DNA from: Acidobacteriota bacterium
Lineage (GTDB): Bacteria > Acidobacteriota > CAIWXX01
Assembly (NCBI GenBank): GCA_040755995.1
Contig: JBFMAF010000028.1
Coordinates: 1 to 64,000, forward strand
Length of the DNA stretch: 64,000 nucleotides
Reading direction: 5' to 3'
Shown here: positions 1-64,000 of the stretch, one piece after another
Position numbering within the stretch: the stretch's first letter is position 1
Layout of the letters: every line of letters begins with the position of its first letter
Translations under genes and position numbers: made by a program
Notes under the pieces: model-generated
Told to the model about the DNA's origin: nothing
What the model saw: the letters and a program-made list of their open reading frames with translations, nothing else
Database searches by the model: none

Positions 1-3000
1 AGAAGTCGCTGACGCTCTTAAGCCGGCCCGACTGCGCCGTGCCGTCGTAGTCGTAGTACTCGAAGGAGTACACCCGCCCCATCGTGTCCATGACCGTGTA
101 GAGCCGCCCGGCTGTGTCGTAGTAGAAGTCGAGGTAGTTGCCGAACCGGTCCTCCATGCTCGCAAGACGCCCGAACTGGTCGTAGGTCTCGCTGTAAAGC
201 CCGCGGAACAAGAGCACCCACGCCCCATCGCCGCGCTTCATGAGCTCCGCGAATACACCCCGCGGCGACCGGTAGCCCGTGCGCTCCGTTTCATCCGCAA
301 CGAACACCTCGCGCCGCCCCAGGCCATCGAAGTAGACCACGTCGCCATTCGGCAGCTCCTGCAACCGGCGGTGATAGTTGTAGTCCCACCCCCACCCCAG
401 CGGCCCGGAGTAGATCGCCTGCGACTCGTACCGGCGCACCAGGGCGAAGTCGAGCCCGCGGCCCGGGACGACGAGATCCGTCTCTTCCATGAACTGCTCG
501 CCCGAGTGCAGGAACACGCCGCAGGTGCCGTCCTCGTAGACACCCGGTATCGAGGCAGTGAGTCCCATGGCGGCGTTCTGCCCCGGCTCGGGCTTGTCGC
601 TATCCAGCCATTCCGCGCGAATCGTAGGCACTCGGGTGATGACCGTCTTCGCTTCGGCCTCGCTTAGATAGCTCGCGCCTGTGGCCGAGACATGGAAGAG
701 CGATTCTCCCTCAGCATCCAGTATCGGAACCAGATATGCCTCGACCGTGTCTCCCGCCAGTAGCTTCAGCCTTCCCTCCTCCGTCTTCTCCTTCGGGTCT
801 ATGGTGAGACGGATCGGGTCCGAGACGAAGAGCTGATATGCGGCGTCCAGTGCCCTAGGGTCGCTATTGCTGGGGTTCCTGGCGGGCCTGAGCGTCACTT
901 TGGAGGGGTCAATTGCCGCCGGGACGTAGCCCTCTTCGCAAGACCACAGCGTCGCCCCCTCCGTGCCCAGAAGCAGGCTGCGCAGCCCGGCGTGCACCGT
1001 TGCCTGTGCGGCCTTCATCGGCAGGTATACCAGCACATAGATGTCGCGTTCCGCTGGGTAGTCGCTATCCTCGATGCCATACGGCAGCACCCACGGCATC
1101 GGGCCATAGACCCCATTGGCATCTTTCAGCGCAATCATCAGCTCGGGCGGACCGAGCCTGACGGGAACCAGGCCCTCTTCCAGGTCCCCGGCGTAGGCCA
1201 TATTGAGCTTCTCGTCGAGCACCAGGCCGTAGCGCGGGCGTCCGGCTGTGGGGATCGTGCCCAGGATGCGCGGGTCCACTGCGTTTTCCGGCGTGAACGC
1301 CAGCGGGTTCGCCATGCTGATCCGCAGAAGACCAAGCTCCGCGTCCAGCACGTACAGCATCCGTTGGGCCGGGCTGAAGGCGATGGCGCCAATCGCGGCG
1401 CCACCAGGCAGCCGCACACCGCCTACGAGCCGGAACACACCGGTTCGCGAGGTGATGTCGACGATCAGCACCTCGTTGTTCACCCCCGGAGCCGTCACAA
1501 ACGCGAAATCGCCCACTGCGGGCATGCCTTGATAGTCGAGATAGGCGTAGTTCAACGCCACGGCAAGGCCGTTGTAGTGCTTCCCGCCGGCCGCGCGCTT
1601 CATCTCATCGCAGGAGCCTTCCTGGACGATGCCCGCCGTGTTCGTGACGTTGAGCATCTTCACGCCGAAGTAGTCCACGAGCAGCAGGACGCGAGTGGCC
1701 GGGCCATCAGTCAGGATCTCCAGCTCGCTGATCCAGTCCTCCTTGTACCAGCCGACGGCGCAATCGCGGTAGCGGTCGGTCTGCGCGTCCATCTGGGTGA
1801 GATCGACGATCAGAAGGCCGGCCCCGTAGATCGCGACGAATGCGTAGTCGCCGGCGACCTTCACGCGCGAGGGTTTGCCGGTTGGGACGTGTATGGCTGC
1901 GCCCGCGCCGAAGCCCGGGTTGCCTCCCGAGATGGAGTACGAGATCATCTGGCTGCTGACTTCCACGAGATTCGGCAGGTTGTCTATGTTGAATACCTTG
2001 ATGTAGCCCGGATGCGCGGTTCCTCCGCCCACTATGACCGCGTAGTCGTTGTACTGTTGCTCACTCACATAGTGCCGGTAGAGAGCTACCGAGCGGACCT
2101 CGCCGATGCCGGTATAAGAGGACACGGGTGTGAGGTCGCCCGGGTCGGATGCATCGAGCACCTGCAGCCCCTGGTCGTTGCAGGCGGCCAGGATATACTT
2201 GCCGTAGAGCACCATCCCCGAGACTCGCCCGGTCTTCTCGACCTCCAGGCTCACCGACTTGCGCGTCGTGAACGGGATCGCGAGTGGCTCGGCGGCGGAG
2301 TAGGAATTCCCGGAAAGATCCTTGATGCGCAGAATCTCGAGTTGGTACTTGCGCTGCTCCTGGAGTCTCAGCTCCGCGCGCACAGTCAAGCTGCTCCAGC
2401 TCGACGGTGGGTCAACCACACAGGGGATCAGCGCGCCGGTGTCGCGGTCGCGAATGCGAGCCACGTCCTTCAGCGCATCGGTCGGCTGCACTGGCTCGTC
2501 GAATTCCAGCACGAACACGGGCTCGACATCGACTTCGTTGCTCTCGGCCGCCACCAGCAGCTGGTCCCCAACCCGCGCTGCCACGTCGATTCCGAAGCCA
2601 CCTTCCACATCGGCCTCGGTCTGAGCGCTCTCGATCCGCTCGGCCTGCGTGTCAGGGTCCACCGTGTAACGGAAGACGTTAACGCGCCCACCTGTGGCCC
2701 CGGCCTGGCCGGTGATACGGACTCCTGCTCCACTGGGCGCGAACTGCATCTTCGATGTGACGAGTTTGGCGCCGAACCAGCCGACATTGAGCACACTGGC
2801 CGGCGTCGCCTGTAGCAGCTGCGGCCTCCGGTGGTCTGTCGTGACCGGCGCTGTGAAAACGTACTGTTGATTCGGGGTCAGATTCTGGATCTCCTGCGAG
2901 AAGATGATGTCCCCGGTATTGGCATCCCTGATGACGAGTGTGATGGTGTTGCCCGCTCGTACAGGCACTATGAACTGGCCGCTTGTGCCCGGGTCCACCA

Positions 3001-6000
3001 CGTACACCAGGTCTCCTGCCGAGACTATCGCCCAGCTGCCCTGGCAACTTCCGCTCGCGAACGCAAGTAGCTGTCCATCGTTTCGCATGAAATAGATGGC
3101 GTCTTCCTCGCTGACGCCCGGCCACGGCGGCGAGTTGACTTCGATGCGGCCGTCGTGCACCGAGCAGGTGTCCATCACCATCATCTTGCGTTGCCCGAGC
3201 ACGAAGACCTCTCGTGCGATGAACATCTGCGAATCGGCCGGAAGATCGGCCGGTGCCGGCATGGAGAGCTTGAGCGGCTTGGAGGCCCGGTGGCCTTCCA
3301 TGTCGAGCGTGAGCGCGGATAGGCGAACGAGGCCGTCTGGATTGGGCAGAAGCTGGGATGGGTCGGTGATCGGATCCAGCCGCACGATCACCGGTTCTGC
3401 GAAGGTGCCGGCTTCGGTGCGAATGCCTAAGCCGTCGGGCGTAATGTACGAGTGGGCGCCGTTGTCTAGCTCAACGCCGCGGCCGTCGGGTGTCGTGTAG
3501 ACATCGGGGTTGATCTCGATCTCGTTGCTTGCCAGATCGATCACTCGAATGCGAACCTTGTCGCCCGCTTGAGCGGTGATCGTGAAATTGAAGGAGCCGT
3601 CGGAGAGCCCCTGGGTCGAGACGCTTGCGCCGGTGCGCTCGTTGAAGAGCCACATGGTGGCGCCGGGCTCTACTGCGCCCGGCTGGCCGATTACGCAGAT
3701 CACGCCGTCTGTCGGCAGAACTACGCGGATCTTCGCCGGATCGTAGGTGGGCGCGATGATGTCGCGAGTTGTGAAGGAGCTCGTGTAGTCCGTGCCCATC
3801 GGGTTCCCGCGCAGATCGGTGATCGTGCCCTTCACCACTACGGTCAGCGTCTTGGATGAAGGCAGATCTTGCGCTGACTTGAACTCGGCCAGGAGGCCGT
3901 CCAGTGAGAGAGAGACGGTGCCTGCGAGGGCCACGGTGCCGTCCAGCACGTAGAAGGTCTGCGGGGTCAGGGTCGCCGGCGAGACCGGCTCGCTGAAGAT
4001 GATTTGGATGCGTGAGGCCAATGGCACGTTCGTCGCGCCGTTGCTCGGGGTCTGGCCGACTACGCTCGGCCCGGTCGGCTGGAGCGCTATGTCGACGCCG
4101 GTGAGAAGCGCGCCTGCGAAGACGCTGCCTTCGGCGGCACCCTGGTCGCCGGTCACGGGATGCGTTGCGCGGATGTGTGTGGTGCCGGTGAGAGCCACCT
4201 GCGCGTAGCTGCCGCTGGCAGCGGCTAGTGCGGTGAGCCCCTGGCCGTCGGCTCTCACGCGCGCCGAGGCTACTGGCATGTCCTGGTCTGTTACTACGCC
4301 TGTCGTATAGCCCATGGGTTGCAGCGCTTCCAGGAAGAGATACGTGCCGCTCTCGCGAACGCCCGCTAGTTCAAAGCCGCTCGGGACTGTGCCCGGGGTC
4401 TTGAGCCGGCCGTTGGCGAGGGCCACGGAGTCGGTGAGAATTGACGCCAGGCCGGTCTCGAGCTGGGCCTGGCGCGCTGTGACCAGAAGCATGCCGTCTA
4501 CAAGCGTCACGCCTGTCGGCAGCGGCATCGAGAGAGACGCCGGGGCGGAAAGCACCGCTCCGCCTAGAGACAGCTCCACGCCGCCTATGAGACGGAAGCC
4601 TTCGGGCGCTGTGGAAGGAAGCTGGGACGGCGCTAGCACCTTCACGGTGACCACCGTAGCCGCCGAGAGCGCGTTCGCGGGGATCTCGACTTCTGCTCCG
4701 CCTTCACCTGAGACAGTGCCGCCGGCTGCGCCGATGACGCTCCCCATCACCGAGCTGCTGTACCTCAGCATGCTCGTGTTCATCGTCCCTTCGCGCAGAT
4801 TCTCGATCGTGATCTGGCGGTTGGGCGACAGGTTGAAATCGAGCATCGATTGCCCGCCGCCGTAGTTGTAAACAAGCAGGTCGGCCACGTAGAGCGGGTA
4901 GGAGACGGTCTGGTTATCGAGCATCTGGTAGCTCTCGTTGATCCGGCCCTGGACGGGGACTCCGCTGCTCACTACTCGCACGGGTGAGAGCAGCAGACGG
5001 CCTGTAGCAGTGCCGCCGGGGAAGACGTGGCCTGGGGCGAATGTGAGCCCTGCGACGGCGTCGCTCGGGATCACGCTGGATTCGGGCAGGCCGGTAAGCG
5101 GCTGACGTGCTTCGGCAGCCGGTGGGGCTGCGGGAACGGTGTCCGCTACGACCCACGCGTATTGCCCGCCTGCGGTGATCGAAGCGGCAAGCGACACCTG
5201 CGATGGCGTCCACGCGGCCGTACCCAGAACGCGCCAGGTGCGAGTGGGCTCATCCCAGCGAACGAGCGCGAGTGTAGCCGGAGTGGCGAGGGCGCGGAAT
5301 GGAGCCGCAACCAGTGCGACCGGCGCGGTAAGCTCGACCGCTTGCGCAAAGCTCAGCTCCGCCGGCGAGAGATCGATTGCGAGCACCGGCGACCAGCCCT
5401 TTGGGAGCCGCTCTGGCAGAGACTGGCCTGACAGAACCGTGAGATTGATCTTCTTTTCTACAGGCACGCTGTAGGGCGGGACATCGAGCTTCAGCGTGTA
5501 TTTGCCGCCGCCCGAGCCCACGGCCACGACGCCGCCTTCGGGCTTGATCACGTCGTCGCCTTCGGCGCGGCGTGGCGTGAGGCGCACGTCCAGGATGGTT
5601 TCGGCCAGCTGCGAGAGGGACACAACGGATCGGCTTGCGGACGTGTAGGATTGCTTCGTGATTGAGAGGGTGCACGAGGTCCCGTCGAGCGACAGCGCGA
5701 ACCGGCCGTCGGAGCCGGTTGAGGCTGTGGGTGCCGGCGACGGCGCCGCGCTGCCGTTGATGGTCGCGGCGGTCACAAGCGCTCCTGAGAGCGGCAGCCC
5801 GGTCGAGTCGTCGTACACCTCGCCCAGCACCGTCATTCCGCCCGCCGGCCGGTTGAACATCCGCGAGTACGGGTAGGCCAGAGCGTTCCCGCCGAGGTCG
5901 GTTACGGCGGTTGTGATCTCGAGCAGGAAGGCGACACCAGTGAGATCCGGTGCCGGAGTGAAGGTGACCTGAGCGCCAGCTGTCGAGAGCTGCCCTGTGG

Positions 6001-7651
6001 CCGGTCCTCCAGATGTGCGCACGGTGACGCTCTGAGCGGTCACGGTCGCTGCATCTACGTCGCGTGAGAACGTGACCGTGACGAGGTTTCCGGCGTATGC
6101 GGCATCGGCGACGGCGATCGGCCCAGTCTGCTGCTGCGTGTCACCTTCGATGCGATGCGTGCGATTGCCCGAAGGGTCGGCCGCCGAGACACTGAAGTGA
6201 TTGCGCCCGCCGGGTGTGAGCGGCACCGGTATGCTGAACCGGCCCGATTTGTCGGCGACGGCCGCCCGCACCCCCACATACACGCGAGCGTCAGGCTCAG
6301 TGCGGCCCGTGATCGTGACGCTTTTGCGCGAGGTGGTCGGGGGTACAGGATCGAGCACCAGCTCGCGCGGCGGCGTGTTGTCTACAGTGCGGAAGCGCGC
6401 GTCGACAGGCGTCGGTAGCTCGTTGCCGGCGAGGTCTCTCAACCCCGATGCGTGCAGGCGAATCTCGGCGCCATCCGGAAGCCGCGAGGTAGGCGTGAAG
6501 ATGACGCTGTCGCCCTGCACCTTGAACGTGCCAGGAGCGGGCTTGCCGCTCTCAAGCGTCACGCTCGCAGTCCTCAGAGAAGGCGGCGAGATCGGCTCGC
6601 TGAAGCGAAGCGTGATCGGCCATTCTAGAGGGATCGTGCTGTTTCCGGCGACCGGGTCCATCGCGACCAGAAGAGGCGGCTTCGAGTCGAAGATGACATC
6701 TACTGAGGTCTCGCAGACGTGGCCAGCCTTGTCGCGCGCTGCCAACGCGAGCGTGCTCTTGCCTTGAGCCATGAGCTGTTGAGTGAGGCTGAATCGTCCC
6801 TGAGCATCCACGGGCACGGGTCTGCCGTTGACCGTGAGTGCTGCCGCAGATGCGTCTTCGACGCGGCCAGCCACCGTGAGAGCGCTCTTGCGCACGAGCG
6901 CCCCGGAGCGCGGCTCCTCCACGATGATCCGCGGCGGCGTGGCGTCGACCATGAGATCGACGGTAACCTCGCTGGTATGCCCCGCTGCATCGGCAGCCTC
7001 GATGTGGATTGCGTTGGCACCTTCGCGCAGCGTTACGTCTGCTTCGAATCGGCCATCCGACACAGCTGCCACCTGCCCGTTCACGCGCACCGAAGTGGCT
7101 GTAGCATCAATGATCGTGCCCGAAACGCGCGTGCGGAATACAGAGAGCAGCGCGCCCTGCGCGGGCTCGCTGACTCTGATACGAGGTGCAGTCAAGTCGC
7201 ACGCCAGCTCGATGGCCGACTCCGCAACCCGGCCCGCCGCGTCCTTCGCGACGACCGTGAGCCGATTCGCGCCCTCCTTTATAGGAATATCTTCAATCGT
7301 GAATCGCTCGCCGAAGACGACTCCAGCCTTGCCGTTGCACGACACAGACGCCAGCTCCGTGCCCGAGGCCCTCTCGTACGTGCCGGACACGGTCACCAGC
7401 GAGTCGCCGAGGACCGCGTTGGCCGAGGGCTGCAGCAAACGGAGCGTGGGCGGGGTGGCTACATCGTCCTCTGCACCTGCCGGCCCACAGAGGAATCCGA
7501 GCACTAGGGCCGCCGCCAGCAGGACGGCCACACGGCTGCCTGCTGCGCGGGGGTGTAGGTCACAAGCGTCGCGGCTTCCGAAACGGTGGCAGCCGAAGTA
7601 TGGGGTCAGGGGATTCCTGTACTTGTGTGTGGTCGTCATGTTCTTGCTCAT
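1..7651 (-). CDS. Giant secreted Rhs/YD-repeat protein (>2550 aa, 3' end outside window): signal peptide, many Ig-like domains, LVIVD-like propeller, DUF6531, YD repeats
   Basis: Hand translation from ATG 7651 is open to position 2. Hydrophobic signal VAVLLAAALVLGFLCGPAGA; Ig motifs (ITLRFSEPI, DLAGN, IQIIFSEPV); LVIVD-like GLQVLDASDP and GLLIVDL; DUF6531-like ETDLVVPGRGLDFALVRRYES..GPLGWGWD at about 385-490; then YDQFGRL and YYDTAGRL. Missing from the ORF track because it has no stop in the window. Confidence 0.9.
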   Translation of the reverse strand, partial: MSKNMTTTHKYRNPLTPYFGCHRFGSRDACDLHPRAAGSRVAVLLAAALVLGFLCGPAGAEDDVATPPTLRLLQPSANAVLGDSLVTVSGTYERASGTELASVSCNGKAGVVFGERFTIEDIPIKEGANRLTVVAKDAAGRVAESAIELACDLTAPRIRVSEPAQGALLSVFRTRVSGTIIDATATSVRVNGQVAAVSDGRFEADVTLREGANAIHIEAADAAGHTSEVTVDLMVDATPPRIIVEEPRSGALVRKSALTVAGRVEDASAAALTVNGRPVPVDAQGRFSLTQQLMAQGKSTLALAARDKAGHVCETSVDVIFDSKPPLLVAMDPVAGNSTIPLEWPITLRFSEPISPPSLRTASVTLESGKPAPGTFKVQGDSVIFTPTSRLPDGAEIRLHASGLRDLAGNELPTPVDARFRTVDNTPPRELVLDPVPPTTSRKSVTITGRTEPDARVYVGVRAAVADKSGRFSIPVPLTPGGRNHFSVSAADPSGNRTHRIEGDTQQQTGPIAVADAAYAGNLVTVTFSRDVDAATVTAQSVTVRTSGGPATGQLSTAGAQVTFTPAPDLTGVAFLLEITTAVTDLGGNALAYPYSRMFNRPAGGMTVLGEVYDDSTGLPLSGALVTAATINGSAAPSPAPTASTGSDGRFALSLDGTSCTLSITKQSYTSASRSVVSLSQLAETILDVRLTPRRAEGDDVIKPEGGVVAVGSGGGKYTLKLDVPPYSVPVEKKINLTVLSGQSLPERLPKGWSPVLAIDLSPAELSFAQAVELTAPVALVAAPFRALATPATLALVRWDEPTRTWRVLGTAAWTPSQVSLAASITAGGQYAWVVADTVPAAPPAAEARQPLTGLPESSVIPSDAVAGLTFAPGHVFPGGTATGRLLLSPVRVVSSGVPVQGRINESYQMLDNQTVSYPLYVADLLVYNYGGGQSMLDFNLSPNRQITIENLREGTMNTSMLRYSSSVMGSVIGAAGGTVSGEGGAEVEIPANALSAATVVTVKVLAPSQLPSTAPEGFRLIGGVELSLGGAVLSAPASLSMPLPTGVTLVDGMLLVTARQAQLETGLASILTDSVALANGRLKTPGTVPSGFELAGVRESGTYLFLEALQPMGYTTGVVTDQDMPVASARVRADGQGLTALAAASGSYAQVALTGTTHIRATHPVTGDQGAAEGSVFAGALLTGVDIALQPTGPSVVGQTPSNGATNVPLASRIQIIFSEPVSPATLTPQTFYVLDGTVALAGTVSLSLDGLLAEFKSAQDLPSSKTLTVVVKGTITDLRGNPMGTDYTSSFTTRDIIAPTYDPAKIRVVLPTDGVICVIGQPGAVEPGATMWLFNERTGASVSTQGLSDGSFNFTITAQAGDKVRIRVIDLASNEIEINPDVYTTPDGRGVELDNGAHSYITPDGLGIRTEAGTFAEPVIVRLDPITDPSQLLPNPDGLVRLSALTLDMEGHRASKPLKLSMPAPADLPADSQMFIAREVFVLGQRKMMVMDTCSVHDGRIEVNSPPWPGVSEEDAIYFMRNDGQLLAFASGSCQGSWAIVSAGDLVYVVDPGTSGQFIVPVRAGNTITLVIRDANTGDIIFSQEIQNLTPNQQYVFTAPVTTDHRRPQLLQATPASVLNVGWFGAKLVTSKMQFAPSGAGVRITGQAGATGGRVNVFRYTVDPDTQAERIESAQTEADVEGGFGIDVAARVGDQLLVAAESNEVDVEPVFVLEFDEPVQPTDALKDVARIRDRDTGALIPCVVDPPSSWSSLTVRAELRLQEQRKYQLEILRIKDLSGNSYSAAEPLAIPFTTRKSVSLEVEKTGRVSGMVLYGKYILAACNDQGLQVLDASDPGDLTPVSSYTGIGEVRSVALYRHYVSEQQYNDYAVIVGGGTAHPGYIKVFNIDNLPNLVEVSSQMISYSISGGNPGFGAGAAIHVPTGKPSRVKVAGDYAFVAIYGAGLLIVDLTQMDAQTDRYRDCAVGWYKEDWISELEILTDGPATRVLLLVDYFGVKMLNVTNTAGIVQEGSCDEMKRAAGGKHYNGLAVALNYAYLDYQGMPAVGDFAFVTAPGVNNEVLIVDITSRTGVFRLVGGVRLPGGAAIGAIAFSPAQRMLYVLDAELGLLRISMANPLAFTPENAVDPRILGTIPTAGRPRYGLVLDEKLNMAYAGDLEEGLVPVRLGPPELMIALKDANGVYGPMPWVLPYGIEDSDYPAERDIYVLVYLPMKAAQATVHAGLRSLLLGTEGATLWSCEEGYVPAAIDPSKVTLRPARNPSNSDPRALDAAYQLFVSDPIRLTIDPKEKTEEGRLKLLAGDTVEAYLVPILDAEGESLFHVSATGASYLSEAEAKTVITRVPTIRAEWLDSDKPEPGQNAAMGLTASIPGVYEDGTCGVFLHSGEQFMEETDLVVPGRGLDFALVRRYESQAIYSGPLGWGWDYNYHRRLQELPNGDVVYFDGLGRREVFVADETERTGYRSPRGVFAELMKRGDGAWVLLFRGLYSETYDQFGRLASMEDRFGNYLDFYYDTAGRLYTVMDTMGRVYSFEYYDYDGTAQSGRLKSVSDF

Positions 7652-7702
7652 CGTTTATTGGTCCTGACAGCCGGTTTCAATCACTCACGCGCAAAGTGCT
7701 CA

Positions 7703-8197
7703 TCAATTCGACGAATCAGGATCGCGGGAGGTCTCCTGATCGCTCGGTTCGCTCTCGTGTTCAACGACCTCAATGGTGACATGGTCCGCCTGGGCCGGGA
7801 GTACCGCTTGGCCGTCCAGCACCAGCGATATGTCGTAAATGGTGTAGGTCCCACTCCGCTTGAAGGCCTCCAGAATGAATGGCTGCCCGGGCCGAGTCGT
7901 CAGCGGCACCGGATCGGTCAGGCCCGGGCCGCGCAGAGAGCCCTTGACCATCATCGCCGCAGGGGGCTCCACCCGACCCTCGCAATACACCGTCTGCACC
8001 TCGCATGGCATGCCCACAGCTACCGTCATCTGCCTGGGAGCGACATCAAGCCTCGCCCCAAGCACGATCAGGTCGCCTGTCGCCAGCGGCGCCTCCTCTG
8101 CGAAAACCGGCTGCACCAGCGCAGCCAAGAGGATCAGCCACACTGCGATTGTTGTTTTTCCCAACATGATTCCCTGCCCTTCTTTGATCATGTTCAC
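7703..8197 (-). CDS. Secreted hypothetical protein (beta-rich single domain)
   Basis: Signal peptide ending VFA-EE; co-oriented immediately upstream of the giant Rhs gene; true start may be a later ATG. Confidence 0.7.
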   Translation of the reverse strand: MNMIKEGQGIMLGKTTIAVWLILLAALVQPVFAEEAPLATGDLIVLGARLDVAPRQMTVAVGMPCEVQTVYCEGRVEPPAAMMVKGSLRGPGLTDPVPLTTRPGQPFILEAFKRSGTYTIYDISLVLDGQAVLPAQADHVTIEVVEHESEPSDQETSRDPDSSN

Positions 8198-8745
8198 ACT
8201 ATGGTTAATTCCAAATAGTTGTCAGTTGTCGGTTGCCGGACGGGAAAGCCCGGAGCTCGAATACAAGTATTTGAGAGTTGATGGTTGCCGGTGGCCGGAC
8301 TCGAGCGTGCTGCGACCCCCGCTCGCCGCCAGGCGTTCCACGCGGGCTGAAGCCCGCGACTACGGTGATGTAGTGTTTGCATCGTGGAAAGATTCGAGGG
8401 TGCGGGGGCTTGAATGTGAGGGACGGAGCCGGTGACACGGAGACCACCAGCTGCCACTCTCCGCTTCCCCGTTTCTCCGATTCTCCGTTTCGGCCGCACA
8501 ACGCCTCTCACTCGCCTGTCCGTGAGCGTGATCTGCGCGACGTCGCCGTTAGTGTGCAGATACATCTTGTTCGAGACCAGCATCAACGTCGCGTCCTTGT
8601 CGGCAAGGAAAGGAACGTCATTGCGGGCGGCTGCCAGGAGAAGAACGAACGCGACAGGGATGAAGTGCTTCATGGCAACGCTTCGCCTCGTTTCGCGCGA
8701 CTCGCTCCGTGGCGCGGTCTCGCCAACAGGCATGTGTCTGCTCAT
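8194..8745 (-). CDS. Hypothetical protein, 3' half doubtful
   Basis: ATGA overlap with upstream gene and a signal-like segment MKHFIPVAFVLLLAAA; distal half runs through short tandem repeats and a REP-like palindrome. Confidence 0.35.
   Translation of the reverse strand: MSRHMPVGETAPRSESRETRRSVAMKHFIPVAFVLLLAAARNDVPFLADKDATLMLVSNKMYLHTNGDVAQITLTDRRVRGVVRPKRRIGETGKRRVAAGGLRVTGSVPHIQAPAPSNLSTMQTLHHRSRGLQPAWNAWRRAGVAARSSPATGNHQLSNTCIRAPGFPVRQPTTDNYLELTIV
8341..8363 (-). repeat. REP-like palindrome (GTAG family)
   Basis: Minus strand reads GTAGT-CGCGGGCT-TC-AGCCCGCG. Confidence 0.5.
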
Positions 8746-9245
8746 TTGCGTTCCACCGCGAGCCGCTTCGTCAGCTGCGTGCCCGGCTCCTCTATCAGCA
8801 CGGCTTCGGGTTCGATGCTCTTCACTGCGAACTTGTGCTCGAGCTTGTCGCCTTCGCGCAGCGTGAGCACGTCGCTCTTCAGCAGGAACAACGCCTGCAT
8901 GCCGTCAGGGTCGATCGTGCCTATGAAGCGCGACTCGACCTGGATCTCGGGAGGCGGCGGAGGTGGCAGTTGTTCCACGGGGAGCTCGGTGAATACCGGC
9001 TCGTCCGCGTACGTGAACGGGTTCCGCCGCCACGGACGATCTGCCGGAGCGTCAGCCGCGACCTCGGCTATCTTCATCACTACGACCACAGGCTTCATGG
9101 CCTGCGCAGCCGGCAACCGCGCTGGTTTCGCCGGCGCCGAAGGCGGCGGACTGGTGACCGGGCTCTTCGTGAGCGCGAGCGTGACGGCGCCCGCGAGAAG
9201 CACAAGCAGGATCGAGAATCGACGATGTGACTTGACTGGTCTCAT
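8742..9245 (-). CDS. PilP/GspC-like type IV pilus / T2SS assembly protein
   Basis: N-terminal TM helix, Pro-rich linker, RRNPF motif, then FIGTI...LREGD...VKSIEPEAVLI beta domain typical of PilP/GspC-HR. Confidence 0.6.
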   Translation of the reverse strand: MRPVKSHRRFSILLVLLAGAVTLALTKSPVTSPPPSAPAKPARLPAAQAMKPVVVVMKIAEVAADAPADRPWRRNPFTYADEPVFTELPVEQLPPPPPPEIQVESRFIGTIDPDGMQALFLLKSDVLTLREGDKLEHKFAVKSIEPEAVLIEEPGTQLTKRLAVERK

Positions 9246-9409
9246 TGCCTACCTCGATTGGATGAAAGGTCGTGGGGGGACCGGGAAGCCACGCCACAGA
9301 GCTTCGGAAGCCGGTTTGCCCGCCCCAGGCCGGTGCCTGGCACGGACGGGCCGGAAAAGGGGCACCAGAAGCCCGACGGGTCCGAAATCCTCGCGAGAGC
9401 ACCCCCCTA

Positions 9410-9636
9410 AATTGACCAAATTGACGAATTTTCGTCACCCCCCAGAACGGAGCCTCTGGAGGCCAGTTTAGGGCATGCTCGAGTATCCGATAAGTCATGA
9501 TTGTTCAATCACTTAGAAGCACTAGTCCTATGGCGCCGCGGGGCCGATCGGGGAGCCCTCTTGAGGGGCCAAGATCGACGTGTTGCATCAAAAACACCTC
9601 TCAATTGACCAAATTGACGAAATTTCGTCACCCCCC
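9410..9636. repeat. 34-bp direct repeat (9410-9443, 9603-9636) containing a 16-bp palindrome; probable operator pair
   Basis: AATTGACCAAATTGACGAA(T/A)TTTCGTCACCCCCC, one mismatch; copy 2 contains perfect palindrome TGACGAAATTTCGTCA. Confidence 0.8.
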
Positions 9637-9996
9637 CTGAGGCATGGCTTAGGCAAGATCCATCTGCTCATCGCTTCCTCCGCATCCTGTTTCGCCGGAA
9701 AAAAAAGATCTTTTCGTTTACACGAAGACGGCACGGTACCATAGACCGAATCGGCTTGTCAAGAGGAGATTTTGAAAAATTTGAAAAAAAGCGGGTCGAA
9801 GATCGGAGTGGTACGGACGTGACCAATGTACGACGTCCGCCTGCGCGGCTCTCATGCGAGACCTTGATAGACGCGGGACCGCTGTTGCGGCGGGTCGCGC
9901 ACTCGGCTCTTGCAGGAGGTGAACCAGTGTCCGCAGATTTCGTACCAAGCATTCCCGCGTTTTACACTTTGCCTGTTGTCGTGATATCCGATCGGG

Positions 9997-10260
9997 ATGG
10001 ACTTGAATGATCCGGCCACTCGCGAGGTGTTCTTCGATGTCTATGGCAACCTGCGGCGAGCGGGCCCCGGCAGTGACGCATCGACACGGAGGGCGCTCGA
10101 TATGGTCGGCCGGCTTCCCGATCGGCCCCTCGTGCTCGACATCGGCTGCGGCCCCGGCATGCAAACGCTCGCTCTCGCCGAACGCCTGCCCGATGCCGTC
10201 GTCATCGCCCTCGACAATCACAGACCGTTCCTGTATCGGCTCGGCCTTTCCGCCTCAGGG
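9997..10260 (+). pseudogene. Truncated class I SAM-dependent methyltransferase
   Basis: GPGS..STRRAL..VLDIGCGPGMQTLALA..IALDNH; similarity stops after about 85 aa and the rest of the ORF is antisense to the UPF0158 gene. Confidence 0.75.
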
Positions 10261-10281
10261 CGAGATCCTGGCCCGGGCCGG

Positions 10282-10830
10282 CTACAGGGGCGCGCCGTCC
10301 ACGATCGGTTCGATGCCCTGGTCTCTGAGCCACTTCAGCGCGCGGCCGCGCCTGCGCGCCTTCTTGAAATCCTCCCACCGGTCGGACTCGATCCGGCTCG
10401 TGGCCAGCACATCCTTGAACTGGCGAAACGGGCGTGCCCCCCGCAGCGCAAACAACAGCGCATCTTTCAGCCGTTGATCCTGGACTGTCTCCACATACTC
10501 CGTCATGTCGTGGAAGCCTTCGTGCACGTCCTCGCGCGGGACCTGAAGGTAGCGCGACCCGACGGCCGACATGATCTGCCGGGCCTCCATGACCTCGTCC
10601 TTCAGCCCATCCTCTGTGTCCAGCTCGTTCACTGCCTGTTCAAACGGCACGCGCTCCTTGCCCGCTACGTCGAACACACGATCGTTGACTTCATCCAGGA
10701 GTTGTCGGGCCTCCTGAGTCACGACTTCGAGGAATCCGGTCTCCAGGTCCAGGAAGTAGAAGGTCTCGAAAGAGCTGTTCTCGAAGGCCAGATCAAGCTG
10801 GTCCAGGTCAATGTCAATCTGGCGTGCCAT
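10282..10830 (-). CDS. UPF0158 family protein
   Basis: YFLDLETG ... ALRGARPFRQFKDVL ... WL.DQGIEP; GGAGG RBS. Confidence 0.85.
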   Translation of the reverse strand: MARQIDIDLDQLDLAFENSSFETFYFLDLETGFLEVVTQEARQLLDEVNDRVFDVAGKERVPFEQAVNELDTEDGLKDEVMEARQIMSAVGSRYLQVPREDVHEGFHDMTEYVETVQDQRLKDALLFALRGARPFRQFKDVLATSRIESDRWEDFKKARRRGRALKWLRDQGIEPIVDGAPL

Positions 10831-11037
10831 CCCCCTCCATCCCCCGTATCCGCTGGGCGTCCATCGATAGAACTGAGGATCTACTCGTGCGTTCCTCCGC
10901 CTCCAGCGTTCTCGCCTATATATTCTACACCAACGAGGGCCGAAATTGTCCCTTGATCAATCTCGCTCCAGGCCCCACAATATTCGCTGCCAACCCACCG
11001 GGCCTGAGCCGGGAGGAGAGGGCGGAGGAGGTAGCAG

Positions 11038-12258
11038 ATGAGGCTGCATATCGGGACGATCCAGATCGTGGCTATCGCACTACTCGCATTTCGGCCGCCT
11101 TGTGTGGAGTCGGCCGCCCGCGAGGACGTGGCCGTCGTATCGACGCCGTTCGGAGAGATCGTATGGAGATTCCTCCCCGAGCATGCACCGGGCCATACGG
11201 CCTACGTGCAGCAGCTGATCCGCGGCGGGTTCTACGACGGAACCACGTTTCACCGGGTCATTCCGTACTTCGTGGTTCAGGGCGGGGATCCCAACACAAA
11301 GAACTCCGATCGGTCTGACGACGGCGAGGGGGACTCGGAGCGCACCCTGAAGGCGGAGTTCAGCCAGGATCTCCACTACAGACCGGGCACGGTAGGGATG
11401 GCACGCGGTGCCGATCCCGATTCGGGATCGTGCCAGTTTTTTATCGCTCTGGAGAACATTCCGCGGCTCGACGGAAAGTACACGATCTTCGGGGAAGTCA
11501 TCAGCGGGCTCGACGTTGCGCGCATGATCGCGGACCAGCCGCGAGACCTCAATGACAATCCGATCCGGCGCATCCCCGTCACCATCCGTATCGAGAAACG
11601 AGAAGTCCCGAAGAAGATACTTTCGCTGGACACGGGTGAGTCGGGCGAGGTCCTGACCGGCCCGACGAAGCCCCGGCCGTTTGACTCCGGCAACGTGCTA
11701 TTCAAGGCTCCCGCGTTGCGCCCGGCTGCCTCGGCGACTGCCTCCCCGGCTCTCGGGCGCATGGATCTCGCTGTCGACGCAGCCGGCAAGGTGCTGGATG
11801 TGCGCTTTGTCGATTCTGCACAGAAGGATGCCGAGCGACTCAGATCGACAGCGCTCGGCTGGAGCTTCGAGCCGGCGGAGTACAACGGAACGCGGGTCAA
11901 GGTGCGTATCGAAATCAACAGCGACGGCAGCGCGATCGGGCCGACTACGGGAGGTGGAGCACCCATGGAAATCGGCGGCGGAGTCCAGCCCCCCCGCCCG
12001 GTCATCGCCGTCGTCGTTTCCGCAGAGAAGAGGGCGCCGGATCGACCGGCCCTCATGCGACTGACGATCGATCCGACCGGTCGTGTGACCGACGTGGCGC
12101 TGCAGTCGAGCTGCGGCGACTCGGACCTCGACGCCGCAGCCGCTCAGGCCGCCTTCGCCATGCTTTTCGAGCCGGCCACGCGCAACGGCAGCGACGGCCC
12201 CGAGCCTATTGCCGTGTACCTCAACGTACAGGCGCGATTCACCGCGGGCACGCGGTAG
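11038..12258 (+). CDS. Cyclophilin-type peptidyl-prolyl isomerase with two C-terminal TonB_C-like domains
   Basis: GFYDGTTFHRVIPYFVVQGGDP, GMARGADPDSGSCQFFI, LDGKYTIFGEV; then VDAAGKVLDV..WSFEPA and IDPTGRVTDV..SSCGDSDLDAAA..FEPA; signal peptide. Confidence 0.9.
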   Translation: MRLHIGTIQIVAIALLAFRPPCVESAAREDVAVVSTPFGEIVWRFLPEHAPGHTAYVQQLIRGGFYDGTTFHRVIPYFVVQGGDPNTKNSDRSDDGEGDSERTLKAEFSQDLHYRPGTVGMARGADPDSGSCQFFIALENIPRLDGKYTIFGEVISGLDVARMIADQPRDLNDNPIRRIPVTIRIEKREVPKKILSLDTGESGEVLTGPTKPRPFDSGNVLFKAPALRPAASATASPALGRMDLAVDAAGKVLDVRFVDSAQKDAERLRSTALGWSFEPAEYNGTRVKVRIEINSDGSAIGPTTGGGAPMEIGGGVQPPRPVIAVVVSAEKRAPDRPALMRLTIDPTGRVTDVALQSSCGDSDLDAAAAQAAFAMLFEPATRNGSDGPEPIAVYLNVQARFTAGTR

Positions 12259-12471
12259 CGAGGCGCCTCCGTGCGTCTCCGCGTCTGCGTGTCTCGCTCC
12301 GTCTCGCTCTTGTTGACACTCACTCTCCTTCGTATAGAATGCCACACAACGTGATAGTGGGTACATGGACGGATCGAGTTGTTGCTTCACCGGATTCGCG
12401 AGCGCATGTGATCAGGTCCTCCCTGCGATCGTTGTTGGGCGCAGTGAGGGCACCTTGTTCTTAGAGGGGGT

Positions 12472-13137
12472 GTGATGTCAGACAGATCAGTAGAGCGTCC
12501 TGCCGCCGGCGGGTCCCAGCCCGTCGATACCAAGCTGCTCTTCCGGGACTACCCCAAACACGTCACTTTGCGTGACGGGCGCGAGGTAGTACTGAGGCCG
12601 ATGACGAAAGAGGATCTCGACAGATCCTGCGCGTTCTTCAAGGGTCTTCCGGATGACATACGTCTGTACCTCAGAGCGGACGTGACGAAGAGGGACGTCG
12701 TCGAGCGGAGAATGAAACACGACGACCGGCATGAGTTCTACCGGCTTGTTGCCGTCGACGGCGACAGGATCGCCGGTGACGCCACGATATACAGAGAGGC
12801 TCACAGTTGGAAGAGGCATCTTGGCGAGTTGCGCGTCATCATCCATCCTGAGTATCAGGCCAATGGAATGGGCATGCACCTCATACGCGAGCTATACGAA
12901 ATCGCCAACATGGCCAACCTGACCGTCCTCTATTCCAACATCATCGAAGTGCAGAAGGGAGCAGTCAAGATTCTGGAGAAACTCGGGTTCAAGAAGGAAG
13001 TGGTCAAGAAGTCGCACGTGAGAGACCTGAACGGCCGGAAGCACGATCTCATAGTCATGACGTGCAACCTGGGGGAACTGTGGGACCGCCTGGAGATGGC
13101 CCTTCTCGACATGGACTCGGCCCCTACCCAGGAGTGA
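12472..13137 (+). CDS. GNAT family N-acetyltransferase
   Basis: VTLRDGREVVLRP, HPEYQANGMG, LEKLGF. Confidence 0.85.
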   Translation: MMSDRSVERPAAGGSQPVDTKLLFRDYPKHVTLRDGREVVLRPMTKEDLDRSCAFFKGLPDDIRLYLRADVTKRDVVERRMKHDDRHEFYRLVAVDGDRIAGDATIYREAHSWKRHLGELRVIIHPEYQANGMGMHLIRELYEIANMANLTVLYSNIIEVQKGAVKILEKLGFKKEVVKKSHVRDLNGRKHDLIVMTCNLGELWDRLEMALLDMDSAPTQE

Positions 13138-13177
13138 TCGTTCCGAACATCGCGGCATATTTCGGGGAGAGAAGATT

Positions 13178-13717
13178 ATGAGCACTTATCCCAAGACGGT
13201 CGAGCTCAAAGACGGCACATCGGTTCTCATCCGACCCATTGACGAAAAGGACGTCGACAAGTCCTTCGAGTTCTTCCAGAGGCTTGCGGAGGAAGATCGC
13301 AAGTTCTTGAGGGTCGACGTGACCCAGAGGGAAGCTGTGGCGAGACGAATGCGGCCGGACAGCTCGGACGAGGAAACCTGCTTTCGCCTCATCGCAGAGA
13401 AGGACGACAGGATCATCGCCGACGCGACGCTCTGGCGTCCGACGCACGGATGGACCTCGCACACTGCGGCCCTCAGGTACATCATCGCCAGTGACTTCCG
13501 GCGCAAGGGGCTTGCCAGTGCCCTGGTGAGAGAGCTGTTCGTGGCGGCCGTGAGGCAGGGCGTCGAGAAGGTCGAAGCGGAGATAATGGAAGACAACGTA
13601 GCTGCTATCAAGAGCGTCGAGAAGCTCGGGTTCAGCCGGGAGGGGGTCCTGAAGGACTTCGTCTGCGACTACCGGGGCAACATGCACAACCTCGTGATCA
13701 TGTCCTGCTTCATCTGA
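13178..13717 (+). CDS. GNAT family N-acetyltransferase (paralog of upstream gene)
   Basis: ELKDGTSVLIRP, DFRRKGLA, EKLGFSREG. Confidence 0.85.
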   Translation: MSTYPKTVELKDGTSVLIRPIDEKDVDKSFEFFQRLAEEDRKFLRVDVTQREAVARRMRPDSSDEETCFRLIAEKDDRIIADATLWRPTHGWTSHTAALRYIIASDFRRKGLASALVRELFVAAVRQGVEKVEAEIMEDNVAAIKSVEKLGFSREGVLKDFVCDYRGNMHNLVIMSCFI

Positions 13718-14144
13718 GCGGAGACGCTCCGGATGCAGCGTCGCGCAGGGGAGGCCTGCGCCGAGGCAGGGTGCAAATCGCGGCCCGATGTTCCTTGAAA
13801 CGGATCCCGGTCCGGATTCCTCGTAGAACCTCCTGACCCGTACCGGTCCGGCCGCGAGTCCGCGCGGATGCCTGCAGACACCCCACTATCTTTTTCTGCA
13901 TGTGTGACGCACGTCACACTCTTCTGCGATCCTTTGTTCTAGACTGCGCGCCTACCCACAGCGCAAGAGAACGGCTGGCCGAGTCGGGGGTGGTGCTGAA
14001 GAGCGCTGAACTGGTTGACATATGGCAAATCATGTCGGTTTATAAACTGGTTGATACGGGGTTGATAGTGGCTCGGTTGATGAGGCGGAGTGAAAGGATC
14101 TACAGCCATCTGATGGCATAATCCAACGAAGTAGAGGCAGCCTC

Positions 14145-14177
14145 TTGACAATTGGGGTAATCCGACTTATATATAAT
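14145..14177 (+). promoter_or_regulatory. Sigma70-type promoter of the second Rhs operon
   Basis: TTGACA (14145) - 17 bp - TATATA/TATAAT in an AT-rich intergenic region. Confidence 0.6.
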
Positions 14178-14278
14178 ACGGTATGATCGACACAGTAATA
14201 ACAGATACACTAGAGCTAACTGGCCGTATGCACTTCAAACCATTACTCCTCCCACGCCGTCAAAGGAATTTGATTCGC

Positions 14279-15205
14279 ATGCATCTCTGCCTTCTGCCTC
14301 TCGTCGGGCTGCTTGCGGGCACCGGATGCGCGGCCTCGCGCGCCTACAGCCGTGGGATGCAGGCGCAGCGCGCAGGGCGCCATGCTGACGCGGCCGAGTG
14401 CTTGGAGCAAGCCGTGGAACATGATCCCGGCAATCCGAGCTACTCAAGGGCGTTGGCTGAGGCCCGAGCGCAGAGCGCGGAAGCCATGATCGCACGCGGC
14501 GAGGAGCTCGAGTTCAACGGCGAATATGCACTGGCAAATGGAATATACGAGGCGGCCTTCCGCCTCGATCCCCTCAACGATTATGCCCTGTTGAAGCGCC
14601 AACTCGTCGGCATTCGGCTCCGCAAGATGCATGAAGCTCAGCAGTCTGTCGCACGAACCGATCTACCGCATCCGACCACAGCGATCGCGGACATGGAGAT
14701 GGAACAGACTTCCGTGGCCAACGCCGAGCGGCCGAGACCCGTCGAACGATATTCGAGGGAGGCATATGGTGCTGCGCGTACGGCGGCGATTCGATTCGAG
14801 CCCTCCAAGATCGATCTCGCCGCCGGGAGACAGTTCCCAGTTGAGGTCATCGTCAGCACCCGAGTGTGGCCGTCCTCCGGCGCATTCGATGTCATCTACG
14901 ACGAGCGCGCGATGAGGGTCACGAGCGTGGAATCGGGGGCGATGGCCGGGTCGTACTCGGTGAGACAACCGGAGCCCGGAAGGATCTCATTCAAGTTCCT
15001 GCCGGAGGAGCGTTTTGATGGTGTCGCATGTCGACTGACGTTTGTGGCCGGTGCCCCTACGCTCGCCGGGCTGCATATCGACAGGGCGCGGCTGAAAGAC
15101 TACGGCGGGGAGGAGCTCGACGTGGCCACGTCACCTGCGAGCATCAACGTTCATCCCGCGGGCGCGGAGATGGCGTCCTCCGCAAGTGCGCCGAAGGTAC
15201 CATGA
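14279..15205 (+). CDS. Putative lipoprotein with TPR repeats and C-terminal cohesin-like domain
   Basis: Lipobox-like LLAGTGC; TPR-like EQAVEHDPGN and AAFRLDPLN; cohesin-like FDVIYDERAMRVTSVESG. Start could be 14228 or 14183. Confidence 0.7.
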   Translation: MHLCLLPLVGLLAGTGCAASRAYSRGMQAQRAGRHADAAECLEQAVEHDPGNPSYSRALAEARAQSAEAMIARGEELEFNGEYALANGIYEAAFRLDPLNDYALLKRQLVGIRLRKMHEAQQSVARTDLPHPTTAIADMEMEQTSVANAERPRPVERYSREAYGAARTAAIRFEPSKIDLAAGRQFPVEVIVSTRVWPSSGAFDVIYDERAMRVTSVESGAMAGSYSVRQPEPGRISFKFLPEERFDGVACRLTFVAGAPTLAGLHIDRARLKDYGGEELDVATSPASINVHPAGAEMASSASAPKVP

Positions 15206-15315
15206 CACCGCAGCCGAGAACCGTCCCCGTCGGCCGTGGTGATATCTCAGAGTCGTTCGGGAGAGCCTGCAGGGCCCATCCCATGACAAGTCCGAAAAGG
15301 CTTCATGGAGTCGTG

Positions 15316-18300
15316 ATGGCAATGAAAAGTATGCTGAGGGTTGGTTTGGCGGTCCTTTCGATCACATGTCTCTCCGGCGCTCCGGGGTTCGCCCAGAGCG
15401 GGGTTTTCGATCAGATCGGCATCAACGGGGAGCACGGGTTTCACGGGGCATTGGCCGAGGAGAATGTCGACTTGCTGACGGGTAACTTGACGCTCAGCTA
15501 CACAGACGTGTACTTGCCCGGACCGTTGGGCTTCGACCTGGCAATCCACCGAGCGTACAACTCCAAGGTCGTGCAAGACGTGAAGGTAGTGGACACGAAC
15601 GGCTCGTGGCAGACAGCGTACATCCTCCAGGGCGAGCCGCGATCATGGGTGGGGCTCGGCTGGACGCTGCACATGGGCCGTCTCCTCGACTGGAAGGACC
15701 CGATAGACTGCATCCCGGTCGGCGGCGGCTGTGTTGTGCCGCCTCCGAGTCCAACGATCGAGTTTCCGGACGGCCGCAGCGAGAAACCGGCGCTGTCGAG
15801 CGATGCCAACGGGACACAGATCTATCACACGCAGAGTCACTTGAAGCTCGTGAGGCAGAACGGTGTGTGGACGCTGTATTTCCAGGATGGCACCAGGTGG
15901 CTCTTCGGCAACCCCACGCAGATCCAGTATGAGAAGGGTCCGCGGGATGCCCTCTGCGTCGTCCAGATCGTGAATCCACAGGGGTATCACATCGATGCCA
16001 GCTACATCGACGGGAAGCCGTGCTTGCAGACGGTAAAGGACAGCATGCAGCGGGAGGTGGATTTCCTCGTGGACTCCACGGCGGCGCAGTTCCCCAAGCT
16101 GCAACGGGTGCAGATCAAGAACAGCGAAGGAGTCTGGGTAGAGTACACGTACACAGTGATCGAAGGGGATGGCGGGGTCGTAGGGACCGTCTACCTGCTG
16201 GATCGGTTCAAGCCACCTCTTCTGCCAGCACAGGTATTCCACTATGACCTGGCGCTCCCGACCAAGTGCCGTTTCCAGCTCACCGGAGTGGACACGGGTC
16301 TTGGCGGCCACATGGGCTACACGTACGAGGACCATCCGTTCGCCACGGGCGGCGCCGGCGGAAAGCAGGGTCCCTGGGGATCCCGGGTACTGTCGACGAA
16401 GACCCTTGACGACGGAACGGGACAGACTGCGAGCTGGACCTACACATATCCCAAGTTCGAGAGAGCTGGGGACGACACCGTCGAGATCAAGAAGCTCAAT
16501 GTACGGGGCGTGCCGGAGCTCAGCTATGCGAAGTACTCATGGCCGGGTGAGAACAACTTAGATCCGGTGATCAAGGCGAAGTGGTTCGTTGACCAGAGCT
16601 TCTCAGAGGGCTACTCGTGGAAGGCGCTTGAGATCCTCGACACCAACCTCCTCAACGGCTATCGCTGGGTCTATGTCTCGCTCATCGAGACGGTCACGAC
16701 CAGGACCCTTCCGAATCACGAGACGGTCAAGCAGTACTCATATAATGCGAAGACAGAGCAATACGGGCTCCCATCCTCTATCAAGCACAGCAGCGGGCAA
16801 AACACAGCGACGCACCGCTACACGGAGAAGCTCACCTACGCTTTCGAATCTGACAACGCATTGGAGAACGCCTACAAGCTCTCGTATGTGACGAATCATA
16901 CGACCTGGAACCCTTCCGAGACCCAGAAACAGAAGGAGACGATCACGGCCTACGAGTGGCCCGGCGGCGCCGTCAAGCTCGTAGACCGGCTCACGGATGG
17001 TGGGAACTACCTCACCTGGACGTATGAGAACCAGCTTGCGGATCCAAAGCTGATCACGATCACCACTGACCTGCCGGGCTCTGCCGGGAGACAGATTGCC
17101 AAGTACGATCACGGCGTCCAGTCGCAACTGAAGTGGGAGAACTCATTCGACGTTTTCACGCGCACGGTGAGCGCGCACGACAGCTCGATCCTGACTGAGA
17201 GGAATCAATACGGCGGGACGATGACCTTCACCTATGACAACCTGGGGCGAGTGGAGAAGGTGGCGATGCCCGCGGGATTCGCGGATATCGACCCGTCATG
17301 GGCAGCGGACGGCAAGAGCGTATCCATAGCGCGCGGATCAAGCCAGATTGTGAAGCTCTGGGACGGTCTCGGGCGTGATACCGGGTACACGGAGACAGAC
17401 ACCAAGAGCGGCACGACGCTCCACTACCGCAAGAAGCTGGACGAAGAAGGCCGGGTAACAGAGGAATCCAACGGGAGCCTCAGCGACGCCGATGTCTGGA
17501 AGTACAGCTACAAGCAGGCCGGCGACCTGTGGAAGACCGTGCCCCCACACGACGACGACGATCCCGTCGACCATACCACCGAGATCTCCTTCGCGGGCGA
17601 GGATAAGATGGTGATCGACGGGCGGAATCTGCAATGGACCTATCGGTACGACCACCTCACCGGTCTCATCACACGCACGACGGACCCCGCTCAGATGTCC
17701 ACCGAATTCACATACGATCCAATCGGGCGACTGACGAAGGCTGTGATCGGAGGCAGCCGGACCCACACTTACGACCACAACTGCATGGACCAGGTCACGA
17801 CGGAGACACATCCCGAGACGGGACGGATCGATTACACCTACAACCCTTCTACGGGTAACCTCGATACCAAGACGTGGGCCACCACGAGGACCAGCTACCA
17901 CTACAACTCCAGGAACCAGTTGACGGGACTGGATTCGGGCGATGATGCCATCTCCTATGGCTACAGCGACACCGATGGAACGCTTCGTTTGATCGAGAGC
18001 ACGACCAAAGGATGGAAGCGGACGATCACCGCATACAACCCGTTCGGATTGATCGAAACGGAGACGATCACCATCCCAGGGCTCGGCGCGAAGAAGCTGG
18101 AGTATCGTTACGATGCCAACAACACGCTGGCGAAGGTGATCTATCCAGATGGCACAACGGCGGATTACACCAATAACGGGTTCGATGCGCCAGAGCTGGT
18201 GAAGCTCAACGGCGGACGTCTCGTAGATTCGGTCGTCTACGGCGGGTACAAGCAGCCGGCGAGCATCGGCTTCGCCAACGGGACAGCTCTTACTGCGGAC

Positions 18301-21300
18301 TATCTCAACTCGGGCCATCTCTGGTGGACCAACCTGGCGCGGGGCGGTGAGGCGTACTACCACGCCCAGTATCGCTATGACGGCAACTACAACATAAAGA
18401 CCATCGAGGGCACCACGCCCAAGATCGATGTGGACTTCCAGTACGACTCTCGAAACCGGCTCAAGACCGCCAGCTACCGGCAGAACGACGGGCGTGTCAC
18501 CGGAATAACATACGACACTGACGATTTCGGCAACATCTGGCGGATCACCGAGAGCAGCACCACTGTAGCTTCCAAGGTAGCGTTCGAGCACACGTCCACC
18601 GGCAAGAACCAGCTCACCGGGTGGCCTTACGACGGCCGTGGCAATCTCAAGTCTGACGGGGTCTACCAGTACGTCTGGGACAACATGAACCGGTTGGCGG
18701 AGGTCCGGAACCTGAACGCGGAGGCAGGCATTGACATCTCGACGATCATGGCATCGATGGATGGCGACGCAGCGCCGGATGCGGGCACCGCGGAAGCGCC
18801 GCTTCTCGCGAGCTACCTGTACGACGATCGAGGCCTGCGATTGAAAACGGACAGGTCTCCGCAGGGCACGGTCCTGGTGGCCGAGATTGTGCTGGACTAC
18901 CCGAACGGCGGTCAGACGCTCTACGTGGGGAAGCAGAGCGAAATCCGGTGGCACTCCACGAACGTGGCCACGGTGCGGATCGAGCTGCTGATTTCGGTTG
19001 GCAACGCCACCCAGATCAAGGTGATCAAAGCGTCCTTCGATGCGAGCCTGGGAAAGTGCTCGTGGACGCCTGACACCCCCGGCGGCAAGTGCTACATCCG
19101 TATCAGCAACACGGCGGGGTCCGAGCAAGACACGAGCGACGGGCCGTTCGCAATCTTGCAGAAGAAGCTGACGGTGGACCAGCCGAATGGCGGTGAGCAC
19201 TGGGAGGCATTCACCGAACACAACATCGTCTGGAGGGCCGAGGGCGACTTCGGGACGCAGACCATGGCCATCAAGTACTCAACCAACAACGGCACTTCTT
19301 GGAAACCGGTAGAAGGAGCCAATGCTCTGGACCCGAAGCGCAAGTCGTTCCGCTGGACGGTGCCGAACGAGCCTTCGGAGCAGTGCCTGATCCGAATTCA
19401 CACTGGAAATGAGGACACCGAAGATCGGGGCGACGGCACCTTCACAATCGAGCCGTCGAATCGAGAGATCAAAGTCGTGTACCCCAACGGCGGCAGGGCG
19501 TCTCCTCACCTCCCAGACCAGGAAAGGCAGACGTTCAAGGTAGGCGACAAGGTCACGATCACCTGGGAGCTGACGGGGCACTTCGTAACCGGGAAGGGGC
19601 TGAAAGTTTCCCTTGTCGACGAGAGCACCAATGCGCCCACGGTGGTGACCATAGCACAGGTAGGCTATGTGACCTCCTGCCAGTGGACCGTCAACGACCG
19701 CCCCGGCAGCGTGTTCAGAATCCGCGTGGAGGACCTTGCCACCGGTGTCAAGGACGAGAGCGACGAGCACTTCCGCATCGTAGCGGCCCCCGCGACTCTC
19801 AAGGTGACCAAGCCCGCCGGGGGAGAGCTGCTGGGTGTCGGCAGCAAGTACAGGATCGAGTGGGAGGCCACCAGCGTCTCGCAGTGCCAGAACGTGAGGA
19901 TCGACTACATCAGGAACCTGCCGGATCACGAGATCGACGTGCACGAGATCGTCCCCTCGATCGAAAACAGCGGGCACTATCTGTGGGAGGTGCCGCCGGT
20001 GCCCGAGGGGCTTCCCCAGGAAGGCTGGCGCATTCGGGTTGCCGATCCGCGGGACATGGACCCGGAGGCCAAGAGTGGGCCGTTTTCGATCGTGCCGCCG
20101 CAGATGGCGCTGAAGGTTGAATGGCCGAATGGCAAGAACGACGGCCTCACGATCGGCACGAAGGTGACGATCAAGTGGAACCCCGGCGACACAACGCGAA
20201 TTGAGAACGTCAAGGTCTCGCTGAGTCGCACAGGCAACTCGCCTTACTCGGAGTCGTTGCATGAAGGGCACGAGTCGGTCGCCAACGACGGTGAGCTTCC
20301 CTGGATTGTCACTGGGCCCGCATCGACGGACTGCCGGATCGAGATCAGGGACGCCGACGGCGTCACTGCTGACACCTCGGACGCGAAGTTCCCGATCAAC
20401 GATGGCTTCACGATCAAGAAGCCGGTGGGAGGCGATGTGCTGAGGATCGGGAAGAGTTACACGATCAAGTGGAGCCCGCGAGACATGCCAAAGAACGTCA
20501 AGATCCAGATCAAGCGCGACGGTGGAGACTGGAAACACATCGACCCTAAGAATACGACCTACACGAACGAGGGAAGTCTCAACTGGATCGTGTCGGAGCC
20601 GGAGGCGGGCGAGTGCTATCTGCGTGTGAGCGACGCGTCCAACATGAAGTTTTGCGGCGAGACGAAGGAGCCCTTCTCGATCCGGCCGAGCATAACGGTG
20701 ACCTCGCCGAACGGCGGCGAGCAGCTCAAGGTGGGGACGACGGCGACTATCGCATGGACAACGGGCGGTAACGTGCCCAAGGTGAACATTGACATTTCGC
20801 GCAACAACGGGCAGAGTTGGAGCCGGATCAAGGCGGGGCTGACGAACACCGGAACCTTGCCGTGGCCGGTTGTTACTCCGACATCGACCAAGTGCCTGAT
20901 TCGGGTGAGCGACACCGACAAGGATCCGTGGGACGAGAGCGACAACACGTTCAGCATAGTCAAGATCGTGACCGGCGCTCGAGGAACTGGGACCGGATTT
21001 CAAGTACCCATCGGTGAAGAACAAGAGGGCGAGGCGTTGATGGGTGGTATCGGGGAAGGTGAGATGGCGCTACCGCCAGAAGACGCGGCTCCCGACGCAT
21101 ACGTCTTGAGGCCCGGAGGCGACGAGCCGCAGGAGACGGATGGCTGGGTCTATGTGCGCGATGAAGAGGGGCTGCCCGACTACGAATATCAAGTTCCGGC
21201 GAGCGACGGAGCCTGGGACGATTCAGTCGACTACCCGTACGACGACGAGCCTGAGTACGTGCCACAGACGCAGCCGGGCGGAGAACCGGCGGGGACCGGG

Positions 21301-22311
21301 GATGGCGGCGGTGGCGGCGTCCCGTCTCCCACGCCTGGCGCCGAGATCACCTACTACATCTACTCGTTCGACGGCAAGCTGATGGCGGAGTACGACTCGG
21401 ACGGCTACTGCAATCGCGACTACATCTACGCCGGCAGCCGCATGCTAGCCGAGTGGCGCCCCAAGACCGCCCAGAAGTTCTACTACATGCAGGACCAGAT
21501 CAACTCGACCCGCATGGTGACCAACGGCTCCGGCGACAGAATCTACTCCGCCGCCTACGATCCTTATGGCGGCCCCCAGAAGGTCTGGATCGACACCTAT
21601 TCCCCCGCCCTCGGATTCTCCGGCAAGGAACGCGACAAGGACACCGGCGCAGACTACTTCGGCGCTCGATGGTTCGCACATGGGCAGTATCGGTGGATCA
21701 GCACCGATCCGGTGATCGCGAGAGACATGGCCATCGTCAGTCCTCAGCTCTGGAACATGTACTCATACTGTTGGAACAACCCTGTGGTGGTTGTCGATCC
21801 TGACGGCCGATTTGCATGGATTGCCGTGATAATTGCGGTTGGATACACCTTGCTGAGTGATTCACAGCCGGCCAACGCACCGCCGACGGCAGAGCAGCTA
21901 GTTGCTTCTCATCCTGAGAACGTCTTCGGACATTCGATGATAGGCGCTGCCTTGGGTCTCGCGGCTGACGCGCTATTGCCATCGCACGGAAGTGCAGGTG
22001 CCATTGCCACCGAACTCGAAAGCCTTGCTGCGTCTAATGGCCCAATGACTGAGGTCGTTACGAGTCTCTCACGCGCACCGGAAGCCGGAAGGGCTCTCTC
22101 TGTGGCTACGGGTGAGGGTGCAAAACAACTAGCTATGCAGGCCGGTCCTGGTCGGCAACTGTTCACCGGGAAAATCCCGACAGCCTTGATCAATAAGCTC
22201 CAGACGATGAAGTTGGCTTCCAGGTCAGTAACGATGATGAACGGCGAAGTGGCAACCGAGATCAGGTTCACTGCGGATGCGACGAAGTACATCATTCCGT
22301 TCTTGCATTAA
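15316..22311 (+). CDS. Secreted Rhs/YD-repeat polymorphic toxin with seven inserted Ig-like domains and C-terminal toxin tip
   Basis: GGAG RBS and signal peptide MKSMLRVGLAVLSITCLSGAPGFA; ENVDLLTGNL..LPGPLGFDLAIHRAYNS; many YD repeats; core FSGKERDKDTGADYFGARW..NNPVVVVDPDG. ORF-track start 15028 overlaps the upstream gene and is probably too early. Confidence 0.95.
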   Translation: MAMKSMLRVGLAVLSITCLSGAPGFAQSGVFDQIGINGEHGFHGALAEENVDLLTGNLTLSYTDVYLPGPLGFDLAIHRAYNSKVVQDVKVVDTNGSWQTAYILQGEPRSWVGLGWTLHMGRLLDWKDPIDCIPVGGGCVVPPPSPTIEFPDGRSEKPALSSDANGTQIYHTQSHLKLVRQNGVWTLYFQDGTRWLFGNPTQIQYEKGPRDALCVVQIVNPQGYHIDASYIDGKPCLQTVKDSMQREVDFLVDSTAAQFPKLQRVQIKNSEGVWVEYTYTVIEGDGGVVGTVYLLDRFKPPLLPAQVFHYDLALPTKCRFQLTGVDTGLGGHMGYTYEDHPFATGGAGGKQGPWGSRVLSTKTLDDGTGQTASWTYTYPKFERAGDDTVEIKKLNVRGVPELSYAKYSWPGENNLDPVIKAKWFVDQSFSEGYSWKALEILDTNLLNGYRWVYVSLIETVTTRTLPNHETVKQYSYNAKTEQYGLPSSIKHSSGQNTATHRYTEKLTYAFESDNALENAYKLSYVTNHTTWNPSETQKQKETITAYEWPGGAVKLVDRLTDGGNYLTWTYENQLADPKLITITTDLPGSAGRQIAKYDHGVQSQLKWENSFDVFTRTVSAHDSSILTERNQYGGTMTFTYDNLGRVEKVAMPAGFADIDPSWAADGKSVSIARGSSQIVKLWDGLGRDTGYTETDTKSGTTLHYRKKLDEEGRVTEESNGSLSDADVWKYSYKQAGDLWKTVPPHDDDDPVDHTTEISFAGEDKMVIDGRNLQWTYRYDHLTGLITRTTDPAQMSTEFTYDPIGRLTKAVIGGSRTHTYDHNCMDQVTTETHPETGRIDYTYNPSTGNLDTKTWATTRTSYHYNSRNQLTGLDSGDDAISYGYSDTDGTLRLIESTTKGWKRTITAYNPFGLIETETITIPGLGAKKLEYRYDANNTLAKVIYPDGTTADYTNNGFDAPELVKLNGGRLVDSVVYGGYKQPASIGFANGTALTADYLNSGHLWWTNLARGGEAYYHAQYRYDGNYNIKTIEGTTPKIDVDFQYDSRNRLKTASYRQNDGRVTGITYDTDDFGNIWRITESSTTVASKVAFEHTSTGKNQLTGWPYDGRGNLKSDGVYQYVWDNMNRLAEVRNLNAEAGIDISTIMASMDGDAAPDAGTAEAPLLASYLYDDRGLRLKTDRSPQGTVLVAEIVLDYPNGGQTLYVGKQSEIRWHSTNVATVRIELLISVGNATQIKVIKASFDASLGKCSWTPDTPGGKCYIRISNTAGSEQDTSDGPFAILQKKLTVDQPNGGEHWEAFTEHNIVWRAEGDFGTQTMAIKYSTNNGTSWKPVEGANALDPKRKSFRWTVPNEPSEQCLIRIHTGNEDTEDRGDGTFTIEPSNREIKVVYPNGGRASPHLPDQERQTFKVGDKVTITWELTGHFVTGKGLKVSLVDESTNAPTVVTIAQVGYVTSCQWTVNDRPGSVFRIRVEDLATGVKDESDEHFRIVAAPATLKVTKPAGGELLGVGSKYRIEWEATSVSQCQNVRIDYIRNLPDHEIDVHEIVPSIENSGHYLWEVPPVPEGLPQEGWRIRVADPRDMDPEAKSGPFSIVPPQMALKVEWPNGKNDGLTIGTKVTIKWNPGDTTRIENVKVSLSRTGNSPYSESLHEGHESVANDGELPWIVTGPASTDCRIEIRDADGVTADTSDAKFPINDGFTIKKPVGGDVLRIGKSYTIKWSPRDMPKNVKIQIKRDGGDWKHIDPKNTTYTNEGSLNWIVSEPEAGECYLRVSDASNMKFCGETKEPFSIRPSITVTSPNGGEQLKVGTTATIAWTTGGNVPKVNIDISRNNGQSWSRIKAGLTNTGTLPWPVVTPTSTKCLIRVSDTDKDPWDESDNTFSIVKIVTGARGTGTGFQVPIGEEQEGEALMGGIGEGEMALPPEDAAPDAYVLRPGGDEPQETDGWVYVRDEEGLPDYEYQVPASDGAWDDSVDYPYDDEPEYVPQTQPGGEPAGTGDGGGGGVPSPTPGAEITYYIYSFDGKLMAEYDSDGYCNRDYIYAGSRMLAEWRPKTAQKFYYMQDQINSTRMVTNGSGDRIYSAAYDPYGGPQKVWIDTYSPALGFSGKERDKDTGADYFGARWFAHGQYRWISTDPVIARDMAIVSPQLWNMYSYCWNNPVVVVDPDGRFAWIAVIIAVGYTLLSDSQPANAPPTAEQLVASHPENVFGHSMIGAALGLAADALLPSHGSAGAIATELESLAASNGPMTEVVTSLSRAPEAGRALSVATGEGAKQLAMQAGPGRQLFTGKIPTALINKLQTMKLASRSVTMMNGEVATEIRFTADATKYIIPFLH

Positions 22312-22324
22312 GGGGAATCTGGCT

Positions 22325-22624
22325 ATGATCAAATGGTGCTGTCCGGGTTTTGAAGATTGCTTTCGCGAGGCCGACAACAGAGGTTTTGGGGTCTTCGTCG
22401 AATGGAAGCCCAAGCTGAAGCCCCTTTTTGTTCTTCAAGCCAGGGCGATTGACAGAGATGCCGTGCCTCCTCTCTCGTACAAAGGTCCCATCTCCCTTGT
22501 TCTGCAGACTGGGCTAACCTATTGCCCCTGGTGTGGGAGGAAGCTGGAGGAATGGTATGAGGACCACTTGCAGGAACTCACCAGGAACGACTTATCCATT
22601 CCATTAGGAGAGGAATCAGGCTGA
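22325..22624 (+). CDS. Probable immunity protein (WCC...YCPWCG, DUF6980-like)
   Basis: Small lower-GC ORF 13 bp after the Rhs stop, AGGGG RBS, Cys motifs. Confidence 0.75.
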   Translation: MIKWCCPGFEDCFREADNRGFGVFVEWKPKLKPLFVLQARAIDRDAVPPLSYKGPISLVLQTGLTYCPWCGRKLEEWYEDHLQELTRNDLSIPLGEESG

Positions 22625-22766
22625 GGCGGCGGCATCTCCCGTTCGGATGTTAGATTGATCGCCGACCGTTGCCGCGTCTGAGGAAGTGGGCTCAGGCGCG
22701 GCGAGGACTACGCCCTCAGACTCCGCTCAACGACAGGAAGCTGCCCGTCTTTGCCGAGCATCCTCA

Positions 22767-23120
22767 CTACCGGAGTGGGAGATAGAGAACCTTCCCCTCC
22801 AAGTCGGTTTCGAGACTGCATTCAGCCAGGAGGAGGATATCTTCGATCGGCTGGCCGGGAAGAGAGCCGCTCTTGATCTGGATCACGCCTGGCATCAAGA
22901 GACCATTGCGGACCCGATCGTATGCGTGCGCCGTGAAGGTGGCGGCATCGTGGGTGAGAAAGACGCGTCCTTCCCGTGCGGCCCATTCGAGTAGCGTTGG
23001 ATCATCAGCACCCAAAAGGTCGGTATCCTGAACGCGCACGATGTCGATTTCGGGATTGCGGCGGCGGACGCCACGCACGATGTCGTTGTCAAAGTTCTCG
23101 TCGGCTGCGAAGCGGAGCAC
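22767..23120 (-). CDS. DUF5615 family PIN-like toxin
   Basis: FAADENF..GADDPTLLEWAAREGRVFLTHD. Confidence 0.9.
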   Translation of the reverse strand: MLRFAADENFDNDIVRGVRRRNPEIDIVRVQDTDLLGADDPTLLEWAAREGRVFLTHDAATFTAHAYDRVRNGLLMPGVIQIKSGSLPGQPIEDILLLAECSLETDLEGKVLYLPLR

Positions 23121-23124
23121 GCTG

Positions 23125-23454
23125 CTATCGTTGCGCAGCGCGGCGCGCTAGGAGGCGTTCACGTAAGCCCGACGGATTGAACCGGGCTTCGTTCTCTTTC
23201 TGGATCGCGTCGGCCTGCCGTTCGCGCTCGTGCAGGTAGGTATCGACTTCGCTGCGATGATGGAGGTAGTAGCCGATCACCGCATAGACGTCGGCCAACT
23301 GGAGTGTCGGGTAGCGTTGTGCGATCTCTTCAGGGGTCGCGCCTGCGTTGAAGACCGAGATGACCGTGTCGAGGGTCACGCGTGTGCCGGCGACGCGTAT
23401 CACTCCGGCTTCCTCGCGAAGGGGAACGACCTCTGCTGCGATGGTCACGATCAA
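23125..23454 (-). CDS. DUF433 antitoxin
   Basis: IRVAGTRVTLDTVI..GATPEEIAQRYPTLQLADVYAVIGYY. Confidence 0.9.
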   Translation of the reverse strand: MIVTIAAEVVPLREEAGVIRVAGTRVTLDTVISVFNAGATPEEIAQRYPTLQLADVYAVIGYYLHHRSEVDTYLHERERQADAIQKENEARFNPSGLRERLLARRAAQR

Positions 23455-23472
23455 TGCCTCCTTTCGATGACG

Positions 23473-23880
23473 CTATCCGCCCTGTAGGACCTCTTCCATC
23501 TTGTGCTTGGCGATGACGCCGTCGATGAGGAGGATGATCGCCTCGCGGCTCTGTCGCGAGAGTCTTTCAGCTTCGAGGAAACGCTCATAGAGGCGTAGAT
23601 CGTTGATGCCCGGCGCCGTGGGCGCCTTGTCCTGCTCTCGGCCCATCAGGAGAGCGTCGGCGGAGATACGCAGTACCTCGGCCAGGGCCACGGCGGTCTC
23701 GAACGCCGGCAGAACCTGGCCTCGTTCGTACTTCGAGATCTGCATCACGTTCGCATCGACCATGTCAGCGAGCTGTTGCTGAGAAAGCCCGCACTCTTTA
23801 CGCGCCCGTCGCAGACGGAATCCAAAGCCCCTGGTGATCGTGCTCACGCTTCGTGCTCTCTGCTCTTTCATCAGGACCAT
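23473..23880 (-). CDS. XRE-family HTH repressor
   Basis: LRRARKECGLSQQQLA..ISKYERG..P..LAEVLRISADALL. Confidence 0.9.
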   Translation of the reverse strand: MVLMKEQRARSVSTITRGFGFRLRRARKECGLSQQQLADMVDANVMQISKYERGQVLPAFETAVALAEVLRISADALLMGREQDKAPTAPGINDLRLYERFLEAERLSRQSREAIILLIDGVIAKHKMEEVLQGG

Positions 23881-23925
23881 TCTACAGAGGACGCCTCTGA
23901 AGAACGGTCCCGACGACCTTGATAG

Positions 23926-23959
23926 TTGACATTATAGTCTTCGGAGCTTATATTGTCAA
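23926..23959. promoter_or_regulatory. Overlapping divergent sigma70 promoters (primase rightward, XRE leftward)
   Basis: + strand TTGACA(23926)-17-TATATT(23949); - strand TTGACA(23959)-17-TATAAT(23936). Confidence 0.8.
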
Positions 23960-24022
23960 TGGTGTCATGAGCATATGTCCTATTTCCCTCTTGACAGGGT
24001 TTTCTGAGGAGGTCGATTTTCG

Positions 24023-26824
24023 ATGATTTCGCCGGAAGTGATCGCGGATATCCGGGCGAGGAACGACCTGGTTGCTTTCATTGAATCTGCGGGGGTGCAG
24101 CTTCGTCGGCGCGGGGCGGATTACGTCGGCCTTTGTCCTTGGCACCCCGATACGAAGCCCTCACTCGTGGTGAGCCCGCGGAAGCAGTACTGGTGCTGTC
24201 ACGGGGCGTGTTCGGCAGGTGGGAAGCGGGTTGGCGGAGATGTGATTGAGTTTGCGCGGCGGCTGTGGGGCTTGGGGTTCCCCGAGACAGTGGCACGTCT
24301 TAGAAACGGCAGCGCTCCTCCGGAGGAGGCAGCGCCCGTAGCAGCGAAAGAAGAAGCGATTCCCAGGCTGGCGTTGCTCGAGCGCCTGGCGAGCTACTAC
24401 CAGAAGAACCTTCCGCGATCGGAGGAGGCGCAGAAATACCTGGCGTCGCGCGGGATTGCGCGGCCGGAGCTTCTCGCGGCGCTGCAGGTGGGCTTCTCGG
24501 ATGGATCGCTGACCGAGAGGACGTCTGCGGGATCGGCGGTACGGAAGGAGCTTGTGGCGGCAGGGCTCATCACGGATGCCGGTGCTGAGTTTTTCTTTCG
24601 CTGCATCGTGCTGCCGTTGAAGGACCTCGCCGGCAACGTCGTGAACATGTATGGCCGTGCGATCGATGCTGACCGCCATCTCTATCTGCCCGGGCCGCGA
24701 CGAGGGCTCGTGAACGCGGCGTGCGCGGCGACCGCCAGCGACATCGTCATCACCGAGTCCGTGATCGACGCGATGTCGTTCCTGGAGGCGGGAATTCCGA
24801 ACGTCGTTCCGATCTACGGCGTCAACGGCTGGACCGAGGATCACGACGAGCTGCTCGACAAGCACCGCATCCGCCGCGTCGTCATCGCGCTCGACTCCGA
24901 TGAGGCTGGCCAGAAGGCCTCGGCGGCGATCGCCGGGAAGCTCGCCGCTCGGGGCATCGATGTGCGCAACGTCGTGCTTGCCGCGAAGGACCCCAACGAG
25001 CTGCTCGTGCGCGAGGGCGCAGCCAGGTTCAGCGAGACATGGCACAACCTGGTTGCATTGCCCTCTTCTCTTTCGCTGCCAGGGGCTGCAGCGCCCGTGC
25101 CAATGACCACCGAACGGAGCGATTCCTCCGCCGCAGAAGCAGCGAAAGGAAAAGACACAGAGGAGCAGACTTCCCCGGCCGAATCTGCGTTGCCATCTCC
25201 ACTGGCAAGCAGCGCTCCTTCGGAGGGTGACACGCCCCCGGCGGCGCCCGCTAACTGCGGCAATGGCCAACCCGCAGCGCTTGCAGCGAAAGAAGAAAGC
25301 ATGAGCGGCGCGGTGACTCTTCTGCGCGATCCGGCAGGGGGCTACTTGATGTCTGCCGGGGCACGCATGTACCGCGTGAGAGGGCTGACCACACTCGGCG
25401 GGGATCATCTCAAGGTCACGCTGCGGGTCGAGAAGGAGCTGCGCTTCCATGTCGACACGTTCGATCTCTACTCGGCGCGATCGCGGCGTAGCTTCGTCGA
25501 GGATGTGTGCGAGGTATTCGGAGAGCAGGACCAGGCGGCACTTCACCGCGAGCTCGATCGGCTGATCGACGCGCTCGATCGCGAGCGGCTCTCGCTCAAG
25601 GACCGGGGCCGCGGGCAGGCGCCGAAGGCTCTGATGACGCCGGCTGAGCGCGAGGAAGCGATGGCGTTTCTCCTGGCGCCGGATCTCGTGGGGAAGCTGC
25701 GCGAAGACTTCGCGGCAGTCGGGTGCGTCGGCGAGGAGACGGCGATGCTGATCGCCTACCTTGCGGCCCTCTCGCGGAAACTGCCCTGGCCGCTGGCAGT
25801 GCTCTTCTGCGCGCGCTCGGGGGCCGGCAAGTCGAACCTGCAGCTATTGATCGCAGAGCTCATCCCACCGGAAGATCTCATCATGCACACGCGCGTCACT
25901 CAGTACGCGCTCTTCTACAAGGACGAAAACGCCCTCGTCCACAAGCTCCTTGCGATCGACGAAGAGGAAGGCGCTTCAGAGGCGGCCTACGCGCTGCGCA
26001 GCCTCCAGAGCGCCGGGTACCTCTCGATAACTGCCACGTGCACGGATCCGCAGACCGGCAAGCAGCGCGCTATCGACTACCGGGTGAACGGCCCCACAGC
26101 CATCTTCCTCACGACGGCGCATCCGGAGGCACTGGACTACGAGACCAGAAACCGGTTCGTGATCCTGACGGTGGATGAGTCGAAGGAGCAGACGCAGAGG
26201 ATTCTGGAAAAGCAGCGATGGGCGGAGACGATGGAAGGTCTCGTCTCAAGCGAGCGGCGCCTGTCGGTTCTCCGCCGCCATCACAACGCGCAGCGATTGC
26301 TGCAGCCGATCGAGGTCGTCAACCCGCACGCAGAGAGGCTCGCCTACCCTTGCGACCGCCTCATCCTCCGCCGCGAACAGAAGAAGTACCTGACGCTCAT
26401 CAAGGCGATCGCGCTGCTGCATCAGCACCAGCGGCCGAAGAAGAAGGTCGAGGCAACCGAGTACATCGAAGTGAGCCGGAAGGATGTGGAGATCGCCGGC
26501 GAGCTCGCGCCGCTGATCCTGCGGCGGAATCTGGACGAGCTGGCTCCGCCCACCCGCCAACTCCTCATCGAGATCCGCAAGCTTGTCTGCGCGAAGATGA
26601 AGGAGCAGGGCCTCTCACAGCATCACGCGCTCGTCCACCGCGACGAGATCCAGAAGGCTGCAGGCTACTCCGCCTGGCACGTGAGGACCTACATCCCGCA
26701 GCTCATCGAATTCGAGTATCTGCGGGCGGTGCATGGACGCAACGGGAAGCGGTACTTCTACGAGCTTCTCTGGGACGGAAAGGAAGAAGATCCCGCCGCC
26801 GGAATGAAAAAGTGTCCTCAGTAG
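24023..26824 (+). CDS. CHC2 zinc finger / TOPRIM DNA primase fused to P-loop helicase-like domain
   Basis: GLCPWHPDTKPS..CHGAC; ITESVIDAMS, ALDSDEAG, KDPNE; Walker A ARSGAGKS and Walker B LLAIDEE. Confidence 0.9.
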   Translation: MISPEVIADIRARNDLVAFIESAGVQLRRRGADYVGLCPWHPDTKPSLVVSPRKQYWCCHGACSAGGKRVGGDVIEFARRLWGLGFPETVARLRNGSAPPEEAAPVAAKEEAIPRLALLERLASYYQKNLPRSEEAQKYLASRGIARPELLAALQVGFSDGSLTERTSAGSAVRKELVAAGLITDAGAEFFFRCIVLPLKDLAGNVVNMYGRAIDADRHLYLPGPRRGLVNAACAATASDIVITESVIDAMSFLEAGIPNVVPIYGVNGWTEDHDELLDKHRIRRVVIALDSDEAGQKASAAIAGKLAARGIDVRNVVLAAKDPNELLVREGAARFSETWHNLVALPSSLSLPGAAAPVPMTTERSDSSAAEAAKGKDTEEQTSPAESALPSPLASSAPSEGDTPPAAPANCGNGQPAALAAKEESMSGAVTLLRDPAGGYLMSAGARMYRVRGLTTLGGDHLKVTLRVEKELRFHVDTFDLYSARSRRSFVEDVCEVFGEQDQAALHRELDRLIDALDRERLSLKDRGRGQAPKALMTPAEREEAMAFLLAPDLVGKLREDFAAVGCVGEETAMLIAYLAALSRKLPWPLAVLFCARSGAGKSNLQLLIAELIPPEDLIMHTRVTQYALFYKDENALVHKLLAIDEEEGASEAAYALRSLQSAGYLSITATCTDPQTGKQRAIDYRVNGPTAIFLTTAHPEALDYETRNRFVILTVDESKEQTQRILEKQRWAETMEGLVSSERRLSVLRRHHNAQRLLQPIEVVNPHAERLAYPCDRLILRREQKKYLTLIKAIALLHQHQRPKKKVEATEYIEVSRKDVEIAGELAPLILRRNLDELAPPTRQLLIEIRKLVCAKMKEQGLSQHHALVHRDEIQKAAGYSAWHVRTYIPQLIEFEYLRAVHGRNGKRYFYELLWDGKEEDPAAGMKKCPQ

Positions 26825-26831
26825 GTGACAC

Positions 26832-26876
26832 CTTGCGGAGCTTGCGGCGGCTTGTGAAACCTTGTGCACAAGGTTT
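26832..26876. repeat. CTTGYG repeats at about 10-bp spacing and a 20-bp perfect palindrome
   Basis: CTTGCG/CTTGTG at 26832, 26841, 26851, 26861; AAACCTTGTGCACAAGGTTT at 26857-26876. Confidence 0.7.
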
Positions 26877-27001
26877 TTGCCTCATAAACACCCGCGGCTC
26901 AGTCACTTAGAACCCTCGAGATCGACCTTGTGGGGTTTTTCGGGGAACGTACTCCCCCCCCTTGCGCGAACGCACTCCTCCCGGAGTGCAGGAGGTGACC
27001 A

Positions 27002-27952
27002 ATGGATGATCACCAACGCCTCAAGATGGATCTGCTGCGGGCACGCTTCGTTGAAGCGATGACGGCGTGGAACTGGAGCCCGCGCAGTGTCGTCAGCTAC
27101 GAGCAGAACGTGCGGTACTTCTTCGACTGGCTCGAGCGGGAGACCGAGATCGAGGATCTCGCGCGGGTGACGGCCGAGACGATGGTCTCGTATCAGACGG
27201 CGCTGCTTGCGGTGGAGAGGCCCGATGGAGGACGTCTTTCGGTAGGGACGCAACGGCATCGTCTCGGGGCGCTCAAGAGCTTCTTCGGCTATCTGTGGCG
27301 CGAGGGGAAGGTGCTGATGAATCCGGCTTCGCAAGTGGTGCTGCCGAAGAGGCGCAAGCAGCTTCCGCGGGCCAATCTCACGCCGAAGGAAGCGATCCGG
27401 CTTCTGGAAGCGGTCGGTACCTCGACACCGCTCGCGATGCGCGACCGCGCGATTCTGGAACTGCTCTATGCAACCGGCATCAGGAACGCCGAGATTCGCG
27501 CGCTGACGCTTGCGGATGTTTGCGAGACCACTCTCACGATCCGCGCCGGCAAGGGCGGCAAGGATCGCGTCGTCCCGATGGGGAGGGTGGCAGAAGCGGC
27601 CCTCTCTGACTACCTGCAGGAGGCCCGGCCCAAGCTGGCGATGAAGGACGGAGTGCTCAACATCTTCCTCACCAAGCACGGCCTGCCGCTCGACTCTTAC
27701 GCCGTGATCAACGCCGTCAGGCGCGCGGTGCGGGCTGCCGGCATCAAGAAGGCGATCCACCCACATTCCTTGAGGCATGCCTGCGCGACTCACATGCTCC
27801 GCGGCGGAGCCGACATCCGCTACATCCAGAAGCTGCTCGGGCACGCCTCGCTCCAGACCACACAGCTCTACACGCTCGTCGAGATCAGCGATCTCAAGGC
27901 CGTGCACCGGTTGTATCACCCGCGCGAACGCCGCCGTGGTCTCACTCGCTGA
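27002..27952 (+). CDS. XerC/XerD-like tyrosine recombinase
   Basis: RDRAILELLYATGIR, GKGGKDRVVP, HSLRHACATHML, LLGHASLQTTQLYT. Confidence 0.95.
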   Translation: MDDHQRLKMDLLRARFVEAMTAWNWSPRSVVSYEQNVRYFFDWLERETEIEDLARVTAETMVSYQTALLAVERPDGGRLSVGTQRHRLGALKSFFGYLWREGKVLMNPASQVVLPKRRKQLPRANLTPKEAIRLLEAVGTSTPLAMRDRAILELLYATGIRNAEIRALTLADVCETTLTIRAGKGGKDRVVPMGRVAEAALSDYLQEARPKLAMKDGVLNIFLTKHGLPLDSYAVINAVRRAVRAAGIKKAIHPHSLRHACATHMLRGGADIRYIQKLLGHASLQTTQLYTLVEISDLKAVHRLYHPRERRRGLTR

Positions 27953-28886
27953 TCATCTCGATCAGTACCTGCACGCGTGCGGGGCACAGGGACTGAGCCA
28001 GGGGACAATCGTCTACCGCCGTCTCTATCTGAGGCACTTCGTGAACTGGCTGCTTGAGCGGAGTGTGGATGACATCCGGCGCGTGAGCAGTGAGACGATC
28101 GCCGAGTACGCACGCGAGCTGCGCGCGCACCGGTATCGCCGGCAGAATACCGCCCCGTGGCGCCCGCTCACGCCGCGCACGAGAGCTCAGCGGCTGGCAA
28201 TCGTGCACCGGTTCTTCCAGTGGCTATGCCGCGGGCGTGTGCTGCTTGCGGATCCCACCAGCGATCTGGCGGGCAAGCCGCTTCCACAGCCGCTCCCCGT
28301 GCGCGTACCGTCCGAATCCGAGATGCTGCAAATACTCGCTGCACCGGATGCGAGCACCGCAATCGGCAGACGCAATCGCGCGATCCTGGAGCTGCTCTAC
28401 TCGACCGGCATGCGCCGGGCCGAGCTTGAGGCGCTCGACTTGAGCGACCTCGATCTCGCATCAGGCACCGTTCTCATCCGATGCGGCAAGGGCGGCCGCT
28501 CGCGCGTCGTGCCGATCGGCGACACAGCCGCCGCCGCCCTCCTCGACTACATCGAGAACGCCCGCCCGTGCTTCCTCCGCAGGCCTGGCGTCACCGCGCT
28601 GTTTGTCGCAGCCAACACCGGCCATCGTCTCTCGAAGAAGGGAATGTGGCAGATGGTCCGCGACGTCGCTCGGGCCGCCGGCTTCCACCACCGCCTCTCC
28701 CCCCACCAGTTTCGACATGCCTGTGGCACTCACATGCTACGCGCCGGCGCCAACCTCCGCCACGTCCAGCAACTCCTCGGCCATTCCAAGATCGAGTCGA
28801 CCGAAATCTACACGCACGTTGCCATCCGCGACCTGGCTGACGTCCACGCCCGCACCCACCCCCGTTGCCGCATGCACCGCCCGTAG
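27936..28886 (+). CDS. Second XerC/XerD-like tyrosine recombinase
   Basis: RNRAILELLYSTGMR, GKGGRSRVVP, HQFRHACGTHML, LLGHSKIESTEIYT; GTG start overlapping the upstream gene. Confidence 0.93.
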   Translation: MVSLADHLDQYLHACGAQGLSQGTIVYRRLYLRHFVNWLLERSVDDIRRVSSETIAEYARELRAHRYRRQNTAPWRPLTPRTRAQRLAIVHRFFQWLCRGRVLLADPTSDLAGKPLPQPLPVRVPSESEMLQILAAPDASTAIGRRNRAILELLYSTGMRRAELEALDLSDLDLASGTVLIRCGKGGRSRVVPIGDTAAAALLDYIENARPCFLRRPGVTALFVAANTGHRLSKKGMWQMVRDVARAAGFHHRLSPHQFRHACGTHMLRAGANLRHVQQLLGHSKIESTEIYTHVAIRDLADVHARTHPRCRMHRP

Positions 28887-29431
28887 CAGCGAAAGAAGAA
28901 GCACACAGCAGCGCTTGCCGCGCCCTCCTGGCCGGCATATACTCGCCCTGCTACCCAGAGACACTGAGATGCTCCAGAGGCGCCAACACGACCTCCAGCC
29001 AGTGCCTCTCTCTTTCGCTGCCAGCGCTGCTGCCGGCTGTGGCACGCCAGTGGGGATACGCGATGAAGCCATGGGATGCTCTCAAGCAGCGCTGCTCGCC
29101 AGTGAAGCAGGGGAACTCGGTTCTGTGGGACATGGCGCTGAAGTCTGCTCCGCTGTGCTTTTTCCTTTCGCTGCTTCTGCGGCGGAGCGATGGCGCCGTT
29201 CAGGCGCGATTGGCTGCGTTGGCGTGGCCGCCGATGACGCAGTGCGTCGCGACGAAGCGGGGATGTGTACTAGCGCGACGGCCTCCAGAAACCACCCAAA
29301 TCCCGTTTTTCAACTTCATGCGTTTTCAAGCACATCCGCTGTCAGCGTGGGCTTTTCTTTCGCTGCGGGCGCGCTGCAAGTTGCTGATTCTACGCGCGCG
29401 GCAGGGCGCGGAAGTTGCCTACAACATCTAA

Positions 29432-30048
29432 TCGGCGCCCGATGGTTCGCAAACGCGCAGTACAGGTGGATCAGCGTCGATCCCGTGATGAACCGCGACG
29501 AAGCGATTGCGAGTCCACAGCTTTGGAACCTGTACGCATACGTCAGTGACAATCCGATTACTTTCCTAGATCCTGATGGCAGGAAGATGCGGGCGCAGGT
29601 GATCATCACGGGGGACAAGTCGTCGGTGTTTGAATTCCTCACCATTCACACGGCGATCCGCATCTACGTCGACGAGAACCCCGAATTCCCTGACCGTGTA
29701 TTCAGCCACGGCGGAAATGCGCCTGGCGTGATGACGTTGAGCACGTATCTTGGGAGGCAGAAGGCCTACACGACAAAGCTCTACTCGCTCAAACTTACCG
29801 AAGATCAGATCAAGAGACTCCATGCGCGGCTCATCGTGTCCTATCCGCTCGGACGGGATGCCTATTTCGATGAGCTATGGAACAACTGTACGCAGCAGGC
29901 CTACAACAACATCATGGCAGCCACCGACTCCGACTCTACCTCTGGATCGGCGCTGCTCTTCCTGTCGGTGCAGACGCTTGACGAGCTATCGGATGCGGCG
30001 CTTGTAGAAGAGGAACCAGACGAGGTGATCGAGCCCGCTCCGAAGTAG
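29432..30048 (+). pseudogene. Orphan Rhs core fragment plus C-terminal tip (papain-like His/Cys motifs)
   Basis: GARWFANAQYRWISVDPV..SPQLWNLYAYVSDNPITFLDPDG, 33/49 aa identical to the main Rhs core; tip has IHTAI and NNCT. Confidence 0.85.
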
Positions 30049-30064
30049 TGAGGTTCCGACGACC

Positions 30065-30520
30065 ATGATTCACATGAGTCCAAAGCGCTTCCGCGCAATA
30101 GTATGGGTTCTGGCCGTCACCGCCTGTCTCGTCTTGATAGGCCACGGGGCTCGTATCATTCAGCAACTGCGCAGGGCGGGCAAGGCCAAAGTGACCTCCG
30201 CCCGCATGCACAACGTCGTTGTCGAGTGCGAGGTACGAATAGAGGGGCCACCTACTCTGAGTCAAGATGGCATCCTGATAGACTGCGCCCATGTGTTCCC
30301 CAAGCTTAGAAAGGAGGAACTCCGCGACGCGTGGGGTCATCCGATTTTCATCGCACGCGAGAACGCGGGGGATAGTCATTTGCTTGTGATTGCCTTTGGA
30401 CCATCCTGGAGACCTGAGTTGGAAGGCCGTAGCGTCACCCTGGCTGAAGCACGCCAGACGGCCACGTTCATCCTTGGCAAGACGGGCTGGCTTATGGCTC
30501 CAGAATGGATGCCGCCCTAG
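30065..30520 (+). CDS. Membrane-anchored hypothetical protein, candidate immunity for the orphan tip
   Basis: Directly follows the orphan tip; N-terminal TM helix; DAWGHP motif. Confidence 0.6.
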   Translation: MIHMSPKRFRAIVWVLAVTACLVLIGHGARIIQQLRRAGKAKVTSARMHNVVVECEVRIEGPPTLSQDGILIDCAHVFPKLRKEELRDAWGHPIFIARENAGDSHLLVIAFGPSWRPELEGRSVTLAEARQTATFILGKTGWLMAPEWMPP

Positions 30521-30636
30521 TCCGCCTGGGCCACCCAGCAATGGCGGTCAAACGCAATGTCCGGAGGCGCCGGATGGCAGACGATCCGATAGAATGGTCG
30601 TCGCCGACAAGAGTGCAATCGTAGACAGGAGGGCAG

Positions 30637-32295
30637 ATGAGATTCATAAAGCCATTGATGCTGGTGGTGCTCACAATTGGCCCTGCGGGTGCCGTCGTGG
30701 CAGGCGAGACTCCGAGCCTGCGCCTTGTACGCGCACGAGACGGCTCGCGTGTGTCCATCGACGGTCGCCCGTGGATCCGGCTGACTACATCACCGCAGGC
30801 GGTCAGTCTCAACCGACTCAAGATACCCCCGATAGAACCACTCGAGAGCAGTTCGGTGGGTCCCTCCTACCCGTCTCTGACCAGCATCCACGCTCCAGGT
30901 GGCGAGCCGAGGAGGCCCTGGGCAGTCCCGCCGGCACAGAAGGGGTGGCCGGTGCCCCTGAGCCGTGGGGAGAAGACGGGCGTGTACGCATCCGCAATAT
31001 ACGCGGACCTCGATTCCGATGGAGACATCGAGATCATCCAGGGCAGCTACGACTCCAAGGTCTACGCCTGGCATCACGACGGGACTCTGGTATCCGGTTG
31101 GCCGTTCACGACGAAGTCGTACGTCATGTCGACACCGGCCTGCGGTGACATGGACAACGACGGCCACGTCGAAGTCGTGGTCAACTCCAACGATGGTTTT
31201 CTCTACATGCTCGATGAAGGGGCTCGAGTCGTCAGAGGATGGCCGAAGCTGGTCGACGATCAGTACCCGCACGAAGGTGGAGCGCACATGCAGAGCGCCG
31301 CCGTGCTCGCCGATCTCGACGGCGATTCGCACCTCGACGTCGTCTACAACTCGCAGAAGTACGGTCAGACGTTCGCCTTCGACCACGAGGGCCGCAATGT
31401 GCAAGGGTGGCCGCGCAAGTACGGCAAGAGAGAGTTCAATCCGGCCACACCGGCCGTCGGCGACCTGGATGGCGACGGACACGTCGAGGTCGTCGTTGCC
31501 GTCATGTACACGAGCGACGACGGGCTGAAGAACTACAACAGGATCTACGTCAGACGTTCGGACGGGGCACTGGCGAAGGGCTGGCCGGTAACCCTGGAAA
31601 AGTACTGGTGGTCATTCTTCGAATCCGTGGTGCTTGGCGACCTGGATGGCGATCAGGATCTCGAAGTCATCGCCAAGGACCTGACCAAGCTGTACTGCCT
31701 CGACAAGAACGGCGTCAGGCAGAAGGGCTGGCCGGTCCAGCTTCCTGAAATCACCGATTTCCTTGACGACCGGCTCGCACTCGCGAACTTCGATCAGGAC
31801 CCCGCTCCCGAGATCGTGGTCGGTCACCCCTATGCCGTCTACCTCCTGGATCAGGACGGCAGCACCTTCGACGGATTCCCCGTATATCAGAAGTGTCCTG
31901 GTGGCTTCGCCGTCGCGGATCTGAATGGGGACGGCTCGAACGACATCGTGAGCGCCAACGCATACCCCTCCAGGTACCTCATGGCCTGGAACGGCCGTGG
32001 CAAGGGGTTGCCCTACTTCCCCTTGAAACCACGGGGCTACGTCGACTATGCCGGTCCCATCGCCCTCGATGTGGATGGAGACGGAGACGTCGAGGTCGGA
32101 ATAGGCAATGTGCCGGATAGCGACCTCGCATGCCTGTTCTATCTCTGGGACCTCCCGTCACGGATCGATCACTCGAAAATCGACTGGCCGATGTCTCGCC
32201 GCGACACATTCAACTCGGGTCGATACCAGGCCCCCGGCCAGGTACGCGGGCCCTCGCTGGCGGGGACGGAGACCAGAGGTGCGAGGGGGAAGTAG
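30637..32295 (+). CDS. Secreted FG-GAP/VCBS repeat protein
   Basis: Signal peptide; repeated (A/G)DLDGDG..E(V/I)V and GWP motifs. Confidence 0.9.
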   Translation: MRFIKPLMLVVLTIGPAGAVVAGETPSLRLVRARDGSRVSIDGRPWIRLTTSPQAVSLNRLKIPPIEPLESSSVGPSYPSLTSIHAPGGEPRRPWAVPPAQKGWPVPLSRGEKTGVYASAIYADLDSDGDIEIIQGSYDSKVYAWHHDGTLVSGWPFTTKSYVMSTPACGDMDNDGHVEVVVNSNDGFLYMLDEGARVVRGWPKLVDDQYPHEGGAHMQSAAVLADLDGDSHLDVVYNSQKYGQTFAFDHEGRNVQGWPRKYGKREFNPATPAVGDLDGDGHVEVVVAVMYTSDDGLKNYNRIYVRRSDGALAKGWPVTLEKYWWSFFESVVLGDLDGDQDLEVIAKDLTKLYCLDKNGVRQKGWPVQLPEITDFLDDRLALANFDQDPAPEIVVGHPYAVYLLDQDGSTFDGFPVYQKCPGGFAVADLNGDGSNDIVSANAYPSRYLMAWNGRGKGLPYFPLKPRGYVDYAGPIALDVDGDGDVEVGIGNVPDSDLACLFYLWDLPSRIDHSKIDWPMSRRDTFNSGRYQAPGQVRGPSLAGTETRGARGK

Positions 32296-32663
32296 GACGC
32301 CGTGAGCCCGTCGACAGTGATGCTTCCTGCTGCTAGCCGTTCGTCTTCCTCTTCCATCACCAAGCGGCGACACATCTCGTATGGACAGAAGGCACTCATC
32401 GTCGACGCCGCTTCGGAGCTGTAGGCGTTCAACCGACGGCAGGCCCACAAGACCCGAATCACTTCGAAGGTCGGATTACGAGTGCCAGGGAAGAGCGAGA
32501 CGGTTGTAATACACGCAGTGCGTCGGGCAAACTTGCGGTGCAAAAGCCCGCTGAATATACTGGGCGGGTCATGGTACGTAATCATACTATTTACTAGGCA
32601 GGCTCGCTCCTTTGCGCGTACCGTGTGAAGCGGGGCGAGCCATCCAAGAAACGGAGAGTAAGA

Positions 32664-36254
<3,591 letters not shown>

Positions 36255-36269
36255 GAAGGGAGGTAGACC

Positions 36270-37262
36270 ATGGATCTGTCAACCACCTACTTGGGATTCA
36301 AGCTACCGAGTCCGTTGATGCCGGGCGCTTCGCCCATGGTGGACAACATCGACACCGTCAAGCGCCTGGAAGATGCCGGCGCGTCCGCCATCGTCATGCA
36401 CTCGCTCTTCGAAGAGCAGATCACGCGGCAGCAGTTCGGCACGATACATCACATGGAGGTTCACGCGCAGTCGTTCGCCGAGGCGTTATCGTACTTCCCG
36501 GAGCCGGACGATTACAGGCTGGGCCCGGAGGAGTATCTGGAGCAGCTCGGGCGGATCAAGAAGACCGTGAGCCTGCCCGTAATCGCCTCGCTCAACGGTA
36601 TCAGCGCCGGCGGATGGGTGGACTACGCGCGCAAGATGCAGCAGGCGGGGGCGGACGCGCTGGAGCTGAATGTGTACTACCTCGCCACGGACGTGCTCGA
36701 GACCGGCACGGCCGTCGAAGGCCGCACGCTCGACACGCTGCAGGCCGTCAAGCGCGCCGTGACCATTCCGGTCGCCGTGAAGTTGTCACCCTACTACTCG
36801 GCGCTGGCGCACTTCGCGCGCGAGCTCGACCAGTACGGAGCCGATGGGGTCGTGCTGTTCAACCGCTTCTATCAGCCGGACATCGACATCGAGGAGCTCG
36901 AGGTGGTGCCGACGATGGGCTTCTCGACCTCGGCCTCGCTGCGCCTTCGCCTCCGCTGGATCGCCGCGCTCCACGATCGCATCCGGCCGTCGATCGCATG
37001 CAGCGGCGGCATTCACACGTCGTTCGATGTGATCAAGGCGATCATGGCCGGAGCGCACGCGGTACAGGTGGTGTCGGCGTTGCTGAAGCACGGACCGGAG
37101 TACCTGAAGGATCTTCGCGACGGGCTGGCCAGGTGGCTCGAGGATCACGAGTACGAGTCGCTACAGCAGGCCCTCGGCAGCATGAGCCTCGAGAAGTGCC
37201 CCGACCCCGGGGCCTTCGAGCGGGCCAACTACATGAAGATCCTGCAGGGCTGGCAGGCGTAG
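36270..37262 (+). CDS. Dihydroorotate dehydrogenase-like protein
   Basis: DLSTTYLG, SLFEEQI, PVIASLNG, VKLSP, LFNRFYQPDID. Confidence 0.92.
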   Translation: MDLSTTYLGFKLPSPLMPGASPMVDNIDTVKRLEDAGASAIVMHSLFEEQITRQQFGTIHHMEVHAQSFAEALSYFPEPDDYRLGPEEYLEQLGRIKKTVSLPVIASLNGISAGGWVDYARKMQQAGADALELNVYYLATDVLETGTAVEGRTLDTLQAVKRAVTIPVAVKLSPYYSALAHFARELDQYGADGVVLFNRFYQPDIDIEELEVVPTMGFSTSASLRLRLRWIAALHDRIRPSIACSGGIHTSFDVIKAIMAGAHAVQVVSALLKHGPEYLKDLRDGLARWLEDHEYESLQQALGSMSLEKCPDPGAFERANYMKILQGWQA

Positions 37263-37326
37263 AGCTCGCGGCGGGTTGAGCGGGCGGGTCGCGCCCGCGC
37301 ATCTGCCGTGAGCCTCCGGGGTCGGT

Positions 37327-37623
37327 GTGAAGATCCTGGCGATCGAGAAAGAGCTACCCGGTCTGACGAGCGCGGACTTCGCGCCGCACCTGGAGGCGGA
37401 GGCAGCCAGGGCTTGGGAGCTGCACAAGGCGGGTGTAGTTCGAGAGCTGTACTTCCGTGCCGACGTGCACTGTGCCGTCCTGGTTCTGGAATGCAGGGAT
37501 GTGGAGGAGGCCCGCAGGATACTGGCCACGCTCCCGCTCGTGAAGCAAGGTCTGATCGAGTTCGAGACTATTCCTCTCGTCCCCTATGCGGGATTCGAGC
37601 GGCTATTTCGGAAAGAGGCGTAG
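37327..37623 (+). CDS. Muconolactone isomerase-like small protein
   Basis: EAARAWEL..G..RELYFR..LATLPLVKQGLIEFE.IPL.PY. Confidence 0.7.
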   Translation: MKILAIEKELPGLTSADFAPHLEAEAARAWELHKAGVVRELYFRADVHCAVLVLECRDVEEARRILATLPLVKQGLIEFETIPLVPYAGFERLFRKEA

Positions 37624-37865
37624 CAAGGGAGCTGCACGGCATCAGAAGCTCCCTGGGGGCCGGGGACTTCTAAGGCCCGCCGAGCATCCGGCACCTGTCC
37701 ACCCGTGCCAGCAAGCCCGGCGAGGCCGCTTTCGAAGCGCGATTCCCTTGAACCCGTCCGTGGGCTTCCTCGTAGATGTACGGTAGGACGGGGTTCTGCC
37801 CGGATAGTGCTGGTGGGGTGGCAGATGGCTCGGTATAGGGGTGTGCGCATGCGAAGGAGCGATGA

Positions 37866-38459
37866 GTGCCGGACGAGGCCAGAGAGCGTGTAACCGGGAT
37901 CATCGCTGACTTGGGGGGCGGCGAGAGAATCCGAGCACACACTGCCAGCGAGCTCTTCGAGCTGGTCTACGACCAGCTCCGCAGGCTTGCCCGCCGCTAC
38001 ATGGGCCGCGGGCGCGCGGGTCACACGCTGCAGCCGACCGCCCTGGTTCACGAGGCCTATTTGAAACTCGTGGACCAGACACGGGTCAACTGGCGCGGGA
38101 GGACTCATTTCTACGCCGTAGGAATCCAGGTGATGCGCCGGCTCCTGGTCGATCACGCGAGGGCTCACGGGAGGCGCAGGAGGGGCGCCGATTGGCGCAA
38201 GGTCACGCTCTGCGAGGAGATGGCGCCGATCCCCGAGGCTGGGCTCGGACCCGAGGAACTGCTGACCCTGGACAGGGCGCTGCAGGAGCTAGGCAGATTG
38301 GACGAGCGGGAGGCTCGAGTAGTGGAGTTGCGGTTTTTCGGCGGGATGAAGGTGCCCGAAGTTGCGGAGGTCTTGGGTGTTTCGACGCGTGCGGTAGAGG
38401 ATGACTGGACCCACGCGAAAGCATGGCTGAAGCGCGAGCTGGCGAAGGCGATGGAATGA
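37866..38459 (+). CDS. ECF sigma factor (TIGR02999-like, kinase-associated)
   Basis: LVYDQLRRLA..HTLQPTALVHEAYLKL..VVELRFFGG..DWTHAKAWL. Confidence 0.92.
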   Translation: MPDEARERVTGIIADLGGGERIRAHTASELFELVYDQLRRLARRYMGRGRAGHTLQPTALVHEAYLKLVDQTRVNWRGRTHFYAVGIQVMRRLLVDHARAHGRRRRGADWRKVTLCEEMAPIPEAGLGPEELLTLDRALQELGRLDEREARVVELRFFGGMKVPEVAEVLGVSTRAVEDDWTHAKAWLKRELAKAME

Positions 38460-38678
38460 CGGTCGGTGCATCTTTCGAGACGAGTCTGGGCGGCGGCCCG
38501 GGGCCACTGACGCGGGGACGCGGTGACACGGAGATGCGGTGAGGTGGGGAACTGGCCACCCGAGGGGTCGGGACTTGGGGAGGCGCGGGAGTGAGATACT
38601 CGACGCCTGACCGTAGCCCGTGGCGGACAACTGGCAGCTGACAACTGGGAACTGGCAACTAGCAACTGACCACTGAAC

Positions 38679-39926
38679 ATGACCCCAGAACGTCATGCAC
38701 GAGCGAAAGACATCTTCCTCCGTGCCTGCAGACTGCCGCGTGAAGAGCAGGGTTCACTGGTGTTAAGCGAGTGCTCGGAGGATGAGGAGACGCGTCGCGA
38801 GGTCCTCGCGCTGCTCGAGTTCCATGTGGAGGGATCCGAGGAGAAGGAGTCTTCGGAGGGCAGCTTTCCTGCTCCGGAGGATACGGTCCCACAGCGCATC
38901 GGCAACTACCGGGTGCTGCAGAGGCTCGGCGAAGGCGGGATGGGAATCGTCTACGAGGCCGAGCAAGAGGCGCCGGTGCGCCGCCGAGTTGCCCTGAAGC
39001 TCGTCAAGTGGGGCATGGACACGAAGGAGGTGTTGGGGCGGTTCGAGTCCGAGCGCCAGGCTTTGGCCCTCATGGATCACCCGAACATCGCGAGGGTCTA
39101 CGAAGCCGGTGCGACAGCGCAGGGGCGCCCGTACTTCGCGATGGAGTACGTGAAGGGTGTGCCGATCACCGAGTATTGCGACAGCAACTGCCTGGGTTGC
39201 GGCGAAAGGCTGGGCCTGTTCATGCAGATATGCGGCGGCGTCCAGCACGCCCACCAGAAGGGCATAATTCACAGGGACATCAAGCCGTCGAACATCATCG
39301 TGACCATGAGGGACGGCAAGCCCGTGCCGAAGATCATCGATTTCGGCGTCGCCAAGGCAACCGCGCAGAAGCTGACGGAGCGGACGATCTTCACGCAGCT
39401 CGGTCAGTGGATCGGCACTCCGGAGTACATGAGTCCGGAGCAGGCTCAGTTGACCGGTCTCGACGTGGACACGCGCACGGACGTTTACTCGCTAGGCATT
39501 CTGCTTTACGAGCTGCTGACCGGTGTGGTGCCGTTCGATCCGGCGGAGTTGCGGGCGAGCGGGTTCGACGAGATGCGGCGGAGGATACGCGAGGAGGAAC
39601 CGCTGAGGCCCAGCACACGTGTAAGCAGGCTGCGCGCGACCGGCGACGTCATAGCCAGGATGAGGCGGATGGACCAGCAGGGGCTGGTGCGGCAGCTGTC
39701 GGGTGACCTGGACTGGATCACGATGAAGGCGTTGGAGAAGGACCGTACGCGGCGGTACGGTGCGCCTTCGGAGCTGGTGGCCGATCTGGAGCGATATCTG
39801 AGACACGAGCCGGTGCTCGCGAGCCCGCCGAGGGCGACCCGGAGTACGAGGCGATGCTGGCAGAGGCGAAGCGGGCGCAGGCACGGCCCGGACCCGCCAG
39901 GTAGGCCGGCGCGCCGGGCTCACTAA
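38679..39926 (+). pseudogene. Ser/Thr protein kinase, catalytic domain intact but C-terminal TM/TPR region deleted
   Basis: GEGGMGIVY, VALK, HRDIKPSN, DFG, GTPEYMSPEQ; sequence degenerates after LASPP; out-of-frame remnant GDPEYEAMLAE at 39833-39904. Confidence 0.75.
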
Positions 39927-40134
39927 GGCGCCGGCGCGATGCCGCGCCCGGCTGCAACCCGAATCAGCGTCCATGCTACAAGTCGTTCCCCGCTGACCGC
40001 GCCCACGTGCTGCGTTGGTTTCCGAATGCGATCGTGGTGTTGAATGTGAGTGTGGACCGGTCGGGGCCCCAGCGGGGGTTCGTTCACGTCGACGTCGACG
40101 TTCGTGAACGCGTGGACTGCGTGCCGAACCATGG

Positions 40135-40965
40135 CTAGAACCCGTACATGTACCGCTGCCCTCGCCCTCGAACTGCCACGACCGTTGTTCTCAGGCGGTT
40201 TTTCCGCGCGAGATCGGCGAACTTGAGGTACTGCTCCTCGTTTCCGCCGTCGTGCATCGGGAACAGCGCGCGAGGCGAGAGCTGCTGGATGGCGTAGATC
40301 TCGCCTCCGTACGTGGGCGTGAAGTAGAGATCGATCTGCTGGCCGAGGCCGGCCAGGTAGTCGATGTTGGATTTGAAGACCGGATCCAACTGTCCCTTTG
40401 CCGTGCCATGATCGCCGGCATGAAACACAGTGATCCCGTCTGTTCGCACAAGGAATGCAGACTCCGGAATTCCGTCCAGCGCGTGTGGCACATTCCACAC
40501 CTCCACCCCGCCGACCTTCACGCTGGAACGAGCCTGCACGAAGCGCACATGAGCGGCCTCATCGGTCGCGTTCCAGCCGAATACATACGTGATGTCGTGG
40601 ATCCATCTCCTCCACTGCAGTATACGTGGATCGTAGTGGTCGGAGTGGGCATGGGTCACGAAGACGCACGCTTTCAATCCGGCAATCGCAGCCAGGTTCA
40701 TGAAGCCTTCAGACAACGAGGCATCGGGCGGCCTCGGCCCGTGCTCCCAGTAGTCGAACACCAACAGGTGCTCCTTCGTCTTCACCGCCCAGCCGCTATG
40801 GTACAGGTACCAGACGATCGCCTGACCGTCTCGCATCGGCATCGTGAGGAGCCGCCGGTCCTCGGAAACCGATCCGGCCGAAGAGACCTGAGGCGAAACC
40901 ATGAGGCTTGTCACCATGAGCAGGAGCACGCAGGTCAAGGCAGGCATCGTGAAGACCCGGTCCAT
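40135..40965 (-). CDS. Exported MBL-fold metallo-hydrolase
   Basis: THAHSDH, FHAGD, PMH; signal peptide. Confidence 0.85.
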   Translation of the reverse strand: MDRVFTMPALTCVLLLMVTSLMVSPQVSSAGSVSEDRRLLTMPMRDGQAIVWYLYHSGWAVKTKEHLLVFDYWEHGPRPPDASLSEGFMNLAAIAGLKACVFVTHAHSDHYDPRILQWRRWIHDITYVFGWNATDEAAHVRFVQARSSVKVGGVEVWNVPHALDGIPESAFLVRTDGITVFHAGDHGTAKGQLDPVFKSNIDYLAGLGQQIDLYFTPTYGGEIYAIQQLSPRALFPMHDGGNEEQYLKFADLARKNRLRTTVVAVRGRGQRYMYGF

Positions 40966-41118
40966 TCCTTCCGCCTTCCTGACAATCCCCCTACCTAAAG
41001 CGCCGTCAACCCGCGGAGGCCGCAGGATACCCGACCCGGCGCCAGGGCGCAACTTCGTTGTGGGTCAGAGACCGGCGGCGCCACATGCGTCGCGCTGCAA
41101 ACCAGGCGGGAGAAAGGG

Positions 41119-41146
41119 CCGTCCCGGGCCATCAGGCCCGGGACGG
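41119..41146 (-). terminator. Probable intrinsic terminator of the TonB-dependent receptor gene
   Basis: 12-bp perfect stem CCGTCCCGGGCC/GGCCCGGGACGG followed by a short pyrimidine tract on the minus strand. Confidence 0.65.
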
Positions 41147-41167
41147 GTGTTATGGGAGGCTAGACGA

Positions 41168-44083
41168 TCAGAAGGAGTAGCGGATGCCCAACCTGACGGT
41201 CCTCGGGTACATCAGGTCCTGCACCTCGTCCACACTCGACGCGCTCAGGCTCTCCTGGACGTGGAGCACCGTGTTCGTGTTGAGGATATTGAAGATGTCC
41301 AGATCGAGGTTGACGTTGCCCTTGTCGCCGAGCGAAATTGCCTTGGAGACGCGCAGATCGAGCTCCATCATGGTTGGCATCTTCGTGTCGCCTATCAGCT
41401 GGGCCCGCACCTGCTTCTCGGTGACACCGGGATCGACGAAGTACCTGGAGCGGTAGTACACGATCGGGAAGCCCTCGCGGGAGAGCAGGTTGGCGGAAGC
41501 GCTGAGCCCGTACGGGAACTGGTACATGCCGTTCATGTTGAACTGCCACTTCGGCGTGCCGATCCAGTAGTTCAGCTTGCCGCTCGACCCCGACTGGAAC
41601 GCCAAGTCCTCGCCGTCTCTGAAGACCTGGCCCACCGGGCTCGGATCCTGGATGCCGTCGGTACCGTCGTAGTATGCGCGGTTGCGCTGGTAGTTGAGCG
41701 AAGCGTTCACCATCCACTTGTTGCTGAGCCGCTTGGTGGCGAAGACCTCCAGACCCTGATACTTCTCGGTGTAGCCCTTCTGGTTTGTGAAGATGTGATC
41801 GATGCCGGCGCCGTACTCTGCACGACGAGCCTCGCTCATCCGGTAGTAGGGCATGCTGTAGGCGGTTCCGTCGGGGAGTGTGCCGCTGATGGTGCCTGCG
41901 ACCACGTAGTCGCTCATCTTCAGTATGTCGTTGGGCCGCTGGTATCCTGTGAACGGGTTCCAGGTAATGTTATCGGCCTTGCGCCACACGAAGTTACCGC
42001 CGACCGAGAAGTCCATCATGACCTCGCGCTCGCCGCCCACGATGAGCTCGAGACGCTTCGGGGCGGTCAGGTCGCCGTCGACCGCGTTGTAGCTGCGTGT
42101 CGGATCCAACGGGTCGACATAGTAAATGCCCACCGGGCCGTACGCGAAGTCGATTTCGTTGTACTGGGCGATGTGGTCGCCGTTGAGGTCGGTCCAGTAG
42201 TAGTCGATTTCGCTGGCGCCCTGGCCGATCGGGCTCATGAAGTCGATGGAGCCGGAGTTGAGCTGGTCGGCGTAGCGCGCGAAGCTGGCGCGGAGGATCG
42301 TCTTGCCGTCGCCAAGGAGGTCGTAGGTCATGCCGAAACGCGGCGAGAAGTCGCTCCACGTGAACGGAGCTTCCATGTCCTGCACGCTCATGTTAGGCAG
42401 GAGCGTGTTGTCGGCGGTGCCTCCGCTGGACGTTGCGAGCTGCTTGCCGGACTGCCTGTCGTACCGGACGCCGAGGTTCGCGGTGATGCGGCCCGATGTC
42501 AACGTATCACCGGCGTAGAAGCTCAAGTAGTTCATCTGGTTGTAGGCATGGCGGTCCCTGTAGAGCCACGCAGTCCCAGTGACCTCGTCGGTCACGATCC
42601 TGTTGCCGGGCCACCTGGTCGTCGATTCGGTCGTATGACGGCGGAACTGGAAGCCGGCCTTGAATTCGTGCTGGCCGCCCAGCCCCGACTTGAAGACGTT
42701 GGTTTCCGCCGATGCCTGCCACTGCGGCCGCTCGGTCAGGTAGTCGAGGAAGGAGCCGTGCCACACGCGATTGGAGTCGCGCCACGCCTGCGCGTTCAGT
42801 CCGCCTTGCGGGGTGAGCCCGAACTTGTTAGCCACATAGCCGAACTTGCCGCTTACGTACAGGTTCGGATTCACGATGTGCGTGGCCTCGACCTTGTAGA
42901 TGTTGCCCGGCGATTCCTGGTTCCAGGTCGTCTCGATCGGCCGCGTTGCACCCGCGTTGCGTCCTCTCTTGATCTTGCTGGCTCTGTTGTAGAAGAACGT
43001 AAACGTGTCGTTCTCGCTCCACTGCGTGTTCAACTTGAAGCTGGCACCCTCGAGCTGGGTGTTGTCCGGAGCCCCGCCGACTGCGATCGTCTGAATATCC
43101 TGTACACCGACGGCTCCCCAGTACCACGCCTTCTCCTTCACGATCGGCCCGCCTATTTCGATGCCGTAGTCGCGCGACTTGAACAGGATCGGCCGGGTGA
43201 ACCTGGGATTCCACTTGTGGCCGTCGAGCTCGGTCTCGCCGTTCGCCGGATTCGGCGGGATCGCCGTGTTCTGATCCTTCACGTTGTTGGAGCTCAGTCC
43301 CTCGCCGCTCACGTAGAATCGGGCCGACCCCTTCGGCGTGTCACCTCCGCGCTTCGTCACGAAGTTGATCCCCATGCCGCCGGTGGCCTGGCTCGGGTCG
43401 TTGCCCGCGGTCGTCACCTGGATCTCCTCGAACGAGTCGAAGTCATAGTAGGTCGGCGATGATCCGACTGCCGCCATGTCCGTGATCGTGACACCGTCCA
43501 TGTTCCACATGGAGTTGTCGCCGCCTCGATCGCCGCGGCTGTTGAACTCGGACTGCTGGCCGCCCTCGGCGCCCGCGATGTTCACGCGGTCAACTACGAT
43601 GCCCGACACCATCGACAGGACCACCCACGGGTCGCGGGATGTCGGAACATTGGCCAGGATCTCCTGAGTCATGTTCTGGCCGACGCCTGTCTTCTTGGTG
43701 TCGAGGATCGGCTGCTCTGCAATCACTGTGATGGTCTCGGCCATCGTCGTCGGCTTCATGACGAGCTTCAGGTTGACGGCTCCGCCGACCGTGACGATGA
43801 TCTGCTTCTGCACATACGTGGCAAATCCGTCCAGATCGCATTGCACGTCATAGTCCCCCGGGTCCAGGCGAATGAAGTGGAAGTCGCCGTTGATCCCGGT
43901 TGTCTGGGTAACGGTGCCGATCTGCGCGCCGGTGAGCGTGACTGTCACACCGGGCAGAACGCCGCCCGTCTCATCCTCGATGACTCCGTAGATCTGCCCC
44001 TGGCTCTGCTGCGCATTGGCGACCGGGGCGATCGCCACCAGGCCGACGGCCAGGAGTGCCATCAGCCAACGTGTTTTCACCAT
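41168..44083 (-). CDS. TonB-dependent receptor (Oar-like, carboxypeptidase-regulatory N-domain)
   Basis: Signal peptide, GGVLPGVTVTL, INFVTKRG, NLGVRYD, FSPRFG, C-terminal LGIRYSF. Confidence 0.93.
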   Translation of the reverse strand: MVKTRWLMALLAVGLVAIAPVANAQQSQGQIYGVIEDETGGVLPGVTVTLTGAQIGTVTQTTGINGDFHFIRLDPGDYDVQCDLDGFATYVQKQIIVTVGGAVNLKLVMKPTTMAETITVIAEQPILDTKKTGVGQNMTQEILANVPTSRDPWVVLSMVSGIVVDRVNIAGAEGGQQSEFNSRGDRGGDNSMWNMDGVTITDMAAVGSSPTYYDFDSFEEIQVTTAGNDPSQATGGMGINFVTKRGGDTPKGSARFYVSGEGLSSNNVKDQNTAIPPNPANGETELDGHKWNPRFTRPILFKSRDYGIEIGGPIVKEKAWYWGAVGVQDIQTIAVGGAPDNTQLEGASFKLNTQWSENDTFTFFYNRASKIKRGRNAGATRPIETTWNQESPGNIYKVEATHIVNPNLYVSGKFGYVANKFGLTPQGGLNAQAWRDSNRVWHGSFLDYLTERPQWQASAETNVFKSGLGGQHEFKAGFQFRRHTTESTTRWPGNRIVTDEVTGTAWLYRDRHAYNQMNYLSFYAGDTLTSGRITANLGVRYDRQSGKQLATSSGGTADNTLLPNMSVQDMEAPFTWSDFSPRFGMTYDLLGDGKTILRASFARYADQLNSGSIDFMSPIGQGASEIDYYWTDLNGDHIAQYNEIDFAYGPVGIYYVDPLDPTRSYNAVDGDLTAPKRLELIVGGEREVMMDFSVGGNFVWRKADNITWNPFTGYQRPNDILKMSDYVVAGTISGTLPDGTAYSMPYYRMSEARRAEYGAGIDHIFTNQKGYTEKYQGLEVFATKRLSNKWMVNASLNYQRNRAYYDGTDGIQDPSPVGQVFRDGEDLAFQSGSSGKLNYWIGTPKWQFNMNGMYQFPYGLSASANLLSREGFPIVYYRSRYFVDPGVTEKQVRAQLIGDTKMPTMMELDLRVSKAISLGDKGNVNLDLDIFNILNTNTVLHVQESLSASSVDEVQDLMYPRTVRLGIRYSF

Positions 44084-44651
44084 ATCAATCCCTCCATGAA
44101 CTAAGTTGTGCCGAACGAAACGCGCGATTCACTCACATGCTGATCCGATCCGCTTTCCACCTCCTCTCCGCATCAACTACCGCTCATCCGAGCTGCAAGG
44201 GCCGTGCCAGTGGATAGCGCAAACAGGATCAATGGAATACAGCCGTTGCCAGGTGGAGACGGCTACGAAGAGCCGGATTCGGCGACGGGCAGGTGGAGAG
44301 CGTGGGCCTCAGCTTGCCCCAACTTGCGCGCCGACTTGTAAGAAATTGCTACTGGGCTTGCGGGATACACCGCCGCGAACACCCTTGCAGACGCCTGAGC
44401 AACTTCGGGCAAGCCGGCCCGAGAGGAGACGCGGTGATTGGGGGGAAGTAAGGCTGGGCGACGTCACAGGACGAGGTTGCCAGCACGGGGAACCTCATGC
44501 CGCGCACCGCTGGCCGCGTGAAGCGACGTGAGGCAGGCGCAGGGGCGCAATGAGAGGCGCCCTGATGATGCGTTGCGCCGAGTCCGGTTCGTGACGGCTC
44601 CCCGCACTGGCGGCATCGTCCTTGCCGCGTCAGCCGCGTGCAACGGCGTAG

Positions 44652-44916
44652 ATCGGCCTGCCTTCAGGGTGGCCTGAATCTCATCGAGGAAGGACTGATC
44701 CCCTCTTCGCTCGATGTCGGCGATCGTCTCTCCGTCGATCCCCGCCGCTCCCTTGTTGCTTCGTACACGCTCCCATGCTTCCCGAAGGACGTCACCCCTC
44801 CAGATCCGGTCGTACAACGCATGAAAACGCCGGGTCCTACTCCGCTTGGCACACGCGTAGAGCGTTCGCTGAAGTTCTCGCACTTTGTCTACGGGGTCTT
44901 TGGCCGTCACCGGCAT
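44652..44916 (-). pseudogene. ltrA: Truncated group II intron reverse transcriptase
   Basis: KVRELQRTLY..RRFHALYDRI..AWERVRSNKGAAGIDG (RT0); similarity ends at LKAGR. Confidence 0.85.
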
Positions 44917-45428
44917 GCCCTCGCGCTTACCTTCACTCAAACGCATGACCAAAGCAGGGCCCCTTCCCTCCAGTGGTTTCTCTTGCCCACCTTCATCGGT
45001 ACTATGAGCCCCTCGGACTCCCTCCCGGCTCCGCAGACTTTCAGCTTCGCCTTATATCCACGGTCTTCGCCTGACTTGGCTGCCAGGTAGGGTCTCTCCT
45101 GTTCCGTACCGATCTGTCCCCGCGTCCCGCCCCCCATACCCCGGAGAGGTCCAGCAGCCGCTCCGATTCCAGGCTGCTGTCCGTTGCCTTCGCCGCGACA
45201 TGCTCGGCTCGACCCTCTCAAACACCTTTCGGCTGATAATTTGACGAGGCGGCAGGGTTCACTTAATGTTACGGGCCGCAAGTTCGCTCCCTCCCTTCGG
45301 AGGCTTTCGACACCCCGCTCAGTGCGAAACCTCTCGGCTTCGACGCACCGGGGTCTGCTACCGGGCGCATCGGCGCTTACCCGGACCGGACTCTCACCGG
45401 CAAGACCGGTACAGCTTTCAGGACGCAC
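44652..45428 (-). mobile_element. 5' fragment of a group II intron
   Basis: Begins GTGCG at 45428 followed by about 500 nt of intron-like RNA and the N-terminus of an intron RT; no domain V/VI seen. Confidence 0.85.
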
Positions 45429-45564
45429 CACGCCGTCAGTTTGGCAACCAGACCACCGGCGACGGAAACGACTACGGCAACGTCAACGACTCGTGCTGTC
45501 GATGGCCAGAGGAATCCGAGACGGTAACGTACCCCAGCCCGAGGCCACGCCTCGCAAGGCGGCC

Positions 45565-45891
45565 TCAGAAGCTCTCCAACGCCTCGTCCCGCGAGGGGAA
45601 CGCTTTGAACAGGGCCAGGAAACCCGAGACCTCGAAAACCCGCAGCACATCAGCTGAGAGGCAGCACAGGTGGAGCTTGCTGCCGGCCTTCGTCCTCGAT
45701 TTCAGCACGCTCAGAAATGCCCGAAGCCCCGCGCTGTTGATGTAGTTCAGGTTCGCGCAATCCACGAGGACGTTCTCCTCTTGCCCTACCAGCTCCTGTA
45801 GATCCTCCGCGAAATGATCGCACGTCGCATCGATCCGGCCGTTGAGCTCTATGACCTTCACCTTCCCTATCTTCCGTTCCGTGATAAACAT
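45565..45891 (-). CDS. STAS domain anti-sigma factor antagonist
   Basis: GRIDA, YINSAGLR, VFEVSGF; GGAGG RBS. Confidence 0.9.
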   Translation of the reverse strand: MFITERKIGKVKVIELNGRIDATCDHFAEDLQELVGQEENVLVDCANLNYINSAGLRAFLSVLKSRTKAGSKLHLCCLSADVLRVFEVSGFLALFKAFPSRDEALESF

Positions 45892-46188
45892 GAGACCTCC
45901 TCGGATGACTGGCCCCATTCTACACCCGCAGCCCAGGCTGGTGGGAAATTCGAAATCCGGCGGCTCCCACCCCGCTTCGGTTCACCCCGTACCCATTCCC
46001 GTGCTCTCGGTGTGCTTGTTCTCTCGCCGCTGGATGACCCCCGTGCGTTGTGCAACGGACGCGGGGACGCGGAGAAGCACGCAGCAACGTTTCACCGCGT
46101 CTCCGTGTCGCATCCCACCGCGAACCGCCCAATCTTGTGACCACTTACTTACTCCGATGCCGGAACAACCCTGAGATATAATGCCACC

Positions 46189-47277
46189 GTGCGCATTGCC
46201 TACTACATCTCGGGACACGGTTTCGGTCACGCCGTGCGTTCGTGCGTGGTGGCCGAGGCGCTGGCCGCTGAGCATGAGCTCTGGATGCTGTCGAGGGTGG
46301 ATGAGAGGTTCATACGGCGACTCCTGAGGCTGCCATACCACTACCGTTCCGTGGACCTGGACGTAGGTGTCATCCAGCCTGCGAGCATGTCGATCGACTT
46401 CGAACGTACTCTTGAAGCAGTGCGGCGGCTGGAGCGACGCAGGGAAGCGACGGTCGAGCAGGAGGCCGCTTGGCTGCGAGAAACGCGCGTGGACCGGGTT
46501 CTCGTTGACATTCCTCCACTCGCTTGCGTCGCCGCGCGGCGCGCCGGCATTCCATCGGCAGTCATCACCAACTTCACCTGGGACGACATCTACGCCCCTT
46601 ATCAGGAATTCGCCGACGGGTTCGCCGACGCGGCGCAGAGGCTGGCGTCGGAATACGCCGAGGCGGACCGGCTTTTCGCGCTTCCATTCGACACCCCCAT
46701 GCGTGCATTTGCCAGCCGCGTATCGTTCGGGCTTGTGGCACGCAGGGCCACGCTCGGTCGCGATGATGTTTGCAATCGCCTGAAGTTGGACGGCGCGAGG
46801 TATGCGCTTCTCTCATACGGTGGAATCGGCCTGGGCGATTTCGCTCCATATGCGTGGGACACGCCTCCAGGGTGGCGCCTTCTCAGCGTCGGGGGTGTGG
46901 AGGGTGACCGCGGTATCAGCGACGGCGTTCGAATCGTCGAGCCGGCCGAGATGGCAGCTGCCGGGATGGCCTATGCCGACCTCGTGGGAGCCGTGGATGC
47001 GGTGATCACCAAGCCGGGCTACGGCATCGTCAGCGACTGCATCGCTAATCGCACGCCGATGATTTACAGCGACCGGGGCCCCTTTGCGGAATACCCGCGC
47101 CTCGTCGAAGGAATCCGCCGGTATCTGCCAAGCGTCTTCCTGGAGCAGGATCGCATCAGGGCAGGCGCGATTCGGGACGCGCTGCTGGCGATCGAGGACG
47201 CGCCGTGGCCCGGCGAGAGAATCGAACCGCTCTCGCCCGGGGACATCCGGCTGGGATTGGCGGCCTTCCTGCAGTAG
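46189..47277 (+). CDS. Glycosyltransferase-like protein (L-arabinokinase N-domain-like)
   Basis: YYISGHGFGHA, NFTWDDIY, ITKPGYGIVSDC. Confidence 0.85.
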   Translation: MRIAYYISGHGFGHAVRSCVVAEALAAEHELWMLSRVDERFIRRLLRLPYHYRSVDLDVGVIQPASMSIDFERTLEAVRRLERRREATVEQEAAWLRETRVDRVLVDIPPLACVAARRAGIPSAVITNFTWDDIYAPYQEFADGFADAAQRLASEYAEADRLFALPFDTPMRAFASRVSFGLVARRATLGRDDVCNRLKLDGARYALLSYGGIGLGDFAPYAWDTPPGWRLLSVGGVEGDRGISDGVRIVEPAEMAAAGMAYADLVGAVDAVITKPGYGIVSDCIANRTPMIYSDRGPFAEYPRLVEGIRRYLPSVFLEQDRIRAGAIRDALLAIEDAPWPGERIEPLSPGDIRLGLAAFLQ

Positions 47278-47288
47278 CCGCACGCCCC

Positions 47289-47360
47289 GTGTATCCCGAA
47301 CTCATTCGCATCGGCACGTTCTCAATCGATAGCTACGGCTTCATGGCGGCGCTGGAGGCT
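47289..47360 (+). pseudogene. lgt: N-terminal remnant of prolipoprotein diacylglyceryl transferase
   Basis: GTG-YPELIRIGTFSIDSYGFMAAL matches the typical Lgt N-terminus, then similarity stops. Confidence 0.65.
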
Positions 47361-47417
47361 GCGCCACGCATCTTCAATCTGACGAAGACGAAAGGCGCAC
47401 CGGAGCCGCTTCCGCGG

Positions 47418-48014
47418 CTAGCCGTGCATCGCTGGGTGACTCGTGGCTTCTCGCTGCTTTCGCTTCTTGCGTCTGTACATAGTGGTATAAGAAATGCCGA
47501 TGATGATGCAGGACAGGCTGAGATAGAAGTAGAAACGATCTGGTAGGGCGACGGGAAAGGAGAGCCGGAAGGCGTTGAAAGCCGTCGGGACCAGAAGCAG
47601 CGTTCCCCAGAAAACGGTGATGAACCGGCAGCCGAGAATGAGACCTTCATCGTGCCATCGTTCTTGCGGCAGGTCGGCTCGTGCATACTGCAGCGCGAAC
47701 GGTTTGCCTATCAGCACCGTGAACCAGATAACACCGGCCAGAAAGCAGTTTGCGATGATTCCCATGTGCTTGGCCAGCCAGATCCACCTGAAGCCGTAGA
47801 GTGATGTTGCGCAGAAAAGGAAGAACGCCAGGGTGGCCCACTGCAAGATGAAGCCCATGCGCAGCGCCTTCAATGCGAAGATGACGGATGCAGCCAGGCA
47901 TATCACGACTGCTCTCCGCAACGGATCCCAGCCATCGGTTGGCAGAAGCAGAAACAGAATCCAGGGCAGGAATCCAAGCATGAATTTCGCGATATCCACT
48001 AATTCGCCGATCAT
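47418..48014 (-). CDS. Hypothetical integral membrane protein (gene cassette)
   Basis: Several TM segments, GKPFALQYAR; AAGGAG RBS; start lies 26 bp after a GTTAGGC core site; lower GC. Confidence 0.8.
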   Translation of the reverse strand: MIGELVDIAKFMLGFLPWILFLLLPTDGWDPLRRAVVICLAASVIFALKALRMGFILQWATLAFFLFCATSLYGFRWIWLAKHMGIIANCFLAGVIWFTVLIGKPFALQYARADLPQERWHDEGLILGCRFITVFWGTLLLVPTAFNAFRLSFPVALPDRFYFYLSLSCIIIGISYTTMYRRKKRKQREATSHPAMHG

Positions 48015-48040
48015 TTCGTATCTCCTTGTTCGTACCTGAA

Positions 48041-48100
48041 GCCTAACGATCGGCTCCAGCGGCGGTGCGCAGTGTCGTCCGCTGCAACCCGTGGCCAGGC
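48041..48100 (-). other. attC-like site (degenerate R'' end)
   Basis: GCCTAAC..CAGCGGCG..CGTCCGCTG..GCCAGGC imperfect inverted repeat, 60 bp. Confidence 0.7.
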
Positions 48101-48355
48101 GATTTCTCTGTTAGCTGTGGATCCGTACCTGGCACCGCGAGACCCTGAGTCATCGTCCGTGTGTGCGCTCCCACGCGCCGGACATAGCGGGCGCCGCCCC
48201 GATTTCGACTACGCCCCGCCATCGGTAGGTGGACGGCCAGGTGCGAAACGTGCGCACCACGCGCGTGAAGAGCTCCATGCTCAGGGGCAGACCGGAGGGC
48301 TTCCAGTGCTCGGTGACGTCAGGCTCGACGGCGACTCGGCGACCCTCGCCCGACA

Positions 48356-48460
48356 CGTCAATAGGTAGTCCATCTGGTTGAGCGTGGCAACAGCAATATG
48401 AGCTGCATCCCGTACAGCACTAGGCGGTACGGCACCGCTTTTCATGATCCTCGCTGCAAG
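48356..48460 (-). pseudogene. Internal fragment of a PIN/VapC toxin
   Basis: LAARIMKSGAVPPSAVRDAAHIAVATLNQMDYLLT. Confidence 0.65.
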
Positions 48461-48517
48461 GCCGGCGACAGGCGGCGAAGCCGGCTGTTGACAGTCCGGT
48501 GCATGGGCGTGTTCGGC
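48460..48517 (-). other. Truncated attC-like site
   Basis: Minus strand GCCGAAC-ACGCCCATGCACCGGAC with inner hairpin, 17 bp after a stop codon; distal arm missing. Confidence 0.55.
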
Positions 48518-48534
48518 ACCAGTCTCCCGCTCGC

Positions 48535-48882
48535 TTACGCCGCTCGTAGTAGGAACTCTACCTTCACGGCGTCGAACGGAAACTCGATGCGCCGATCGGA
48601 TGCCCGGGTCAGCACCCCTGCCTGCAAGAGCGCCGTTATGTCGCCATGAACGGCCTTCACATCACGGCGGACCCGCCGCGCGGCTTCACGAATAGACACT
48701 GGCCCAGCGCCGCGAAGGACCTTAAGTAGCTCCCAGCGCTTCGCGGTCAGCACCTTCCAGAGCAGCTCGGGGGTCGCGAAGGCAATGCGCGATTCGCGCT
48801 CCGCGCGCCCAGTCCTCATGGCGCGGGCAACATCGGCCAGTGTCTCCTTGAGAGAGCGTACTTCAAGAACGACCATGTTCAT
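48535..48882 (-). CDS. HVO_A0114/TumA-like wHTH antitoxin
   Basis: LTAKRWELL..GPVSIREAARRVRRDVKAVHGDITALLQAG. Confidence 0.85.
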   Translation of the reverse strand: MNMVVLEVRSLKETLADVARAMRTGRAERESRIAFATPELLWKVLTAKRWELLKVLRGAGPVSIREAARRVRRDVKAVHGDITALLQAGVLTRASDRRIEFPFDAVKVEFLLRAA

Positions 48883-49171
48883 GGTTCCACCTCGCGACAT
48901 CAGCTTCAAAGTCAGCCATCAGTTGGTCGGGCGTAGAGAAGGCGTAAGGTTCCTCCGTTGTTTCAGTGTGCCGGTGATCACCCTTTTCGCGTTCATTGTC
49001 GTAACGCAGCACGCACCGCTCTTCGATCACGTACGCCAGGCGGTACTTGAACAAGTGCGTTGAGGGCGGAACCGGGCCCGGAACATACCAGATCACCACT
49101 TCGACGAATGCATCGGCAGCGACGACTACCCGGCGACGAACCAGGGCTACAGCCTTCACGTTGGAGAGCAT
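48863..49171 (-). CDS. DUF6516/TumE-like toxin
   Basis: IW.VP.PVPPSTH.FKYRL..LRYDNE..KGDHRH. Confidence 0.85.
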   Translation of the reverse strand: MLSNVKAVALVRRRVVVAADAFVEVVIWYVPGPVPPSTHLFKYRLAYVIEERCVLRYDNEREKGDHRHTETTEEPYAFSTPDQLMADFEADVARWNHEHGRS

Positions 49172-49229
49172 ACCAACACACAGAGCATGTTGTCAATTGC
49201 TCCAACATACCACTGCTCACCCTGCTGGT

Positions 49230-49295
49230 GCCGAACGCTGGCCTTCAGCCGCGGCGCGTCTTTGTGCGCCGTCGGCTGGAAGGCCGTTGTTCGGC
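49230..49295 (-). other. attC site
   Basis: GCCGAAC..GGCCTTCAGCCG..CGGCTGGAAGGCC..GTTCGGC, 66-bp imperfect inverted repeat with an extra unpaired base. Confidence 0.85.
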
Positions 49296-49484
49296 CTGAC
49301 CGACGGCACGACGTCTCGCTACCAGCTTCCAGAACTCCTCGTGCGGGATCGGGTTACCGCTGCCGCGCGACTCCTCCAGGATACTGCGGAAGATTGGGTT
49401 GTGTGCCAGCAGAAAACGCTCCTGGTCGTCGGGATCTTGCGGCACCGGCACGACCGCAACGAACGTCGGCTTCCTCTTCGCCAT
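49245..49484 (-). CDS. Phd/YefM-like antitoxin C-terminal portion, reading into the attC
   Basis: DDQERFLLAHNPIFRSILEESR..IPHEEFWK resembles the C-half of Phd-type antitoxins. Confidence 0.55.
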   Translation of the reverse strand: MAKRKPTFVAVVPVPQDPDDQERFLLAHNPIFRSILEESRGSGNPIPHEEFWKLVARRRAVGQAEQRPSSRRRTKTRRG

Positions 49485-49900
49485 CCAGCAGCATTATGAC
49501 CATAAGTTCGGTCAGAATCAAGAAGACGGTGGGGCTTGCAACATCCGCTTCGACCCTGCTGGAGGGCGTGGAAACGACATCTTGCCATTCACTCAACCCA
49601 CGAATTCTGCCGAAGACCCACTATTCATTTCGAGTTCCCAGCAGCAGTGAAGTCCGTAGACCTCTGCAGTCGAGTGCGTCCCGCAACAGGACCCACCTGA
49701 GGCGACACCACTTCGGCAATCCGCATCAGGGACAGGCCAAGAATGTGGGATGGCGGAACGGTATAGTCAAGCCCCAAGCCGGACACTCCCAAGGGCTCGC
49801 TCGGATAGCGACGCCGCGTGTAGCGCATGCGCAGCGCGGCCGATTGAGCGGTGAAAACCGTACGGACGTCATCCGCGCTGGACGGCCGAGGGCCTCCTCT

Positions 49901-50884
49901 TCACAGCATCCCCTTCTCACTCATCCACTCGTCGTTGAAGATCGTGCTGAGGTAGCGCGTAGCGCCGTCTGCAAACAGGGTGGCGATGCGCGCCGGCCTG
50001 TCGATCTCTCGGGCGAGCCGCAGCACGCCGGCCATCACGGCGCCGCTGGAGCCGCCCACGAGCAGCCCCTCCCTCCGCGCCAGCTCCCTCGTGTGATGAA
50101 ACGCCTCCTTGTCCGAGATCTGGTACATGTCGTCGATCAGCTCCCACTCGACGCAATTAATGATGAATTCGTCGCCAAGCCCCTCGGTCAGGTACGGCGA
50201 CGGCTCGACCCGCTCTCTGTGATAGAAGTAGTGCGTGAACACGGATCCCACGGTGTCTACGCCGATGACCTTGATCTTCGGGTTCCTTTCCTTGAGGTAC
50301 CGCGAGACGCCTGATATCGTGCCGCCGGTGCCTACTCCGGCCACGAAGTAGTCGATCTCGCCGTCCATCTGTTCCCAGATCTCGGGACCGGTCGCGGCGT
50401 AGTGCGCTTCGTTGTTCTCACGGTTGTTGTGCTGATCGGGAAAGTATGAGTTCGGTGTTTCTTTCACGATGCGCGGGGCGACGTTGTTGTAGCTGTCGGG
50501 GGATTCCGGAGGCAACGTGCTGTCGACGAAGTGGATCTCGGCACCAAGCGCCCTCAGCGAGTTCACCTTCTCCTTGCTCGTGCGGTCTCGAACGATGACC
50601 TTAAGCTTGTAACCCTTCTGGATGGCGACAAGAGCCAGTCCCAGAGCGGTGTTGCCGGAGGAGCTCTCGACGATGGTATCGCCCGGCTTGATCCTCCCCT
50701 CCCGCTCCGCCTTCTCGATCATGTAGCGCGCGATGCGGTCCTTGCTGCTGCCCATCGGATTCACGAACTCCAGCTTCGCGTAGACCTCGCTCTTGAGCCC
50801 CTCCGTGATCCATTTGAGCCTCACCATGGGCGTGTTCCCCACGGCGTCAAGAAGGCTCGTGTAGCATCGCTTCCCGTCCATCAT
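49901..50884 (-). CDS. Cysteine synthase / cystathionine beta-synthase family PLP enzyme
   Basis: GNTPMV, NPMGSSKDR, ESSSGNT, GVGTGGT, GGSSG. Confidence 0.93.
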   Translation of the reverse strand: MMDGKRCYTSLLDAVGNTPMVRLKWITEGLKSEVYAKLEFVNPMGSSKDRIARYMIEKAEREGRIKPGDTIVESSSGNTALGLALVAIQKGYKLKVIVRDRTSKEKVNSLRALGAEIHFVDSTLPPESPDSYNNVAPRIVKETPNSYFPDQHNNRENNEAHYAATGPEIWEQMDGEIDYFVAGVGTGGTISGVSRYLKERNPKIKVIGVDTVGSVFTHYFYHRERVEPSPYLTEGLGDEFIINCVEWELIDDMYQISDKEAFHHTRELARREGLLVGGSSGAVMAGVLRLAREIDRPARIATLFADGATRYLSTIFNDEWMSEKGML

Positions 50885-50937
50885 CGTTTCTCCTTACCCA
50901 TCAAAGAGCCGTCATTCTATAATATCATCGGAGGTGG

Positions 50938-52449
50938 ATGATGCGCATGCGACCGAAACGCTCCCTGATCGCTCTCGTGGCTTTCCTCGCCGTTGCGGCC
51001 GGCGTCCTGTCTCTGGGGCGGGGACATTGGCCGATCGACACCGCGCCCGGCCTCTCGTGGGCGCAGGCCGACGACACCGACGTGCGCCTCACGGGCGCTT
51101 TCCGGGAGGAAAGAGGCGGCTGGACATTCGTCCACATCCAGGGGGAGCCGGGTGTCCGCGGCTACCAATACGGTTACCTCATGGCGCCGGAGATCGACCA
51201 GTTCATCAGGTTCATGAAGGTCTACCTGGAGAAGAACACGGGCAAGAACTGGAGCTACTTCCGGGACGAAACGAAGCGCTTGTTCGGGAGCAAGATCGAG
51301 ATCGAGTACCGGCAAGAGATCGCCGGAATCGCGAAAGGGCTCCAGGCTCGCGGGATGGCGGAAGACGCGCTGGACGTCATGACGACCAACGCGTTCTTCG
51401 AGCTGCTGGGCGCCCTGGAAGAGAGCGAGCGCCGGCAGGGTTTGGCGCCTTCCATGTTTTCGCGCCTCCGCCACATGCGATGCTCCGCTTTCGTCGCCAC
51501 AGGCGAATGGACGAATGACGGGAAGGTGGTCATGGCGCACAACTCGTGGGACGACTACGTCCTGGGACAGCACTGGAACGTGGTCCTTGACGTCAAGCCC
51601 TCCCGGGGACAGCGCATCCTCCTGGAGACAGCACCCGGCCTCATCCACAGCGGCACCGACTTCGCCATCAACTCGGCCGGCATCTGCATCACCGAAACGA
51701 CGATCGGGTTCTTCTCCGGGTTCGACGAGAACGGCCTTCCCGAGTTCATGAGGGCGCGCAAGGCGGCCCAGTACAGCAGGAGCCTGTATGATTTCGTCAG
51801 AATCATGAGCAGAGGCAACAACGGCGGCTACGCCAACACATGGCTCATCGCCGACATCAAGACCAACGAGATCGGCAAGCTGGAGCTGGGCCTCCTGAAC
51901 GTGACCTTCTCCCGCTCGAGAACGGGCTACTACGACGGCGAGAACTACGTGGACGATTCGAAGATGATCCGCGAGGAGTGCGGCCCGACGCTCTGGGGCA
52001 CGCTGGGCAACTGGCCCGACGATCTCGACGGCGCCAACTGCGTGACCGCCCGGCGGCTGAGGTGGCATGCGCTGATGGCCGAGCACAAGGGACGGATCGA
52101 CGCGGATCTCGCAAAAGCGTTCCTGGCGGACCAATTCGAGCAGAAGATCGGGAGGGTCAACCCGGGAGGCATGGTACTCATGGCGCGCATGGAAATCACG
52201 GATGTGCCGGAAATCCCCGGCGCTCCCGCTCCGAGACCCTTCGGCGCCAACGACGGCAAGGTCGTCACGGCAGAGCTCGCGAAGAAGATGAGCTTCTGGG
52301 TCCGCCTCGGACATCCAGACGGATCAGCGTTCGCCTTCGGCCCGTTCCTCCAACAGCACCCCGAATTCGCCTGGCAGGCGCCGTACCTCAAGGACCTCGT
52401 CGACCGCCCGTGGTCCCTGTTCAGGAGCAAGGACGCCCCGGGCAGCTGA
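50938..52449 (+). CDS. Exported C45/phospholipase B-like Ntn hydrolase
   Basis: Signal peptide; RCSAFVATG..AHNSW, DFAINSAG..ETT, NNGGYANTWL. Confidence 0.85.
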   Translation: MMRMRPKRSLIALVAFLAVAAGVLSLGRGHWPIDTAPGLSWAQADDTDVRLTGAFREERGGWTFVHIQGEPGVRGYQYGYLMAPEIDQFIRFMKVYLEKNTGKNWSYFRDETKRLFGSKIEIEYRQEIAGIAKGLQARGMAEDALDVMTTNAFFELLGALEESERRQGLAPSMFSRLRHMRCSAFVATGEWTNDGKVVMAHNSWDDYVLGQHWNVVLDVKPSRGQRILLETAPGLIHSGTDFAINSAGICITETTIGFFSGFDENGLPEFMRARKAAQYSRSLYDFVRIMSRGNNGGYANTWLIADIKTNEIGKLELGLLNVTFSRSRTGYYDGENYVDDSKMIREECGPTLWGTLGNWPDDLDGANCVTARRLRWHALMAEHKGRIDADLAKAFLADQFEQKIGRVNPGGMVLMARMEITDVPEIPGAPAPRPFGANDGKVVTAELAKKMSFWVRLGHPDGSAFAFGPFLQQHPEFAWQAPYLKDLVDRPWSLFRSKDAPGS

Positions 52450-52462
52450 GAGATACTCCCGG

Positions 52463-53353
52463 CTACTCCTCGCCGAGCAGCCGCCGCTGGGCGTGGAGCG
52501 AGGCCGAGGAGTAGGCAGGCGTGATCGCGTCCAGGAAGCGATCGGCGCCGCGCCAGAATGGGAAGGCGCCGAGGCGTCGAGGGAGCGCGGCAGCCATCGG
52601 CGGGATATGAACCTCGCCCAGCCAGCCGGTAGGGAAATCCGCACCGTGCCAGAAAGCAGCGGGAGTCGCGTCGAGCGGCTCGCCGGCCGCTTCCGACTTA
52701 TCTACGGCTGTAGTAACCTGCGCCTCCTCCGCCGCAGCCTGCGCGCGGCCGAGCCCCGCCGTCAAGTGCTCGCGTTCGACCCCGCGCAGCTTGAAGATCA
52801 GAAACGGGTCGCGGTCGAACTCCTCGCCCAACAGGTAGTACACCGCGGCGATGTGCTTGCAGGGATTGGACCAGTCAGGGCAGGAGCACTGCGTATCGAG
52901 ATCGTTGAGCCGCTCGGGGAACAGCGACATGCCAGCCCCTGTGAGAGCGCTCTCGACGTCCTTCGGCATCTCGCCTGCCAGCAGCTTCGCGGCGAAGATG
53001 GCCTGTTGCGAGATCGCTCTCATCAGCTTCGCCCTTTCGGCCTCTTTCATCGTCTTCACTTTGATCTTGACGCTGTAAGGCTTTGGGCGTGAGCCCTGGA
53101 CCTGCGCGGTGACGCCGCCTGCCTGGAGGTCTATGGACAGCACCTGTCCGCTGCGTGCGTATGATCGGCCGCGGTGCAGCCGCGCGCCTATGTCGAAGCC
53201 CTCCAGCACCTCGATCCACCGCTTCGCCCACCAGCTCTCGGCGAACTCACCGCGCTTCGCCTGAGCCTTGATTCCGCCCTTCGCCTCAATCGGGACGGAT
53301 CGCGGGTAGAAGTCGGAGTAGTCATACCTGCGACGGCGCCTCCACCATGCCAT
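52463..53353 (-). CDS. SWIM zinc finger protein
   Basis: RGRSYARSGQV, CSCPDWSNPCKHIAAVYY, DPFLIFKLRG. Confidence 0.92.
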   Translation of the reverse strand: MAWWRRRRRYDYSDFYPRSVPIEAKGGIKAQAKRGEFAESWWAKRWIEVLEGFDIGARLHRGRSYARSGQVLSIDLQAGGVTAQVQGSRPKPYSVKIKVKTMKEAERAKLMRAISQQAIFAAKLLAGEMPKDVESALTGAGMSLFPERLNDLDTQCSCPDWSNPCKHIAAVYYLLGEEFDRDPFLIFKLRGVEREHLTAGLGRAQAAAEEAQVTTAVDKSEAAGEPLDATPAAFWHGADFPTGWLGEVHIPPMAAALPRRLGAFPFWRGADRFLDAITPAYSSASLHAQRRLLGEE

Positions 53354-53387
53354 ACTCAGCCCTCACTCTTCCGAATCGATCATCGTC

Positions 53388-56300
53388 TTACTCCTGGACC
53401 GCCTCGTCGCGCAGCGCGAAGAGCTCCTTGAGCTCACTCGTGCTGAGCTCCGTCAGCCACCCCTCCCCAGTCCCGACCACCCGGGCCGAGATCTCGCTCT
53501 TCCGCTCGATCATCTCGTCTATTCTCTCTTCCACGGTTCCCTGGCAGATGAACTTGTGCACCTGCACGTTGCGGGTCTGGCCGATCCTGAATGCACGGTC
53601 AGTCGCCTGGTTTTCAACGGCCGGGTTCCACCAGCGGTCGAAATGGAAGACGTGGCTGGCGCGGGTGAGATTCAGGCCGGTGCCGCCCGCCTTCAGCGAA
53701 AGCAGGAACACAGGCGGCGCCTCGCCGTCGCCCTGGAAGCGCGCGACCATGGCGTCGCGCTGCTTCTTCGGCGTCGCGCCGTGCAAGAACAGGATCTCGC
53801 GGCCGAAGGTCTCCTGCAGGTACCGCTGCAAGATCGCACCCATCTCGGCGAACTGCGTGAAGACGAGGGCGCAATCGCCCGCGAGGATCATCTCGTCGAG
53901 CATCTCCGTGAGGCGGGCGAGCTTGCCTGAGCGTCCGGGTATCTGGCTGCCGTCGCCGAGGAGCTGAGCGGGATGGTTGCATGCCTGCTTGAGCTTCATG
54001 AGCGTCGCCAGCACCAGCCCCTTCCTCTGGATACCCTCGGCTCCATCCAGCTCCTGCTCCGCATCCCTCACCACCGCGGCGTAGAGCGATGCCTGCTCCT
54101 TCGTCAGCGGGCAGTAGACCTTCATCTCCAGCTTGTCCGGCAGATCCGCGATCACCGTCTTGTCGGTCTTCAGCCGTCTCAGGATGAACGGCCCGGTGAG
54201 GCGCTTCAGGCGCTCGACTGCATGCGGGTCCTTGTCAACCTGGATAGGAAGGAAGAACCGCCGCTTGAAGTCGCTGTTCGTGCCGAGATAGCCGGGATTG
54301 AGAAACTCCATGATCGACCACAGATCGCCGACGTTGTTCTCGACCGGCGTACCCGTCAGCGCAATGCGACAGTCGGCCTGCAGCGAGCGGGCGCATCGCG
54401 CCTGTTTCGTCTCGGGGTTCTTGATGTTCTGCGCCTCGTCGAGCACGATCGCGCCCCACGCGACGTCTTTGAACAGGTCGAAGTCGCGGTGCAGAAGCGG
54501 ATAGCTGCTCACTACGAGAGCATGCCTGGCGGCCTGCTTTCGGAAGGCCGCGCCCCTCATGCGCTCGGTCCCGTGATGGACCAGGACGGGGAGATCCGGC
54601 GTGAAGCGCTCCGCTTCCTTCTGCCAGTTGCCGGTGACCGAGGTCGGGCAGATCAGCAGCACCGGGGCGCGCCGGTTCTCCCGCCAGTCTCGCTGGATCA
54701 ACGCGAGCACCTGGATGGTCTTGCCCAGACCCATGTCGTCGGCCAGGCACGCGCCCAGTCCCCAGCGGCGCAGGAAAGCGAGCCACGAGTACCCTCGGAG
54801 CTGGTACGGTCGCAGCCGCCCTTCGAACCCCTCGGGATGGCCGAACTCCGAGTACGGAGCGCTGCCGTCGAGCTGCGCCAACAACTCCCCGATCCAACCC
54901 TCCGCCACCGCACTCTGGATCTCGACACCCGCCACCGGCGCCGCGGCGCCGAGACCCATGCGCACGATGTCTCGCACGCGCATCTGTCCGCCGCCGTTCT
55001 TCCACAGGTCGACAGCGGCGCGGATCTGGTCTGCCGACAGTTGTACCCACTGCCCCCTGAGTCGCACGAGGGGCGCCTTGAGTTTCGCCAGCGCCTCCAG
55101 CTCGGCTCGTGAGAGTGTCGCGTCCCCCAGCGCCACCTCCCAATCGAAGCCCACAACCGCGTCCAGCGTGAGACCGCTCGGGCTCTTCAGCGGCGCGCCG
55201 GCGACGCGCGCACGCGCGGCAAGCCGCAGCTTCGTGCCTCTGCCGGTCCACCATGCTGGTGCCATCACGACGAAGCCGGACTGTTCGAGGGCGGCCGCCT
55301 TCTCCGTCAGGAACTCGGAGGCGCCGGCTGTGTCGAGGGGGTAGCCCGATGGTTCGGCCGCGTTGAGGCAAGCCTCTATGCGCGGGCAGATGCCGGCGGC
55401 CTGGCCCAGCGCCGCCAGCAGATACTCCCGTGGACTCGAATCGCCACGCGGAAGCAAGACGGTTCGCGCCGTGTGATCCTTCCATATGTCGGATGCTTCT
55501 ACGAGGAGGCTCGGGTCGGCCGCTGGCTGCAGCAGAAAGCGCACGAACCAGCTCGCCAGGTCTTCCCTCTTCCGCGCGGTACGTTTCGGCCGCCCCGGCG
55601 GCTCGGCGTCCGCGCGGCCGTCGGGTTCGGGCGGCTCCTCCAGCCGGAAGCACAGCTTGACGGGCGCCGCCTCGGTCATCTGCAGCGGCAAGCGCCATGA
55701 GCGGATATCGGCGGCCAGCTTCTCGATCTCGTCATGGCCGCCCAGCATGAATCCGTCATCTTCGTGCAGCGCGTGCATCCACTGATCGTGGGTGCTGTCG
55801 AAGATGCGCCTTCGCCTGGGAGCCGGCAGCGGGGGCAATGCGGCGGAAGGGAGTCCGGACCTGACGATGTGGTCCACGACCGAGGTGAGGAACGCTGTGA
55901 GGGCCGCCGAGGGTGAGGCAGGAGGCACCTCCGGGTCGCTCGTGAGCGCGCGGGCCGAGTGGGGCATGACCGCTGCGAGTTTCTGCAAGCGATCGGCGTC
56001 GACCCCTCCGACTACCGGTTCCCATCGCGCGTACCAGCCGTCTTCCAGCCTCGCAAGGCCCGGCAAGAACTGCTGGCGTGCGACGAGCGCGGAGGCGAAT
56101 CGGAGCGCACCAGCCCAGAATCGCAGGTCGCGAGCGATGAGAACCCCCGGGCCGAGCGTCTCGCGATCAAGGCACTCGCCGAGGAGTTGCGTGGCCTGCG
56201 TTGGCGAGAGCCTCAAAGCCTCCACTGTCCACTTCGACATCACGATCTCCGAGCCCTCCTGCGGCGGCTCCGCCACCAGCGGTGTGGATGCGATGGGCCG

Positions 56301-56543
56301 CCCGTCCCGGGCCGGAATCGAGATCGTGAGGCGCTGCACGTCTCTCGTTGCGGCCCAGTTCTCGCCAAGAACGCCGGCGAGCGTACCCGTGATCGCCTTG
56401 GTGCCCGCGCCGAACGGCAGCGGATTCGCCCGGCTGGTCCTGGCCGAGCGCCCCCGCTTGCGAGCCGGTGCCGGTGTATCGACTGGCTGCTCGGCCCAGA
56501 GGAACAACTCGTGCGCAACTTGTGCGGCATGCAATACGATCAT
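53388..56543 (-). CDS. SNF2-family helicase (DUF3670-type)
   Basis: LRPYQ, LADDMGLGKT, DEAQNIKN, TGTPVEN, SLKAGGTGLNL, QATDRAFRIGQ. Confidence 0.95.
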   Translation of the reverse strand: MIVLHAAQVAHELFLWAEQPVDTPAPARKRGRSARTSRANPLPFGAGTKAITGTLAGVLGENWAATRDVQRLTISIPARDGRPIASTPLVAEPPQEGSEIVMSKWTVEALRLSPTQATQLLGECLDRETLGPGVLIARDLRFWAGALRFASALVARQQFLPGLARLEDGWYARWEPVVGGVDADRLQKLAAVMPHSARALTSDPEVPPASPSAALTAFLTSVVDHIVRSGLPSAALPPLPAPRRRRIFDSTHDQWMHALHEDDGFMLGGHDEIEKLAADIRSWRLPLQMTEAAPVKLCFRLEEPPEPDGRADAEPPGRPKRTARKREDLASWFVRFLLQPAADPSLLVEASDIWKDHTARTVLLPRGDSSPREYLLAALGQAAGICPRIEACLNAAEPSGYPLDTAGASEFLTEKAAALEQSGFVVMAPAWWTGRGTKLRLAARARVAGAPLKSPSGLTLDAVVGFDWEVALGDATLSRAELEALAKLKAPLVRLRGQWVQLSADQIRAAVDLWKNGGGQMRVRDIVRMGLGAAAPVAGVEIQSAVAEGWIGELLAQLDGSAPYSEFGHPEGFEGRLRPYQLRGYSWLAFLRRWGLGACLADDMGLGKTIQVLALIQRDWRENRRAPVLLICPTSVTGNWQKEAERFTPDLPVLVHHGTERMRGAAFRKQAARHALVVSSYPLLHRDFDLFKDVAWGAIVLDEAQNIKNPETKQARCARSLQADCRIALTGTPVENNVGDLWSIMEFLNPGYLGTNSDFKRRFFLPIQVDKDPHAVERLKRLTGPFILRRLKTDKTVIADLPDKLEMKVYCPLTKEQASLYAAVVRDAEQELDGAEGIQRKGLVLATLMKLKQACNHPAQLLGDGSQIPGRSGKLARLTEMLDEMILAGDCALVFTQFAEMGAILQRYLQETFGREILFLHGATPKKQRDAMVARFQGDGEAPPVFLLSLKAGGTGLNLTRASHVFHFDRWWNPAVENQATDRAFRIGQTRNVQVHKFICQGTVEERIDEMIERKSEISARVVGTGEGWLTELSTSELKELFALRDEAVQE

Positions 56544-56657
56544 GTGATCACCTTGCCGTCGCTTCTGCGCGACGGAGCAGACTGCGGAGCTTGTTCTGCG
56601 TGGACTCGGCCGCGCCGCTGCCGGCGCCGTCGACCCATCGCATCAGCCTCGGGTCGT

Positions 56658-59264
56658 TCATGCCGTCTCCGCGAGGCGCGCGATCCACTCCTCGGCTTCC
56701 GCGACTGCGGGCCGGGCCAGGCTTTCGTCGACTTCAACGCCCTGGGTCTCGAGGGTGGTGAGGTCGTGCAACCGCGCGAGCGCTGACGGAGCGGCGTGTG
56801 GGAGCCGGCCGCTCGGGATCAGATCGCGGTATATGCAGGCCACGAGCGCGGCGTGACCCTGTGGCGGAGCTCCCTCGGTTCGGGTGGCGATGGCCGCCGC
56901 CAGGGCCTCGTATGAGGCCCTCACCGCATCGCCCCAGAAGCCCGCATCGAGCACGACTCTGGCGAGGCGTATCCTGTTCTGGGCCCTGGCATGCGCCCTT
57001 GGTTGGGACAGTGGCGCAGGCTGCCGCGCAGGCTCCTGAGTCATCGGCACCACGATCTCGCCCGTGGCCAGGACTGCATGGGACTCCGGCTGCGGACGGG
57101 CCTCGATCTGAGCTTGAGCGGCAGGCTCGACAACAGCCTCGACGGGCTCCTGCAAGCGCGTCTCCTCCTCGGTGCCCACGATCTCTACGTCCTCGCCCGG
57201 CTCGGCTACTTGCTCGAGCACCTCATGAAGCTGCCGCAAGAACACCGAGAAACTGGCGGTTTCCACGCTCTCCACATCGCTCGACTGATCCAGCGCCGCC
57301 GTCCGAATTTCGCGCTTCCGCGACAGAGTCTGTTCGATGCCTCGCTCGATACCGCTCTCCGAGCACAGGTAGGTCGCGAAGACGCCGCGGGTCTGCCCCA
57401 GTCTGTGAGCGCGGGAGGTGCGTTGATCGAGCCGCCCGGGATTCCAGGGGAGATCGAGATGAACAACGTAGTTGGCCACCTGCAGGTTCAGCCCCACCCC
57501 GCCGGCGTCAGTTGAAAGCAGCACTCTGTGCCGATCATCGCGGCGGAAGCGGTCGAGGAGCGCCGGGCGCTTGTCGGTCGGAACTCCTCCGTGAAGCATC
57601 GCGTAGCCGATCGACTGGCCATCGAGCCGGTCAGCGGCCAGATTGAGCATCTGCACCCACTCGGAGAACACGAGCACCTTGCTCTCACCCTGCGAGGCGA
57701 TTTCGGAGATCAGGGCTTCGAACTCGTCGAGTTTTGGAGATGCCTTCGTCCTACTTGCCGGATCGCAGAGCTCCAGCGCGTTGCACGCCTGCCTCGCCTT
57801 GAGCAGCAGCGCCTGAAGCTTCTTCTGCTCGTCGGGACGCAGCGGTCTTCTTTCGGCGATGGCCATCAGGCGCGCCGCATCGGCGCGATAAGCCGATTCC
57901 AGGTCGGCCTGCTCTTTCGTCAACGGCGTGTATCGGGTCTGCTCGGTGAGCGACGGAAGCTGCGAAAGCACCTCCTCCTTGCGGCGCCGGAGCACTACTG
58001 GCTCGACTCGCTTGCGGAGGGACGAGAGGTTCTTGCAACCGATGATCTTGCCCTTGTCATTCTGGTGGTGGAAGTCGAGATTGAATCTCCAGAGTGGCCC
58101 CAAGACCTCGGGATCGATGAGCTGCAGCAACGAATAGAGATCGTCGAGGCGATTCTCGATGGGCGTGCCGGTCAAGACGAAGAGGAACCGTGATGGGATC
58201 GCGCGCAGAGTCTTCGCCGTCTTCGTTCGGAAGTTCTTGGCGCGCTGTGCTTCGTCGAGGATGAGAATATCGGTGTCGAGGTCCTGCAGGCGAGGGAGCT
58301 CTTTCCAGGTCAGCTCGTAGTTGAGCACCTTGTACGGGGCGTCCGACTCGAAGGCGGCTCGCCGGCCATGAAGTCCGCCTCCGACGACGGCTGCCCTGAC
58401 GTTGGCGTAGCGTTCGATCTCCTTGGCCCACTGGTGCTTCAACGATGCCGGCGTCACGACCACGACTCGATTCACTTCGCCGCGTGCTCTGAGGACCTCG
58501 CACGCAGCAATGGCCTGCACGGTCTTTCCGAGCCCCATGTCGTCGGCCAGGAGTGCGCGACCGGACGAGGCGAGGTGTTTCACGCCGTCGTGCTGGTATG
58601 GAAACAGCGGTCGCGCGAGGACGTCGACGCCGATGCGTCCATCGACGAGCGCGCGCAGCAGACCATCGCGGCGCCCGTCGGTCCGCGCCCTGGCCCGGAT
58701 TCGTTCGACGGCGGGCATGACCGCATGGACGACCCGCACCGCGTGTTCGTTCCACGCCTGATCTGGAGAAACCGGCGCTTCCCACTCGACGAACCCGCCG
58801 TCGCCGCCGGTCGTCAGCCCGAGGGCATCGAGCTGCTGGCGTGTCCATCGCCCGGCGGTCCGCAGTCGAATCCTGCCTCGGGCATCTACGGTGAGCGTTG
58901 GAATGAGGGGCGACTGAGGTAGCTGCTGCCAGGCACGGCGTGGACGCGGGATGGAAGTCAAGGCACGAGAGACGGCCTCGAGGTGCTTGCACGTGCCCAG
59001 CTCGTTGCTCAGGAAATCGGGGCAGGAGCATGTGTCATGACTGTGGCTCCCGTCGACGACGTCGACGAGGTAGGCGCCGCCGCTGGCCCCCGCCACCTCA
59101 TAGCACCCATCGATCCGATCGTCTCGCGGCGTCACGATGAAAGGCTCCGAGTAAGCTCGATGCCGCCGCACCTCGCGCTCGTACATCACCACGGCCTCCG
59201 CGCTCTCGAAATCCGAGCACACCGGTGCCGTACGTCTCACCGGAAGCAATCGAATCGACTTCAT
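56658..59264 (-). CDS. SWIM-SNF2 helicase with C-terminal HEPN-like helical domain
   Basis: CSCPDF..CKH; LADDMGLGKT, DEAQ, STDAGGVGLNLQ, QRTSRAHRLGQ; tail ARVVLDAGFWGDAVRASYEA. Confidence 0.9.
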   Translation of the reverse strand: MKSIRLLPVRRTAPVCSDFESAEAVVMYEREVRRHRAYSEPFIVTPRDDRIDGCYEVAGASGGAYLVDVVDGSHSHDTCSCPDFLSNELGTCKHLEAVSRALTSIPRPRRAWQQLPQSPLIPTLTVDARGRIRLRTAGRWTRQQLDALGLTTGGDGGFVEWEAPVSPDQAWNEHAVRVVHAVMPAVERIRARARTDGRRDGLLRALVDGRIGVDVLARPLFPYQHDGVKHLASSGRALLADDMGLGKTVQAIAACEVLRARGEVNRVVVVTPASLKHQWAKEIERYANVRAAVVGGGLHGRRAAFESDAPYKVLNYELTWKELPRLQDLDTDILILDEAQRAKNFRTKTAKTLRAIPSRFLFVLTGTPIENRLDDLYSLLQLIDPEVLGPLWRFNLDFHHQNDKGKIIGCKNLSSLRKRVEPVVLRRRKEEVLSQLPSLTEQTRYTPLTKEQADLESAYRADAARLMAIAERRPLRPDEQKKLQALLLKARQACNALELCDPASRTKASPKLDEFEALISEIASQGESKVLVFSEWVQMLNLAADRLDGQSIGYAMLHGGVPTDKRPALLDRFRRDDRHRVLLSTDAGGVGLNLQVANYVVHLDLPWNPGRLDQRTSRAHRLGQTRGVFATYLCSESGIERGIEQTLSRKREIRTAALDQSSDVESVETASFSVFLRQLHEVLEQVAEPGEDVEIVGTEEETRLQEPVEAVVEPAAQAQIEARPQPESHAVLATGEIVVPMTQEPARQPAPLSQPRAHARAQNRIRLARVVLDAGFWGDAVRASYEALAAAIATRTEGAPPQGHAALVACIYRDLIPSGRLPHAAPSALARLHDLTTLETQGVEVDESLARPAVAEAEEWIARLAETA

Positions 59265-59469
59265 CAGACTCCTCCCCTCTGTGGTCCGGAAGCAAGTACG
59301 TTACGCCCGGAGGGGGATGGCGGTCAAGGGCATCTGCCGACTTCGGATTGAACCCGTGGGTTCTTCGAGGCTACCAAGTCGTCGACGTTGTCATGGTGTC
59401 GCGAAAGAACACGGCTCACGGGCGGCCTGGCGAAGGCGAGCGGCCGCCGCGGAGCCGCTTGTGGTACGT

Positions 59470-59865
<396 letters not shown>

Positions 59866-59981
59866 CTATTCCTTTGCAAGCGTATGACCAATGTTCATGT
59901 GGTTTCCAGACAAACGCGGTTTCTTCCCTTTCCCTCCAGATGATAAGCGGCATAGAACCCCGCGTCAACATGGCTGCAGTC

Positions 59982-60018
59982 GATTCAATGGGGCCGCGGA
60001 CTGTTCACGACGGTGTAC
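59982..60018 (-). CRISPR. Single degenerate CRISPR-like repeat (type I-G style); not an array
   Basis: Minus strand GTACACCGTCGTGAACAGTCCGCGGCCCCATTGAATC; 37 bp with GGCCCCATTGAA end; one copy only, no cas genes. Confidence 0.35.
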
Positions 60019-60056
60019 CACGACTTCGCGGCGCCGCCTGACCCGCGCCGGGCGCG

Positions 60057-60197
60057 CTACCGAGAGGAGGGCTTTGGCCTGTAGTCGCGACGGTCGAGGC
60101 ACGAGTATGTATGGCCGAACGCGTCTCGTGCAGAATGGTAGAGATTCTGGCCGTCGAAGAATTCCACGGCTCGCTTGACGGATGCTTCTGCTGGCAT
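60057..60197 (-). pseudogene. Miniature NYN-domain ORF, copy A (46 aa)
   Basis: MPAEASVKRAVEFFDGQNLYHSARDAFGHTYSCLDRRDYRPKPSSR; FxDGQNLY is the first NYN catalytic motif. Confidence 0.7.
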
Positions 60198-60219
60198 TCT
60201 CAGGTCCCGAAATGGATAA

Positions 60220-60252
60220 CCCCGCCCGGGCCTACCGGCGTGTCGAGCGGGG
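60220..60252 (-). ncRNA. Conserved structured RNA hairpin, copy A
   Basis: CCCCGC-UCG-ACAC-GCC-GGUA-GGC-C-CGG-GCGGGG between a TTGACA-17-TATGTT promoter (60298-60270) and the ATG. Confidence 0.6.
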
Positions 60253-60361
60253 AGCAAGTGTGCACTAGAAACATAAGACCGTGCGTGCTCGCTGTCAACT
60301 GCCCAGTGCAGCGGCAGTCAGTCTCTTGACGCTCCGGGTATTCACATGTCATACTCTGGAC

Positions 60362-60598
60362 ATGAAGATTGCGATTTCCGTTCCAGATCCTGTGTTCGAG
60401 GCCGCGGAGCGCATGTCGCGCCGAATGCGCGTGTCGCGAAGCCGTCTGTATGCCAAAGCAGTTGAAGACTACGTGAACAGACACTCGGGCGAGGAGATTA
60501 CCGCGCAACTCGACAGGGTGTATTCGCGGACCTCATCGAAGCTCGATCCTGCCATTGAGAGAGGGACGCTGGAGGTGCTCCGGCGGGAGGGACGGTAG
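60362..60598 (+). CDS. RHH antitoxin (ChpI/MazE-like)
   Basis: MKIAISVPDPVFEAAE..SRSRLYAKAV..ITAQLDRVY. Confidence 0.88.
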   Translation: MKIAISVPDPVFEAAERMSRRMRVSRSRLYAKAVEDYVNRHSGEEITAQLDRVYSRTSSKLDPAIERGTLEVLRREGR

Positions 60599-60936
60599 TG
60601 AATCGAGGAGACATCTGGTGGGCGGATTTCGGCATGCCGTTCGGTTCGGAGCCCGGCTACAGGCGCCCCGTCCTTGTGCTCCAAGCGGATCAATTCAATC
60701 GCAGCCGCATCCAGACGGTGATAGTGGTGCCCATGTCGGGCAACACTCGCCTGGCTGAGGCCCCCGGGAACGTGCTCTGCCGGCCTGGAGACACCGGGCT
60801 CGAGAAACTATCCGTCGCGAACGTCTCTCAGCTCGCGGTAATCGACAGGAAGCGCCTGCAGGAGAGAATGGGGACACTTCCGCCGCGGCTGTTGACACAA
60901 GTCGAAGAAGGCGTGCGTCTCGTCCTCGATCTCTGA
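60598..60936 (+). CDS. mazF: PemK/MazF family toxin
   Basis: RGDIWWAD..GSEPGYRRPVLVLQ..FN..SVANVSQL. Confidence 0.92.
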   Translation: MNRGDIWWADFGMPFGSEPGYRRPVLVLQADQFNRSRIQTVIVVPMSGNTRLAEAPGNVLCRPGDTGLEKLSVANVSQLAVIDRKRLQERMGTLPPRLLTQVEEGVRLVLDL

Positions 60937-60951
60937 GCCGCGCCGGGCGCG

Positions 60952-61092
60952 CTACTGTGCGGTGGACTTTGCTTTATAGCCGCGACGGTCGAGGCACGAG
61001 TATGTATGGCCGAACGCCTCTCGTGGCGAACGGCGTAGATTCCGGCCATGCACCACGTCGACAGCCCGCTGGACCGGTGGTGCTGCCGGCAT
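60952..61092 (-). pseudogene. Miniature NYN-domain ORF, copy B (46 aa, catalytic Asp lost)
   Basis: MPAAPPVQRAVDVVHGRNLRRSPREAFGHTYSCLDRRGYKAKSTAQ; 37 bp identical to copy A. Confidence 0.65.
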
Positions 61093-61116
61093 ATATGCCC
61101 TCACAGGAAGAAATAA

Positions 61117-61156
61117 CCCCGATCGAGGCCTGACGAAGCAGGCGTGTCAAGCGGGG
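61117..61156 (-). ncRNA. Conserved structured RNA hairpin, copy B
   Basis: CCCCG-C-UUGA-CAC-GCCUG-CUUCGU-CAGGC-C-UCGA-U-CGGGG. Confidence 0.55.
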
Positions 61157-61251
61157 CGCATAGCATGTGCGAAGCACTCGGGAGCCGAGTGGTACACGTT
61201 CTGCCCGTCGATGAATACCACGACTCGCTTGACGGGTGGTTCTGTTGGCAT
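61147..61251 (-). pseudogene. NYN N-terminal fragment, copy C (34 aa)
   Basis: MPTEPPVKRVVVFIDGQNVYHSAPECFAHAMRPA. Confidence 0.7.
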
Positions 61252-61272
61252 TCCTGGTCCAGAGATGGATAA

Positions 61273-61305
61273 CCCCGCCCGGGCCTCGCGGCGTGTCGAG
61301 CGGGG
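61273..61305 (-). ncRNA. Conserved structured RNA hairpin, copy C
   Basis: CCCCGC-UCG-ACAC-GCC-GCGA-GGC-C-CGG-GCGGGG downstream of a TTGACA-17-TATGTT promoter (61349-61321). Confidence 0.6.
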
Positions 61306-61524
61306 AGCAAGTGCAGTCACAACATAAGACCCTGGGGCCTTGCTGTCAACGGTCCATCATCAATCAAGACGTCGTCGAGTAGCTATTGACAATAGATGGG
61401 GTGTGCACCTTAGGGGTGCGGCCCGCGGAGGCGCGTGCGTTGAAACCGATCTGAATCGGCACTGCCCCCAGTGCAGGCCGCGCCCCGCGCGGGCGCGTGG
61501 ATGGCATTGCGAGTGAGGGCCCGC

Positions 61525-61546
61525 TATAATGCAACCTGGAGGTTGC
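61525..61546 (+). promoter_or_regulatory. -10 box and palindromic operator, probably for the ArsR regulator
   Basis: TATAAT immediately followed by GCAACC-TGGA-GGTTGC, 2 bp before the ATG. Confidence 0.7.
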
Positions 61547-61548
61547 CA

Positions 61549-62037
61549 ATGAACGCGGACCGCATCGAGAAGGAGATTCTGCTGCGCGCGCCCCGAAGTC
61601 GAGTCTGGCGCGCGCTGATCGATTCCACCGAGTTCGGGCGCTGGTTCGGTATGAGACTCGACGCGCCCTTCACACCCGGGGCCCGGTTGCAAGCCAAGAT
61701 CGTACCTACGGAGGTAGACGCCGAGGTCGCGAGGGCGCAGAAGCCGTACGAAGGCACCGCCTTCGAAATTGTCATCGGACAGATCGAGCCGGAACGACTG
61801 TTCTCCTTCCGCTGGCATCCATTCGCCGTTGAACAAGGTGTCGACTATTCCTCGGAGCCGATGACACTGGTCACATTCACGTTGGAAGAAGTCGAGGGAG
61901 GCATCTTGCTGACGGTCATCGAGTCCGGCTTTGACCAGGTCCCTCTCGATCGTCGTGCGAAGGCGTTCAGCGCGAACGAGGAAGGATGGGCCATGGTGGT
62001 GAGACTCATCGAGGGGTATCTTGTCCAGACACCGTAG
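61549..62037 (+). CDS. SRPBCC/AHSA1 family protein
   Basis: IEKEILLRAPRSRVWRAL..FSFRWHP..LTVIESGF..NEEGW. Confidence 0.9.
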   Translation: MNADRIEKEILLRAPRSRVWRALIDSTEFGRWFGMRLDAPFTPGARLQAKIVPTEVDAEVARAQKPYEGTAFEIVIGQIEPERLFSFRWHPFAVEQGVDYSSEPMTLVTFTLEEVEGGILLTVIESGFDQVPLDRRAKAFSANEEGWAMVVRLIEGYLVQTP

Positions 62038-62368
62038 CTCGCTCACCCTGGCGCGGCCAAAGAGCTCAGCGCGGCTCTTTGCCGCCCTTGGCGATGAGAC
62101 CCGCCTGCGCCTGGTCGGTCGTCTCTGCGATGACGGCCCAATGTCCATCACCGGGCTCGCCGGGGGCTTCAATGTCACCAGACAGGCTATTAGCAAGCAT
62201 CTCCGCCTGATGGAGAGCGTGGGTCTCGTGTGCAGCGCCCGGCTCGGCCGCCAGAGCATCTGGCGCCTGTCTCCGCAGCGGCTCGCAGAAGCGCGACATT
62301 ACCTCCAACTGATTACCAACCAGTGCGACGGCGCCCTCCAGAGGCTGCGGAAATTCGTCGAGGATTGA
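62021..62368 (+). CDS. ArsR/SmtB family regulator
   Basis: FAALGDETRL..TRQAISKHL..GLV. Confidence 0.9.
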   Translation: MSRHRSSLTLARPKSSARLFAALGDETRLRLVGRLCDDGPMSITGLAGGFNVTRQAISKHLRLMESVGLVCSARLGRQSIWRLSPQRLAEARHYLQLITNQCDGALQRLRKFVED

Positions 62369-62698
62369 CTGGGCCTTGGGGTCCCCACCGCGCCGCAAGA
62401 GCTGTCGTCGACCGCGGGGATGAGCGCCAGCAGGTGCTCCGGCGACCGGGGCTCCTCCATCCAGCCATGGACGCAAGCCCGCGAGTGAGCGTATTGCCAC
62501 CTGCGATCCTCGGCACAGGCTCGGTCGACATGGAGGCACACCAGTGCTATCCTCAGGACGTGGTCACGCGCCGATTGCCGCAATTCAACAGGCAAGCTCG
62601 TTTCGGGCGAAGTCCCCATGATGAACATCCTGGTGGAGCGCCCAGGGGGATTCGTCTCGGAGCAGAGGCCGAGGGCGTCAGGAAAGGAAGGGACTCAG

Positions 62699-64000
62699 AT
62701 GTCGCGATGCGATAGGTTCGCCGGGACGATAGGGGGTGTAAGCCGGAGCAGGCTGTCGACAGGCGCGGTTCTGGCGATGGTTCTGCTCGTTGTCGCGGGG
62801 CATTACGGACAGCGGGCGTCGGCTTCAGGCGGGTTCGGCGCGGCGTACGATGGCATCACCGGCAAGCAGAAGTACCGATACTCAAGCTGGGGAATCCTCG
62901 TGAAAGACCTGCTCACCGGAGAGGTGCTGTTCTCCCGGGATGCCGCACACCGTTTCGTCCCCGGCTCCACCGTCAAGAGCTTCACCTCGCTCGCGGCAAT
63001 GGACGCGCTGGGAGCGGGCCACCGCTTCGAGACTCCCGTGTACGCCGTTGGGCCCATAGGTCCCGACGGGCGCGTCGAGGGAGATCTGGTCCTCGTCGCA
63101 CAAGGCGACCCGACGCTCGGTGGCCGGACGAAGCCGGACGGCACGATCGACTTCACCAACATGGACCACGGCGACGCCAACTCGCTCGGCGGCTCGGGGC
63201 TCACACCGGAGGACCCGCTCGCCGGCGTCGATGAGCTGGCCCGGCAGGTTGCAGCGTCAGGCGTGCGGTCCGCCCGCGACGTCATCGTGGACGACCGCCT
63301 CTTCGAGGACCCGGACCTGGGCAAGGAATTCCCACTCAGCCCGATACTCATCAACGACAACCTCATCGACCTCGTCGTGAAGGCGACCCAGCCCGGCCAA
63401 CGCGCATCCGTCACCTGGCGGCCGCGGAGCGCCGCGTACCGGGTGATCTCCGAGGTCCGGACAGTCGCGGAAGATGAGACGGACATCGCCGTCAGCTCAC
63501 TGGAGCCCGGCGTGATCGAGATCCGTGGCGCCATCGCCGCCGCCGACCGCAGCACCGTGAGGACCTTCACGGTGAAAGACCCGCCCGCTTTCGCGCGGAC
63601 TTGCTTCGTTGAGGCCCTCGCGCGGCATGGAGTAGCCGTGGATGCGCCGGCGACCGGGCCGAACCCGCGCGAGCGCCTGCCGATCGGCGAGACGTTCTCT
63701 GGAACCTCGCCGGTGGCTCTGTTCACCTCACCCCCGTTCTCGGAGGACGTCAAGCTGACCCTCAAGGTCTCCCAGAACATCCACGCCGACACTTACGTAT
63801 TGCTGACCGCCGCCGCAGCCGGCGAACGGACCTTCTACGAGGGGCTGTCGAAGGAGCGGGAATCTTTCCGCGCCATGGGGATAGACCTCGACGCCCTGTG
63901 TATCGGCGACGGCGCCGGGGGTACCTCAAACGACCGGATCAGCCCGAAGGCGGCGGTCCAACTGCTCACGGCCGCTTCCCGCCGCTCGGACTTCACAGCC
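62699..64000 (+). CDS. dacB: D-Ala-D-Ala carboxypeptidase/endopeptidase (peptidase S13), 3' end outside window
   Basis: Hand translation: FVPGSTVK (SxxK), GDLVLVAQGDPTL, LKVSQN (SxN), IGDGAG; absent from the ORF track because it has no stop. Confidence 0.88.
   Translation, partial: MSRCDRFAGTIGGVSRSRLSTGAVLAMVLLVVAGHYGQRASASGGFGAAYDGITGKQKYRYSSWGILVKDLLTGEVLFSRDAAHRFVPGSTVKSFTSLAAMDALGAGHRFETPVYAVGPIGPDGRVEGDLVLVAQGDPTLGGRTKPDGTIDFTNMDHGDANSLGGSGLTPEDPLAGVDELARQVAASGVRSARDVIVDDRLFEDPDLGKEFPLSPILINDNLIDLVVKATQPGQRASVTWRPRSAAYRVISEVRTVAEDETDIAVSSLEPGVIEIRGAIAAADRSTVRTFTVKDPPAFARTCFVEALARHGVAVDAPATGPNPRERLPIGETFSGTSPVALFTSPPFSEDVKLTLKVSQNIHADTYVLLTAAAAGERTFYEGLSKERESFRAMGIDLDALCIGDGAGGTSNDRISPKAAVQLLTAASRRSDFTA

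Follow-up and report, generated by a model that had tools for sequence, protein, structure and literature searches.

The region analysed here, called the window below, is a 64,000-nt stretch from an Acidobacteriota bacterium (GCA_040755995.1, contig JBFMAF010000028.1, positions 1 to 64,000, forward strand). A 7,773-bp block within it (21659-29431), all parts of which are intact, is likely inserted within the terminal part of a bacterial Rhs toxin gene, between two copies of a stretch of Rhs core codons. The features of the locus are as follows.

15028-22311, plus strand: Rhs open reading frame of 2427 aa, with RHS_repeat (PF05593), DUF6531 and Kre9_KNH domains (Pfam)
15028-21658, plus strand: host part of the Rhs gene, comprising the body and the 5' half of the core domain (TIGR03696 starts at aa 2177)
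21659-21810, plus strand: left core repeat copy, putative attL, codons F-GARWF...DPDGR, in frame with the Rhs body
21811-22311, plus strand: tip 1, variable C-terminal domain of 166 aa after DPDGR, putative cargo toxin
22325-22624, plus strand: candidate immunity gene 1, a 99-aa ORF directly after tip 1, its function predicted from position only
22767-23120, minus strand: DUF5615/PIN-like toxin of a toxin-antitoxin (TA) pair (PF18480, E 2.4e-10)
23125-23454, minus strand: DUF433 antitoxin-like partner (PF04255, E 2.4e-13)
23473-23880, minus strand: XRE/RstR-like repressor, divergent from the primase gene (HTH_3, E 3e-14)
24023-26824, plus strand: CHC2-Toprim primase fused to an MCM-like AAA+ helicase and a winged helix (CHC2 zinc finger, DNAG_N and Toprim in Pfam; dnaG domain in NCBIfam)
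24341-25294, unstranded: five GCAGCGAAAGAA repeats inside the primase gene, putatively iteron-like (motif count)
27002-27952, plus strand: tyrosine recombinase 1, Xer-like (Phage_integrase, PF00589, E 9e-42)
27936-28886, plus strand: tyrosine recombinase 2, Xer-like (PF00589, E 6e-43)
28886-29431, unstranded: right-end region, with the other four 12-mer repeats, an inverted copy of primase-internal sequence and a conserved end
29432-29583, plus strand: right core repeat copy, putative attR and start of the orphan fragment, pairing with 21659-21810
29434-30048, plus strand: orphan core plus tip (TIGR03696 profile positions 34-75 of 76, 38.1 bits)
29584-30048, plus strand: tip 2, C-terminal part of the orphan, putative displaced original toxin domain
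30065-30520, plus strand: candidate immunity gene 2, a 151-aa ORF directly after tip 2

All the genes listed in the initial annotation (Rhs core, tip 1 and immunity, TA pair, XRE, primase-helicase, two recombinases, and an orphan core with tip 2 and its downstream gene) were recovered with Pfam, NCBIfam and ORF analysis. The Rhs ORF has both the RHS repeats and the RHS repeat-associated core ending in DPxG (TIGR03696 Rhs_assc_core at aa 2177-2260, 63.4 bits against a cutoff of 32.5), and the downstream module, with its partial core, unrelated tip and own small gene, is arranged like Rhs orphan tips. The two tips were indeed unrelated, with no similarity at E≤10, and neither they nor the two candidate immunity ORFs matched any family in Pfam, NCBIfam or PHROGs; their position predicts toxins for the tips and immunity functions for the neighbouring small genes. 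A search for longer tip 2-bearing proteins, which covered lengths up to 2000 aa, returned only core matches.

The DUF5615 and DUF433 genes are adjacent small genes of known type II toxin and antitoxin families and are predicted to form a TA pair; a DUF5615 homolog in another locus (G002:C70) is 88% identical. The XRE repressor scores 73.9 bits with the NF041951 phage_RstR model, below its cutoff of 80, and tblastn with the window XRE gives a match ahead of the primase gene, on the other strand, in many of the homologous loci. In the primase protein, the Walker A motif GAGKS is invariant in all 24 aligned sequences. The AF2 model of its C-terminal half (pLDDT 80.5) aligns with eleven MCM entries at VIA-align Z scores of 16.5-20.5, the best being 4r7z PfMCM-AAA (Z 20.5, 266 residues aligned). 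As modelled, the protein is a primase domain joined to a hexameric-helicase (MCM-like) ATPase domain and a winged helix.

The two recombinases are 39% identical to each other, and an alignment inspected by eye shows the catalytic residues R, K, HxxR, H and Y in each of them. The longest ORF of recombinase 2 starts at 27777, the GTG at 27936 being the likelier start. Recombinases 1 and 2 score respectively 252 and 214 bits with the XerC model (TIGR02224, cutoff 335) and 246 and 238 bits with the XerD model (TIGR02225, cutoff 330), and we therefore call them Xer-like rather than XerC or XerD. An integron IntI-type integrase was likewise rejected (TIGR02249, 124 and 105 bits against a cutoff of 265).

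The Rhs core is the only direct repeat bracketing the 7,773-bp block, and the pair 21659-21768/29432-29541 ranked first in our repeat search, with 76% identity. The repeat proposed initially, with 33 of 49 residues identical, is thus real and was placed correctly to within 3 nt; on recounting, the copies 21659-21810 and 29432-29583 share 106 of 152 nt and 34 of 50 aa. Their longest common exact run is 12 nt, and the 60 nt upstream of each copy have only 15 positions in common, the flanks being unrelated. When the region was scanned for look-alikes of the right junction, the best was found at 21659 (score 21), with scores of at most 11 elsewhere in the element and nothing junction-like between 21811 and 29300. 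In particular, the interval between 22624 and 22767, which had been named as an alternative place for an element end, has no sequence resembling the right junction.

The right end of the element is conserved. Its terminal segment (29312-29431), finishing ...CTACAACATCTAAT, is also found in G000 (C51 and C24), G002 (C69, C70 and C116) and L042, where, as in the window, it is joined to a core fragment at the same codon. Indeed, the conserved element end (...CTACAnCATCTAAT) abuts the R-Y-Y codons (R-W-F in the window) at the same point in several genomes, and the core types behind it vary (GARWF, RARYYD, RNRYYD). A contig of sequencing run X1 stops at 29438. More distant subfamilies share CTAYAGnAYCTAAT followed, after 7-8 nt, by AGRTAYTAY, with inverted arms AYCTA-N8-TAGRT. 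The window's own genome has 20 core hits, about 8 of them with long open frames upstream; behind four of these (C16, C24, C28 and C36) lies the element or what remains of it, and the right-end prefix is present on 6 of the 20 hits.

The 12-mer GCAGCGAAAGAA has nine matches in the 64-kb window, all within the element, against 0.27 expected, and none of 100 shuffles reached nine. The motif recurs at similar places in relatives of the element, and the segment 29084-29214 of the right-end region is an inverted copy of the primase-internal segment 25099-25220. The 12-mer repeats are candidates for iteron-like binding sites or for a replication origin.

The flanking of primase homologs by Rhs cores, which the initial annotation had singled out for a survey, extends across the family. 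Among 157 loci with primase homologs, from many phyla, in which cores were sought with the core model within 6 kb, 33 of the 41 loci evaluable on the upstream side had a core fragment there on the primase strand, as did 31 of the 40 evaluable on the downstream side, and cores lay on both sides in 9 of the 16 loci with both flanks evaluable; by the model used, 8 of the 41 and 9 of the 40 had no core. Nearly all core hits (168/170) share the strand of the primase. Downstream of the primase, 91 of 93 cores are fragments, with a median open frame upstream of 39 aa; 22 of the upstream cores have an open frame of at least 300 aa.

Orphan tips are known to occur in rhs loci (PMC2935791), and the repeat could accordingly be an ordinary orphan arrangement of the RecA type, with the element as an unrelated passenger in a recombination-prone locus. 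We give this explanation next to no weight, given the 12-nt limit on exact identity between the two cores, a junction that falls at a single fixed codon next to the conserved end of the element, and an association that holds over 157 loci of many phyla, with 168 of 170 cores on the same strand.

The two tips can be told apart with the help of relatives in E. coli and Enterobacter, which have one recombinase, about 35% primase identity and a junction placed elsewhere (DPIGL or VENN). In the element-free E. coli WP3-S18-ESBL-09, the rhs body is fused to the very tip that is found displaced behind two tandem elements, a 13.3-kb insert, in strain EC9. The two alleles part precisely at the core repeat, with a 71-nt core overlap and 99.2-99.3% identity on both sides of the insert, and the attB, attL, attP-like and attR sequences form a consistent set. 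On the Enterobacter plasmid NZ_CP074172.1, two 100% identical units each open at the junction with CT-A and are followed by a different CT-B. Relatives of the element in Enterobacter and E. coli sit in cdiA genes; on the Enterobacter plasmid the repeat and junction start exactly at the VENN codons, and in E. coli C11 the element is followed by a VENN pre-toxin fragment that lacks its N-terminal part. Both the Enterobacter tandem and the E. coli allele pair support the left tip as the cargo of the element, in agreement with the initial proposal that tip 1 is cargo and tip 2 displaced, and the same assignment would hold for the window copy.

The converse, in which tip 1 is the host's own, either because the element landed between an rhs-immunity pair and an orphan that was already there or because its cargo is the right-hand tip 2, appears improbable. 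The cyclic gene order of a single copy is by itself silent on which tip arrived, and a paralogous rhs locus (C3) has the order rhs-immunity-orphan-FG-GAP without any element, so that orphans also arise, or persist, independently of it. However, 21811-24030 has no junction-like site, near-identical right ends in one genome join different core types, the two Enterobacter units open with the same CT while the last CT differs, and in E. coli the displaced tip of EC9 is the tip that rhs bears in the strain without elements.

Circular-looking forms are seen among the relatives. Nine of the 157 contigs look circular, with exact terminal overlaps of 63-139 nt (which perfect tandem repeats can also give) and lengths of 7.2-13.3 kb; eight of them have a core-tip module, and in the ninth, L181, no core was seen. 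Furthermore, the Lonsdalea populi plasmid NZ_CP072857.1 is complete, circular and 11,289 bp long, and carries two core-tip modules, immunity, HTH, primase and XerC genes and a TA pair. In line with the initial annotation, circular-looking forms and an empty allele were both found, in relatives. For the window copy, neither of these nor a tandem copy was found in the two other genomes of the organism's family, which belong to different genera and are without this rhs locus, or in sequencing runs holding only a 92-94% relative of 24188-29438, present as contigs and not as raw reads.

Arrays of cassettes, each behind a right-end remnant, occur in G002 (C69, C70 and C116), L044 and L054, and a deletion in G002:C70 has its endpoint exactly at the junction. 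XerC/D recombinases have also been noted beside poly-immunity loci (PMC3482391). These observations would fit recombinases and a right end that serve mainly as a resident, integron-like platform shuffling short core-tip-immunity cassettes in place, the mobility of the whole element being secondary or lost. As the principal explanation we find this unlikely, since both recombinases fall far under the cutoff of the integron integrase model and whole units, primase included, are seen as circular-looking contigs, as a plasmid and in exact tandems. Such shuffling is compatible with entry of the whole element, as an extra activity.

Taken together, the block 21659-29431 is most probably an integrated member of a widespread family of primase-helicase/tyrosine-recombinase elements, bracketed by the Rhs core codon repeat and likely to have entered site-specifically within those codons. 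The initial view that the element integrates inside the Rhs core is thus supported, mostly by relatives (the family survey, the conserved junction and the E. coli alleles). With entry by site-specific recombination within the core codons, the element would have brought in tip 1 and immunity 1 as cargo and displaced the original pair, tip 2 and immunity 2. For the window copy this reading is based on homology and anatomy, from which we infer its mobility and its own activity, as well as the exact crossover, the replication origin, the role of each recombinase and movement from cell to cell.

We propose the following course of events. In the free circle, the joint that places the conserved right end (...CTACAnCATCTAAT) next to the 3' core fragment, tip and immunity gene that the element itself carries would be attP. 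The two Xer-like recombinases would pair it with attB, the corresponding codons (xAR-W/Y-F/Y) in a resident rhs gene, and the crossover would join the incoming tip, in frame, to the Rhs shell already present, leaving the old core, tip and immunity gene as an orphan behind the element. The primase-MCM helicase would act with the 12-mer repeats to replicate the excised circle, the XRE repressor would regulate the divergently transcribed primase and recombinase genes, and the DUF5615/DUF433 pair could stabilise the element.

Several known systems resemble parts of this arrangement. Islands targeting tRNA genes and P4-like satellites use a tyrosine recombinase to insert in the 3' end of a gene, between short flanking direct repeats, and their attP holds a copy of the 3' end of the target, so that the gene stays intact; small P4-like elements also encode a repressor and a primase-helicase. 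The window element has in common with them the tyrosine recombinase, the flanking direct repeats, the repressor and the primase-helicase. However, it targets a motif within the coding sequence of a polymorphic toxin and, where those elements restore the copied 3' end, it would supply a different, functional toxin domain with its own immunity gene. SCCmec, which uses serine recombinases and the orfX/rlmH site, is likewise an integrative element encoding an MCM-like helicase, a fold predicted in the window protein (a fold search of the C-terminal half of the primase retrieved 5dgk, 'SCCmec type IV Cch - active helicase', at Z 10.6); the window element differs by its tyrosine recombinases, its DnaG-type primase fused to the helicase, and its toxin gene target.

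Rhs C-terminal displacement and orphan tips are reportedly the subject of work by Koskiniemi et al. in 2014, recombinase-associated immunity arrays (rAID-1) of work by Ross et al. in 2019, and Xer systems beside Rhs immunity arrays of work by Martinkus et al. in Current Biology in 2026. We found no description of the present element in the literature searched; overlap with Martinkus et al. is possible.

In the sections of Jackson et al. (2009, PMC2935791) on displacement, core-fragment/tip/immunity modules come after a full-length rhs gene, whose previous tip is displaced by a new arrival. The window locus has the same layout, with a full rhs gene and then such a module, but a circle of the window type differs from what those sections describe by its own recombinases and replication module, a joint at a fixed codon and little flanking identity. 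With integrons and recombinase-associated immunity arrays, the family shares a tyrosine recombinase beside arrays of toxin-fragment and immunity cassettes with repeats between them; it differs in lacking an IntI-type integrase, in cassettes that begin inside a coding motif and can fuse in frame to a delivery gene, and in a unit that includes a replication module. Orphan cdiA-CT/cdiI modules with intervening integrase genes, for which site-specific recombination was suggested (Ruhe et al. 2016, PMC4927057), recall the relatives of the element in Enterobacter and E. coli cdiA; unlike the present analysis, the passages of that paper dealing with them define no element or site.

More broadly, we lean slightly towards the idea that these elements form a cross-phylum class of small self-replicating integrative elements whose attachment sites are the conserved pre-toxin codons of polymorphic toxin genes (R-Y-Y-D or DPIGL in Rhs, VENN in CdiA). 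Each insertion would re-arm the host delivery protein in frame with the toxin-immunity pair of the element, which would make the class the long-postulated vehicle of C-terminal displacement, and the elements would spread because carriers can kill element-free kin.

Two Rhs cores do lie on either side of the primase and recombinase genes, as the initial annotation had observed: over the full core end, the left and right copies are identical at 106/152 nt and 34/50 aa. This is the strongest direct repeat within 20500-31500 (21659-21768 versus 29432-29541), with a longest exact run of 12 nt. The 60 nt located 5' of the two cores are identical at only 15/60 positions, and no similarity is shared between tip 1, which ends the interrupted Rhs protein, and tip 2, which follows the core fragment. 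When the right junction, i.e. the segment ending at 29431 joined to the core fragment at 29432, was aligned to the rest of the element, it scored 21 at 21659 and at most 11 elsewhere. Nothing other than the core repeat therefore brackets the 7,773-bp block 21659-29431. All of the genes that had been named there were confirmed by ORF listing and profile searches:

15028-22311: Rhs protein of 2427 aa, with a TIGR03696 core domain at aa 2177-2260 and a 166-aa C-terminal tip without known family
22325-22624: small ORF of 99 aa after the Rhs gene
Strand opposite to Rhs: DUF5615/PIN-like gene, DUF433 gene and XRE/RstR-like repressor
Divergent from the repressor: CHC2-zinc-finger/Toprim primase of 933 aa
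Same side of the repressor as the primase, divergent from the repressor: two tyrosine recombinases
Next: non-coding gap of 545 bases, then an Rhs core fragment holding only positions 34-75 of the 76 of TIGR03696
After the core fragment: unrelated tip, then a 151-aa ORF

Both recombinases keep the catalytic residues and are Xer-like; neither reaches the curated cutoff for XerC, XerD or integron integrases. The 933-aa protein is a predicted primase-helicase, because a Walker A motif is invariant in its C-terminal half (alignment of 24 homologs) and the AlphaFold model of this half (pLDDT 80.5) aligns with the ATPase domains of MCM helicases (Z 16.5-20.5 for the top eleven entries, VIA-align wide). 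A winged helix lies behind the MCM-like domain in the model, and a search of the sequences of solved structures with the same half returned nothing below E 0.5. The tips and small ORFs had no usable match in PHROGs, Pfam or NCBIfam, no Rfam family reached its gathering score on 21000-31000, and no transfer genes were seen in the element. The orphan is followed by an FG-GAP repeat protein (30637-32295) with a weak TcdB_toxin_midN match (E 0.009) and an 83% identical paralog after the rhs locus of contig C3 of the same genome (G000:C3:146400-149852).

The association between this primase and Rhs cores is found throughout the family. More than 2,100 primase homologs were detected at E ≤ 1e-20, and the 24-homolog alignment was used to fetch 157 loci (78 from genomes and 79 from metagenomes, of 558 and 571 homolog-bearing stretches, respectively), 156 of which hold a primase block longer than 600 nt. 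By record title they belong to Acidobacteriota, Pseudomonadota, Elusimicrobia, Planctomycetota, Actinomycetota, Gemmatimonadota, Nitrospirota and others. It had been proposed that Rhs cores would flank primase homologs on both sides. Where the upstream sequence extends for 3.5 kb or more (41 loci), 33 loci have a core on the primase strand no further than 6 kb upstream, at a median distance of 2.4 kb. Where the downstream sequence extends for 4 kb or more (40 loci), 31 have a core no further than 6 kb downstream, at a median of 2.8 kb. Both flanks could be assessed at 16 loci, and 9 of these have a core on each side. The primase strand holds 168 of the 170 core matches. The primase is followed by one recombinase in 21 of the 40 downstream-evaluable loci, by two in 17, by three in 1 and by four in 1. 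Nearly all cores located downstream of a primase are fragments (91/93), an in-frame stop lying at a median of 39 aa upstream; of the 75 cores without a primase upstream, 22 continue for 300 aa or more upstream, 27 are truncated where the contig begins and the other 26 are short. Elements in tandem were seen in L041, L076, L081, L099/L103 and L102. Six loci (L085, L113, L161, L172, L181 and L185) carry homologous elements with no Rhs core by profile, and their target may be other toxin families or other sites. In L100 and L099, two bins from one sample, the left part of the element is common and the recombinase and next core are inverted in one of them, which hints at inversion events at element sites.

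The right end forms a conserved joint. The approximately 120 nt preceding 29432 recur on contigs C51 and C24 of the same genome, on three contigs of G002 (a genome of a different genus in the same family) and on a public MAG contig (L042). All these copies end with ...CTACAnCATCTAAT and are followed by an Rhs core fragment starting at the same codon, the fragments being of the GARWF, RARYYD and RNRYYD types and the tips differing. In sequencing run X1, one contig matches 24188-29438 as a 92-94% relative and stops at 29438. Distant subfamilies from other phyla show the common pattern CTAYAGnAYCTAAT, 7-8 nt, then AGRTAYTAY (the R-Y-Y codons), with short inverted arms AYCTA-N8-TAGRT; this arrangement may represent a tyrosine-recombinase core site, for which such a layout is expected. 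The 12-mer GCAGCGAAAGAA occurs nine times in the window, always within the element (24341-25294 and 28886-29366), versus 0.27 expected, and is found at similar places in relatives. An inverted copy of about 130 nt of the primase-internal segment 25099-25220 is present in the right-end region (29084-29214) and also recurs in relatives. The 12-mers and the inverted copy may mark an origin or accessory sites. We rejected the view of 29004-29273 as a dead primase fragment left by an older inverted insertion, as this segment and the 12-mers recur in the right ends of relatives.

Some subfamilies have an element end that contributes an ATG and a Shine-Dalgarno-like sequence, and the core-tip behind it forms its own ORF (L116 626-1333; the right junctions of L040, L041 and L043; L193 12853-13893). 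The leader thus supplied reads MQLQ... in one subfamily and is lipoprotein-signal-like in the cdiA type. Tips that remain unfused or were displaced may therefore be translated.

What unit moves? On contig C70 of G002 (L030 2480-2560), the repressor promoter region joins a core fragment directly, at the usual element-end nucleotide, in what looks like a deletion at that site that cut out the primase, recombinases and end. This joint suggested the segment 24003-29431, from the primase through both recombinases to the right end, as the whole mobile unit. We rejected this candidate, since circular-looking contigs include the core-tip, and L116 has a repressor match too (XRE, tblastn). Exact terminal overlaps of 63-139 nt were found in 9 of the 157 contigs, with lengths of 7.2-13.3 kb, and in 8 of these 9 a core fragment in primase orientation follows the last recombinase and precedes the primase. 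In L116 and L119 the sequence before the core is that of the element end rather than of Rhs, which matches the expectation for attP, the inferred site joining right end and core in the circle. Perfect tandems could be an alternative source of such overlaps. A complete circular plasmid of 11,289 bp from Lonsdalea populi N-5-1 (NZ_CP072857.1) carries two core-fragment, nuclease-tip and immunity modules, an HTH gene, a primase, XerC and a RelE/DinJ pair. It consists of one full and one decayed unit of the element type, with the core fragment fused to a nuclease tip in each. The circle anticipated by the initial annotation thus has counterparts in the circular-looking contigs and the plasmid of relatives, and the 29431-21659 joint of the window copy itself was absent, as was the 21658-29432 joint, from the covered parts of the run contigs (four runs listed, none with half of the query words and none recorded as RNA).

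The question of which tip is cargo is settled for relatives by two finished records. In Enterobacter sp. JBIWA003, plasmid pJBIWA003_2 (L193, NZ_CP074172.1) carries a repeat, 100% identical over no less than 5,693 nt, whose start coincides exactly with the VENN codons of a cdiA-type gene (L193 positions 5371 and 13056). The order is cdiA...|VENN-CT_A-imm_A-HTH-primase-XerC-TA-leader|VENN-CT_A-imm_A-...-leader|VENN-CT_B, and two complete identical copies are obtained only with a unit that starts at the junction, includes CT_A and stops at the element end. Relatives of the element also lie in cdiA genes in L194 (5343-6203) and in E. coli C11 (L197), where an N-terminally truncated VENN pre-toxin fragment stands behind the element; the family is therefore not limited to Rhs.

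The second record is from E. coli, where 60 of 5,426 complete genomes contain DNA relatives of the Enterobacter plasmid primase. Strain EC9 holds rhs-tip1-imm1, two tandem SymE-HTH-primase-XerC units, each with a core-tip-imm module behind, then ybgA. A query made of the last EC9 module plus 71 nt of element end was found in 100 of the 5,426 genomes; among the 30 matches listed, 13 cover the whole query, 4 are partial and 13 start only at position 72, which is the first base of the core repeat. These last 13 are 99.6-100% identical (11 at 100%) and lie under an annotated full-length RHS gene. In one of them, WP3-S18-ESBL-09 (L196), the order is ybfA, a DcrB-like gene, RHS, immunity, SymE and ybgA; its immunity protein and SymE have the same accessions as in EC9, and primase and xerC are absent. 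Identity between the two strains is 99.2% as far as the junction and 99.3% past it, with a 71-nt overlap, and the four junction sequences make a consistent attB/attL/attP-like/attR set. The empty allele that had been called for is thus in hand, for relatives whose primase is about 35% identical, which have a single recombinase and whose junction lies at DPIGL rather than R-Y-Y. The element-free allele keeps SymE after the immunity gene (7815-8144), and SymE is the element gene adjoining the immunity gene in occupied alleles; it may have been left by an earlier insertion.

In the window's own 7.7-Mb genome, a core-end profile built from the fetched loci found 20 Rhs cores. About 8 have a long open frame upstream, and 4 of these are followed by an element or remnants (C16:127235, C24:194567, C28:21667, which is the window copy, and C36:275620). 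The right-end prefix precedes six of the cores, five of them at contig ends. Contig termini fall inside element copies or right-end/core joints at the ends of C8, C35, C43, C16 and C15 and at the starts of C42 and C51. This fits several copies having broken the assembly, and the genome probably holds five or more such copies. The paralogous locus on C3 comprises rhs, immunity, orphan and FG-GAP genes without an element, so orphans need not keep an element alongside. No orthologous rhs locus was found when 19 kb of DNA were searched against 41 genomes (this one and 40 relatives), where element pieces occurred only in G002; among proteins of 358-2000 aa, tip 2 had only four matches, all to the core.

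The interpretation of the initial annotation, an element that integrates inside the Rhs core and brings a new tip, is the best-supported reading of the features observed here: the anatomy and the repeat, the conserved joint, the association with Rhs across the family and, in relatives, circular-looking contigs, a plasmid and alleles with and without the element. The window copy would have entered as a circle, its right-end/core joint recombining with the xARWF codons of a resident rhs gene. Tip 1 and the ORF at 22325-22624 would have arrived with the element, and tip 2 with the ORF at 30065-30520 would be the original pair, now displaced. The excised form would be replicated by the primase-MCM protein, GCAGCGAAAGAA providing putative origin or accessory binding sites. 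Excision and replication would be gated by the repressor, and the DUF5615/DUF433 pair would stabilise the element.

Rhs tip displacement and orphans are established. The C-terminal displacement model called for an episomal circle, no integrase being known to accompany Rhs (Jackson et al., 2009, PMC2935791), integrase-like genes were noted without explanation near rhs in bee-gut bacteria (PMC5727410), XerC/D were seen adjoining poly-immunity loci (Zhang et al., PMC3482391), and integrase and transposase genes among cdiA orphans (Ruhe et al., PMC4927057). In the open-access papers and preprints searched, we found no definition of a primase-helicase/recombinase element with an attachment site in core codons. 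A 2026 study by Martinkus et al., reportedly in Current Biology (36:176) and cited in a 2026 preprint, may overlap with the present finding. On the present reading, the element is site-specific, integrative and replicative, with the two halves of a polymorphic toxin gene as target and cargo.

The means by which Rhs and CDI toxins gain new tips have been in question since the C-terminal displacement model. If our reading is true, it supplies the vehicle of displacement, with the most conserved codons of the toxin core as attachment site. It would also open the old model to a direct test in E. coli, since complete genomes of this species offer both the occupied and the empty allele. An in-frame swap of a protein C-terminal domain made by a recombinase may also interest the builders of genetic tools. 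The same reading would explain the recombinase genes in orphan arrays, the assembly breaks at such loci and the movement of toxin-immunity pairs between phyla.

Follow-up and report, generated by a model that had tools for sequence, protein, structure and literature searches.

Comparison with homologous loci in other genomes identifies the three small units found near one end of the window (the whole 64-kb stretch of DNA that was analysed) as pseudogene remnants of an RNA–NYN module, the parent form of which consists, in order, of a sigma70-type promoter, a covarying hairpin of ~52 nt with a U-tract and an NYN gene. Along the minus strand the remnants are arranged as promoter, RNA C, stub C, RNA B and mini gene B, followed, on the far side of a mazEF-type pair on the plus strand, by promoter, RNA A and mini gene A. 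The features of the region, in window coordinates, are as follows.

61321..61349, minus strand: unit C promoter, sigma70-type, TTGACA-17-TATGTT (promoter scan and the family's fixed promoter spacing)
61263..61313, minus strand: RNA C, with conserved leader, bulged hairpin and weak U-tract (covariance model, 59.7 bits)
61147..61251, minus strand: ORF C, 34 aa, 5′ stub of an NYN gene with ~29 homologous codons
61107..61164, minus strand: RNA B, with a longer inner loop, one broken pair and no promoter of its own (36.1 bits)
60952..61092, minus strand: ORF B, 46 aa, NYN gene with an internal deletion and a decayed N-terminus
60981..61017, minus strand: 37-nt block across the B deletion junction, identical to that of A
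60598..60936, plus strand: mazF/pemK-family toxin gene, between B and A (PF02452, E 1e-27)
60362..60598, plus strand: ribbon-helix-helix antitoxin-like gene (weak RHH_3 match, E 0.037; start codon inferred)
60326-60355: promoter-like site of the ribbon-helix-helix antitoxin-like gene (promoter scan)
60270..60298, minus strand: unit A promoter, sigma70-type, TTGACA-17-TATGTT (promoter scan)
60210..60260, minus strand: RNA A, with conserved leader, bulged hairpin and weak U-tract (61.7 bits)
60057..60197, minus strand: ORF A, 46 aa, NYN gene lacking ~165 codons through an in-frame internal deletion
60086..60122, minus strand: 37-nt block across the A deletion junction
60038..60060, minus strand: 23-nt stretch at and after the A stop, 22 of 23 positions identical to 60933-60955 after B

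The initial annotation of this DNA had assigned TTGACA-17-TATGTT promoters to units A and C, and both were found, at 60298-60270 and 61349-61321 of the minus strand, in a region that contains six promoter-like sites where 0.7 would be expected. Read-through from the unit C promoter into B would also be expected. The same annotation had described three hairpins, and a covariance model built from other genomes gave exactly three matches in the window, at 60260-60210 (E 3e-14), 61313-61263 (1e-13) and 61164-61107 (4e-7); the whole host genome yielded these three only, 150 of 7491 first-look candidates having been scored. Because the window hairpins are only a little more stable than shuffled sequences (z values of -1.6 to -2.6 alone and -0.7 to -2.1 with flanks), their reality rests on this comparison across genomes. 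The U-tracts of RNAs A and C are weak, a terminator scan called neither, and an Rfam scan of the window region gave no relevant match. ORFs A and B are both exactly 46 aa, as had been stated, and the start codons, which had been placed approx. 22–25 nt after the hairpin, lie 21–24 nt after the stem, a close agreement. ORF C is broken at the start of RNA B, and its frame continues into the B hairpin.

Downstream of this region on the minus strand, the window also holds two genes for SNF2-family helicases and one for a SWIM-finger protein (52463-59264), a palindromic stretch directly after a clan AA aspartic protease gene (59470-59400; TIGR03698), which by eye resembles a decayed integron attC site, and a promoter-bearing element of ~90 nt (59970-59890) with TTGACG-17-TATCAT and conserved downstream bases. 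The last of these has eight copies in the host genome (G000), before unrelated genes, the further copies lying on contigs C55 (twice), C56, C9, C4, C31 and C38. Several of the genes behind it look by eye like defence or toxin genes, and two copies lie near a frame that is presumably an IS110-like transposase.

The structure of the leader RNA was derived from 56 distinct sequences and consists of a 10-bp stem, a 3-by-1 internal loop, a capped stem of 3 bp and a U-rich tail. Nine of the 13 pairs show two-sided changes and 99.6% of cells are paired; none of 500 shuffles scored as high, a control that is inflated by the relatedness of the sequences, and slid controls, at no more than two pairs, were far lower too. 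The stem tolerates G-U pairs and is followed by the U-tract. In addition, four unpaired bases are almost invariant, namely an A and two Ts of the leader (each 55/56) and the bulged C (54/56), and this conservation appears to be more than a plain terminator would need. In 46 of 82 loci the motif TTG[AC][CT] begins 35–38 nt upstream of this conserved A, and as the promoter thus lies at a fixed distance from that base, the RNA would form the 5′ end of the transcript. We predict a transcript of ~55 nt that ends in a terminator, with read-through into the gene.

A pattern search for the RNA returned 62 loci across many phyla, and to avoid circularity loci were then picked by protein. The RNA precedes 79 of 80 metagenome genes selected in this way, the best 80 of 581 and therefore biased to intact loci, and the single exception lacks non-coding DNA upstream; 33 of these 80 genes lie outside the training alignment and some are identical to training rows. 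In one of these loci the RNA lies ~190 nt upstream and in another there are two RNA copies. All five close viral homologues have the RNA, two of them weakly, and three distant viral homologues are without it. An Rfam scan of 13 related loci found no match, and our literature search, confined to papers outside subscription, came upon no account of an RNA associated with NYN genes. The main text of one preprint on intergenic clustering (10.64898/2026.10.21.760802) does not mention NYN or LabA in the part available, and the RNA may be present in its supplements or in its 20,149-cluster database. The RNA–NYN module is thus apparently undescribed.

The full-length family was aligned in 25 rows, in which D14, D117, D142 and D144 are invariant, their active-site role being taken from the wider family. 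Full-length parents scored 49.6 and 32.8 bits with Pfam NYN (PF01936; cut-off 24.2), and the predicted fold of a family protein (pLDDT 91.9) found as its best PDB match the NYN structure 2qip (E 4e-6, TM 0.65 by target). A sequence search of the PDB found no relative of the full-length protein and NCBIfam holds no family for it; identity between family proteins is ~63% at the median. Pfam NYN, the fold and the invariant acidic residues are shared with LabA-like NYN proteins (NYN.COG1432/PF01936, 2qip; PMC5499597), whereas the present subfamily carries in addition conserved motifs at both termini and a long hairpin insert. Thousands of LabA-like NYN proteins are known from bacteria, and they were listed as ‘function unknown’; those described so far are not known as toxins, and the available text of the same source does not mention an upstream RNA (PMC5499597). 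One full-length gene (L027) has its first catalytic Asp replaced by Asn, and its genome carries an intact copy (L028). Distant NYN genes with ~25% identity (L157, L158, L176, L178, L179, L180, L181 and L189) have two-hairpin leaders, and in L157 and L158 the first hairpin resembles the 52-nt RNA and is followed by a separate terminator. By eye, approx. 10 distant NYN loci among 16 folded loci have a hairpin or two-hairpin leader ending in a U-tract.

When aligned with a full-length protein, ORF A matches residues 2–34 and 196–204, ~165 codons being gone, and in both A and B residue ~30 of an NYN/LabA RNase of ~210 aa is joined to residue ~196. This deletion removes three of the four acidic active-site residues; the first aspartate is the only one left in A and C and is absent from B. 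Residues unseen in 19 family rows number seven in B (including the catalytic Asp), four in C and one in A. In a relative (G031) the same hairpin is followed by a frame of 216 aa that starts and ends like A. The initial annotation had proposed that the peptides join the N- and C-termini of an NYN gene and that full-length homologues carry the upstream hairpin; alignment to such homologues bears out the first proposal and the same hairpin stands before them, so that the two findings that would have counted against the annotation, peptides unlike NYN termini or homologues lacking the hairpin, were not made. A search of the host genome (99.8% complete) with PF01936 gave no match, and ORFs A, B and C have no complete domain with active site.

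Loss of the gene with survival of the RNA is frequent elsewhere. Of the 62 pattern matches, four were dropped by eye as chance (L035, L042, L051 and L058); among the 58 kept, the RNA precedes a full frame in 32, a broken or stub gene in 11 and no detectable gene in 15, i.e. 26 of 58 RNA loci are without an intact gene. Within the host phylum, the protein was used to search 401 genomes and the RNA to search 390, the two sets overlapping largely; the RNA stands before each of the 11 intact close homologues (nine of these RNAs are in the training set), and 12 of 23 kept RNA copies are without an intact gene, three of the 12 being the units of the window. Eight weak model matches (G039, G057, G060, G176, G223, G293, G335 and G382) were dropped, and the five that were read have no NYN gene. 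Not counted among the 11 is a more distant intact gene in G166 (E 2e-58), the divergent hairpin of which gave no model match at E 0.001; the G134 gene is intact, its stop being the natural one. Six other internal deletions with different breakpoints were found (L016, L024, L031, P0120, G355 and G368). That in G355 preserves the frame, giving a mini gene of 64 aa whose promoter and RNA are intact, and is joined at a repeated QN microhomology, QN being the commonest motif at the far site of this junction; several of the others are out of frame. As the same wreck occurs in other genomes with these six other breakpoints, the mini genes of the window would thus be one outcome of a recurrent process and not a conserved product. 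We discarded the idea of a fixed hot spot for breakage, since break positions vary from the first few codons up to codon ~105. Among the top 120 short homologues, 107 are C-terminal halves, the upstream DNA of which lies outside view.

Given these findings, the reading that we favour, and to which we would give slightly better than an even chance, is that the module is a type III-like toxin–antitoxin system with a PIN-fold toxin, which has been repeatedly disabled while its RNA survives. Most transcription would stop at the U-tract to give an abundant RNA of ~55 nt, read-through would yield a small amount of NYN protein, and the RNA would bind the predicted RNase and keep it inactive until transcription ceases, for instance on phage attack, as with AbiF and ToxIN. 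Cells may rid themselves of the toxin through loss or truncation of its gene; promoter and RNA, being harmless, would persist and may sometimes drive other toxin–antitoxin genes. In the window this would have produced stub C and the internal deletions of A and B, so that the three units would be disabled remnants of a promoter–52-nt hairpin RNA–NYN module. The conserved unpaired bases, the lack of intact close homologues without the RNA and the frequent loss of the gene alone all fit this proposal. A resemblance to type III organization had been noted initially, and both the layout and the pattern of loss agree with it, the function being a prediction: promoter, non-coding RNA, terminator and a gene in the toxin position occur in one unit, with termination predicted from sequence. 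Units A and C, which keep their promoters, are possible RNA antitoxin donors. The recurrent internal deletions and the restriction–modification neighbours of some intact genes also favour the proposal. Against a toxin, the asymmetry of loss would also be expected if expression simply required the leader; the weak U-tracts of A and C, the housekeeping neighbours of many intact genes and the rarity of the family in viral contigs and plasmids likewise count against this reading.

The most serious alternative, which we consider rather unlikely, is that the leader acts only in cis, as a terminator or attenuator that is bound or cut by the NYN protein to limit its own synthesis; the protein would then be an accessory RNase of defence islands and not an addictive toxin, and the units of the window ordinary pseudogenes. 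That the RNA is itself the terminator speaks for this, the conserved unpaired bases would suit an autoregulatory site, and the leader is reused before other genes, e.g. YhcG/DUF1016 and AbiEi. In addition, the nearest tested relative, the distant HEC-09 (PADLOC PDLC04163; E 1e-14), gave no phage protection (bioRxiv 2024.01.29.577857). HEC-09 resembles the present genes in being an NYN gene within multi-gene defence systems, but it occurs in Hma systems and RNA is not mentioned in the part of the source available (bioRxiv 2024.01.29.577857). However, a cis-only leader does not by itself explain the rate at which the gene alone is lost (12/23 and 26/58), nor the repeated deletion of the catalytic core, although mobile genes often decay.

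Under the toxin–antitoxin reading, the closest parallel is AbiF with RCd22 (RF03085; PMC12373285), in which a short terminated RNA limits read-through and neutralizes the toxin in trans, and also acts in cis. According to the available text of that source, the two have in common a promoter of their own, a short terminated non-coding RNA and read-through into a nuclease gene; they differ in that the toxin of AbiF belongs to the Abi_2 family and is linked to Cas13, whereas the protein here has the NYN/PIN fold, and in that RCd22, at ~100 nt, carries two motifs upstream of a distinct terminator, whereas here one bulged hairpin of ~52 nt is the terminator (PMC12373285). The abiF motif (RF03085) had no Rfam match in the window region or in the 13 other loci, and AbiF membership is not indicated. 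ToxIN, CptIN and TenpIN share the order promoter, RNA, terminator and RNase, and in type III loci, as described in the part of PMC3401426 available, shortened toxin genes (66 and 45 aa) are likewise retained after full antitoxins. Their antitoxins, in contrast, are tandem pseudoknot repeats and their toxins ToxN-family, compared with a single hairpin directly after the promoter and an NYN protein here (PMC3401426). Moreover, ToxI lies upstream of a separate terminator, whereas here the single-copy RNA is itself the terminator. As the module is without tandem repeats, the abiF motif and the toxin folds of these systems, it does not appear to be a member of ToxIN, CptIN, TenpIN or AbiF.

As for genomic neighbours, the beginning of a DUF1156, HsdM, HsdS, DNA-methylase or GmrSD gene lies behind 22 of 92 intact genes; 10 of these 22 are self-matches of the chosen references, and the remaining 12 include many short stubs. 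PrrC is an RNase encoded inside the EcoprrI type I restriction–modification operon, where it is a possible back-up, and the NYN module resembles it in placement; unlike the module, PrrC lacks a promoter–RNA leader of its own and is kept silent by the restriction complex. At eight loci (L082, L084, L088, L093, L099, L100, L102 and L141) an intact NYN gene is followed by only the first 17–40 codons of a DUF1156 gene, as if the module had outlived or left its operon. Many intact NYN genes have housekeeping neighbours, and the family is rare in viral contigs and plasmids, with eight viral loci and one of 72,556 plasmid records. In several cases orphan RNAs lie before or next to genes of toxin–antitoxin type (nucleotidyltransferase, ParE partner, Rv0078B antitoxin, PIN and HicAB). 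In G079 and G275 the order is RNA, cargo gene (YhcG/DUF1016 and AbiEi respectively), RNA and intact NYN gene, much like RNA B, mazEF and RNA A in the window, and an RNA–cargo gene–RNA layout is also present in L103. In two genomes of one family, at L194 (G079) and L218 (G329), promoter and RNA are followed by the first ~13 NYN-like codons fused in frame to a YhcG/DUF1016 gene.

These layouts, together with the frequent position of orphan hairpins before toxin–antitoxin genes and the 23-nt stretch common to the 3′ ends of A and B, might suggest a non-autonomous mobile repeat or recombination site, with the hairpin acting at the DNA level. We regard this as quite improbable: the genome has three copies only, all at one spot, the stem tolerates G-U pairs and is followed by a U-tract as expected of RNA, the promoter keeps a fixed distance, breakpoints vary between genomes and the intact genes listed share no common 3′ end. 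A non-autonomous repeat had been suggested initially, and we did not find it supported, in that the A/B junction was not seen in viral contigs, in the related loci examined or among short proteins, and the pattern is not that of a MITE, which would show dispersed copies with fixed ends.

ORFs A and B differ at 34 of 141 nt with no indels, and the run of 37 identical nt that had been noticed initially was confirmed and is centred on the junction. Runs of 37 nt or more arose in 28 of 200,000 codon-aware permutations, and none of 4,516 family pairs at comparable divergence is identical over the same two motifs, which suggests that duplication and drift alone do not account for the identity. As the inner loop of RNA B differs from that of A and the flanking codons differ at many third positions, B probably derives from a different paralogue than A. 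The simplest reading is that the A junction was copied into B by recombination (gene conversion) through two conserved motifs. We also considered whether the shared blocks form a conserved RNA structure and rejected this, as the folds of the blocks differ.

A different account of the identity, that the 46-aa products are selected mini-proteins such as dominant-negative inhibitors made from two family-specific motifs, would suit the preserved frames of A and B, free of indels and identical across the junction, and the in-frame mini gene of G355. It is nevertheless very improbable: no short homologue of A was found among proteins of 25–81 aa, the junction was not found again in viral contigs or in the related loci examined, seven residues of B and four of C do not occur in the aligned family, several of the deletions elsewhere shift the frame, and the 12 codons without any synonymous change look like the result of DNA copying and not of selection on a protein. 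That assembly or polishing confused two similar copies, as the unusual 37-nt identity might suggest, is scarcely credible, given that the copies differ by ~30% on both sides of the block and comparable deletions occur in unrelated assemblies.

Extending the toxin–antitoxin reading to the wider family, we tentatively propose, at somewhat less than an even chance, that there is a large, undescribed class of RNA-neutralized toxins, made up of NYN/LabA RNases with promoter-proximal hairpin RNAs, which would be the first type III-like class with a PIN-fold enzyme and with a single-terminator-hairpin antitoxin among the smallest. Such modules might serve as back-up defence in restriction–modification operons and their disabled copies as orphan antitoxins against incoming copies; the A deletion may have been gene-converted into a paralogue, and the two-hairpin leaders of distant NYN clades could represent an ancestral unfused form. 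The wrecks in the window are of value in that they expose the module and show the route of its loss, and the conserved 52-nt RNA tied to one NYN subfamily gives a handle on the function of LabA-like proteins. If the toxin–antitoxin reading is true, RNA-antitoxin systems would extend to a new nuclease fold.
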